Positions 1-43,009 of a stretch of DNA of 43,009 nucleotides are shown piece after piece. Both the position numbers and the translations under genes were made by a program. The notes beneath the pieces were generated by a model. It worked only from the letters and a program-made list of their open reading frames with translations, did no database searches and had not been told where the DNA came from. The stretch covers positions 1-43,009 of the forward strand of contig JBJXHA010000271.1 in the NCBI GenBank assembly GCA_046160275.1, written 5' to 3'. This stretch comes from Bacteroidia bacterium. GTDB taxonomy: Bacteria > Bacteroidota > Bacteroidia > J057. Position 1 is the first letter of the stretch. Each line of letters opens with the position of its first letter.

Positions 1-8
1 TTTTGAAG

Positions 9-81
9 AGCAGAAGACGAGACTCGAACCCGCGACCCTCACCTTGGCAAGGTGATGCTCTACCAACTGAGCTACTTCTGC
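9..81 (-). tRNA. tRNA-Gly (anticodon GCC)
   Basis: Reverse complement is GCAGAAGTAGCTCAGTTGGTAGAGCATCACCTTGCCAAGGTGAGGGTCGCGGGTTCGAGTCTCGTCTTCTGCT. It has a 7-bp acceptor stem GCAGAAG/CTTCTGC, D arm GCTC-AGTTGGTA-GAGC, anticodon arm TCACC-TTGCCAA-GGTGA, T arm GCGGG-TTCGAGT-CTCGT and discriminator U. CCA is not encoded. Confidence 0.93.
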
Positions 82-101
82 GTATTTTTATTTTGTGGGT
101 G

Positions 102-109
102 CAAAGGTA
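102..109 (-). promoter_or_regulatory. -7 promoter box TACCTTTG (TAnnTTTG) for tRNA-Gly
   Basis: + strand CAAAGGTA is TACCTTTG on the - strand, about 20 nt upstream of the tRNA 5' end at 81. It matches the Bacteroidota sigma-A -7 consensus. Confidence 0.6.
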
Positions 110-183
110 GGGTGAAAAAAAGTATCATGCAAATTTTTCGTAAAAAACTTTCACTTTTTTTTACCTTTGTCATCGGTTTGTAG

Positions 184-258
184 CAGAGAAAGCAAGATTC
201 GAACTTGCACCTTTCGCCTAGACAAGGCGTTGCTCTACCAAAATTAAGCTACTTCTCT
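184..258 (-). tRNA. atypical tRNA-like gene, anticodon GUC (Asp) if a 7-nt loop is assumed; possibly a pseudo-tRNA
   Basis: Reverse complement is AGAGAAGTAGCTTAATTTTGGTAGAGCAACGCCTTGTCTAGGCGAAAGGTGCAAGTTCGAATCTTGCTTTCTCTG. The cloverleaf has acceptor AGAGAAG/TTTCTCT (one G-U pair), D arm GCTT-AATTTTGGTA-GAGC and a perfect T arm GCAAG-TTCGAAT-CTTGC. The anticodon arm ACGCC-TTGTCTA-GGCGA has an A27/A43 mismatch and a pyrimidine (U) at position 37. Confidence 0.55.
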
Positions 259-273
259 AATGAAATTCACGTA

Positions 274-281
274 CAAAGATA
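274..281 (-). promoter_or_regulatory. -7 promoter box TATCTTTG for the tRNA-like gene
   Basis: + strand CAAAGATA is TATCTTTG on the - strand, about 15 nt upstream of the tRNA-like 5' end at 258. Confidence 0.55.
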
Positions 282-367
282 GATAAATTTATCAAATAAA
301 TACGCGGTAAGAATTAGTTTATGCTGAAAATTCCACTCAAAATGTTGATAATAAGTAAGTTAATATC

Positions 368-406
368 AATTTTCATTATCAATTATTAATTTTCCATTAT
401 CAATTA
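368..406 (+). repeat. tandem duplication of a dispersed AT-rich element (AATTTTCATTATCAATTA / AATTTTCCATTATCAATTA)
   Basis: Copies at 368..385 and 388..406 differ only by one extra C. They end 9 nt before ATG 416. Related copies occur elsewhere in the window (see findings). Confidence 0.7.
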
Positions 407-415
407 GTTATTGCC

Positions 416-1549
416 ATGAGACTTTATACATTTTTCCTCTCCTTATTTGGAAACTATGCCGCTTTCTTTGTTTTATTGGCAATGTTATATTATGTGTATG
501 TAGTACTACGTGCCACCATTTACGCGAAAAAGCTGCCTATTTCTGCTCAAAGTTCCTTGCCTTTTGTAAGTGTAATCATTGCGGCAAGAAATGAAGCGGC
601 AAATATTGAAAAATGTTTGACTTCTATTTTGGCGCAAGACTATCCCAAAGAACACTTTGAAATATGGCTAATTGATGATGCTTCGGAAGATGAAACGTAT
701 GCTTTGGTAGAAAAATTAGCCCAAAAACATACACATTTACATTTGTTAGCAGCGAGAAAATTTTCCAAAAAGGCGGCAATTAGCGAGGGAGTTAGCCGCG
801 CAAAAGGGGAAATTATCTTGCAAACAGATGCCGATTGTGAGGTAACATCGAATTGGCTTAGCAGCATTGTTCCTCATTTTGAGGCAAATACGGCACTTAT
901 TTCTGCTCCCGTTTTTCTTGGTTATCCTAACTTTTCTTTTTTTGAGAAATTGCAATCGTTGGAATTTATGGGATTGAATTTATTAGGAGGTGGTTCTATG
1001 AATAGCGGAAATGCGAATATGTGTAATGGTGCAAATTTAGCTTATCGCAAAAAAGTATTTGAAGAAGTGGGTGGTTTTCAAGGAATTGACCAAGTGGCTT
1101 CGGGCGATGATGAACTCTTGTTGCAGAAAATTTTGGCACTAAAAACCTATCAAGTAAAGTATGTATATGATGAGAAGGCAATAGTACGCACCCCTGCGCA
1201 AACTACCTTTCGTGATTTTTGGCAACAGCGTTTGCGTTGGGTGAGTAAGGCGCGTTATTACACAAATCGTTGGGTGAATTTGACGCAACTTATTTTTGCA
1301 ATTGCCATTACAGGCGTGCCTTTTTTGGCTTTCTTTGGGCAAGTTCAGGCAGCTTTTTTTCTTTTTAGCTTAAAATGCTTGGCAGACATTTTTTTGATGT
1401 ACAAAGCCACTCATTTTTTTCGAGAAAAGCCACTTTTCTTCTATTTTTTCTTTCCCTTGCAATTGGCTTATTATCTCTATGTTCCCTCAATTGCGGTAAT
1501 GGGAAATTTTGTCAATCAATATGAATGGAAGGGGAGAAAGGTAAAGTAA
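416..1549 (+). CDS. family 2 glycosyltransferase, membrane-integrated (processive-synthase-like)
   Basis: 377-aa ORF with an N-terminal TM helix. GT2 signatures are SVIIAARNEA, DDASEDET, QTDADC, GANLAYRK and QQRLRW (QxxRW). Several C-terminal hydrophobic helices follow. Confidence 0.85.
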   Translation: MRLYTFFLSLFGNYAAFFVLLAMLYYVYVVLRATIYAKKLPISAQSSLPFVSVIIAARNEAANIEKCLTSILAQDYPKEHFEIWLIDDASEDETYALVEKLAQKHTHLHLLAARKFSKKAAISEGVSRAKGEIILQTDADCEVTSNWLSSIVPHFEANTALISAPVFLGYPNFSFFEKLQSLEFMGLNLLGGGSMNSGNANMCNGANLAYRKKVFEEVGGFQGIDQVASGDDELLLQKILALKTYQVKYVYDEKAIVRTPAQTTFRDFWQQRLRWVSKARYYTNRWVNLTQLIFAIAITGVPFLAFFGQVQAAFFLFSLKCLADIFLMYKATHFFREKPLFFYFFFPLQLAYYLYVPSIAVMGNFVNQYEWKGRKVK

Positions 1550-1585
1550 ATTTTTGCTGATTAATGTTTTTCTATGAATAGTTTG

Positions 1586-1593
1586 TATTTTTG
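1586..1593 (+). promoter_or_regulatory. -7 promoter box TATTTTTG
   Basis: TAnnTTTG match 35 nt upstream of ATG 1628. It lies inside the ORF-track extension that starts at 1574. Confidence 0.5.
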
Positions 1594-1627
1594 CACACAC
1601 AATTATTCATTTATCAATTTTATTTTT

Positions 1628-2200
1628 ATGAAACATTCAACAATCCCTACTTCGTCCTCAAAACCCGTCATCGAATGTGGGGTGGGTATTGCAGAGGTAA
1701 AAGTAGGTATGAGCATAGCCGAATTATTCGAGATTTTGGGTGAAGCTGGCATAAAAAAGACCTTTGAAGAGGAAATCGAGGGTTTTGATGGTTATGAGAA
1801 ATTCTTGCAATTTGTCATTGGTTTTGATTATCGCATTGAATATACAAACGATAGCTCACCAAGTTATCCCATTTTTAAAGTATGGATAAAAGAGGATAAA
1901 TTAATTGCTTTTATGCTTTCTTCTTATGGGGTAGGGGTGTTTGACTTGGATTTTTGTAAGCGTTTTCAAACTGAAAGCCACTTGCACATCGGCGACCCGA
2001 TTGATAAATTAACTGCAATTTATGGCGAACCGCTTCATATTCATTCGTATAGTCCTCATGCAAATTATATTTACCCACAACTTGGGGCTGGTTTTGTGTG
2101 TAACACAGATACCAATACTTTTCGCTCGGTGTATATTTTTGATAAAACAGATGCAGTTCTTGTAAATAAGATAAAAGATTTTTACCGAGAAACAACTTAG
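1628..2200 (+). CDS. hypothetical cytoplasmic protein
   Basis: The ORF track gives 1574..2200. The in-frame ATG at 1628 (MKHSTIPTSS...) is preferred because of the promoter box at 1586..1593. No signal peptide and no family recognised. Confidence 0.6.
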   Translation: MKHSTIPTSSSKPVIECGVGIAEVKVGMSIAELFEILGEAGIKKTFEEEIEGFDGYEKFLQFVIGFDYRIEYTNDSSPSYPIFKVWIKEDKLIAFMLSSYGVGVFDLDFCKRFQTESHLHIGDPIDKLTAIYGEPLHIHSYSPHANYIYPQLGAGFVCNTDTNTFRSVYIFDKTDAVLVNKIKDFYRETT

Positions 2201-2252
2201 AGGTGAGTTAAAAATAAAGTATCAAACTGATATGTTTTTTACCACCAAGTTT

Positions 2253-2341
2253 CACAAAGCATTTTCCACGAAGATACACAAAGCCAAGGTTAACGGTTTT
2301 TTCTGGGTGTAACTTTGTGCAAGTATTTCTGCTACTTTGTG
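2253..2341. promoter_or_regulatory. symmetric array of four CACAAAG/CTTTGTG heptamers (possible operator, or terminator of the upstream gene)
   Basis: CACAAAG at 2253 and 2277, CTTTGTG at 2313 and 2335, mirror-symmetric about ~2297. A TAACTTTG box at 2310..2317 overlaps the third heptamer. The last heptamer is followed by GTTTTTT. Confidence 0.4.
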
Positions 2342-2425
2342 GTTTTTTACCTAAAGATGTGCAGGCTTTGTTTTCACTCGTTCCTAACTACAATTTTCCA
2401 TTTTCCATTCTCAATTACATAAATT

Positions 2426-3289
2426 ATGTATAAATTTAGTTTCTTATTCTTGCTAAGTATGGCATTATTGGTTGAAAAGAGCTTTGCCCAAAAAGAGGCA
2501 TACCGCGTTTTTACGGGAAAAGGCAAAAAAAGTGATTACGGAAAGTTGCTGGCTGCCGCTTCAAACCAAGAATTTGTGTTTTTTGGCGAATTGCATAACA
2601 ATCCGATTGCGCATTGGCTAGAATTTGAACTGTTGAAAGATTTGGCAGCGCAAAAGCAAGTAAGTGTGGGCATGGAAATGTTTGAAACTGACCAACAACA
2701 TTGGTTAGTAGATTATTTTGCAGAAAAAATAGAGCAAAAAGTGTTTGAAAAAGATGCAAAACCTTGGAATAATTATCCTACTGATTATAAGCCAATTGTG
2801 GAATTTTGCAAAGAGAAAAAATTACCTTTAATTGCGACAAATGTGCCACGCCCTTATGCGAGAATGGTAGCAAAAAATGGCGTTGCTTCACTCGATACTT
2901 TACCCGAAAGCGACAAAAAATGGATATGTCCGCTTCCTTATACGATTCCTTTTGAAAATCCTTCTTATCAAAAAATGGAGGAAATGATGGGACATTCAGG
3001 AACTGCCTCCAAGAATTTTGTGTCGGCACAAGCCATAAAAGACGCGACAATGGCGCATAACATTTTGAAGAACGAAAAACAAGGCGGCATCTTCTTACAT
3101 TTTAATGGCTCTTATCATTCCGACTATAAAGAAGGGATTGTATGGTATATTTTTCAGCAAAAAAAAGCGGCGAAAGTATTAAATATTTCGGTGGTAGAAC
3201 AAACTCAAACGGCAACCTTAGACAAAGAGCATTTGAATAAAGCTGATTTTATCATTGTCGTGCCTGAAAGTATGACGAAAACATATTAA
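2426..3289 (+). CDS. ChaN-like (haem-binding uptake, Tiki superfamily) secreted protein
   Basis: 287 aa with signal peptide MYKFSFLFLLSMALLVEKSFA. FFGELHNNPIAHWLEFELLKDL resembles the ChaN/Cofac_haem_bdg N-terminal motif. The family call is from memory. Confidence 0.6.
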   Translation: MYKFSFLFLLSMALLVEKSFAQKEAYRVFTGKGKKSDYGKLLAAASNQEFVFFGELHNNPIAHWLEFELLKDLAAQKQVSVGMEMFETDQQHWLVDYFAEKIEQKVFEKDAKPWNNYPTDYKPIVEFCKEKKLPLIATNVPRPYARMVAKNGVASLDTLPESDKKWICPLPYTIPFENPSYQKMEEMMGHSGTASKNFVSAQAIKDATMAHNILKNEKQGGIFLHFNGSYHSDYKEGIVWYIFQQKKAAKVLNISVVEQTQTATLDKEHLNKADFIIVVPESMTKTY

Positions 3290-3408
3290 ACTTCTAACAT
3301 TTTTTAATAAAAAGCAGCGAAAAACAGAAAAATTTCGTTTACACAATAAATAGAGTAAATATTTGTTGATATATTAGTTGTCAGCGAATTGACTGGATTT
3401 ATTAAAAA

Positions 3409-4131
3409 ATGAAAAAATTAACTTACGTATTTTCTACTTGCTTTTTATTAGGACTTGTTTGGTTTGGGCAGGGCTGTGGAGGTCGCCTGCATAATGGGAT
3501 TACTGATTGTGTTCCAAAGGAGTATTTTGAGGTGTTGGGCGCAAAATTACTGTCTGTTCAAAAATGGATACCTGCTAATAATACCACGACTGCCTCTTTT
3601 CCGAGTGATATTTGGGAAGAGGCTCATCTTTTTTCTCAAGATGAACAACTTGAAATTCTCCTACAATTTGAGGTAAGTTTCTTTTCTACTTCTCAGTCGG
3701 AAATTCGCCAAAAAAACACAAGACCTTTTGAATTTAGTCTTTTTCCTAAAGCCTACGCCGATAAAATTTCGCCAACTCCCTGCGCTAATTTAGACGGTAA
3801 AAGAGGTACTCCCGACAAAATTAAAACATTTGAAATATTGACGATAGAAGATTTTGACGAAAATCACCCTGCCAATAGCTCCATCAACGAATATTTTAGT
3901 AAGCAAACTGCTGTAAATGAGGGTGTTCCTTTAAATGATTGGTTGCAAAATGTGGCATACGCCCAAAGCCTAAATACTGCGTTTATGGACGGTTTCTATA
4001 TAGGTGCTCATATACTTCGTTTGAATGTATTGCCCACTTATCAAAAAATACATCAATTCAAATTACATATTACTTTTGAAGATGGGCGTGTGTCAGTACT
4101 TACCTTACCTAAAATGTATTTCAACCAATAA
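3409..4131 (+). CDS. hypothetical lipoprotein, paralogue A of a tandem pair
   Basis: 240 aa with a signal peptide and Cys (GQGC). Shares CVPKEYFEV, FSLFPKAYA, PCANLDGKRGTPDKIKTFEILT and DGRVSVLTLPKMYFNQ with the next ORF. Confidence 0.75.
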   Translation: MKKLTYVFSTCFLLGLVWFGQGCGGRLHNGITDCVPKEYFEVLGAKLLSVQKWIPANNTTTASFPSDIWEEAHLFSQDEQLEILLQFEVSFFSTSQSEIRQKNTRPFEFSLFPKAYADKISPTPCANLDGKRGTPDKIKTFEILTIEDFDENHPANSSINEYFSKQTAVNEGVPLNDWLQNVAYAQSLNTAFMDGFYIGAHILRLNVLPTYQKIHQFKLHITFEDGRVSVLTLPKMYFNQ

Positions 4132-4145
4132 AATATAGCTAAAAT

Positions 4146-4841
4146 ATGAAAAGATTATCATTTCTTCTTTTACTTTCTTGTGTTTCTTTGTTATTTACGC
4201 ATTGTACCAATAATAGGTCAACAGGTTGTCAAGTAAAGGAATATTTTGAAGTTACAAACATCAGTACACTTGCTTTTCAGCGTTATCATATACAAACGGG
4301 TTCGCTTCAATTCTCGCAATCTGACTCTAATTTGCACCAACTTTATCAAGGAGAATATGCAGACTATACTTTTAAATTTAATGTTTCTTTTTTTAACGTG
4401 GGACAAGTAGAGCCACCTAAAACGCGCAAACCTACTTGGGATTTTTCGCCCTTTCCTTCTGCTTATGCGGTATTTATCCCTGAAGATCCTTGCGCTCAGT
4501 TTAATGGGAAAAAAGGAACTCCTGATAAGGTAAAGTCGTTTACTATTATGTCAAAATCGGATTTTGACGCAACTCATGCCGCAAATACTTCACTCAATAG
4601 TTATTTTAAAATTATGTTAGGATTTAGCGGTGAACAACAACCTTTAGAGGAATGGTTAACGAATGTGCTTTACCAAGAAATTCACAACAGAGAGTTCCAA
4701 ACGAGCCTTTACACGAAATCGTATGGCTTACGCTTAGAAGCTACTCCTAACCTTAATCAAATTCACGATTTATACGTCAAAATCGAATTTCAAGACGGGA
4801 GAATGGAAATACAAGATCTGCCTAAGTTTTATTATCAATAA
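4146..4841 (+). CDS. hypothetical lipoprotein, paralogue B of a tandem pair
   Basis: 231 aa with signal peptide MKRLSFLLLLSC. Shares CQVKEYFEV, FSPFPSAYA, PCAQFNGKKGTPDKVKSFTIMS and DGRMEIQDLPKFYYQ, collinear with 3409..4131. Confidence 0.75.
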   Translation: MKRLSFLLLLSCVSLLFTHCTNNRSTGCQVKEYFEVTNISTLAFQRYHIQTGSLQFSQSDSNLHQLYQGEYADYTFKFNVSFFNVGQVEPPKTRKPTWDFSPFPSAYAVFIPEDPCAQFNGKKGTPDKVKSFTIMSKSDFDATHAANTSLNSYFKIMLGFSGEQQPLEEWLTNVLYQEIHNREFQTSLYTKSYGLRLEATPNLNQIHDLYVKIEFQDGRMEIQDLPKFYYQ

Positions 4842-4876
4842 ATTGTTTACAGTGTTACTTCAAAAGGGGCTGTATA

Positions 4877-4912
4877 AAAAGTTCTGAACTCTTCGAAGAG
4901 TTCAGAACTTTT
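4877..4912. terminator. bidirectional intrinsic terminator (perfect 36-bp palindrome)
   Basis: AAAAGTTCTGAACTCTTC|GAAGAGTTCAGAACTTTT lies between convergent genes ending at 4841 (+) and 4930 (-). An A-run and a T-run flank it. Confidence 0.75.
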
Positions 4913-4929
4913 GAATTAACTAATCGTAA

Positions 4930-5373
4930 CTAATTTAATCTCCATTCCCACGCATCGCCAATTTCATGGTCTTGCACAATTCCCGAAAAAATAAAACCAT
5001 TTTTAGCTAAAATATTCGTAGAAACATTGTGTTCTGGTGCTGTTTTGGCGGTAATTATCATATCTGCCTGCGCCTGCCGAGCAATCTCAATCAAGGTTTT
5101 ACAAGCAAACGAAGCAATTCCTTGTCCCTCAAACGCTTGAAATGTCCAATAAGCAATTTCTACTTTTCCTGCTTGCGGCTGCCCTGTGTAACCACAAGAG
5201 CCAACTACCACGTCCCCTCGCATCACAAAATATCCCACCCAAGGAAAGTGATAGCCTATTTGTGCATAAAAATCCCGATATATCGCCAACAACTGCTGGC
5301 AATCGTCAGAAGCAAACAAAGGAAGACTTGCCTCTTCCTTTAAAGTAATGGGGATTAATTTCAGTTGGTTCAT
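4930..5373 (-). CDS. GNAT family N-acetyltransferase
   Basis: 147 aa. Acetyl-CoA binding motif QAFEGQGIASFACKTLIEIA (Q/RxxGxG/A) and GNAT-typical size and layout. Confidence 0.8.
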   Translation of the reverse strand: MNQLKLIPITLKEEASLPLFASDDCQQLLAIYRDFYAQIGYHFPWVGYFVMRGDVVVGSCGYTGQPQAGKVEIAYWTFQAFEGQGIASFACKTLIEIARQAQADMIITAKTAPEHNVSTNILAKNGFIFSGIVQDHEIGDAWEWRLN

Positions 5374-5400
5374 ATTCCAAAAAAATGTATAAACTATTCA

Positions 5401-5408
5401 CAAATTTA
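5401..5408 (-). promoter_or_regulatory. -7 promoter box TAAATTTG for the GNAT gene
   Basis: + strand CAAATTTA is TAAATTTG on the - strand, 27 nt upstream of ATG 5373. Confidence 0.55.
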
Positions 5409-5419
5409 GTTTTTTTCCT

Positions 5420-5427
5420 TATCTTTG
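5420..5427 (+). promoter_or_regulatory. -7 promoter box TATCTTTG for valS
   Basis: TAnnTTTG match 30 nt upstream of ATG 5458. It is divergent from the GNAT promoter. Confidence 0.6.
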
Positions 5428-5457
5428 CACCCTTATACAAAAAAAAACACCAAAAAA

Positions 5458-8088
5458 ATGATTTCTTCTAAGTACAATCCCTCTGAAATTGAGGACAAGT
5501 GGTATGCGAAGTGGGTGAGTAATCAACTGTTTAAGTCTATCCCAGATTCGCGTCCAGCTTACACGATTGTGATTCCACCGCCCAACGTTACGGGGGTACT
5601 TCACATGGGACACATGCTTAATAACACCATTCAAGATGTCTTGATCCGCCGCAAACGTATGAGTGGTTATAATGCTTGCTGGGTCCCTGGCACTGACCAT
5701 GCTTCTATTGCAACAGAGGCAAAGGTCGTGGGTATGCTGCGTGAGCAAGGGATTAAGAAATCAGAAATTGGTCGTGAAAAATTCCTTGAACACGCTTTTG
5801 AGTGGAAAGAAAAATACGGCGGCATTATCTTACAGCAGTTGCGCAAATTAGGTGCGAGTTGCGACTGGGATAGAACGCATTTTACGATGGATGAAGCCTA
5901 TTATAAGGCGGTAATTGAGGTTTTTGTAGATTTATACGACAAAGGTTACATCTATCGCGGTTTGCGCATGGTCAATTGGGATTGTGTTGCTTTGACTGCC
6001 GTTTCCGATGAAGAAGTAATTTTTGAAACGCATAATGATAAACTGTATTATGTTAAATACTTTATCGAAAATTCAGAGGAATTTGTAACGATAGCTACGA
6101 CTCGCCCCGAAACGATTATGGCTGACGTAGCGGTTGCTGTTCACCCTGACGATGAGCGTTTTAAGCATTTACACGGCAAAAAAGTGATAGTTCCTTTGGT
6201 AAATCGTGCCGTTCCTATTATCGCTGATGAATATGTGGACATGGAATTTGGAACAGGTTGCTTAAAAATTACGCCTGCACATGATAAAAATGACTACGAA
6301 ATTGGCACAAAACACAATCTTGAAGTCATTGATATTTTAAATCCAAACGGCACTTTAAGCGAAGCTGCACAATTTTTTGTAGGAGAACCCCGCGAAAAAG
6401 CGCGTAAAATGGTGGCAAAAGAATTGGCTGCAAGAGAATTATTGGCAAAAGAAGAGCCTTATACACATAAAGTTGGAACTTCGGAGCGCACAAAAGCCGT
6501 AATCGAGCCGCGCCTTTCTATGCAATGGTTTTTGAGCATGAAAGACATCTCAAAACCCGCTTTGGACGCTGTTCTCAACGGTGAAGTAACGCTTATTCCT
6601 GAAAAATTCACCAATACCTATCGTCATTGGATGGAAAATGTAAAGGATTGGTGTTTGTCGCGTCAACTTTGGTGGGGGCATCAAATTCCTGCCTATTTTA
6701 TCAAGGAAGAAGGAAAAGGGAATAACGAAAATGCGTTCGTAGTTGCAAGAACTTTGGAGGCAGCGGTTGAAAAGGCAAGAGTTTTAACAGGAAATCACAA
6801 CCTTCAAGCCAGCGATTTGCAACAAGATGAAGACGTATTAGATACTTGGGCTTCTTCTTGGCTTTGGCCTATCGAAGTTTTTAAAGGCTTGTCAAGCCCT
6901 GATAATGAAGACTTTAACTATTATTATCCGACCAATGATTTGGTAACTGCACCCGAAATTTTGTTCTTTTGGGTAGCGCGTATGATTATTGCGGGATATG
7001 AATATACAGGCAAAAAACCTTTCGACAATGTATATCTTACAGGAATTGTAAGGGATAAATTGGGCAGAAAAATGTCTAAATCTTTGGGCAATTCTCCCGA
7101 CCCTTTAGACTTGATTCGTGATTTTGGTGCTGATGGTGTGCGCGTAGGTATGTTGTTATGCTCGCCTGCGGGCAATGATTTGCCTTTTGATGAAGGTTTG
7201 GTAGAGCAAGGAAGAAATTTTGCCAATAAAATTTGGAACGCTTTTCGTTTGGTAAAAGGTTGGGAATTAACAGATACAGAACCCACTGAAATTGAACGTC
7301 TTGCAATAGATTGGTTCACTTCTCGTATGAATGAAGTAAGAACAGAACTAGACGATTTGTTTGAAAAATTTCGTTTGTCTGAGGCTTTGATGGCGATTTA
7401 TAAGTTGATTTGGGACGATTTCTGCGCCTATTTCTTGGAAATGGTAAAACCGCCTTATCAACAACCGATTTCTGCGGCTTCTCATCAAAGGATTCTTGCC
7501 ATTTTTGAAGAATTGATGTTGATTTTGCATCCTTTTATGCCTTTTATTAGCGAAGAAATTTGGCAAAATTTGGGAGAAAGAGGCGAAAATGACTCGATTT
7601 GTGTAGCGCAATATCCTCCTATTGGGGAAATGAATATTACGCTTTTGGCAGAAATGAATACGATTCAGCAGTTCATTGTGGCAGTTCGTGCTTTCAAAGC
7701 GGCAAAACAAATTCCGCCCAAAGAAAACATTGAACTCTATATCAAAACGTCAGAAACGGCTATTTTTCAAGCTTATAGCAGCTTACTAACCAAATTTTTG
7801 AGCCTCGAAAAAATGGAATTTGTAAGCGAAAAAGTAGCAGGCGCAGGCAGTTTATTAGCAGGAACAACTGAGGTATTTATCCCCCTCAAAAACATAGACA
7901 TCGCCGCCGAACAAGAAAAAGCGAAAAAAGAAATCGCTTACCTTGAAGGCTTCTTACAATCGGTAATGAAAAAACTCGGCAACGAAAAATTCGTAGCAAA
8001 CGCAAAACCCGAAGTCATTGCCGCCGAACAAAAGAAAAAAGACGATGCCGAAGCAAAAATTGAAATGCTAAAAGCAAGCTTGGTATAA
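5458..8088 (+). CDS. valS: valine--tRNA ligase
   Basis: 876 aa from ATG 5458; the ORF-track start at 5425 is a TTG inside the promoter box. Class I motifs are [13 protein letters not shown] (HIGH) and KMSKSLGN (KMSKS). A C-terminal coiled coil is typical of ValRS. Confidence 0.97.
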
Positions 8089-8110
8089 CAAAACCAAAAT
8101 CGAATAAAGA

Positions 8111-8149
8111 AAGAGGTGAAACTTTAAAAAGTTTTGCCTCTTTTGTTTT
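8111..8149 (+). terminator. intrinsic terminator after valS
   Basis: 14-bp stem AAGAGGTGAAACTT / AAGTTTTGCCTCTT (two G-U pairs), loop TAAA, followed by TTGTTTT. Confidence 0.75.
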
Positions 8150-8213
8150 ATGAGTTACAACAGGATCGCAGATAAAAATCAAAACAACCCTTTTTTCAAT
8201 TGTTTCTTTTTCG

Positions 8214-8221
8214 TACCTTTG
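8214..8221 (+). promoter_or_regulatory. -7 promoter box TACCTTTG for pheS
   Basis: TAnnTTTG match 18 nt upstream of ATG 8240. Confidence 0.6.
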
Positions 8222-8239
8222 CGTGATTTTTGAAAAAAT

Positions 8240-9277
8240 ATGAACATCGCAGCACTGCATAGTTATTGTGAGCAAAGTCTCGCTGAATTGGCGCAAATTA
8301 TGACTGTTCCTCTGTTGGAGGAGTGGTATAGAAAGCATTTATCTCGAAATGGGGAACTCCAAAACTGGAAAAAGGGGATTGGACAAGTGCCGAAAGAGGA
8401 AAGACCGCTTTTTGGAAAGGAAATTAATACCGTAGCGCAACAAATGGAAACGACTTTCTTTGCGCATCAAGAAAGTGTTAAACTCATGGAATTGAATGAG
8501 TTAATGAGCAAGGAGCGCATTGATGTAACTTTACCTGCTCGTCATTTGGCAACGGGTGGCTATCATCCTTTGCAACAAACACTGCGTGAGGTATATCAGA
8601 TTTTTCAAAGCATGGGCTTTGTCGTTTTTGATGCGCCGCACGTAGAATTAGATGAATATAATTTCCAAAAATTGAATATTCCGCCTTCTCACCCTGCGCG
8701 AGATATGCAAGATACCTTTTATGTGTCGGAAGATGTCGTGTTGCGTACGCATACTTCTCCTGGACAAATTCGGGCGATGGAGCAGTATGGAAATGGCGGT
8801 ACGGAACCTGTTCAAGTGATTTTACCAGGGCTTTGTTACCGAAATGAAACAATTACCGCACGTTCAGAGGTACAATTTCATCAGGTTGAGGGATTGCTTG
8901 TGAGCGAAAACGTAAGAATGAGCGATTTAAAAGGTATTTTGTTGCGTTTTGCGCGGGCAATGTTTGGCGAAAATCAAGAAATTCGTTTTCGTGGGAGCTA
9001 TTTCCCTTTTACTGAACCGAGTGTGGAGGTTGACATAAAATGTACGTTATGTGGAGGCGAGGGTCGTCGTGTGTGTAAGCACAGTGGTTGGCTCGAAATT
9101 TTGGGTGCAGGTTTGGTACATCCTTTTGTGTTGCAAAGTGGAGGTTATGACCCTTCAAAATTTAGAGGAATTGCCTTTGGCATGGGCATAGAACGCATGG
9201 TATTATTAAAACATCAAATTGGAGACATTCGCTATTTTTATCAAAATGATGTGCGCTTTTTGCGCCAATTTAGGTAA
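8240..9277 (+). CDS. pheS: phenylalanine--tRNA ligase alpha subunit
   Basis: 345 aa. Class II core motifs are HPARDMQDTFY, LRTHTSPGQIR, FRGSYFPFTEPS and GIAFGMGIERM. Confidence 0.96.
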   Translation: MNIAALHSYCEQSLAELAQIMTVPLLEEWYRKHLSRNGELQNWKKGIGQVPKEERPLFGKEINTVAQQMETTFFAHQESVKLMELNELMSKERIDVTLPARHLATGGYHPLQQTLREVYQIFQSMGFVVFDAPHVELDEYNFQKLNIPPSHPARDMQDTFYVSEDVVLRTHTSPGQIRAMEQYGNGGTEPVQVILPGLCYRNETITARSEVQFHQVEGLLVSENVRMSDLKGILLRFARAMFGENQEIRFRGSYFPFTEPSVEVDIKCTLCGGEGRRVCKHSGWLEILGAGLVHPFVLQSGGYDPSKFRGIAFGMGIERMVLLKHQIGDIRYFYQNDVRFLRQFR

Positions 9278-9304
9278 AAAAGGAATTTTTCTTATCACAC
9301 AATA

Positions 9305-9354
9305 AACGCGTCCGCACAACAACGGCTTGAAAAAACGGTTGGTGCAGACGCGTT
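9305..9354 (+). terminator. long imperfect hairpin after pheS (terminator-like)
   Basis: AACGCGTCCGCACAACAACGG ... CGGTTGGTGCAGACGCGTT gives 8+4+4 bp with one mismatch and one bulge. No clean U-tract follows. Confidence 0.5.
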
Positions 9355-9508
9355 ACTTTATTTAAGTAATGCAAACAAAATAAGTGTAATAACTATTTGT
9401 TTGATAGTCAGAACTTTACTTCTGATAACTGATTACTGTTAATTGTCCACTGACACTATTTTCCATTTTTTTAAAACCTTTTTTCAGCTTACGTTGTTTA
9501 GGCTGCAA

Positions 9509-9528
9509 ATTAATGTTTAAACATTAAT
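9509..9528. promoter_or_regulatory. perfect 20-bp palindrome, candidate operator upstream of the yceI-like gene
   Basis: ATTAATGTTT|AAACATTAAT ends 25 nt before ATG 9554. Confidence 0.35.
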
Positions 9529-9553
9529 ACAGCTTTTTAAATTATTCTCACTT

Positions 9554-10234
9554 ATGACCAATTTTAAGTATTTCTTAGGAATCGCCAGCCTTTCTATGTT
9601 ATTAGTCGCTTGTGGCGGTGCTGCCGAGCAAAAAACGGAAAACAATGATGCCGCAACTACAACCACTGAAAATGCTGCGCCAGCAAATGGAGCTTTCGCG
9701 GTTGATGCAGAAAACAGTATCGTTGAATGGAAAGCAACGAAAGCCGTAGGTGGACACAATGGAACTGTGAAATTTGATGCAAGTTCTGTGAACGTAGAAA
9801 ATGGTAATTTGACAGGTGGAAAATTCACCATTAATATGGGCAGTATAAAAGTATTGGATTTGAAAGATTCTGCGCAAAGTGTGGACTTAGCGGGTCATTT
9901 ACAAGCTCCGGACTTTTTTGATGCGCCTAAATTCCCGACTGCTACTTTTGAGTTGACAAAAGCAGAAGCGGTAAAAGACAATCCAGAAGTTACGCACAAC
10001 CTTAGCGGGAAATTCACTATTCGTGGTATTAGCAAAGACATCACTGCGCCAGCAAAAGTGAGCTTTAATGGCAAAGAAATGGCGGCTACTTCTATCTTGA
10101 AATTTAATCGCCAAGATTATGGTATCGTTTATCATTCTGCAAAAGATAAAAGTTTCGACTTGAAAAAAATGGGAGATAAGCTTATCAATGACGAGGTAGA
10201 GTTGAAATTGAATGTAAAAGCAAAAGTAAATTAA
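9554..10234 (+). CDS. YceI family (polyisoprenoid-binding) lipoprotein
   Basis: 226 aa with lipobox LLVAC. WKATKAVGGHNGTVKF, GHLQAPDFFDAPKFPTATFE and the LKFNRQDYGI pattern are typical of YceI-like domains. Confidence 0.85.
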   Translation: MTNFKYFLGIASLSMLLVACGGAAEQKTENNDAATTTTENAAPANGAFAVDAENSIVEWKATKAVGGHNGTVKFDASSVNVENGNLTGGKFTINMGSIKVLDLKDSAQSVDLAGHLQAPDFFDAPKFPTATFELTKAEAVKDNPEVTHNLSGKFTIRGISKDITAPAKVSFNGKEMAATSILKFNRQDYGIVYHSAKDKSFDLKKMGDKLINDEVELKLNVKAKVN

Positions 10235-10270
10235 TTTCTTTCAAATAAACGTTTAATCTTATCGAAAACG

Positions 10271-10312
10271 AAAGAGGAGATTCCGCCCTAGTGGTGGATC
10301 TCCTCTTTTTTT
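10271..10312 (+). terminator. intrinsic terminator after the yceI-like gene
   Basis: 11-bp stem AAAGAGGAGAT/ATCTCCTCTTT, extended by CCGCC/GGTGG, followed by a T-run. Confidence 0.85.
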
Positions 10313-10686
10313 ATAGATAAAAGGCAAAAAGAGAGCAAGAAACCTTACATGTTTTTTTAATGAAAACAAGAAAATCTATTGCATTGCCATAATGAATAAG
10401 ATTTTTTTTGAGGGTTTAATATTTTTTGGGGAAATATTTTTACACCTAGAAAAAAGTTGATTATTTTCAATAATTACTTGAAAATGAACCACTAAATAAT
10501 TTTAATTTTAGTATATTTATTTAAAATAACATTACCTTTATAGGCATTTAACGAAATTTCATTAGTTAATTTTGGAAAAAGTCTTGTTTTTAATAAATTT
10601 TCTTACGAACTTTGAGCCTGAAATAAAACAAAGAAAGGAATTAATCCATTATATTCTAACATTTATAAAGCTATCACACAATACTT

Positions 10687-11085
10687 ATGAAATATACACA
10701 AACTTATCTTCAATTATGGTTGATGTTTGTTTTGGCTTTCTTATATGTGGGTTGCCAACAAGAAGAAAAAAAGGTTGAGGTTGTTACAGAAGAAAAAGCC
10801 CCTGTAATAGAAAAGACCGAAACACCTACCCCAACTCAGGTTTATTATGAAATTATTGATTCTCCTGAACAAACCTTTGGGTATGATATCTTCGTTCAGG
10901 GACAAAAAATGATTCATCAGCCTTATATTCCTGGGGTACAAGGCGCAAAAGGTTTTTCGACCAAAGCTGATGCCGAAAGAGTAGCTAAATTAGTGATAAC
11001 TAAAATACAAAGAGGAGAAATGCCGCCAACAGTTAGTTTAGAAGAACTAGAGAAATTACACATAGCATTGCCTCAATTCAAGTAA
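10687..11085 (+). CDS. small lipoprotein, DUF4907-like
   Basis: 132 aa with lipobox FLYVGC. FGYDIFVQGQKMIHQPYIPGVQGAKGFSTKADAERVAKLVITKIQRGEMPPTVSLEELEKL resembles DUF4907 family proteins as I recall them. It lies directly upstream of a Kelch protein. Confidence 0.6.
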   Translation: MKYTQTYLQLWLMFVLAFLYVGCQQEEKKVEVVTEEKAPVIEKTETPTPTQVYYEIIDSPEQTFGYDIFVQGQKMIHQPYIPGVQGAKGFSTKADAERVAKLVITKIQRGEMPPTVSLEELEKLHIALPQFK

Positions 11086-11193
11086 CAATATTGACCATTT
11101 ACACAATTTTAGGTTAAGAAATTACCTGAAATTAACCAACTTGCAAAATTGATTACCTTTCAAAAATTGTATTTCTTATTTTTATTTATACAA

Positions 11194-14100
11194 ATGCGTT
11201 CATATCAACATCTAACCTTCGCCACATCGCTCTTGTGGATTTTTATGGGTCTTACCTTCTCAGTTCATGCGCAAGGAACATGGACATTAAAACCTCAATT
11301 TGGAGGGGTTGCTCGTAAAGGAGCAGTGGGTTTTTCTATTGGTTCTAAAGCGTATGTGGGTACAGGGGAAGCGGCTAGTGGCGTTTTTAAAGATGATTTG
11401 TGGCAATTTGATGGCACTTCTTGGACTCAAATGGCAAACTTTCCTGGCGGAATTCGCACGCAATCGGTAGGTTTTACCATTAATAACAAAGGCTATATTG
11501 GTACAGGATATAATTATTCGGCAGGAAATTTTATCTATCGAAACGATTTTTGGGAATTTAACCCTACGTCTAATTCTTGGACACAAAAAGCGGATTTGCC
11601 CGCACAAGGAAGGTCAGAAGCCGTAGGTTTTTCGATTGGCGGAAAAGGGTACATTGGAACAGGCTATTATTATATTCAACCAATTGCAGAAGGGTTAAAT
11701 GATTTTTGGGAATACGACCCTACAACGAATCAATGGACACAAAAAGCAAATTTCCCCGCAGGAAAACGATATGCTGCCGTAGGATTTGCCGCAAATAATA
11801 AAGGAATTGTAGGAACAGGAAGATATATTAATACCTATTATAGTGATATGTGGGAATTTAATCCTAATGGTAATACATGGACTTCTCGCCCTGCTTTGCC
11901 TGGCGGAAACCGCCGCAGAGCTGTGGGTTTTTCATTATGTGATATTGGATATGTAGGAACAGGTGAAGATGTCAATGGAACAAAACTGAGCGATTTTTAT
12001 CAATACCAAGCGGCAACTTCTTCTTGGGCAGCTATTACCCCTTTTCCTGGAGGTACTGTTGAAAGTGCTGCCGCTTTTGTTTTTAACAATAAAGGCTATA
12101 TTGTTACAGGGAATTATACAGCAGGATTGTCTAAGATTTTTTACGAATTTACCCCTAGTACACCTTGCGTGAATCCTTGTGGCTTAACTCAACCCGCAGG
12201 TGCAGACAAAACGATTTGTTCGGGAAATAGCGTATCGATTGGTTCAACCTCTGTGGGAGGAATGTTATATTCTTGGTCTCCTTCTACGAGTTTAAGTTCG
12301 GGAAGTGTTGCTAATCCAACGGCTTCTCCCAATAATACCACTACTTATTATGTGTTTATTACCAATGCTGCTGGCTGTTTCCAAACGGATACGGTAGTTG
12401 TTACGGTAAAACCTTCTCCCACAGCCAATGCAGGCGCACCACAAACGATTTGCGCTAGTCAATTGGTTCAAATTGGGCAAACTGCGGTAGCAGGTGTTAC
12501 CTATTCTTGGTGGCCAAGTACCGCTTTAAGTAACCCTGGTATTTCTAACCCATTTGCAACGCCCACCACTACTACGACCTATACTTTGTATGCGACAGGT
12601 TCAAACGCTTGTACCGCGCAATCTTCGGTAACAATTACGGTAAATTCAGTTCCTACTGGATTAGCAGGTGCCAATAAAAGTATTTGTATAGGACAAAGTA
12701 CAACGATTGGTTTGACTTCTGTTTCAGGTTTAACCTATGCGTGGTCTCCCTCAACAGGCTTAAATGCAACAAATATTGCCATGCCTACGGCAAATCCAAC
12801 GACTACAACATCTTATGTATTAACCGCAACCAATTCTTCTAATTGTCAAAGAAAAGATACCGTTGTGGTAACTGTAAATCCATTGCCTACTGCCAATGCT
12901 GGCGCAGATAAAAATACCTGTGCGGGTGTTCCTGTGCAAATTGGAAATACGGCAGCCGCAGGTTTCTCTTATGTATGGACTCCTACTACGGGCTTGAGCA
13001 ATCCTAACATTGCCAATCCAACCGCTACGATTACAAGTACTACTACTTATAGTTTGACTGTAACTAACAATCAAACAAACTGCTCTGCAACAGATGTAAT
13101 GGTAGTGATAGTAGCACCTGCGCCTACTGCTAACGCAGGCGCGGATAAATCCACTTGTGCAGGAACAGCAGTAAGTATCGGTTCTGCTGCGGTAACAGGT
13201 GTTACCTATTCATGGTCACCTGCAACAGGATTAAGTTCTGCTACGGCAGCAAACCCAAGTGCAAATCCAACAACAACAACAACTTATACCGTATATGCTT
13301 CTAACGGAAACTGTACGGTTTCAGACCAAGTAGTAGTAACTGTAAAACCTTTGCCTGCGGCAAATGCAGGAGCAGACCAAACCATTTGTTCGGGTTCTTC
13401 GGCACAAATTGGGCAAACTGCTGTATCAGGGGTAACTTATTTATGGTCACCTTCTACAGGATTGAGTTCCGCCACAGTCGCGAATCCAAGTGCGTCGCCC
13501 ACCTCCACAACTACCTATACTTTAACTGCTACTTTAAATGGTTGTACCAAAATAGATAATGTAATAATTACAGTAGCAGCTGCGCCTACTGCCAACGCAG
13601 GTGCAGATAAAACTACTTGTGCAGGAACAGCAGTTAGCATTGGTGCTACTGCGGTGGCAGGTGTTACCTATTCATGGTCACCTGCTACGGGATTAAGTTC
13701 TGCCACAGTTGCCAATCCTTCGGCAAATCCCACAACCACAACCACTTATACTGTTTACGCAAGCATAGGAAATTGTACTAAATCAGACCAAGTATTAGTA
13801 ACTGTAAAACCTTTACCTGCAGCAAATGCAGGGACAGACCAAACTTTATGTTTGGGTTCTTCAATACAAATTGGACAAAATACGGTAAATGGCGTAAGCT
13901 ATTCTTGGTCACCTGCTACAGGCTTGAGTTCTGCAACAATTGCTAATCCGATTGCCTCTCCTACGACTACAACTACTTACACTTTAACCGCTACTTTAAA
14001 CGGTTGTACCAAAACAGATAATGTTACAATTACCGTAGCTTCTTCTGTTACGGCAAATGCTGGCGCAGATAAAACGATGTGTTCAGGAACGCCTGTAAGT

Positions 14101-17100
14101 ATTGGTTCTGCTGCAGTAGCGGGGGTAACGTATTTATGGTCACCTGCAACAGGATTAAGCTCTGCTACCGTTGCCAATCCAACGGCAAATCCAACGGCTA
14201 CCACAACTTACACTTTAACGGCTTCTGTTGGGAATTGTAGTAGTTCTGACGCGGTAGTTGTTACGGTAAAACCTAGCCCTGCGGCAAATGCAGGAGCTGA
14301 TAAAACTATCTGTGCAGGAAGTTCAGCGCAAATTGGGCAAACAGCAGTAACAGGTGTAACGTATTCATGGTCGCCTAGCACAGGATTAAGTAATGCAAAT
14401 ATTGCTAACCCTGTTGCATCACCTACGGCTACCACTACCTATACTTTAACTGCTACTTTGAATGGTTGTAGTAAAACAGATGTGGTAATTGTGAATGTGG
14501 GAGGAAGTGCAACTGCAAATGCAGGTGCTGACAAAACAATGTGTATCGGCTCACCTGTAAGTATTGGTGCTACTGCTGTGGCGGGAGTTACCTATTCATG
14601 GTTTCCTACAACGGGATTAAGTTCTGCTTTTGTTGCGAATCCTACGGCAAATCCAACGACGACAACAACTTATACGGTATATGCTTCTGTTGGAAATTGT
14701 GGAGGTTCAGACCAAGTAATTGTTACTGTAAATTCGCTTCCTACGGCAAATGCAGGAGCTGATAAAACGATTTGTGCAGGCGGTTCTGTGCAAATTGGAA
14801 CTGCTGCAGTTTCTGGGATGACTTATAATTGGTCTCCTAGTACTGGATTAAGTAATGCAAATACTGCTAATCCTATTGCATCGCCTACAGCTACTACCAC
14901 TTATACTTTAACTGTTACCAATTCAAATACAGGCTGTAGCAAAACTGATGTTGTCATTGTAAATGTAAGCAGCGGCGCATCTGTAAGTGCAGGGGCGGAT
15001 AAATTTATCTGTACAAATGGCAGCACTTCAATTGGAGGAACAGCCGTAACAGGTGCCTCTTATTCATGGTCGCCTGCCACAGGTTTGAATAACATTAATA
15101 TTGCAAACCCAACAGCCTCTCCTTCGGTTACAACCACTTACATCGTTTATAATCTTGCGGCAACTGCGGGTTGTGGCGCGACTGATACGGTTATTGTTAC
15201 CGTACTTACGCCACCAACTGCAAATGCTGGTGTAGATAAAACAATTTGTGCAGGCGCATCGACGACAATTGGTGTTGCTGCAGTTGCAAATCTTACCTAT
15301 AGTTGGAGTCCTGCTACGGGTTTGAGTTCAGCTGCGGTAGCGAATCCAACTGCATCGCCTACAACGACAACTACTTATACTTTAACTGTTACCAATCAAG
15401 GAGGTTGTTCTTCTACTGATGTGATGATAGTAACTGTCAATGCTTCTCCTGCCGCAAATGCAGGACCTGATAAAATGATATGTATTGGAAATAGCGTGCA
15501 AATTGGAGCAACTGCTGTAACAGGTGTGAGTTATTCATGGTCACCTGCTACGGGATTAAGTTCAGCAAGTGCTTCTAATCCAACAGCATCTCCCACGACA
15601 ACGACTACCTATACTTTAACTACAACGAGTGCTAGTAATGGTTGTAGTCGTACAGACCAAGTAACAGTTACGGTAAATTCCTTGCCACAAGGAACGGCGG
15701 GTAGCGATAAAAATTCTTGTTTAGGAGGAAATGCGCAAATTGGAACAACCGCAGTAGCAGGCTATAGTTATAGCTGGAGTCCTGCCACAGGTTTGAGTAG
15801 TGCAAGCGTTTCTAATCCAACGGCATCGCCTTCGGTTACAACTACTTATACTTTAACGATTACAGATAATAATACGGGTTGTAGCAAAACAGACCAAGTA
15901 GTTGTAAATATTACTTCTGGTCCTGGTGCGAATGCAGGAGCTGACAAAGGGATTTGTCAAGGTCAATCAGTTCAAATTGGAACTGCTGCAATAAGTGGAT
16001 TAACTTATCTTTGGACTCCTAGCACGGGCTTAAACTCAACCACAGGTGCGCAGCCTTTTGCCTCTCCTTCTGTTACAACTACCTACACTTTAACGGTAAC
16101 AGATCCTAATACAGCTTGTTCTAGTACAGATTTGGTTACAGTAATTGTAGGACCTTCTGCTAGTTTTAATGCAGGACCTGATAAGGCAATTTGTATTGGC
16201 GGAAGTGTGCAAATTGGAGCTGCTCCAGTTTCTGGTTATTCTTATAGTTGGACTCCTTCTACTAATTTGAATAATGCATTGGTTGCAAATCCGATTGCAA
16301 ACCCAACAGTTACAACGGTTTATCAAGTTACTGCTTATACAACAAGTGGAGGTTGTGGCGCGATTGATACGGTAATCGTTACAGTGAATAGTTTGCCAGT
16401 AGCAAATGCAGGCGCAGATAAAACGGTTTGTTCTGGTTTGTCTGCTCAAATTGGCTCGGCAGCAGTAAGTGGAATTACTTATTCCTGGACACCTACCACA
16501 GGTTTGAGTAATCCTAGTATTTCTAATCCAACGGCAAGCCCTTTATCTGCAACGACTTATACCGTATTTGCTATCAATAGTTCTACGGGTTGCACAACTT
16601 CAGACCAAGTTCAAGTAACGGTAAGCACTAGCCCTACGGCAAATGCAGGGGTGGATAAAACGTATTGTCAAGGAACACCTGTACAAATTGGTACGACTGC
16701 GGTAAGCGGTTTGACTTATACTTGGTCACCTTCTTCTACTTTAAGTAATGCTTATGTTTCTAATCCTTTAGCAAGCCCTAATTTCACAACTACTTACAAT
16801 TTGACGGTAAGAAATGCAGCGGGTTGTACGGCTACAGACCAAGTAACGGTTACTGTAAATGCGAGTTTGAATGCGAGTGCTGGGGCAGATAAAAATATTT
16901 GTATTGGAAACACTGTGCAATTAGGTACAACAGGAGCTACGGGAGTTTCTTATAATTGGAGTCCAAGTACAGGATTGTCTTCTAATACAGTAGCTAATCC
17001 GATTTCAAATGCTACGGCTACCACGACTTATATTCTTACAGTAGTAGGAAATGGCTGTGTAGATAAGGACACTGTGGTTGTAAATGTAAATCCAAACGTT

Positions 17101-17883
17101 GCGCCACTGGTAAATGCAGGGGCAGATGTTACGATTTGTCAAGGAGAATATGCAAATATTGGGGCAAATGGAATTAATGGAATTAATTATGCTTGGGCAC
17201 CTGCCGCGACTGTTGTAAACCCCAATATTGCGAGTACTTTGGCGGCTCCCAATGCTACGACTAATTATATTTTAACTGCCACCAATGGTGCTACAGGTTG
17301 TGCAAGCAAAGATACCGTAAAAGTTACAGTAAATCCTGCACCTAATGCAAATGCAGGTCCCAATAAAACAATTTCGCTAGGAGGAACGACTGCGATAGGA
17401 ACAGGGGCGCAAGCAAATGTAAGTTACAATTGGAGTCCGAGTATGACATTGAGTGCTGCTAATATTCCTAATCCAATTGCTTCTCCGACCACTACCACCA
17501 CATACATTGTAACGGCAACGAACAACAATAATGGGTGTATTGATAGAGATACAGTGGTTGTGTATGTTACTGCACCTATTTGGATTTCTTCTCATAACAA
17601 AACTACGGGAATTGACGAAAATCGTGCACAAAATACTGTATATCAAGTATATCCAAACCCTACGGAAAATGTATTGAATGTTACATCAGCAGAAATGATG
17701 GAAGGTGAGGTAAAACTTTCGATTAAAAATAGCATAGGGCAAACTTTATGGTTACATGAACTAAGCCTACAAGACGAAATGATAAATCATGTCATAGATT
17801 TGTCGAATTTTGCGCAAGGGGTATATTTCTTGCAAATAGAGCAGGCAGGGCAAATCATTACGCATAGAATTGTAAAGCAATAA
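11194..17883 (+). CDS. giant T9SS cargo: signal peptide, six-blade Kelch propeller, 23 tandem two-Cys Ig-like modules, type-A C-terminal sorting domain
   Basis: 2229 aa from ATG 11194 (MRSYQHL...SVHAQ); the ORF-track start at 11149 is a TTG. There are six Kelch-type repeats (AVGFxI..KGYIGTG...NDFWEFNP..N.WTQKA.FPG). The 23 modules span 12190..17577. The C-terminus YQVYPNPTENVLNV...GVYFLQIEQAGQIITHRIVKQ matches the Por_Secre_tail pattern. Confidence 0.9.
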   Translation: MRSYQHLTFATSLLWIFMGLTFSVHAQGTWTLKPQFGGVARKGAVGFSIGSKAYVGTGEAASGVFKDDLWQFDGTSWTQMANFPGGIRTQSVGFTINNKGYIGTGYNYSAGNFIYRNDFWEFNPTSNSWTQKADLPAQGRSEAVGFSIGGKGYIGTGYYYIQPIAEGLNDFWEYDPTTNQWTQKANFPAGKRYAAVGFAANNKGIVGTGRYINTYYSDMWEFNPNGNTWTSRPALPGGNRRRAVGFSLCDIGYVGTGEDVNGTKLSDFYQYQAATSSWAAITPFPGGTVESAAAFVFNNKGYIVTGNYTAGLSKIFYEFTPSTPCVNPCGLTQPAGADKTICSGNSVSIGSTSVGGMLYSWSPSTSLSSGSVANPTASPNNTTTYYVFITNAAGCFQTDTVVVTVKPSPTANAGAPQTICASQLVQIGQTAVAGVTYSWWPSTALSNPGISNPFATPTTTTTYTLYATGSNACTAQSSVTITVNSVPTGLAGANKSICIGQSTTIGLTSVSGLTYAWSPSTGLNATNIAMPTANPTTTTSYVLTATNSSNCQRKDTVVVTVNPLPTANAGADKNTCAGVPVQIGNTAAAGFSYVWTPTTGLSNPNIANPTATITSTTTYSLTVTNNQTNCSATDVMVVIVAPAPTANAGADKSTCAGTAVSIGSAAVTGVTYSWSPATGLSSATAANPSANPTTTTTYTVYASNGNCTVSDQVVVTVKPLPAANAGADQTICSGSSAQIGQTAVSGVTYLWSPSTGLSSATVANPSASPTSTTTYTLTATLNGCTKIDNVIITVAAAPTANAGADKTTCAGTAVSIGATAVAGVTYSWSPATGLSSATVANPSANPTTTTTYTVYASIGNCTKSDQVLVTVKPLPAANAGTDQTLCLGSSIQIGQNTVNGVSYSWSPATGLSSATIANPIASPTTTTTYTLTATLNGCTKTDNVTITVASSVTANAGADKTMCSGTPVSIGSAAVAGVTYLWSPATGLSSATVANPTANPTATTTYTLTASVGNCSSSDAVVVTVKPSPAANAGADKTICAGSSAQIGQTAVTGVTYSWSPSTGLSNANIANPVASPTATTTYTLTATLNGCSKTDVVIVNVGGSATANAGADKTMCIGSPVSIGATAVAGVTYSWFPTTGLSSAFVANPTANPTTTTTYTVYASVGNCGGSDQVIVTVNSLPTANAGADKTICAGGSVQIGTAAVSGMTYNWSPSTGLSNANTANPIASPTATTTYTLTVTNSNTGCSKTDVVIVNVSSGASVSAGADKFICTNGSTSIGGTAVTGASYSWSPATGLNNINIANPTASPSVTTTYIVYNLAATAGCGATDTVIVTVLTPPTANAGVDKTICAGASTTIGVAAVANLTYSWSPATGLSSAAVANPTASPTTTTTYTLTVTNQGGCSSTDVMIVTVNASPAANAGPDKMICIGNSVQIGATAVTGVSYSWSPATGLSSASASNPTASPTTTTTYTLTTTSASNGCSRTDQVTVTVNSLPQGTAGSDKNSCLGGNAQIGTTAVAGYSYSWSPATGLSSASVSNPTASPSVTTTYTLTITDNNTGCSKTDQVVVNITSGPGANAGADKGICQGQSVQIGTAAISGLTYLWTPSTGLNSTTGAQPFASPSVTTTYTLTVTDPNTACSSTDLVTVIVGPSASFNAGPDKAICIGGSVQIGAAPVSGYSYSWTPSTNLNNALVANPIANPTVTTVYQVTAYTTSGGCGAIDTVIVTVNSLPVANAGADKTVCSGLSAQIGSAAVSGITYSWTPTTGLSNPSISNPTASPLSATTYTVFAINSSTGCTTSDQVQVTVSTSPTANAGVDKTYCQGTPVQIGTTAVSGLTYTWSPSSTLSNAYVSNPLASPNFTTTYNLTVRNAAGCTATDQVTVTVNASLNASAGADKNICIGNTVQLGTTGATGVSYNWSPSTGLSSNTVANPISNATATTTYILTVVGNGCVDKDTVVVNVNPNVAPLVNAGADVTICQGEYANIGANGINGINYAWAPAATVVNPNIASTLAAPNATTNYILTATNGATGCASKDTVKVTVNPAPNANAGPNKTISLGGTTAIGTGAQANVSYNWSPSMTLSAANIPNPIASPTTTTTYIVTATNNNNGCIDRDTVVVYVTAPIWISSHNKTTGIDENRAQNTVYQVYPNPTENVLNVTSAEMMEGEVKLSIKNSIGQTLWLHELSLQDEMINHVIDLSNFAQGVYFLQIEQAGQIITHRIVKQ
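12190..17577 (+). repeat. 23 in-frame tandem repeats of 231-240 nt (77-80 aa) inside the giant CDS
   Basis: Consensus is ANAGADKTIC.G..VQIG..AV.GVTYSWSP.TGLS.A.VANPTASPT.TTTYTLT....GC...D.V.VTV...P, with one Cys near each end of almost every module. The array is 5388 nt, i.e. ~234 nt per module. Confidence 0.9.
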
Positions 17884-17963
17884 AGTAGGGGATAGTTGAT
17901 AATGAAAAATTACAATAATTGACCTATTCTTGTTTATTTGCGATAGTAAAATACGAAAAAAGG

Positions 17964-18006
17964 AAAGGTGTGGTTAAGTTTCGACTTAACTACACCTTTT
18001 TATTTT
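17964..18006 (+). terminator. intrinsic terminator after the giant gene
   Basis: 16-bp stem AAAGGTGTGGTTAAGT/ACTTAACTACACCTTT (one G-U pair), TTCG loop, followed by TTTTATTTT. Confidence 0.85.
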
Positions 18007-18070
18007 ACAAGGAATTTGCAAAAACGGAAAATTTCTTGTATTCTTGTGATAGATTATCGTATTACAAGAG

Positions 18071-18952
18071 ATGAAATTAACAATCACAGCCTATTCTACG
18101 GCTTTGTTTTCCACTTGGTATTTTATAGAAGAATTGAATTTGTTGTTAGATGCGGGTGAGGGTTTAACCTCTGCTTTATTGCATAAGGCAAGAAAAGTAG
18201 AAAATGTTTTTATTACACACGCAGATAGAGATCATTTGATGGGTTTACATCAGTTTAATCAACTCAATGCAAAACCTGGGTCTCCTACCATTCATTATCC
18301 AAAAGATTGTGGCTCTTTTCCTGCAATGGAAGCCTTTACAAAGAAGTTTGACACGCATGTTTCAGGTACAATTTGGACACCTTTGGTTGATGGCGAGAAA
18401 ATTTGGATAAAAGGCGATGTATATGTACAAGCAATTAAAAATCATCATGTTATCACACAAGAAGGTAAACATAGGAGCTTCGCTTATAAGGTAGTTTCTG
18501 TCAAACATAAACTCAAGCCAGAATTAACAAAGTTGCCCGCCAAGGAAATCCGAGCCTTGATTAAAACAGAAGGAAAAGAAAATACACACATCGAAATAGC
18601 AACGAATTTATTATGTTATAGCGGTGATACGCCCGTTGAAAATTTTGAACATTGGCATGGCTCACAGGTTTTGATTCACGAGGCTACTTTTTTAGGCGGT
18701 GAACATGATACAAATTTGTGGGTGCATGGAAATCAACATAGTACGTTGGAAGAGGTGATTGCTGCTGTGGCTAATATTAATTTAGAAACGTTGATTTTGG
18801 GACATTTTTCCTCTCGCTACTCTCCCGAAAGAATAGACGAAGAGATTAAAAAATTATGTAAAAAGTATCAAATCACGATTCCTGTGTACCGAATCTTGCC
18901 TGGACAAACTGTAAAAGATATTTTAAGCGATTCTACACACAGAGTTGTGTAA
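18071..18952 (+). CDS. MBL-fold metallo-hydrolase (RNase Z-like size)
   Basis: 293 aa. The metal-binding motif region is VFITHADRDHLMGL (HxDxDH rather than the canonical HxHxDH). Later His/Asp ligand candidates are KNHHV, YSGDT, LIHEATF and LGHFS. Confidence 0.7.
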   Translation: MKLTITAYSTALFSTWYFIEELNLLLDAGEGLTSALLHKARKVENVFITHADRDHLMGLHQFNQLNAKPGSPTIHYPKDCGSFPAMEAFTKKFDTHVSGTIWTPLVDGEKIWIKGDVYVQAIKNHHVITQEGKHRSFAYKVVSVKHKLKPELTKLPAKEIRALIKTEGKENTHIEIATNLLCYSGDTPVENFEHWHGSQVLIHEATFLGGEHDTNLWVHGNQHSTLEEVIAAVANINLETLILGHFSSRYSPERIDEEIKKLCKKYQITIPVYRILPGQTVKDILSDSTHRVV

Positions 18953-18976
18953 AGTCTTGCCTTTTCCTAAAAAAAT

Positions 18977-19612
18977 ATGCCAAGATACGAATTTTTAAGC
19001 CAAACGGTGCCGCCTGTCGAAATTGCCTTAGAATGGCAAAAATATGTGAACAAGGTGCGTTTATTTTACGACGGAGAATTGATTGATAATCAATATGATG
19101 TGAGTGATTATCAGGAAGGGCTCACTTTTACAACACCTGAAGGAAAAGAGTTGGTGGTTCAAATTCGAAAAGGTTGGGTGGAAGGATTTAATCAGGTAAA
19201 AGTTGATGTGCAAGGCGAAAATGCCACGCCACAACGCAAATTAGATGTCCTAAATCTTCGATTTAACACCTATTGGATAAGCGGAATTGGGATAATGAAT
19301 GTATTTATCGCAAGTTTATGGCTTTTGCAGGGGTTTAATTATCAAGTAATTACCACTTTTATAATTGCTTCTTTAGAATTTGGCTTGTTATTTTGGTTAA
19401 AAGAAATTCCTAATATACGCAACCAAAACCTTGTGTTATTCGCATTTTTATTAGATATTGTTTTATCATTTGCAGGTATTACGCCTCGAAAATGGATAAA
19501 ATTGGGCTTACTAGGCTACTTTTTGATTCGAAATTATCATTCAAAAACGGAAGAAGAACTGCCCGAAGATTTGGCAAACAAGATAGAACAAATCGGAAAA
19601 TCAGAAGAATGA
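18977..19612 (+). CDS. hypothetical membrane protein
   Basis: 211 aa. A ~95-aa soluble N-terminal part is followed by 3-4 hydrophobic helices. It starts 24 nt after the MBL gene, so it is likely co-transcribed. Confidence 0.6.
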   Translation: MPRYEFLSQTVPPVEIALEWQKYVNKVRLFYDGELIDNQYDVSDYQEGLTFTTPEGKELVVQIRKGWVEGFNQVKVDVQGENATPQRKLDVLNLRFNTYWISGIGIMNVFIASLWLLQGFNYQVITTFIIASLEFGLLFWLKEIPNIRNQNLVLFAFLLDIVLSFAGITPRKWIKLGLLGYFLIRNYHSKTEEELPEDLANKIEQIGKSEE

Positions 19613-19831
19613 CACACTTTTGGGAAAATTCTGTCATGGTATTACAACGAATTACCCGAAAAGTCGTATATTTACCCAAATTATGATTTAATTTGGACTA
19701 CCAAGACTGTTACAAAACTTGTTAGAGCTAAAAAAGCGAGAATCCCCTATTATTTATAGAATTTTTTTGCTTTTTTTGCGTTATCAAATTAGTTAAAAAA
19801 TCACACTACAAAATCCATTATCTAAAATATT

Positions 19832-21973
19832 ATGATTCGTTTTCTTTCATTATCCATCTTACTCTGTACCTATTTTGGCTCGCTGATGGCTCAACCTCTG
19901 CTGAATAAAAAGTTTGGGGAAGATAAAGGCGATAAAGCAGAAGCAATTGTGCAAACTACTAATGGTGATTACATCATGGTGGGTTATACTTTTCCAAAAG
20001 GAAGAGATAATGCCGACATTTGGGTGATTCGTATGTCCAAAAATGGGGATAAGCTGTGGGAATATAAGCCCCTAAAAGACGGACATGACTTTGTGTCTGA
20101 CTTAATTTTGGCAAAAGATGGCGATATCGTTGTTGCGGGAAATGTAGGCGTGAAAGGAGATAGTCGCAATACAAAAGGGTGGATTGCTAAGTTAGATGCA
20201 ACGAAAGGAACGCTTAAATGGGAAAAAACCTTTGGCACAAAAGGCGAAATTGTAAGAGATGTTATTCAAACTTCTGATGGCGCTTTTGTCTTTGCAGGTG
20301 CTTCAGCTACGATGACAAAAGGCTCTTATGATTTGTGGGTAGGAAAACTTTTTGTCAATGGGGATTTGATGTGGGAGAAAAAATATGGTGGCACGCAAGA
20401 TGATAGAGCGACAAGTGTCGTAGAAACAAAAGATAGAAATATTCTTGTTGGCGGCTATACCATGTCTTTTGGAAATGGCATGAAAGATATGGCTTTACAT
20501 AAAATAGAGCTTGCTACAGGGAAAGAAATGTGGAGTAAAACTTATGGCTCAACCTTAAATGATGTGCTAACAGGTTTGTTAGAACTTCCTAACGGACAAA
20601 TTATTCTTTGTGGAAATACACAATCTGATAAAACGCGCGGTGCTGGTAGAACGGATGGCGAGTTAATTTTGGTTGATAAGGCTGGAACAGTTATTTGGGA
20701 TAAATTATATGGCAAATCAGGAGATGATAGCTTCGAAAGTGTGATTAAATCGAATGATGGAAGCTTGGTTGTGGCAGGAAGTCTTGCTGATAAAGGAATG
20801 TGGGTGCAAAAAATCAATATGCAAGGTGAGGTTGTTTGGCAGGCTTCTACTACCAATGATTTAGATGAGCAAGCAAATGCAATTTCTGTTACCAAAGAAG
20901 GAGGATATATTGTAGCTGGGGTTTCTAAAAATGGTTCAGCTGGTGAAAGCGATGCTTGGGTGTTTACTGTAACGGATAAAGGTGCGTTTAAAAATGAAGT
21001 ACCAGCAGTTGCCGTAAATCCTGCAAAACCTACTTCTGACCCTAAAAAACCTGGCACCAATGATCCTAAGAAGCCAACCAAACCTAGCACTAACGGAACG
21101 TCTGTGGCGGGAACTCCAACCAAACCAGCTCCTGCAAAACCAACTCCTACAAAACCTGATGCAACCAAACCAAATCCAAACTTGACCTTGGAAAAAGGAG
21201 AAACTATCGAGGATTTGATGAAGCCAAACTTGTATATTTTGGCAGTGGGCGTTTCAGATTACAATGACCCTAAATACAACCTTACTTTTGCACATACCGA
21301 TGCTGATTCTGTGGCGGAAATGTTTGCAACGATGAAAGGGAAAATTTTCAGAAAAGTTCAAGTGAAAAAATTATTGAACCAAGATGCAAGTTTGGTTAAT
21401 ATTAAAGTAGCTATCAATGAGTTAGAGCAACAAGCGACCCAAAAAGACATGGTGTTAATGTTCTTTTCTTCTCATGGTGCGCTGGATAGTAAAGGAAATT
21501 TATACATTTTGCCTTATGATTTTAGCCCTGTAAGCCTTTTTGCTACGGGTTTGAATATCAAGGATATAACAAGCGGCGTAAATGGTACGCCTTGTAAAAA
21601 ATTGATTTTCTTAGATGCTTGTCATAGCGGCGAATCGGGCAATGATTTGTTAGAATTTGCTTCTTTAAAAGATGCGAGCATTGACAACATTGTGAAAGAA
21701 GTAGCGGAAGCTGATCCAGGAATTAGCATTATGACTTCTTCTACGGGCAAAGAGTATTCTTACGAAAAACCATCTTGGGGACACGGCGCATTTACAAAAG
21801 CTATTTTGGAAGCTTTGCGTGGTGGTGCTGATTTTAACAAAGACAAAACAATTGGTTTTGCAGAGTTAAACCTTTATGTTTCTGAAAGAGTAAAAGAATT
21901 GACCAAAGGGAAACAACATCCTTATACGCCTATCAATATTTTTGGAAACATTCCTTTGTTTGTTTTGCCATAA
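19832..21973 (+). CDS. exported caspase-family (peptidase C14) protein with an N-terminal seven-repeat propeller-like domain
   Basis: 713 aa with signal peptide MIRFLSLSILLCTYFGSLMAQ. Seven ~45-50-aa repeats (..DG..hhhG......D.Wh.Kh...G...W.K.YG) precede a Pro/Lys/Thr-rich linker at ~21015..21180. The caspase core has the His-Cys dyad motifs FFSSHGA (His codon 21473..21475) and FLDACHSG (Cys codon 21620..21622). Confidence 0.85.
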   Translation: MIRFLSLSILLCTYFGSLMAQPLLNKKFGEDKGDKAEAIVQTTNGDYIMVGYTFPKGRDNADIWVIRMSKNGDKLWEYKPLKDGHDFVSDLILAKDGDIVVAGNVGVKGDSRNTKGWIAKLDATKGTLKWEKTFGTKGEIVRDVIQTSDGAFVFAGASATMTKGSYDLWVGKLFVNGDLMWEKKYGGTQDDRATSVVETKDRNILVGGYTMSFGNGMKDMALHKIELATGKEMWSKTYGSTLNDVLTGLLELPNGQIILCGNTQSDKTRGAGRTDGELILVDKAGTVIWDKLYGKSGDDSFESVIKSNDGSLVVAGSLADKGMWVQKINMQGEVVWQASTTNDLDEQANAISVTKEGGYIVAGVSKNGSAGESDAWVFTVTDKGAFKNEVPAVAVNPAKPTSDPKKPGTNDPKKPTKPSTNGTSVAGTPTKPAPAKPTPTKPDATKPNPNLTLEKGETIEDLMKPNLYILAVGVSDYNDPKYNLTFAHTDADSVAEMFATMKGKIFRKVQVKKLLNQDASLVNIKVAINELEQQATQKDMVLMFFSSHGALDSKGNLYILPYDFSPVSLFATGLNIKDITSGVNGTPCKKLIFLDACHSGESGNDLLEFASLKDASIDNIVKEVAEADPGISIMTSSTGKEYSYEKPSWGHGAFTKAILEALRGGADFNKDKTIGFAELNLYVSERVKELTKGKQHPYTPINIFGNIPLFVLP

Positions 21974-22001
21974 TTAATTATTAATCAAAGATTTAAACTA
22001 T

Positions 22002-22042
22002 AAAAAAGGAGGCTCACTTTTTAAAAGTGAGCCTCCTTTTTT
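22002..22042. terminator. bidirectional intrinsic terminator
   Basis: AAAAAAGGAGGCTCACTTTTT AAAAGTGAGCCTCCTTTTTT has a perfect GC-rich 10-bp core with flanking A and T runs. It lies between convergent genes ending at 21973 (+) and 22055 (-). Confidence 0.9.
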
Positions 22043-22054
22043 ATTATATTTTAC

Positions 22055-25000
22055 CTATTCCAACTTAATATTCAGCATACCGCAAGCGTTTAGATTCGAT
22101 TCTAATTTCAATGACCGCTCCACCGTTCCATCGCTAATAGACATAGAAATCGTATTGGGCGGGACGTTTCCTAAATTATGTGCATATAAAATAATGAAAT
22201 TATCGCCCTCATTCAGCTCAACTTCAATAGCTTTCTTTGCTTTTTGCAAACCGAAATGTTCTAACACCCAAACACCATTGAGATTTAAAGAAAGTGTATC
22301 ATTGTCTTGCGCCCCATGATCCCACACTAATAGTTTTACTTTTTTATTATGAACAATCACTTCTTCGGGCTGTTTCACGCGCCTATCGAGAATAGATTGT
22401 GGCTTGCCTCCTTGTGAATATTTTACAAGTTCAGGCTTTTTCGGCTCTTTTTTAGGAGCAGGTGTAATAGGTTTCGGTTCTGGTTTGATGACGGAAGGTG
22501 TACTTACGACATCAGGGGTTTTTGGCTCATTTTTTTCAATGGGCTTTTCTTTTTTCTCATTTTTCGCCAACTTACAATCGTTTACGCGCTGAGGTTCAGA
22601 AGATTGTGCGCATTTAGCAGTAGGGGAGGAAACTAATACACGATAATCTCCTGCTTTTTTTGCATAAAAAGTAGGTTGAGTTGCGTTAGGAATCAAATTG
22701 CCGTCTATCGTCCAGCGATAGGTCAAATCTTTTTGCACTTTGGTAAATAATTTTACAGAATCTCCATTGCAAATAGTCAAAGGAGGCATTTCCATTTTGT
22801 TATCCTTAAAACCATAACGCGAAATCACCAAAGTAGGTGCTTTTTGAGGCGAAGGACTTGCATCAATCAAAGCGCGACCTCGTACATTTCCCGCAAAAAA
22901 CAAATCGCCATCATCATCAGTAAAAATTGTAGGCTCTTGGCGATCATCTTTGTTTGCATTTTGTCCCTGCCACAAAGCTGTCATCGGCTCTTTTGAACCA
23001 ACAATGTGGCGTGTCAAGAAATAATCATCAGGTGAGCGTGTGATGCCACATAAATAAATGTATTCTCCGCCTGTTTGCGCAATTCTCACCTTTTTTATTA
23101 CTGAAGAAGGTGCGTAAACGGCATCTTCCCAAGTAGGATTACCAAAATTATTATATTTATAAATACGATTATTTAATACAAGATAAATGAATCCATGACA
23201 ATCTATTTTCATGTCGCCTGTACCATTAGGCATCGGCGAAACGGCAATGCGTTTTACCCAGTCTTGCTTGCCATCTGCTGTAAATTTTGCCAAAAAGAAA
23301 TTATCTAAATTAAGGGCTGCCCTCAAAATAGGACTTCCAAAATTGGCAATTCGCTCAAATTCGCCAATCATATACACATTTCCTATACAGTCTGCTCCCA
23401 ATCTTGCGCCAAAATCGTCTTTCATTCCATCAACCGCAATTACGCGCATCCATTCTAATTTCCCAAAAGGATTGTGTTTTGTGAGAAAAACGCTCCCTCT
23501 CCCTGCGGGAAATAAGGTTTCTCCCTCCAATTCTAAAGTATCGGTAAACCTACCCATCGTAAAAATGTTCCCGTTTGCGTCAATTGTCATGCCCAAAGTA
23601 GTAGGGTTTTTAGTGTTTTTTTGCCAAAGAATTTTCCCTTCAGGCGAATATTTTGTTAGAAAACGACTGTCACTTGCCATAACAACATTCCCTTCCCCAT
23701 CAGCATTCATGTAAAAAGCCTCTTCTTCATAAGCTAATTTTTCAGTTTTTGACCAAAGCAAATTCCCTTTATAATCATAACTATTCAGAATCTTCTCCCC
23801 TTTGTGAATCCCACTTAATAAATAATTACCTTTTCCCACTTTGTCTAAACTCTTGACAATGAAATCTTTTGCTTCAAATTTAGGCAAAACAGCAGGAAAC
23901 CATTCAGGTTCTAATACTTCCTCTTTTGTTCCTTTGTTGGCATTTTGCTCATTTTGCAATAGAGGGGCTTGCATTTTTTCAATTTTTACGGCATTCGAAT
24001 AAGCAGCACAAGTTTTATTAGCGGCTTTTACGCGATAAATTCCCGGCGTATTGGCATAATAGGTTAAGGCTGTCGCACCTGGAATTGCAATGTCATTTTT
24101 TGTCCATTGATAATTGGTTTCATAGGATTTTTGAATCCGTAAAGGTGTTGAATCTTCTGGGCAAAGCCACTGAACACTTGCCGAAATTTGCGCTTCGGGT
24201 ATGTCATGGAAAAAAATCGGCTTAGGTTTTGAAGTTTCAGTACAACCCTCCATTCTTCTCACTACAAAGTAAACGCCTGATTCTTTGACATTTAACCATC
24301 TTTCTGTGGCATATAAAACGGGCTTGCTATCTTTATACCATTGGTAATTAACATCTTTCCCCATCGTAAAACCCACTTCAAGTATGACAGAATCGCCTTT
24401 ACATTTCACGATGCTTCCTTCTGGAAAAACGGTAATGTCTTTACAGGCTTTCAAATCTAAGCGAAAAATATCGTGGCTGCCGTAGGTATTGGTTTCAGAA
24501 CACCAATAAGCGTAACGCCCATCTGCGCTCATCTGAAAATCAAAATCATAACCTGCTGTGTTGATAGGTGAGCCAATGTTTTGGGGTTTACTCCAATTTG
24601 TCCAAGTATTGTCAAGCCGTTGAGAAAAGAAAATGTCATGATTTCCTCTTCCGCCATGCCCATTGCTATCAAAAAAGAGAAATTTGCCATCTGGCGAAAG
24701 GTAAGGTGCATCTTCATCGGCGGGAGTATTCAACACATCGCCCATATTTATGGGAGTTGACCAAGTAGAATCGTTAAGCGGGAAACATACGTATAAGTCT
24801 GTTCCGCCATAAGAGTCATCGGCTACATTCGTGATAATCAAGGTTTTATCTTTGGTTAAAAAGTAGTCCTTATATGCACCTTCGTGTGCATATCCCTTGA
24901 TAGTTAGCCCTTTTTGCTCGCCCCAACTCCCGTCAGTGTTATTTTTGATACAATAAGCAACCCCTGCATCTTTTTGCCCAATTCGATTTGAAACGCGATT

Positions 25001-25324
25001 GAGCCACAATGTATCGTGTTCTTTGGATACTTGCCATACAAAATTTTGCTGGGTCGAATTTAAAGGAGGACCTGGGTGAATTGCTTTTTGCCATTTTTCA
25101 TTTTCGTCTTGTGTGGCTATCCAAATATCCCCTGCATCTTTTATTCCTGCAACATTTGAAGGCATATTTCTTCTCCAAAAATACAAAGTTTTGCCATCAG
25201 GCGACAAAGTTGGCTCTCGCTCTTCATATTCGGAGTTGACTTCGGGGGGGAGATGCTCCGCTTTTTGCGCCAACATTGTGCTTACATGAAGGCACAAGCA
25301 AAAAAGCAAAAAAGTACGTATCAT
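22055..25324 (-). CDS. large secreted mosaic protein: PD40/TolB-like repeats, Ig-like modules, propeller-like repeats, Lys/Pro-rich linker, unassigned C-terminal domain
   Basis: 1089 aa with signal peptide MIRTFLLFCLCLHVSTMLAQ. PD40-type motifs are EREPTLSPDGKTLYF, DEDAPYLSPDGKFLFFDSN and DFQMSADGRYAYW. YQWYK/YQWTK/YRWTI Ig-like modules each have paired Cys. Repeats such as GNVVMASD..FLTKYSPEGKILWQK follow. A KPEPKPITPAPKKEPKKPE linker precedes the last ~105 aa (VWDHGAQDNDTLSLNLNGVWV...NLGNVPPNTISMSISDG), which match no family I recognise. Confidence 0.8.
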   Translation of the reverse strand: MIRTFLLFCLCLHVSTMLAQKAEHLPPEVNSEYEEREPTLSPDGKTLYFWRRNMPSNVAGIKDAGDIWIATQDENEKWQKAIHPGPPLNSTQQNFVWQVSKEHDTLWLNRVSNRIGQKDAGVAYCIKNNTDGSWGEQKGLTIKGYAHEGAYKDYFLTKDKTLIITNVADDSYGGTDLYVCFPLNDSTWSTPINMGDVLNTPADEDAPYLSPDGKFLFFDSNGHGGRGNHDIFFSQRLDNTWTNWSKPQNIGSPINTAGYDFDFQMSADGRYAYWCSETNTYGSHDIFRLDLKACKDITVFPEGSIVKCKGDSVILEVGFTMGKDVNYQWYKDSKPVLYATERWLNVKESGVYFVVRRMEGCTETSKPKPIFFHDIPEAQISASVQWLCPEDSTPLRIQKSYETNYQWTKNDIAIPGATALTYYANTPGIYRVKAANKTCAAYSNAVKIEKMQAPLLQNEQNANKGTKEEVLEPEWFPAVLPKFEAKDFIVKSLDKVGKGNYLLSGIHKGEKILNSYDYKGNLLWSKTEKLAYEEEAFYMNADGEGNVVMASDSRFLTKYSPEGKILWQKNTKNPTTLGMTIDANGNIFTMGRFTDTLELEGETLFPAGRGSVFLTKHNPFGKLEWMRVIAVDGMKDDFGARLGADCIGNVYMIGEFERIANFGSPILRAALNLDNFFLAKFTADGKQDWVKRIAVSPMPNGTGDMKIDCHGFIYLVLNNRIYKYNNFGNPTWEDAVYAPSSVIKKVRIAQTGGEYIYLCGITRSPDDYFLTRHIVGSKEPMTALWQGQNANKDDRQEPTIFTDDDGDLFFAGNVRGRALIDASPSPQKAPTLVISRYGFKDNKMEMPPLTICNGDSVKLFTKVQKDLTYRWTIDGNLIPNATQPTFYAKKAGDYRVLVSSPTAKCAQSSEPQRVNDCKLAKNEKKEKPIEKNEPKTPDVVSTPSVIKPEPKPITPAPKKEPKKPELVKYSQGGKPQSILDRRVKQPEEVIVHNKKVKLLVWDHGAQDNDTLSLNLNGVWVLEHFGLQKAKKAIEVELNEGDNFIILYAHNLGNVPPNTISMSISDGTVERSLKLESNLNACGMLNIKLE

Positions 25325-25352
25325 ATTGGTTAGTTTTAAGGTTGAGTACGAA

Positions 25353-25360
25353 CAAAGATA
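25353..25360 (-). promoter_or_regulatory. -7 promoter box TATCTTTG for the 1089-aa gene
   Basis: + strand CAAAGATA is TATCTTTG on the - strand, 28 nt upstream of ATG 25324. Confidence 0.6.
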
Positions 25361-25368
25361 ACTGCAAT

Positions 25369-25421
25369 AAATTTCATTAGAGTTCCGAACCTGCTAAAAG
25401 TTCGGAACTCTAATGAAATTT
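25369..25421 (-). terminator. perfect 22-bp-stem hairpin ending the upstream three-gene unit
   Basis: AAATTTCATTAGAGTTCCGAAC - ctgctaaaa - GTTCGGAACTCTAATGAAATTT lies 43 nt downstream of the stop at 25464. There is no clean U-tract. Confidence 0.6.
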
Positions 25422-25463
25422 GCCATGATTCAAAAATAAGGAATATTTTTTGAAACAGATGTT

Positions 25464-26321
25464 TTATTTTTTTAATTTCATTAAAGTAAATGGTACATCT
25501 GCTTCAGTATCAAAACTTTCCTTTGTATCTCTTAAATACAAAACATTTTGCTCTATTTGAAAAGCAAACCTATCTGTCACACCATCATCTGTGGTAACGA
25601 ATAAAATGCCATTCTCTAATTTCCAGTTTCCTTCGTGCGATCCTTCACTTGGTGCTGAAAAAATTGCTTTTCCTCCACTTTCAAATGACAACTTAATGCT
25701 ACCCATTTCTGGCGTAATTTCCTTACATTCTCCATATTTTAGGCAAATTTCGGAAACAGTCCATTCTCCCATCAAGTTTCTAGCGGAAAAATGAGGCATA
25801 ACATTCACAGAATACCAAGTTTCGTAATCTTTGAACGTTGGAAATGAGGTAAGCATCTCAAATAATTCCTTATCGTTGGGATTTGGGAAATAAATGAAAT
25901 TAAGGCAAGAGCCAATGTCTTCTGTCTTGTAATTCAAAAAGTTAGCCAAAGGCAAGCCGCGCCCTTGTTTGGAAATCATGGAATAATTTAAAGAAGCCCA
26001 ATCTTGAAAAGGTTCATTGTCAAAAGAAGGCTCACTAAAATTGCCATTTACATCAGAAGAAAAAGACATTACTTTTGTTCCTACAACTTTGACACTGAAT
26101 AAATTTTCGACTACATCGGAAGGCTCGATAGATAATGAAGAAATTTGTACAACTTCTGCGCCATCTAAATCACAACAATCGCAGTAGTAGAACAAAAATC
26201 TTTCGTTTTTCAAGATATTCATTAAACTTTCCGCTTCTGCTTTTTCCATCCACGTAATAGAATCTGCCCAACTCAAGAAACTGAAAAAAAGCATTGAAAG
26301 AAAGAGAGTTGTTTTTCTCAT
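25464..26321 (-). CDS. hypothetical secreted protein (C-terminal lipocalin-like segment)
   Basis: 285 aa with signal peptide MRKTTLFLSMLFFSFLSWA. The C-terminal GEWTVSEI...GNWKLENGILFVTTDDG...LYLRD pattern is reminiscent of lipocalin-like domains. The call is weak. Confidence 0.6.
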   Translation of the reverse strand: MRKTTLFLSMLFFSFLSWADSITWMEKAEAESLMNILKNERFLFYYCDCCDLDGAEVVQISSLSIEPSDVVENLFSVKVVGTKVMSFSSDVNGNFSEPSFDNEPFQDWASLNYSMISKQGRGLPLANFLNYKTEDIGSCLNFIYFPNPNDKELFEMLTSFPTFKDYETWYSVNVMPHFSARNLMGEWTVSEICLKYGECKEITPEMGSIKLSFESGGKAIFSAPSEGSHEGNWKLENGILFVTTDDGVTDRFAFQIEQNVLYLRDTKESFDTEADVPFTLMKLKK

Positions 26322-26348
26322 CGTTTTAATATTTAAAAGGTAGTAATT

Positions 26349-26924
26349 TTATTTTTCAGGGAATCTAAAGCCATGAAAGTACATTTCACGAATATTATAA
26401 TTTAGCTCATTTTCGGGTGTATGAATAATGAACATCACTGCCATAAATTGGGCATCTGTCCAAGTCTTCACTTCATACTCTTTGCCCTCCGCATCTTCCC
26501 AATAATCAATTATGCCAATCGCGCTTTCATTTTCGGGATGTATATGCCCTAATCCGTAACCTGCGCTATTTTTTATTTCTAGCTGTTCTTTTAAAAAATC
26601 TAAATAGCTCATTGTCAGCTTATTCAATACATCTTTTTGGATACTACTTTCCTCCTTTATTTCTTCCGAAAATTGAACTAAAATGAAACCAAACTCTTGT
26701 TCATTCCAAGTTGCCGAGCAAATATAAAGGTCAGAACTATCGTTTGAGGTAGAATGTTGAATTTGAGTAGGTTCGCTCGGAAAATAAACGGCACAGCTCG
26801 TCTTTTCAATCGGATATTTTTTGAATCTAGGGGCATTTTGCGCAACAACTGTTGTACTAAGCATCAAGAAACTCATGCAAAGTAAAAAAGTTTGAGGAAG
26901 GATAAAACCTGAAAATAATTTCAT
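26349..26924 (-). CDS. hypothetical secreted protein
   Basis: 191 aa with a signal peptide ending VVAQ. No family recognised. Gaps of 25 and 27 nt to its neighbours suggest an operon. Confidence 0.6.
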   Translation of the reverse strand: MKLFSGFILPQTFLLCMSFLMLSTTVVAQNAPRFKKYPIEKTSCAVYFPSEPTQIQHSTSNDSSDLYICSATWNEQEFGFILVQFSEEIKEESSIQKDVLNKLTMSYLDFLKEQLEIKNSAGYGLGHIHPENESAIGIIDYWEDAEGKEYEVKTWTDAQFMAVMFIIHTPENELNYNIREMYFHGFRFPEK

Positions 26925-26949
26925 AAGATTAAATAAATAAAGGGTGAAT

Positions 26950-28251
26950 CTACTGATTTTTTTTCTTTTCCTCCAAAGCCTTTTTCAATGCATCCAATTT
27001 CGCACGTTCTTCTGCCTCTCTTTTAAGAATTTCTTCTTGCGTCAATTTCGAGTATTTATTAGGCTTAAAAGATTTATCTTTTGATTTATCATACTTATCT
27101 CCATCAACTTCTTTGTTTGCCCATTCCAAACGTTCTTTAATTTTGGCTTCTTTCTCTCTAGTCATGCCAATTTCTTCGTTAGAAACCAAAGTTACGTCTT
27201 TGTACCATACAAAACGCTTTTTTCGCTTATCAAAAAACAAGCCATCTTGCGTTCCATCTGCTCCCAATTCCCATAGTTCTTGGGGCTTTTTAGAACCTCT
27301 AGGCATCGCCAAATGATCATATACAATCATATTCAGTGCTTTGCCTTTGTTGTTAATTTTAACGGGTGCAGAATTCAACGAAAAAGGTGAATTTTCAGAA
27401 TATTTGAATACATTTCTAAATTTCGGAAATTGCGAATAATAGAAAATAGGAGAGCCAAACATTGCCATATCAGGTTTTGCAGGGTCAAACCAAATGACAT
27501 CGGCAAATTTATAATTACAAGTATTGTCTGAGCCATTCCAACCTAAGACCAAATAGACTTTACGCTTTTGCGGCTTGGGTTCGGTGGCTTTATAAACATA
27601 TTCGGGCGTAGGGTAGCCGTCTCCCTCGCGGTGGAAACGCCCTTTTTCATCGGTAAAACTCCCCCCCTTATATTTTACCTTTTTCATGCCCTTTTTATTT
27701 TCGTAGGAAATTACCTCATAACCTGAAATCGTTTGCTTCCCTTTTTCGGGATAATACAATCCGCCCAACCAAGTCGTATTGTCTAACATTGTTCCTTCTA
27801 CCGAACCTTTGGTTACTTTGTCTGCTCCTTCAATCAATGGGATTACGATAACTGCTTGTTTACCAGTTGGGTAAGTATATTTTCTTTGAATTAAACCAAA
27901 ATAAAAATGTTCCTCTTTACCAAAATATTCCTCTTTCTTGGTGTCCTCAATGTACCAAGTAAATACACGAAAGCTATTATCATCGGCGCGCAAAACGGAT
28001 AAAGTTCGCAAAGAATCGAAATTATACTCGTAACTTTCTGGGCGTTGCAAGGTCTCAATTAACAATTTGCTGAAAGTTTTATTGAGTTCCTGTTTGTATT
28101 CTAGCGAGTCGTGGTTTAAAATGTCAAACGCCATTCGTTTGAGTTTCTTTTCCACTTCGGGCAAAGAATTTTGTGCATTTGCGAAACTTAGCCCAAATAA
28201 CACAATAAAAATAGCACTAATGTGAATGATACTTTTTGCTTTGATTTTCAT
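26950..28251 (-). CDS. hypothetical secreted protein with a Lys/Glu-rich C-terminal tail
   Basis: 433 aa with a signal peptide ending FANAQ. The C-terminal ~70 aa are highly charged (REKEAKIKERLEW...EERAKLDALKKALEEKKKNQ), probably a coiled coil. Confidence 0.65.
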   Translation of the reverse strand: MKIKAKSIIHISAIFIVLFGLSFANAQNSLPEVEKKLKRMAFDILNHDSLEYKQELNKTFSKLLIETLQRPESYEYNFDSLRTLSVLRADDNSFRVFTWYIEDTKKEEYFGKEEHFYFGLIQRKYTYPTGKQAVIVIPLIEGADKVTKGSVEGTMLDNTTWLGGLYYPEKGKQTISGYEVISYENKKGMKKVKYKGGSFTDEKGRFHREGDGYPTPEYVYKATEPKPQKRKVYLVLGWNGSDNTCNYKFADVIWFDPAKPDMAMFGSPIFYYSQFPKFRNVFKYSENSPFSLNSAPVKINNKGKALNMIVYDHLAMPRGSKKPQELWELGADGTQDGLFFDKRKKRFVWYKDVTLVSNEEIGMTREKEAKIKERLEWANKEVDGDKYDKSKDKSFKPNKYSKLTQEEILKREAEERAKLDALKKALEEKKKNQ

Positions 28252-28496
28252 ACGAATAGATGACTTTATACTTTTTAGGTAATGGAGAATGAATAACTGA
28301 TAATGTAAAATAGTTTTAACTTGTTTATTATCAATGCTTTGCCCAGAAATATTAATACAACCTAACCCTTAGCTAGTAATTATCTTAATACCATTGAGAT
28401 AACCTTATCAAAAAGGAACAAATATTATTCCATTAACTTAAAATAAGGGTAGATTATTGCAATTTTGCGAAGACCAAAGAGATAGAAATACAGGTT

Positions 28497-29267
28497 TTAC
28501 AAAGGAGTTTCCTCATAAATTTTTTCCATATTTTTGAGTGCCAACCAACCTAACTCGCCATTAGGCAATTTTACATTTGCCCAATCTCCCAATTCTTCTT
28601 TGATTTCTACTTTAATGCCTGCTGTTATTTTGCGAACAGTCGCGCTTTCCTCGCCTGGTTTGGCTTTTAGTTGTGCCTCATTTTGTAGAATAATGGCAAA
28701 ACGGTTGAGATATAAAACATCATAACTACTCATGTAAGCAAAACGCCCTATAATTGCCAAGAACAGAAATAAAATCAACATTCGCATTTTGTTCTTTCGG
28801 GGAGATAGGCGATAGCTTACCGCAAAAAATAAACCAATTCCCAAGAATAATAAGGCAAAAATAGCCCAAAATGTAGGCGAAAACAGGCAAGCAAGGCTTT
28901 TCCACCAACGGAAAATGAATAATTCTGGAATTGGATTTATATTATCTGTTAATTGCTTATTTGCTAAATTCAGATTATTGAGAATATCTTTATTTCCATT
29001 TTCTAACCGTAAGGCGCGTTCATAATTTAAAATGGCTTGAGGGTAATTTTTAAACTGATAATAAGCATTTCCTTCATTATAAAAAGTAGAAGCAGCTCCC
29101 ATTTTTTGGTGATGCAAAGAATCAAGCAAAGAAATACACAAGGCATAACTCCCTTTTTGATAGGCTTGGTTCGCTTGAAGTATCAGATTATCAGGCGTTT
29201 GCGAAAAAGTAAGACAAAAATTTGAAAGCGAATAAAATATAAGAAATAACCAAAAATTGCGTTTCAT
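28497..29267 (-). CDS. BatE-like TPR / SH3b membrane protein
   Basis: 256 aa from ATG 29267; the ORF-track start at 29333 would overlap the upstream gene. TPR motifs NEGNAYYQFKNYPQAILNYERALRL are followed by two TM helices and a C-terminal SH3b-like segment GDWANVKLPNGELGWL. Confidence 0.7.
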   Translation of the reverse strand: MKRNFWLFLIFYSLSNFCLTFSQTPDNLILQANQAYQKGSYALCISLLDSLHHQKMGAASTFYNEGNAYYQFKNYPQAILNYERALRLENGNKDILNNLNLANKQLTDNINPIPELFIFRWWKSLACLFSPTFWAIFALLFLGIGLFFAVSYRLSPRKNKMRMLILFLFLAIIGRFAYMSSYDVLYLNRFAIILQNEAQLKAKPGEESATVRKITAGIKVEIKEELGDWANVKLPNGELGWLALKNMEKIYEETPL

Positions 29268-29288
29268 GGAATTGTTAACTTTAAGTTG

Positions 29289-29296
29289 CAAAGATA
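29289..29296 (-). promoter_or_regulatory. -7 promoter box TATCTTTG for the BatE-like gene
   Basis: + strand CAAAGATA is TATCTTTG on the - strand, 21 nt upstream of ATG 29267. Confidence 0.55.
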
Positions 29297-29311
29297 CAAA
29301 AAAGTTCACAA

Positions 29312-30928
29312 TTACTTTTCTAACTTCATACAAAGAAACTGTTCTAAGTAATCTGTCAAGTGGCTAATTTTAATATGCGTTGTTAAATAAGCAATATACA
29401 CATCGGGACGTACTAGCATCATTGCGGAATCTTTTACACCTAGTGCCTTAAAAAAAGGCTGATTATCAGTATTTTGAGGTAGATGAATGACTTGAAAAAG
29501 GTTTTCTGGAACTTGTTGAAGTAATTTTTCTTTTACTTCTTGGAAAAAAGCAGGTTCTTTTCCTACAATAAAAACGCTAAACTTAGGTGCTTTTAACAAG
29601 TCATAGACAGAAATTGTTTCATTTGAGGAATTTGTTTTGACAAAAAAGTAAGGCAATCTATCTCCGCAAAAGTGTGTAGCTTTTTCCGATAACTCACTGT
29701 CCTTTCCTACTTGCGCAAGCTGCATATTTCGATAATGAAAAGCTGTTTGCGAAATGGTGCGAAACAAAAACTTCTTTACCATGTCAAATCGGAAGGCTTG
29801 TGGCGCAATAAGGGGAAATACATTTAGGCGAAAAAAGCGAATAAGACTAGAATCGGAAGTCATGGCAGAAAATCCTCGGTCAGTTGTTTCCACTAATCTT
29901 TGGGCAAAAGGTAAGCGTTCTTCGTTATAAGTATCTAATAAAGAAGGACTTGCTTGTTTGTTTGTCACCAATGCCATTTTCCACGCCAAATTATACGCAT
30001 CTTGTAAGCCTGTATTCATGCCTTGCCCTCCTGCAGGACTATGTACGTGCGCAGCATCGCCTGCCAAGAAAATTCGCCCTTTTCTAAAAGTATCCACTAC
30101 TCGATGATGCACGCGATAAACAGATGACCATCGCACATCGCTAAAAGTTGCAGGGGTTTCCATGATGGAAGAAATGTAGGTGAGAAGTTGTTCAAAATCA
30201 ATCTTTCCTTCCTCTTGATATTGTTTTGGTAAAATTCCCACCATGCGAAAACGTTTTTCTCCTTTCATGGGAAAGAAAGCAATAAACGTATTTTCTGAAA
30301 TATATAAATTCAATTCTTCATAAGGTAAGTCCCAATCTACTTTTACATCTGCTACGTAAAATAAATTATCGTAAGTTCCTCCGTCAAATTTCATTTCTAA
30401 AGCATGCCGAATCGGACTACGCCCGCCATCGGCAGCAACTACCCAATCCGCATAAATGGTTTCTTCTTCATTCTCAAGGTTTTTAGTCGTAATTTTTACA
30501 AATTTATCGCGCTCCACCAAGGAGATAAACTCCGTTCCCCATTCTACTTTGATGCCTTTTTGTTTCAAAAAATCCACCAACAAACGCTCATTTTTACTTT
30601 GTTCCAAGATGTGCATAAAAGGGTAGGGGCTAATGCCTTTTCCTATTTCTCCTAAGGGAACTTTTTGCAAAGACTTGCCTTTTACAATTAAATTAACAGT
30701 GTTTGTTCTCAAACCTTGTTGCAAGGCAGCCTCCACAATGCCCATTTGGTCATAAATTTCCAAAGTTCTGGCTTGCACGGCTAAGGCTTTAGATTTATCG
30801 GTAGGACAGAGATTTTTTTCAATAATGCGAAAAGGCACGCCAAAACGCGCCAACTGGCAAGCCATCATCAAGCCGGTAGGTCCCGCGCCTACAATCAAAA
30901 TAGAAATATGTTGTGTAGGTTTTTGCAT
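29312..30928 (-). CDS. FAD-dependent aromatic-ring monooxygenase (PheA/TfdB-type)
   Basis: 538 aa. Motifs are the dinucleotide fold ILIVGAGPTGLMMACQLARFG, DGGRSPIR and FLAGDAAHVHSPAGGQGMNTGLQDAYNLAWK. A C-terminal thioredoxin-like extension is typical of this group. Confidence 0.85.
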   Translation of the reverse strand: MQKPTQHISILIVGAGPTGLMMACQLARFGVPFRIIEKNLCPTDKSKALAVQARTLEIYDQMGIVEAALQQGLRTNTVNLIVKGKSLQKVPLGEIGKGISPYPFMHILEQSKNERLLVDFLKQKGIKVEWGTEFISLVERDKFVKITTKNLENEEETIYADWVVAADGGRSPIRHALEMKFDGGTYDNLFYVADVKVDWDLPYEELNLYISENTFIAFFPMKGEKRFRMVGILPKQYQEEGKIDFEQLLTYISSIMETPATFSDVRWSSVYRVHHRVVDTFRKGRIFLAGDAAHVHSPAGGQGMNTGLQDAYNLAWKMALVTNKQASPSLLDTYNEERLPFAQRLVETTDRGFSAMTSDSSLIRFFRLNVFPLIAPQAFRFDMVKKFLFRTISQTAFHYRNMQLAQVGKDSELSEKATHFCGDRLPYFFVKTNSSNETISVYDLLKAPKFSVFIVGKEPAFFQEVKEKLLQQVPENLFQVIHLPQNTDNQPFFKALGVKDSAMMLVRPDVYIAYLTTHIKISHLTDYLEQFLCMKLEK

Positions 30929-30943
30929 GAAAAAAAGAGAATA

Positions 30944-31765
30944 TTAAATCGTTGAATGTCCGTAAAAGCCGAGATTTCTGCCAATTTTCAGCAACAAATC
31001 TACCGCGTTTCTTCCTTTTTCGCCCAAGGCTAAGGAATACTCATTGACATATAAATCAATGTGCTGTTTTTGTACTTCAGGCGATAATTCTTGCGCGTGT
31101 TGCTGCACAAATGCCTGCGATGCTTCAGGGTGGTCAAAAGCGTATTGCACACTCGCTCGCAGTTGGCTTTCTAGTTGACGAATGACCTCATAGCCCAAAG
31201 AACGTTTTGCGACAATCGCGCCTAATGGAATAGGGAGTTGGGTATTACTTTCCCAGTGTTCGCCCAAATCTATGATTTTTTTTAACCCTAATCCTTCGTA
31301 AGTAAAACGATTTTCATGAATAATTACTCCTGCATCAACTTCATCGTTCAAAATAGCAGGCATAATGTCGTGGAAAATCAGTTCTTTTTTATTGCGATGC
31401 TTGGGAGCTGCAAAAGTGAATAAGAGATTTGCTGTTGTATTTAATCCCGGTACGGCTACAGTAAGTTGATTTTCAACAATATCCGCCAAAGAAAGAGGGC
31501 GTTTTGAGATAAGTAAAGGTCCGCAATTATGCCCCAAAGCACTTCCTGCGTCTAAGAGTTCATACTTATCCATAACCAAGCCGTAGGTATTATAAGAGAT
31601 TTTTACCATATCGGGCGCGTGTTCAATTGCCATTTGATTAAGGTGAAAAATGTCGGCAAGTTGAACATCGTATTGAAATGGCTGTGTATCAATGCGTTGG
31701 TTTACCAAAGCATCAAACATGAAGGTGTCGTTTGGGCAGGTGCTGAATGCGAGTGAAATGTTCAT
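30944..31765 (-). CDS. mqnD: 1,4-dihydroxy-6-naphthoate synthase (futalosine pathway)
   Basis: 273 aa. The N-terminal LAFSTCPNDTFMFDALV motif and a periplasmic-binding-protein-like layout are typical of MqnD. Confidence 0.8.
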   Translation of the reverse strand: MNISLAFSTCPNDTFMFDALVNQRIDTQPFQYDVQLADIFHLNQMAIEHAPDMVKISYNTYGLVMDKYELLDAGSALGHNCGPLLISKRPLSLADIVENQLTVAVPGLNTTANLLFTFAAPKHRNKKELIFHDIMPAILNDEVDAGVIIHENRFTYEGLGLKKIIDLGEHWESNTQLPIPLGAIVAKRSLGYEVIRQLESQLRASVQYAFDHPEASQAFVQQHAQELSPEVQKQHIDLYVNEYSLALGEKGRNAVDLLLKIGRNLGFYGHSTI

Positions 31766-31801
31766 ATTTAGTAGTCAATTATTTTCGGTATTTACAGTAG
31801 A

Positions 31802-32623
31802 TTACCATCTTAAAATGTTAATTAACAAGGGGGGAGAAGTCGATTCTTTAGAAAAAGATGGCTCAACATCCCTTGTTGTAGGTGTTGGAATAGATGGATT
31901 TGGGGCAGGAGGCTTGGAAATCGTGCTTTTTAACTTGGTTTGAAAGCCCAAACAGACCGAGAGCGAAAGCCCTTGTAGTTTATCATTACCATTTTTTACG
32001 CCTGTTTGTGCATCTGCTATATTGTCCAAATAATCCGTTGCCACAATGCGATAGGTATAACCTAGTTCTATTTGTAAATGTTTTGCGCATTGCACTCTGA
32101 AACCTACGGACAGTGGGACAGAAGGAATGACGGTATTGTAATTATTTTGATATAAACGAGAGTAAATATTGCTCACTAATGAATATCCGTTTTCGTCTTT
32201 GGCATTAAAGGTAAAAATGCCTGCCCCCGCGCTAACATAAGGCTGGAATCTATACTTCTTAAACATTCGATAACGCAGCATCAAATCTAAATACTGAAAG
32301 CGCGTGTCAACAAAGTTATTCGGTTCAAATTCTCCTACAGTTAAGAAGCGAATCTTGTCGTTTTGCTCCGTAAAACGCCCAAATCCGAAAGATAACTGCC
32401 CTTGTAAATTAGAAACGCCCTCAAACTGTGTACTTACGCAAAGTCCAGGGCTAACCCTCACAAAATCAGTTTCTCCATAAGTGAAATCACCTTGATAGTG
32501 AGAAGATAACATTCCTACTCCTACCCACAGTGTGTAGCCTTTCTCCTGAATATGAAGGTTTTGTGCCACAGCAACTACGGCAAATAGCATACTACAAAAA
32601 AACGAAAATATCCTTATCATCAT
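31802..32623 (-). CDS. OM beta-barrel-like protein (DUF6089-like), paralogue 1, no LysM
   Basis: 273 aa with a signal peptide. Shares YQGDF..R..PG, QGQ.SFGFG, PNNFV, QPYVSAGAGIFTF and TDYLDNI blocks with the next two ORFs. The tail is Pro/Thr-rich. Confidence 0.7.
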   Translation of the reverse strand: MMIRIFSFFCSMLFAVVAVAQNLHIQEKGYTLWVGVGMLSSHYQGDFTYGETDFVRVSPGLCVSTQFEGVSNLQGQLSFGFGRFTEQNDKIRFLTVGEFEPNNFVDTRFQYLDLMLRYRMFKKYRFQPYVSAGAGIFTFNAKDENGYSLVSNIYSRLYQNNYNTVIPSVPLSVGFRVQCAKHLQIELGYTYRIVATDYLDNIADAQTGVKNGNDKLQGLSLSVCLGFQTKLKSTISKPPAPNPSIPTPTTRDVEPSFSKESTSPPLLINILRW

Positions 32624-32641
32624 AATTTTATACCTTTTCCC

Positions 32642-33868
32642 TTATTTACCCAACACATCTGGGATTTTTAGTTCTATCTTTTTTAGCAATAAATCGGTGT
32701 CTTTGGGAAGGTTATTTAACTGGATGAGCGTTTCTCTTTGCACCTTATATTGTGCGGCTAAAGTAGAAATTCTTTCCCCTGCGCTTGCTTGATAATAAAT
32801 AAACTGCGAATTTTTGATAGCAGCAGCCTCTTTTTCTGCTTGAGATTGAGGAGAAATATCCTCATCCTCTTGTTGGCTCATGCTACCTTTGATAATTTGG
32901 TGAATCCAATCATTTCCTTGGTTCATCAAATTTTGATAATCCTGCATTTCTTCAGGTTTTACAGGTGCTTGCGTTTCTTCAACAGGCTCAAATTCAGTAC
33001 CTTTTGGAGGCTCCTCCACTTTAGGTTGCGTTTTCGGCTTCCCTTTGTCCGTTTTCACGAGACTTGTATCTTTGGGTTGAACAGGCTTTACCCGAACCGG
33101 CGCGCGATAATTTCTTAGCTCTTCTTTCGGCGGATTTGGCGTTATATACAATGCAAATTGTAGCGACTGTAAATTGTCTTTGCCTTTTTTCGCGCCTAAG
33201 CTCCCAATATTATCCAAATAATCCGTACCTGTTAAATGATAGCTATACTGAAGCCCTACAGATAAATTTGGGTGAAACCGCCAATCTAGCCCTACACAAA
33301 GGGGAGCTTGTACCGTAAAAATACCGTATTCTTCCCCCACAGGGCGGCTACCGTTGTCAGGTTCACTAAGGCTTCGATTTCGTGCATCTTGAGGTGAAAA
33401 AACGAGCACGCCTACTCCTGCGCCAAGATAAGGTTTCAACCTGCTTTTGGGCAAAAAATGATACCGAATCCTTACATCTCCATAGACAAAATTCGTGAAA
33501 AAGAACTGATTTGGGAAAATGTCAGGCTCTGTTGTCATCACATCTCCTGCGTCTGCTTGGTCAGCGATGCTTCCAATTCCCATATTAAATTGCCCCTGCA
33601 ATTTTTTGCGACTAGCACTTTGTAAAGAAATATTAAAACCCGGATAGACCCGCGTCCAATCGTATTTATCATCAGAAAAATCCCCTCGATAATTCCATAC
33701 ATTCATGCTCAATCCGATGCGAATGCCTTGCCCTTTTCGAGTAGTGCTATCTTTGAGTAATATTTTTTGAAGTGACAAATAGGAATTTGTCACCGATAAA
33801 CTTCCTTGTGAGAAGGATAGTTTGGCAAATATACTCAAAAGCAAGCATAAAAACACTGGGAACCGCAT
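32642..33868 (-). CDS. OM beta-barrel-like protein, paralogue 2, with one C-terminal LysM
   Basis: 408 aa with the same barrel-like blocks (YRGDFS, RVYPG, KPYLGAGVGVLVF, TDYLDNIG). A Lys/Pro/Glu-rich linker precedes the LysM-like YYQASAGERISTLAAQYKVQRETLIQLNNL...LKIPD. Confidence 0.75.
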   Translation of the reverse strand: MRFPVFLCLLLSIFAKLSFSQGSLSVTNSYLSLQKILLKDSTTRKGQGIRIGLSMNVWNYRGDFSDDKYDWTRVYPGFNISLQSASRKKLQGQFNMGIGSIADQADAGDVMTTEPDIFPNQFFFTNFVYGDVRIRYHFLPKSRLKPYLGAGVGVLVFSPQDARNRSLSEPDNGSRPVGEEYGIFTVQAPLCVGLDWRFHPNLSVGLQYSYHLTGTDYLDNIGSLGAKKGKDNLQSLQFALYITPNPPKEELRNYRAPVRVKPVQPKDTSLVKTDKGKPKTQPKVEEPPKGTEFEPVEETQAPVKPEEMQDYQNLMNQGNDWIHQIIKGSMSQQEDEDISPQSQAEKEAAAIKNSQFIYYQASAGERISTLAAQYKVQRETLIQLNNLPKDTDLLLKKIELKIPDVLGK

Positions 33869-33928
33869 AAATTTCTCTACTATTAAGATATGAGATAAAC
33901 AAACTATTCAATGAAAACGCTGTTTACC

Positions 33929-35611
33929 CTACTTTACATCAGGAATACGCAAATAGGTGTTAGGAATTACTTTTGTGCCTATCAAGGAGTTTAATTGTTG
34001 CAATATCTCTTTTTTTACCTTGAATCTTTCTGCAATCGAGTCTAGGGAATCGCTTGGATTTACTAAGTAGTAAATGAAGCGTTTTTCCAAAATTGCCATT
34101 TCTACTTTTTCTTCTTCGGGACTTAAAGCAGCTTTTTCAGGTTCAACGATTTGTACATCTGGATCTACTTCTACAAAGCCTATGCCCGATTCTTTCCTAA
34201 TTCTTTTTTCATCAGGAAGCATTTCAATCCATTGGCGAACATCAGGCAACAAAAGTAAACCTTTTGCGGGCGGAGCTTTCTCTTCCGCATTTTCATTCAG
34301 CAACAAAATGGTTGATTTTCTAATTCTAAAACGATTATACAAGCGCGTATAGGCATCGCCGGGTTTGCACTCATAATAAAAGAAATTTAAGGCACGCCAT
34401 TCTTTTTCCTCTAAGCAAACCCACAAGTCAGGGCAACCGTCATTTCTAGGAGCAGGTGGCATTGGCAAATTCGAAGGAATTTTTATGCCATTTTTCGTAA
34501 TATAGGTAATCGCTGCTGCCGAATCTTCTTTGGTTGCATAAGGGTCATATACCAATGTTTCATACCCCTCTTTTACTTCTGTTGGATTATTTATCAAAGA
34601 ATCTTCTGCAAACAATCTATCTAAATTAGACAATCCATCGTCTTCTTTTTGATAGGGAACTTTCATCAATTCTATATTTCCGCCTAATACATCTAAGAAA
34701 ACTGTTTCCTCCACAATCAAGCTATCAACGGGGCGCAAACTTGCTTTTCTTTTCTCCCATCTGCGTTTTTCTCTTGCCTCTGCCAAAATACTATCGCGCA
34801 CTTGTTTAACGGAATCCTTGTTTTGTTTGGGTTTATAAATTTTAATTTCATCGCTAGGCACAATAGGTACTAACGATTTTTCTTTACGCTGCGGATTTGG
34901 GGTAACAAGCATCGTAAGTTGCAGATTTTGAAGGTAATCATTGCCTTTGCGAGTTCCTAATTGCCCCACATTATCCGTATAATCTGTAAAAATACGGCGA
35001 AATGTATAATCCATACCTAAAGCCAACATAGGCGAAACGCGTAAATTAACTCCAGCCGTTGCAGGAATATAGAAAGTAAAAGTTTCGTACTCCTCGCCCG
35101 GTGGACGAGTTTTGGGAGCTTCAAACAAAGCATTGTCTAATTGGTCGGTTGGGGCAAAAGTCATAATTCCTGCCCCCAAACTAATATGAGGTTGAATGGG
35201 AAGTGTGCGCAAAAAACGATAACGAAAGCGCAAATCTCCGTAGAAAAAAGGCGTATAAACGAAATTGTTGGGGCGAACTTTGGGGTTATCAGAAGTGATG
35301 TATTCGGAAGAACGTTGCTCTGCAAAAGTTCCCATGCCAAAATTGACTTGCCCTTTGAGGTTTGACCGCCCGTCAGTTTGTAAAGAAAGGTTAACGCCCG
35401 GATAGAAACGGGTTAATGCCCAAAAATCTTGGGTCAAATCGCCAACATAATTGGTAGCGGTCAAGCCTATTCCCACTTGTAAGGCTTTGTTTTTGCGGGA
35501 TTTAGCTTGTGTCGAATCCGAAGTAGCCCCAGGTTTTGCCTCTTGCGCGTATATTATTCCTAGACTTATAAAAGTAATAATCAAGTAAATGATATGACGG
35601 GGTTTGAGCAT
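33929..35611 (-). CDS. OM beta-barrel-like protein, paralogue 3, with two LysM modules
   Basis: 560 aa from ATG 35611 (MLKPRHIIYL...); the ORF-track start at 35689 is a TTG. It has the same barrel-like blocks (YVGDLT, RFYPG, QPHISLGAGIMTF, TDYTDNVG). The two LysM-like segments are YYECKPGDAYTRLYNRFRIRKSTILLLN and YYLVNPSDSLDSIAERFKVKKEILQQLN. Confidence 0.75.
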   Translation of the reverse strand: MLKPRHIIYLIITFISLGIIYAQEAKPGATSDSTQAKSRKNKALQVGIGLTATNYVGDLTQDFWALTRFYPGVNLSLQTDGRSNLKGQVNFGMGTFAEQRSSEYITSDNPKVRPNNFVYTPFFYGDLRFRYRFLRTLPIQPHISLGAGIMTFAPTDQLDNALFEAPKTRPPGEEYETFTFYIPATAGVNLRVSPMLALGMDYTFRRIFTDYTDNVGQLGTRKGNDYLQNLQLTMLVTPNPQRKEKSLVPIVPSDEIKIYKPKQNKDSVKQVRDSILAEAREKRRWEKRKASLRPVDSLIVEETVFLDVLGGNIELMKVPYQKEDDGLSNLDRLFAEDSLINNPTEVKEGYETLVYDPYATKEDSAAAITYITKNGIKIPSNLPMPPAPRNDGCPDLWVCLEEKEWRALNFFYYECKPGDAYTRLYNRFRIRKSTILLLNENAEEKAPPAKGLLLLPDVRQWIEMLPDEKRIRKESGIGFVEVDPDVQIVEPEKAALSPEEEKVEMAILEKRFIYYLVNPSDSLDSIAERFKVKKEILQQLNSLIGTKVIPNTYLRIPDVK

Positions 35612-35880
35612 ATTTCCAAAAATGTTAAAAAGATGAAAGAGTGTTAATGTCTGATTATCAGGTAGAAAGAAAAAAATATGACGAAGCAAGGTTAATTTTT
35701 TAGGTATAACTCCTCACATAACCCTTCTTGTCGCGTGCAATATTAAGGAAATTATTCTTTATGCACTATGCTTTTTTTTCCCCCTGTAAGATTTTTGGAA
35801 TTTTACTAAGCATAAAAATAACTTCCGTTTTCGTTTTTTCCATTTTTTCATTCAATAATCAAGCCAAAATGGGGTAATTC

Positions 35881-35919
35881 CAAAGAAAAGCCCTAGCAAA
35901 GCGAACTTTACTAGGGCTT
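35881..35919 (-). terminator. intrinsic terminator after the PKD-rich T9SS gene
   Basis: - strand RNA is AAGCCCTAGTAAAG-TTCG-CTTTGCTAGGGCTT: a 14-bp stem (one G-U pair) with a TTCG loop, followed by TTCTTTG. Confidence 0.8.
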
Positions 35920-35939
35920 CGTTTAGGATATTTGAGGTA

Positions 35940-38900
35940 TTATTCTTTAATGATTTTACGAACAACACTTTCCCCTGATATTTTTCGCAAAGTTACAAGA
36001 TAAATCCCTGCATTTTGCTCATTCATATCTATTTCAATTTCAGAAACCTCTGCCCCAATTTCTCTTTGATACACAAGATTTCCTAGCACATCTGTTACGC
36101 TCACTTGCGTTCCTGCTTCAAAAACTTCTTCTGTTTGTATTTTTAGCAAACCATCAGTCGGATTCGGATAAAAACGAATCGGATTGTCCATTTCTTCGGC
36201 AACTCGCGCTTGATTGTCTATTTCATGCGAATCATTTTGAGAAGAAGAAGGAACTACCATCATCGGAATTGGCGGAACGGGGCAAGCCGTAGGACATAAT
36301 ACAGAGGCACAAACTTTAGGCGTAGCATTCACACGAATACAAATGTTTGAACTACAATCTGGACCTGTTACAGTTAAGCAAACCATATAAGATGCCAATG
36401 GATTTGCGTAAGTTTTTGCAGGAGGCGTATAACCTACATAGGTTGTTCCATCTCCAAAATTCCATGAATACGTATAACCTGCAATAACGCCTGTAAGGTT
36501 CGTAAATGTTACCGTATTCGGCGTAGAAGTACATTGAACATAACGGAAATTGGCATTTGCGGCACAACCTGCATTATTGTTCAAGGTAATGGTTTTGCAA
36601 TGAGATTTTACACAATTTGCGCCATCAACAGCACCTGTACACTGTACAGTCAAACAAATTTTATAAGTACCAGCCGCAGCAAAATTGAACGCAGGGCTTT
36701 TTAGGGTAGAAGTCCCCAATACAGTTGTTCCTGTGGCATCATAAAATGTCCAACTATAGGTCATACAGGGGTCTGTGGAAGATGCATTGGCAAAGCTAAC
36801 ATTATAACCGCTAATAGGTACAGTATGTGTAAAATAAGCATACATGGTTGGGCAAGGTTTCGGAACAATTATAGTTTTGCAGCATTGCGTACAACAAGAA
36901 ACCCCATTAATAGTACATTTTGTAACCAAGCAAATATTATAAGTACCTGGATTCGTGTAAGTTTTAGTAGGGGGAGTTGTTGCATACGAACAAGTTCCAT
37001 CTCCAAAATCCCATGTATAAGTTTTTACTCCACCTGTGCAACCTGTAGTAGTTACTCCCGAAAAAGATACTGATTTGGAATTACTACTTACTTGATAACA
37101 AAAATTGCTTGTAGCGCCTGTGGCTGGAACGGTAATCGTTTTACAGACATTTTGGGTGCAAGTACCTGTTGTTGTTGTACAAGTTACATACAAACAAACG
37201 GTAGTTGTTCCTGCGGCTGTCGCGCCTATGGTTGCGGTTTGTCCTGTTGCGCCATTTGACCAACTATAAGTAGCCGTTCCACAAGGGCAAGAAACCGTAT
37301 TTGCAGTTACGCTAATAGTTCCGCAATTATCAACCGTATAAGTAAAATCTGGGGTGAAACTACAATTTACAAAAGTTACGGTAATCGGAATACAAATAGA
37401 TTGCGTACAAGTTACCCCGCAACTGTTTACACAAGTTACATACAAACATACATTGTAAGTCATGGTAGTAGGCAAACTTGTGGGTTGGATAAATACGTGA
37501 GTTGGGTTAGCTAAAGTACTTGATGTGCCATCGCCAAAATCCCAACTATAAGTAGTCCCAGCCGCAGAAGAACAACCTGAAACGTTAGGTACAAAATAAT
37601 AAGTGCCACATTGAGAAGTTTGGGTAAATCCTACTTGAATGTTACAAAGTGCAGGAGGCACTTGCACATTAACACAGAGTGTGTCTGAACAAACCGCGCC
37701 TGTTGCTTGTGTACAAGTTATAATTACACAAGCATTAAAAGTCTGTGCAACAGAGGTTTGTGTATAAGCATGACTGACCGTTGCGCCACCTGCCATACCT
37801 GTTCCATCGCCAAACATCCAACTGTACGAAATGGCTCCCCCCGTACAACCTGTGGGAGAAACATTAAAAGTGGCTACGCCACAACTGTTTGTTGAATAAG
37901 TGAGGCTACCTCCAATTAAACATGGGTTGGAAGAAGTTGTAGGGCAATAATTTTCAGTTACGTTTACAGATGCGCCTGATAAGGATATGCCCGTAATTTG
38001 TGCGTTAGTTGTTTGGCATTTTGTAACTTGAAAGATTTGGCAGTTATTTACTACACTATAGGTTTTAGGCAAAGAAGGGCAAGAATCCACAGAGGTAACT
38101 GTTTTTCCTTGCAAATTGGTTACTAAATTATGAACTTCTGTATTTGCTGCCGTGCTTCCCCTTGTATTAGTCGAGATGAAATAACCGCCTGTTCGTGGGT
38201 TAATGCTTTCGCTTGCAGTAGGGTGTGCCATTGTCGTAGGATAAAAACGCCCATTCGTTATAGTTGCTAATGCCGTACAAGAAGTTGGTGTTTGTAATTG
38301 CAAAAAGAAAGTTGTTCCGTTTGGAGTAGAGGTAACTGTACCTGTTCCAAGTTGAGAAGTAGCAAAATCAGGACCTGCTAAAACGTAAGTATTTTGCGAA
38401 TTAGTAACCGCTGTAATGGTACGTGCATAAGTATTTGGCGCAGTCGTTGTTCCGCTTGGTGTGATGATTCCTCCCCAATTTTGTGCACCTGCAGAAGACA
38501 CTTGCACTGCATAAATTTCCGTTTGCCCTGTTGATTTTGTCGCTTTACCTACCGCAATTAAGGCATTTCCTGTTCCTTGAATAATGTCATATCCCGCGCT
38601 AGATTGGTAATTTGCATTAGCAGGATAAGCCATACGCCAAACTTCTGCCCCTGCGTTGCTGATGGTGCTGATAAATAAAGAATTATTTGTACTTGTTGCG
38701 GAAGTTGTCATTTCCCCCGTAATTGCCACCCCTGGAGCGGTTGATGATGGTGTTCCTCCCCCATTCGTGAGGTCTATGGTAATTTCTCTTGGAATAAAGT
38801 TACAAGAAACTGCTGGAGTTGAACAAGAACAATTATAATAATTTCCCCAAGAAGTTGTACCTGCTGCCGTAAGTTTTGCCGCGTAAGTTGTGGTAAGCCC

Positions 38901-39413
38901 TGCGTTTGTGGAGGAACCCACCACCACTACATCGCTATTTGGCATTACCGCAGCTGCTACCCCTTCTTCTTGCACGCCTGTAGCCGCGCTATGTATCCTT
39001 GCCCATACCAAACCGCCATTTGCTTTGATACGTAGTAAGAAAATTTGCTTTACATTGTTAGTCGTTTTCGTTCCTACAATATAATAACCTTGTGGCGTTG
39101 TACCTGATACAGGAGCTTTTTGAATGTCTTTTACTTCATAATCGGAACCTGTAGAAAAATAAGTCCAAACAGCTAATCCAGCAGGAAGTGCAAGTTCTCC
39201 TGTTGGTTGAAAGCGAATGTACTCAATGCGTTTGTTTGCGCCATAACTTGAAGTCGTAGCAACAGAAACGAAACCATTTGCAACGGTGTCGCCAATTGCA
39301 GCCCAATGGTCTTCAGCTGCAGCTTGTATTAAGGTATTTTGTTGTGCAAAACTGACTTGCATCAAACACCAAAATACAAGAAAAATACTTACTGAAAGTC
39401 CTGATTTTTTCAT
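35940..39413 (-). CDS. Cys-rich multi-PKD T9SS cargo with an N-terminal propeller-like region
   Basis: 1157 aa with a signal peptide ending SFAQQ. N-terminal repeats include YYIVGTK...IFLLRIKANGGLVWARI. About six PKD-like modules carry YSW(M/D/N)FGDGT, YTWDFGDGT and YSWTFYDATG motifs and many Cys. The C-terminus is IRFYPNPTDGLLKIQ...AGIYLVTLRKISGESVVRKIIKE (Por_Secre_tail type). Confidence 0.88.
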   Translation of the reverse strand: MKKSGLSVSIFLVFWCLMQVSFAQQNTLIQAAAEDHWAAIGDTVANGFVSVATTSSYGANKRIEYIRFQPTGELALPAGLAVWTYFSTGSDYEVKDIQKAPVSGTTPQGYYIVGTKTTNNVKQIFLLRIKANGGLVWARIHSAATGVQEEGVAAAVMPNSDVVVVGSSTNAGLTTTYAAKLTAAGTTSWGNYYNCSCSTPAVSCNFIPREITIDLTNGGGTPSSTAPGVAITGEMTTSATSTNNSLFISTISNAGAEVWRMAYPANANYQSSAGYDIIQGTGNALIAVGKATKSTGQTEIYAVQVSSAGAQNWGGIITPSGTTTAPNTYARTITAVTNSQNTYVLAGPDFATSQLGTGTVTSTPNGTTFFLQLQTPTSCTALATITNGRFYPTTMAHPTASESINPRTGGYFISTNTRGSTAANTEVHNLVTNLQGKTVTSVDSCPSLPKTYSVVNNCQIFQVTKCQTTNAQITGISLSGASVNVTENYCPTTSSNPCLIGGSLTYSTNSCGVATFNVSPTGCTGGAISYSWMFGDGTGMAGGATVSHAYTQTSVAQTFNACVIITCTQATGAVCSDTLCVNVQVPPALCNIQVGFTQTSQCGTYYFVPNVSGCSSAAGTTYSWDFGDGTSSTLANPTHVFIQPTSLPTTMTYNVCLYVTCVNSCGVTCTQSICIPITVTFVNCSFTPDFTYTVDNCGTISVTANTVSCPCGTATYSWSNGATGQTATIGATAAGTTTVCLYVTCTTTTGTCTQNVCKTITVPATGATSNFCYQVSSNSKSVSFSGVTTTGCTGGVKTYTWDFGDGTCSYATTPPTKTYTNPGTYNICLVTKCTINGVSCCTQCCKTIIVPKPCPTMYAYFTHTVPISGYNVSFANASSTDPCMTYSWTFYDATGTTVLGTSTLKSPAFNFAAAGTYKICLTVQCTGAVDGANCVKSHCKTITLNNNAGCAANANFRYVQCTSTPNTVTFTNLTGVIAGYTYSWNFGDGTTYVGYTPPAKTYANPLASYMVCLTVTGPDCSSNICIRVNATPKVCASVLCPTACPVPPIPMMVVPSSSQNDSHEIDNQARVAEEMDNPIRFYPNPTDGLLKIQTEEVFEAGTQVSVTDVLGNLVYQREIGAEVSEIEIDMNEQNAGIYLVTLRKISGESVVRKIIKE

Positions 39414-39712
39414 GATTTTGATAGAAAATGGAAATGATAAATAAAAAATAAAAAATATTAGGTAAGGTAAACAACAACCTTTCTATTTATGTGTAGATAA
39501 CGGCATTTTGTAACCGTTTTTTTTCAAATATGGCTTAATTCCTACCTTTTTAAGGTCTTGATTATCAAGTAGTAACTAGGTTTTAACCTTAGTACAAAAG
39601 TTGCCTTTTTTAATGAAAAATACAAGCGAATGTTAGAAAAAGTACTTTTATTGAATAAATTATTTATGTCGATTAATTAATGGTTAGATAAGCAATTGAT
39701 AATCAATAAAAT

Positions 39713-39744
39713 AATGCAGCCAACTTGCAAGAGTTGGCTGCATT
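39713..39744 (-). terminator. intrinsic terminator after the SLT gene
   Basis: Perfect 13-bp stem AATGCAGCCAACT/AGTTGGCTGCATT with a 6-nt loop. The - strand continues ATTTTATTGATT. Confidence 0.7.
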
Positions 39745-39842
39745 ACAGGAAAAATACAATGTAAGATTATATCTTTATTGTCTCTTTATTAAAATCAATG
39801 AATCCAAGAGAATAAGGTTCTTTATCAATGAATTAGCTACTG

Positions 39843-40604
39843 TTACAAACCTGCCATTTCTGCTTTTTCAATGATATAAGCAGGCCCAAATAGGCGTTTC
39901 ATGCGTTTGTCAATGTCGCTAACTGTTACACGCCCATCTTTGTCAATGTCCAAGCCTGAATTTTGTTTATAGGCTTTAGAGGGTTGGGCATACAAACTAT
40001 AACACATTTCTTCGGGTCGCGCCTTCGGGTATAAAATCGCTAAGTACAAATCTGTTAAACTTTTATATTCTCCATATTTTCTGCGAAAAATATCCAAGTA
40101 TTGATACACATATTCCAATTGCTCCACAGGTCCCAATTTTTTGATATAATTCACAGACGTACCCATGTCTTTTGCGGTTGCGGGCATAAATTGAATCAAG
40201 CCAATCGCGCCACTTCCTCGCAAATTTTCCACTTCAGCATTAAATTTAGATTCAGAATACATTACAGACATCAACCATTCGGGGGGAATGTTTAGGCGTT
40301 GACTCACACTTTTCACCTTTTTTTCAAAGGCAGGCAAATCCGTTACATACATCCCTGCACGATCCAATAAATACAAATCGGGACGAGGATTCGCGTTTGT
40401 GCCATGATAAGTACCATAAAAATAAGAGCCAACATTTGTGAACACAATCAGTACCAAAAGAAAACTTGCCAGTTTCAAATTTCCAGAAATATTGGGCGTA
40501 GTCCAAGTATGCCATTGAATTCCTGTTTCAAAACGAGCGCGAGTGAATGAGGGAGAATAGGTATTCATCATTTTTTGATAGGTGTTTTGAATAAAGTGGA
40601 ACAT
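39843..40604 (-). CDS. membrane-anchored lytic transglycosylase (SLT domain, GH23)
   Basis: 253 aa with an N-terminal TM helix LASFLLVLIVFTNVGSYFYG. The catalytic region MSVMYSESKFNAEVENLRGSGAIGLIQFMPATAKDMG carries ES...GLMQ-type motifs. A C-terminal DIDKDGRVTVSDID loop looks like an EF-hand. Confidence 0.8.
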   Translation of the reverse strand: MFHFIQNTYQKMMNTYSPSFTRARFETGIQWHTWTTPNISGNLKLASFLLVLIVFTNVGSYFYGTYHGTNANPRPDLYLLDRAGMYVTDLPAFEKKVKSVSQRLNIPPEWLMSVMYSESKFNAEVENLRGSGAIGLIQFMPATAKDMGTSVNYIKKLGPVEQLEYVYQYLDIFRRKYGEYKSLTDLYLAILYPKARPEEMCYSLYAQPSKAYKQNSGLDIDKDGRVTVSDIDKRMKRLFGPAYIIEKAEMAGL

Positions 40605-40654
40605 GAATCATTTACATTTAAGGTGGTGGCAAATGTTCTTCCTTAAATATTTAG

Positions 40655-40662
40655 CAAAGTTA
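40655..40662 (-). promoter_or_regulatory. -7 promoter box TAACTTTG for the SLT gene
   Basis: + strand CAAAGTTA is TAACTTTG on the - strand, 50 nt upstream of ATG 40604. Confidence 0.45.
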
Positions 40663-41272
40663 AGAAGATTTTCTCTTGTAATGCAAATATTTTCAGAAAA
40701 AATGTTGAAAAATTTAGCAATCAATTATAACAAATAACACTAAAAACCTGATAATCAATTTGTAAGCATAATGCAGTTTTGCTAAAAAAGTTACAAATCT
40801 TTGCTAAAAAAATGCACAATTATTTAGTATTACTTTCTGCATCACTTACTTCCCCACATTGACTTTACAAAGGTAAGGCATATTTTCTATCTTTTATGCA
40901 CAATTTTTACACAAATTGTTAACAGGCCTGTGTGGATAAGAAAGGAAACAATTACCCCGATGAATATAATCCTTATCTCACTATTGAAAACTTTTCAGGG
41001 AAGATGCAAGCGTTTGGGAGAAAAACAAGAAAATATACAAGCTTTTATTGGAAATTCTTAGAAAATTGAAACAATCTTCCTAATTCGTAATATCCAAAGG
41101 CTAATAATAGTCTAATTGTATAAGTATTAGGTTTGCATTATCAAGCGAAATGTTGTTTTTTTGCAGCCTAATTCACCTAGCTTTTTAGGAAGGTCATTTC
41201 GGCTATTGTTCAATGACCTAGATGAGAAAAGGCGAATTACAGAATGTTTTCAAGTTTTTTAATTAACCATAA

Positions 41273-43009
41273 ATGATGAACAGACGAATTTTATCCATTT
41301 TATTAGCGGGTGTCCTCGCGTCAGGCAATATGATGGCGCAAGGGATGTGGATACCTTCTAAGGCAAAGACCGAAAACTTCGATGAAATGAAGGAATTTGG
41401 CTTGCAATTAAGCCCCGACCAACTGTATTCGACAGAAAACGGAAGCCTAAAAGACGCTATCATTCGCCTAAAGGGGGGAATGTGTTCGGCGGAATTTATC
41501 TCTTCGCAAGGTTTGGTGTTAACCAATCACCACTGCGGATATGACGGCGTAGCTTCTTTGAGTAGCATCGAACACGATTATTTGACTAACGGTTTTTGGG
41601 CATATAGCAAAGAACAAGAGCTTTCTATTCCTGATTATTTTGTGAGCTTGTTGGTAAGAATCGAAGATGTAACCGACCAAGTATTAGGCTCAGACAGAGA
41701 TGAGAAAAATCCACAAGTGATTCAAGAACGCTTGCAGGGCATCATTACAAAGGCAAGTGAAGGCGGAAAATACAAAGTTGATCCTAAACCTATGTTTGCG
41801 GGGAATGAGTATTTTATTTATGTCTATGAAGATTACAAAGATGTGCGTTTGGTAGGTGCGCCTCCTTCCTCTATTGGTAAATATGGTGGAGATACCGACA
41901 ACTGGATGTGGCCTCGTCATACAGGTGATTTTACAATGTTGCGCGTGTATGCAAAAGCGGATGGTTCGGCTTCTGAAGGTTATGACAAAGCGAATGTTCC
42001 TTTCAAACCAAAACAATATTTGCCTGTTTCGATGAAAGGGGTAGGGGAAGGTGATTATGCGATGATTATGGGTTATCCTGGTAGCACTGATCGTTATTTG
42101 ACCTCTGACCAAATTCAATTTGCAATGGATTATAGCAATGGCAGCAAAATTGATGCGATGGGCAAACGTTTGGAAATCATGAAAAAATACATGGACAAAA
42201 ACGACACGATTCGTATTGCTGTGGCTTCTTCTTATGCAAGTGGTATGAACGGTTGGAAATACTATATCGGTCAAAACACCATGTTAAAGCGTTATGACAT
42301 CCCTGGTAAAAAACGTCAAGAAGAAAAAGACTTTACCAAATGGGCAGTTGCTAAAGGCGATACAACTTACACAAAAGTAGTAAGTAAAATCGGTGGTTTG
42401 TATAGCAAAGATTACGCTGAGATTGACCGTTTTATCAATTATGTATTTTATGGTTTGATGCCTGCTGCTTCTTTGAACTTAGGACGCGACTTTGCACGTA
42501 TGAAAACGTCAATGGAAAAAGATCCAACGAGCAAAGATGTGGCAAAAAAAGGTGTTGAGAACATCAAAAAACGCCTTCCAGAATGGCAAAAAGAATATTT
42601 CCCAGCAATGGACAAAGACATCGTTACAGCTTTGTTGATTGCAGTGAAAAAAGAAGTAAAAGGTGATTTATTGCCTCCTGTAATTAACGAAATTTTGGCT
42701 TCTAAAGCAGCGAAAAAAGGCAAAACTGACGAGGAAAAATTCCGTATGTGGGTGAACAATGCTTTTGCTACTTCTGTGGTAACAAACAAAGCGGTAAGAG
42801 AGAAATTCTTCGCTATGCCTGATGTGAAAGTGCTTCAAAATGACCCGATTGTAACTTTGGCAAATGGTGTAGTAGCGCATTTCCGCGATAAACTTGCGCC
42901 TAGATTCTATGGAGTGCAAGGCCTATCTGAAGAATTGGCGAAAGATTATATTGCAGGACTTCGTTTGGCGAATCCTGGTAAAAACTTCTATCCTGATGCA
43001 AACTCAACC
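41273..43009 (+). CDS. S46 family peptidase (dipeptidyl-peptidase 7/11-like), 3'-truncated by the window end
   Basis: Not in the supplied ORF track. My own translation from ATG 41273 is open for 579 codons to the window end: MMNRRILSILLAGVLASGNMMAQGMWIP...CSAEFISSQGLVLTNHHCGYD...GGDTDNWMWPRHTGDFTMLRVYA...MIMGYPGSTDRYL. GMWIP, TNHHC (catalytic His) and the DNWMWPRHTGDF motif are S46 hallmarks. Confidence 0.88.
   Translation, partial: MMNRRILSILLAGVLASGNMMAQGMWIPSKAKTENFDEMKEFGLQLSPDQLYSTENGSLKDAIIRLKGGMCSAEFISSQGLVLTNHHCGYDGVASLSSIEHDYLTNGFWAYSKEQELSIPDYFVSLLVRIEDVTDQVLGSDRDEKNPQVIQERLQGIITKASEGGKYKVDPKPMFAGNEYFIYVYEDYKDVRLVGAPPSSIGKYGGDTDNWMWPRHTGDFTMLRVYAKADGSASEGYDKANVPFKPKQYLPVSMKGVGEGDYAMIMGYPGSTDRYLTSDQIQFAMDYSNGSKIDAMGKRLEIMKKYMDKNDTIRIAVASSYASGMNGWKYYIGQNTMLKRYDIPGKKRQEEKDFTKWAVAKGDTTYTKVVSKIGGLYSKDYAEIDRFINYVFYGLMPAASLNLGRDFARMKTSMEKDPTSKDVAKKGVENIKKRLPEWQKEYFPAMDKDIVTALLIAVKKEVKGDLLPPVINEILASKAAKKGKTDEEKFRMWVNNAFATSVVTNKAVREKFFAMPDVKVLQNDPIVTLANGVVAHFRDKLAPRFYGVQGLSEELAKDYIAGLRLANPGKNFYPDANST

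Follow-up and report, generated by a model that had tools for sequence, protein, structure and literature searches.

A candidate Kelch-tipped surface fibre with GhpA-type stem modules and an adjacent DUF4907 gene in a Bacteroidia bacterium

The 43,009-nucleotide stretch of Bacteroidia DNA analysed here (the window) carries a two-gene unit in which a short DUF4907 gene precedes the gene of a 2229-aa protein. We read this large protein, with a probability of about 0.6, as a Kelch-tipped, C-terminally anchored surface fibre of the GhpA type, i.e., a reach-out adhesin or capture device, which has a dedicated DUF4907 partner for its Kelch domain. GhpA, grappling hook protein A of Aureispira sp. CCB-QB1 (PDB 9flp, 9fls, 9flv, 9flw, 9flx, 9fly), revealed in 2024 that cargo of the type IX secretion system (T9SS) can build long rigid capture fibres (bioRxiv 10.1101/2024.01.29.577165). 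At the locus described here, GhpA-type stem repeats are combined with a Kelch head, a type-A C-terminal sorting domain (CTD), and variable repeat number. Since such repeats thus occur with a different head, anchor signal, and number of copies, reach-out fibres may form a modular family of which the grappling hook is one case.

The large open reading frame spans 11149..17883 on the forward strand (2244 aa counted from TTG), and its ATG start delimits the large-protein gene at 11194..17883 (+ strand, 2229 aa). From this ATG, the N terminus reads MRSYQHLTFATSLLWIFMGLTFSVHA followed by QGTW, with the basic n-region, hydrophobic core, and VHA/QG junction of a Sec signal peptide, which is predicted from the sequence to cover aa 1 to 26 (11194..11271, + strand) and to be cleaved after VHA. 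The predicted mature end QGTW is common to the closest orthologue, P0275, where STFA precedes it at the equivalent site. Next come a six-blade Kelch propeller and 23 modules in tandem, and the protein ends in a T9SS sorting domain of type A. Domain calls, module count, and folding all bear out the initial annotation of this DNA, which had described the four-part layout together with an upstream 132-aa gene and terminators bracketing the pair.

The modules occupy 12181..17592 (+ strand; aa 330 to 2133) and are Ig-like, of the Ig_7 or GhpA-stem type (PF19081). A purpose-built module HMM found 23 copies, each 77 to 79 aa long, with starts at aa 335, 413, and so on up to 2054. The stem matches PF19081 at 209.1 bits in 15 stretches, against a gathering threshold of 27.3. 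Aligned to GhpA with phmmer, the modules gave an E value of 1.5e-132 (446 bits, 11 stretches over GhpA residues 1241 to 5754). An AF2 model of two consecutive modules is all-beta with a pLDDT of 95.5, and its top five Foldseek matches in the PDB are fragments from the stem and base of GhpA (E 1.5e-8 to 7e-8, 25 to 28% identity). In Pfam at E <= 0.1, neither PKD (PF00801, PF18911) nor the SprB repeat (PF13573) was listed for the modules, the sole PKD-type match being K319L-like_PKD (PF22352; 41 bits, one stretch), and an identity with PKD or SprB repeats was ruled out. The modules had indeed been described as neither PKD nor SprB; a reading of them as matching no known repeat is wrong, and their supposed novelty falls with it, because Ig_7 and the characterised GhpA, a protein of similar general layout, both score strongly.

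In GhpA, the N-terminal head is distal, the Ig-like repeats make up a 240-nm stem, and the T9SS sorting end lies at the outer membrane (bioRxiv 10.1101/2024.01.29.577165). By homology to these repeats, whose stem holds an N-terminal head distally, the 23 modules of the large protein would form an extended stalk, with the six-blade propeller at its tip as a ligand-binding head. Such a stalk with a distal binding tip would make the protein a reach-out adhesin or capture fibre. This homology lends support, by analogy, to the earlier proposal that a stalk anchored at its C terminus presents a distal head for adhesion or capture. Scaling from the GhpA stem suggests a stalk length of roughly 90 nm, probably a better estimate than the "tens of nm" first given.

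Cysteines stand at module positions 8 and 60 to 62 in 22 of the 23 modules, module 23 being without the first; further cysteines at aa 249, 325, and 329 bring the total in the large protein to 48. A pattern of paired cysteines in almost every module, as originally noted, is therefore correct, and the proposed single disulfide per module would be compatible with the predicted strand order. Both positions are also present in the aligned GhpA repeats. Disulfides of GhpA join neighbouring Ig-like domains (bioRxiv 10.1101/2024.01.29.577165), and comparison of its Cys2988-Cys3140 bond with the module cysteines yields two alignment registers with conflicting assignments. Within the stem, a sub-array at 13110..14759 (+ strand) has a 462-nt, i.e., two-module, period (TRF: 3.6 copies, 75% matches). 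Modules 5 to 12 alternate between two types, protein identity being 78% at lag 2 versus 61% at lag 1; modules 5 and 7 are 81% identical in DNA and differ by 26 synonymous and 8 non-synonymous codon substitutions. The stalk is nearly uncharged and rich in Thr, Ser, and Ala. The Bacteroidota O-glycosylation motif D(S/T)(A/I/L/V/M/T) shows no enrichment (7 sites versus 7.8 +/- 2.6 expected), and all seven sites are DTV at the same module position.

The C terminus (17647..17880, + strand; aa 2152 to 2229) is a type-A T9SS sorting domain. PF18962 (46 bits, cut-off 27; aa 2152 to 2226) and TIGR04183 (39.5 bits, cut-off 23) are both passed, which confirms the earlier assignment of the YPNPT-type end. 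Searched alone, this domain left GhpA unmatched and gave weak matches to solved type-A CTDs. After Sec export, the large protein would fold and become oxidised in the periplasm, and the T9SS would then recognise it through this domain. Like other cargo of type A, the protein would afterwards be cleaved and fixed at the cell surface by its C-terminal end. One further CTD protein is encoded in the window (35943-39413); among 20 further ORFs of the window scanned with Pfam, none matched PorP/PorE or T9SS machinery. As a large repetitive T9SS cargo from Bacteroidota, with [quoted passage not shown] as the annotation of many of its best repeat matches, the large protein might be taken for a SprB-type gliding-motility adhesin propelled along the cell surface. 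The lack of SprB repeats argues against it, as do the absence of any type-B CTD match (CHU_C or TIGR04131, in Pfam and NCBIfam) from the large protein and of a SprF/PorP-like gene from its immediate neighbourhood, and we regard such a role as very improbable.

The putative distal head is a Kelch beta-propeller at 11275..12171 (+ strand; aa 28 to 326), recognised by PF24681 (78 bits) together with Kelch_1, 3, 4, and 6, the family matches spanning aa 42 to 310. Six blades of the form W..P..R..AVGF...KGY.GTG...D.WE(F/Y) can be read by inspection of aa 30 to 326. A search of PDB sequences with the first 402 aa gave no matches other than Kelch propellers, the best being peptide-binding domains such as those of KLHL20 and KEAP1. 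More than 5864 homologues of the head were found, mainly in proteins that join Kelch repeats to a T9SS CTD. Because the domain passes the NANM model (PF24996; 53.5 bits, cut-off 45) and JGI labels many of its relatives "N-acetylneuraminic acid mutarotase," an enzymatic head is possible; Escherichia coli YjhT (2uvk) is also matched at E 1e-8 in the PDB sequence search, and NF010730, TIGR03547, and TIGR03548 are matched in part. The large protein would then be a surface-tethered enzyme with a catalytic Kelch domain, NanM-like or galactose oxidase-like, the repeats would be a spacer reaching beyond the capsule, and DUF4907 would act as a periplasmic inhibitor or maturation factor. However, the NanM match is confined to about two blades (aa 42 to 148), and the full-length NanM models of NCBIfam are widely missed (NF010730, 55.5 versus 416; TIGR03547, 39.2 versus 256; the third, 41 versus 243). 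With scores so far under the cut-offs, a NanM identity of the head was dropped; the peptide-binding character of the best PDB matches also speaks against a tethered enzyme, which we consider unlikely.

The gene upstream (10687..11085, + strand) encodes 132 aa and belongs to DUF4907 (PF16250; 66.6 bits, cut-off 25; aa 61 to 122). Its product consists of a signal peptide that ends in a lipobox-like FLYVG/C, an acidic, Pro- and Thr-containing linker, and a conserved core (aa 52 to 123); the family motifs FGYDI, IHQPxIPG, and MPPTV are all present. The AF2 model (mean pLDDT 89) consists of three strands and two helices. No solved homologue better than E 0.5 was found with phmmer or with a profile of 88 members, and the best Foldseek matches of the model had E values of 0.83 in the PDB and 0.18 in BFVD. 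A word-index search yielded one homologue; the exhaustive search, which was used for the family, returned 2313 representative clusters. The protein encoded here would be lipid-anchored; a lipobox-like Cys occurs in only 36 of 151 DUF4907 representatives, and the "lipoprotein partner" of the initial annotation does not describe a general trait of the family.

Folding confirmed both terminators around the pair. The 5' boundary of the unit is an intrinsic terminator at 10270..10312 (+ strand; hairpin and U-run, -25.3 kcal/mol, z -5.74; 0 of 200 shuffles as stable), which closes the upstream YceI gene and which a consensus scan places at 10282-10298. The 3' boundary, at 17962..18003 (+ strand), is an 18-bp hairpin with a U-run (-23.3 kcal/mol, z -6.78). 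The intergenic spacer of 108 nt (11086..11193, + strand) has no terminator-like site and no significant structure (folding z -1.54). The two genes probably form one transcription unit, and the spacer could hold a promoter of its own.

The pairing of the small gene with Kelch and T9SS genes, which the initial annotation had proposed to check by co-occurrence, proved strongly conserved. In a genomic scan based on a 10-sequence alignment, a Kelch ORF lies immediately downstream on the same strand at 48 of 80 DUF4907 loci and immediately upstream at 7 more. Kelch-positive ORFs make up 43 of the 62 downstream of DUF4907 versus 34 of 649 others (odds ratio 41, Fisher p 7e-33), and none of the 304 opposite-strand ORFs. 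In relatives, the gap to the partner has a median of 30 nt and is <=120 nt in 43 of 45 cases; that of 108 nt at this locus falls at the long end of the range. Searched from the Kelch side, 7 of 9 loci have DUF4907 directly upstream, and of the 29 complete partners, 25 have a T9SS CTD at the end. Same-strand order and short gaps are kept across orders of Bacteroidota, and the DUF4907-Kelch-CTD pair occurs in the cultured Flavobacterium psychrotolerans, Emticicia soli, Daejeonella oryzae, Adhaeribacter soli, Taibaiella soli, and Puia sp. Other domains of the partners differ (multi-propeller, Gly-rich, Reelin-B, FN3), which leaves Kelch as their constant.

Proteins with the architecture of the large protein vary in stem length: P0275 has 21 modules (57% identity), P0277 at least 29, and P0356, which is without a DUF4907 gene, 11. 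DUF4907 precedes three of the four same-architecture relatives examined. This retention and the adjacency across orders make it hardly probable that the DUF4907 gene is a mere neighbour with no functional connection to the large gene, as might be argued from the approximately 30% of DUF4907 genes without an adjacent propeller gene, including the closest homologue, P0002 (68% identity), whose neighbours are unrelated, and from a spacer longer than usual.

In the preferred reading of a fibre with a dedicated partner, the DUF4907 protein, which carries a signal peptide of its own and lacks a T9SS domain, would be paired with the Kelch domain rather than with the stalk. Its most likely role is to bind the propeller, or to accompany it, either in the periplasm or at the outer membrane. 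More tentatively, DUF4907 might be a cargo-specific Kelch factor of the T9SS, conferring export competence, masking, or mounting, within a phylum-wide two-gene cassette that includes Kelch heads on GhpA-type stems of 11 to at least 29 modules. If so, DUF4907 would be a small periplasmic or lipid-anchored Kelch recogniser, and the surface-fibre cassette would be one so far undescribed. The literature searched contains no mention of DUF4907 and nothing relevant on Kelch together with type IX secretion or the T9SS. The DUF4907-Kelch-CTD pairing gives a first clue to the function of this family of >2300 clusters.

Among known systems, GhpA, a T9SS substrate by experiment (bioRxiv 10.1101/2024.01.29.577165), is the closest to the large protein in its stem: its repeats are homologous, the conserved Cys occur at the same two positions, and the surface is likewise rich in Thr and Ser. 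Both proteins follow the order of head, stem, and T9SS signal. These likenesses in sequence, fold, and layout would also suit a true grappling hook, i.e., a rigid, hollow, prey-catching fibre of several chains (seven as in GhpA) from an ixotrophic predator, in which a Kelch ring replaces the hooks. However, the GhpA head is a 1400-aa adhesin-like hook module unrelated to the propeller here, and GhpA is absent from the PDB matches of the latter. GhpA has 52 repeats in 5898 aa, compared with 23 in 2229 aa, and a type-B CTD with adjacent PorP/PorE genes (ghpB/ghpC), whereas the CTD here is of type A and the next gene downstream encodes a metallo-beta-lactamase-fold protein (Lactamase_B_2). The scanned ORFs of the window revealed no T6SS gene, and thousands of other large T9SS proteins, with varied heads, contain Ig_7 repeats too. 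A grappling hook in the strict sense is thus quite unlikely. On the sequence evidence of the Kelch head, the type-A CTD, and the absence of PorP/PorE among the window ORFs scanned, the large protein is not a GhpA orthologue. The upstream DUF4907 gene is likewise a feature of this locus and not of GhpA. GhpA forms a heptameric hollow fibre; structure prediction for the large protein covered single chains.

Three further groups are comparable in part. The sialic-acid mutarotase NanM/YjhT shares the six-blade Kelch propeller and a partial sequence match and differs in being a free periplasmic enzyme, whose equivalog and subfamily models the head here does not reach. The modules are members of Ig_7 ("Ig-like domain CHU_C associated"); most of the large proteins of this family in our search have a type-B CHU_C end instead of a type-A CTD, and such proteins carry PKD, Big_9, CUB, GEVED, or SprB parts, not Kelch. 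Finally, short Kelch proteins of Bacteroidota with a Por_Secre_tail (approximately 400 to 580 aa), which frequently bear the name "Kelch repeat-containing protein" or else "N-acetylneuraminic acid mutarotase," have heads 40 to 50% identical to the one described here. They too end in a type-A CTD and often have DUF4907 directly upstream, as in E. soli, F. psychrotolerans, and Puia sp. P3; their head is followed directly by the CTD or separated from it by a single FN3 or PKD domain, whereas in the large protein 1800 aa of stem lie in between.

Open reading frame calls, domain searches, module segmentation and folding located every element described in the initial annotation where it had been placed. 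Two genes on one strand are enclosed by a pair of strong intrinsic terminators (10270-10312, -25.3 kcal/mol, z -5.7; 17962-18003, -23.3 kcal/mol, z -6.8), and terminator scanning and folding found no terminator in the 108-nt spacer between the genes, both as that annotation had proposed. The upstream gene (10687..11085, +) encodes a 132-aa protein whose suspected kinship to DUF4907 was confirmed (Pfam, 66.6 bits, cut-off 25), and the downstream gene, starting at the ATG at 11194 (+), specifies a protein of 2229 aa. Elsewhere in the window, genes for tRNA-Gly(GCC) and tRNA-Asp(GUC) occupy the 5' edge (8-81 and 183-258, -). A 713-aa secreted protein (19832-21970, +) begins with a repeat region, continues through a linker rich in Pro, Thr and Lys and ends in a caspase (Peptidase_C14) domain, and its gene harbors the GC skew peak (0.367 at 20001-21000). 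A 1089-aa protein (22058-25324, -) has PD40 (WD40-like) beta-propeller repeats and no further recognised domain, and a second T9SS cargo of 1157 aa (35943-39413, -) carries PKD_4 domains and a Por_Secre_tail C-terminus.

The DUF4907 partner is conserved and uncharacterised, and is the more novel element of the pair. An exhaustive search returned 2313 representative clusters at E <= 0.001, with lengths of 86-193 aa in the best 150 of the 2313 matches and the conserved core motifs FGYDI, IHQPxIPGxxGxxGF and KVAxLVIxKIxxGxMPPTV. In the predicted structure (pLDDT 89), a meander of three strands leads into two helices, and the residues with the strongest conservation are in loops. Searches of solved structures by sequence and by fold gave no match, and the literature searched makes no mention of DUF4907. 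The signal peptide of the window protein ends in a lipobox-like FLYVG/C, and this Cys also occurs in the partner of the closest orthologue (locus L085). Thus, the earlier label of lipoprotein suits the window copy but not the family at large; since a lipobox-like Cys was found in just 36 of 151 representatives, lipid anchoring is optional.

The predicted linkage of the small gene with Kelch and T9SS genes was borne out by a genome scan that returned 80 DUF4907 loci, nearly all from Bacteroidota (Chitinophagales, Flavobacteriales, Bacteroidales, Sphingobacteriales, Cytophagales). In 48 loci the next ORF downstream on the same strand is Kelch (a strict rule gave 45, and inspection added L025, L048 and L035), and in 7 more a Kelch ORF lies directly upstream. 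One locus has an NHL-repeat propeller downstream instead (L076, 1434-3065), and another a different T9SS protein with ALK_LTK glycine-rich, Ig_7 and Por_Secre_tail domains (L041, 8790-13211). Among ORFs of >=200 aa, 43/62 directly downstream of DUF4907 were Kelch-positive versus 34/649 at all other positions (odds ratio 41, p 7e-33) and 0/304 on the opposite strand; the median distance between the stop codon of DUF4907 and the first Kelch ATG is 30 nt. Of 9 loci entered through their Kelch gene, 7 have DUF4907 directly upstream; among these are three of the four giants that share the architecture of the window protein, as well as the cultured species Emticicia soli, Flavobacterium psychrotolerans and Puia sp. 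P3. Other domains of the partners vary widely around a constant Kelch and T9SS signal (C-terminal Por_Secre_tail in 23 and CHU_C in 2 of 29 complete partners). About 30% of DUF4907 genes have unrelated neighbours, among them the window copy's closest homologue (L001, 550-891, 68% identity), an orphan between a glycosyltransferase fragment upstream and an opposite-strand gene downstream, 2 kb from a beta-helix/SprB T9SS protein. That the window gene is a merely coincidental neighbour is nevertheless very improbable. In three loci (L078, L079 and L084, about 4300-8400 each) the order is reversed, with three tandem ~400-aa Kelch genes before a single DUF4907 gene, so one DUF4907 protein may serve several Kelch proteins. 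The loci in MAGs labelled Verrucomicrobiae, Bifidobacteriaceae and Rhodoferax (L019, L033, L077 and L061; some with Kelch) are probably mis-binned Bacteroidota contigs. L085 also encodes a 245-aa protein with GldM_3rd, a T9SS/gliding motor component domain (4216-4953), ~600 nt upstream of DUF4907.

The large protein shares its mature N-terminus (A/QGTW) with its closest orthologue. The proposed six-blade propeller is supported by Pfam and NCBIfam Kelch models (aa 42-310) and by six blades readable straight from the sequence, and PDB sequence matches of the N-terminal 402 aa are Kelch propellers only. The head passes the Pfam NANM propeller model (53.5 vs 45), which leaves room for a tethered enzyme, but it is not NanM by NCBIfam scores (55 vs 416 and 39 vs 256), and the enzymatic reading is unlikely. 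The expected sorting domain was found at aa 2152-2229 and is of type A (PF18962, 46 bits; TIGR04183, 39.5 bits; both above cut-off), with no CHU_C or type-B model matched in Pfam or NCBIfam. Three Cys, at aa 249, 325 and 329, lie outside the modules.

Our segmentation retrieved the 23 modules and their Cys: each spans 77-79 aa, with Cys at positions 8 and 60-62 in 22 of 23, the last lacking the first Cys. The initial annotation had considered the repeat unlike known families, which holds for PKD (PF00801, PF18911) and SprB (PF13573), neither matched in Pfam, but fails as a general claim, since the modules are members of the Pfam family Ig_7 ('Ig-like domain CHU_C associated'; PF19081, 209 bits, 15 stretches). 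A SprB-like motility adhesin is hardly plausible. Modules 5-12 alternate between two types (DNA period 462 nt; protein identity 78% at lag 2 vs 61% at lag 1), and of the codon changes between modules 5 and 7, 26 are synonymous and 8 non-synonymous, a pattern that identifies an ancient duplication kept under purifying selection and not an artefact of assembly.

Relatives sharing this architecture were collected by whole-protein search and our own HMM scans. P0275 (2082 aa, 57% identity) has Kelch, 21 modules and a type-A CTD; P0277 (3781 aa) Kelch, at least 29 modules, PKD_6 and a CTD; P0323 (2230 aa) extra propeller repeats and 12 modules; and P0356 (1335 aa) Kelch, 11 modules and a CTD. Proteins of this architecture therefore differ in stalk length. 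With many other top matches the Ig_7 array is the sole common part, joined to PKD, Big_9, CUB, GEVED, SprB and other heads and mostly to type-B CHU_C, so that the stem looks like a reusable scaffold. In L087 (3630-19346), a single DUF4907 gene precedes two tandem giant Kelch/Ig_7/PKD_6/CTD genes (3781 aa and >2438 aa), with a Peptidase_C25 (gingipain-like) gene just upstream.

Two adjacent modules were modelled with AlphaFold from an alignment of 22 paralogous module pairs, and the model is all-beta (mean pLDDT 95.5). GhpA, the grappling hook protein of Aureispira sp. CCB-QB1, supplies all five of its best Foldseek PDB matches as cryo-EM fragments (E 1.5e-8 to 7e-8, 25-28% identity), with titin and contactin Ig domains ranking behind. 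Eight modules align with GhpA residues 1241-5754 in 11 stretches (E 1.5e-132, 446 bits), and GhpA repeats have Cys at both module positions. The best-supported reading is a protein that would be exported by the T9SS, attached through its C-terminus and form a fibre, with the Kelch propeller serving as binding head at the distal end of a GhpA-type stem; DUF4907 would act on that propeller either in the periplasm or at the outer membrane. The interpretation given initially is supported in part: the analysis establishes domain identity, homology and linkage, and leaves anchoring, orientation, length, binding and any contact between DUF4907 and Kelch as inferences. If each module adds some 4 nm, the value for GhpA, the stem would measure ~90 nm.

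GhpA, a T9SS substrate of 5898 aa, has a Sec signal, a distal N-terminal adhesin-like hook module and a stem of 52 Ig-like repeats, each likely with O-glycans close to Thr/Ser; its fibre is heptameric, hollow and 240 nm long, and PorP-like and PorE-like genes lie downstream (bioRxiv 10.1101/2024.01.29.577165). Its disulfides join nearby Ig-like domains (bioRxiv 10.1101/2024.01.29.577165), whereas a single disulfide per module would fit the strand order predicted here, in which both Cys sit close to the sandwich's N-terminal end. The CTD searched alone gave no match to GhpA and weakly matched solved type-A CTDs. Whereas GhpA is followed by PorP/PorE-like genes, the large gene is followed by one for a metallo-beta-lactamase-fold protein, and Pfam scans of 20 other window ORFs found no PorP/PorE-like or T6SS gene. 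Given these differences, the type-A CTD and the Kelch-only head, we rejected orthology to GhpA, and a true heptameric grappling hook is distinctly unlikely. The large protein is best described as a GhpA-like T9SS fibre whose head is Kelch and whose CTD is of type A.
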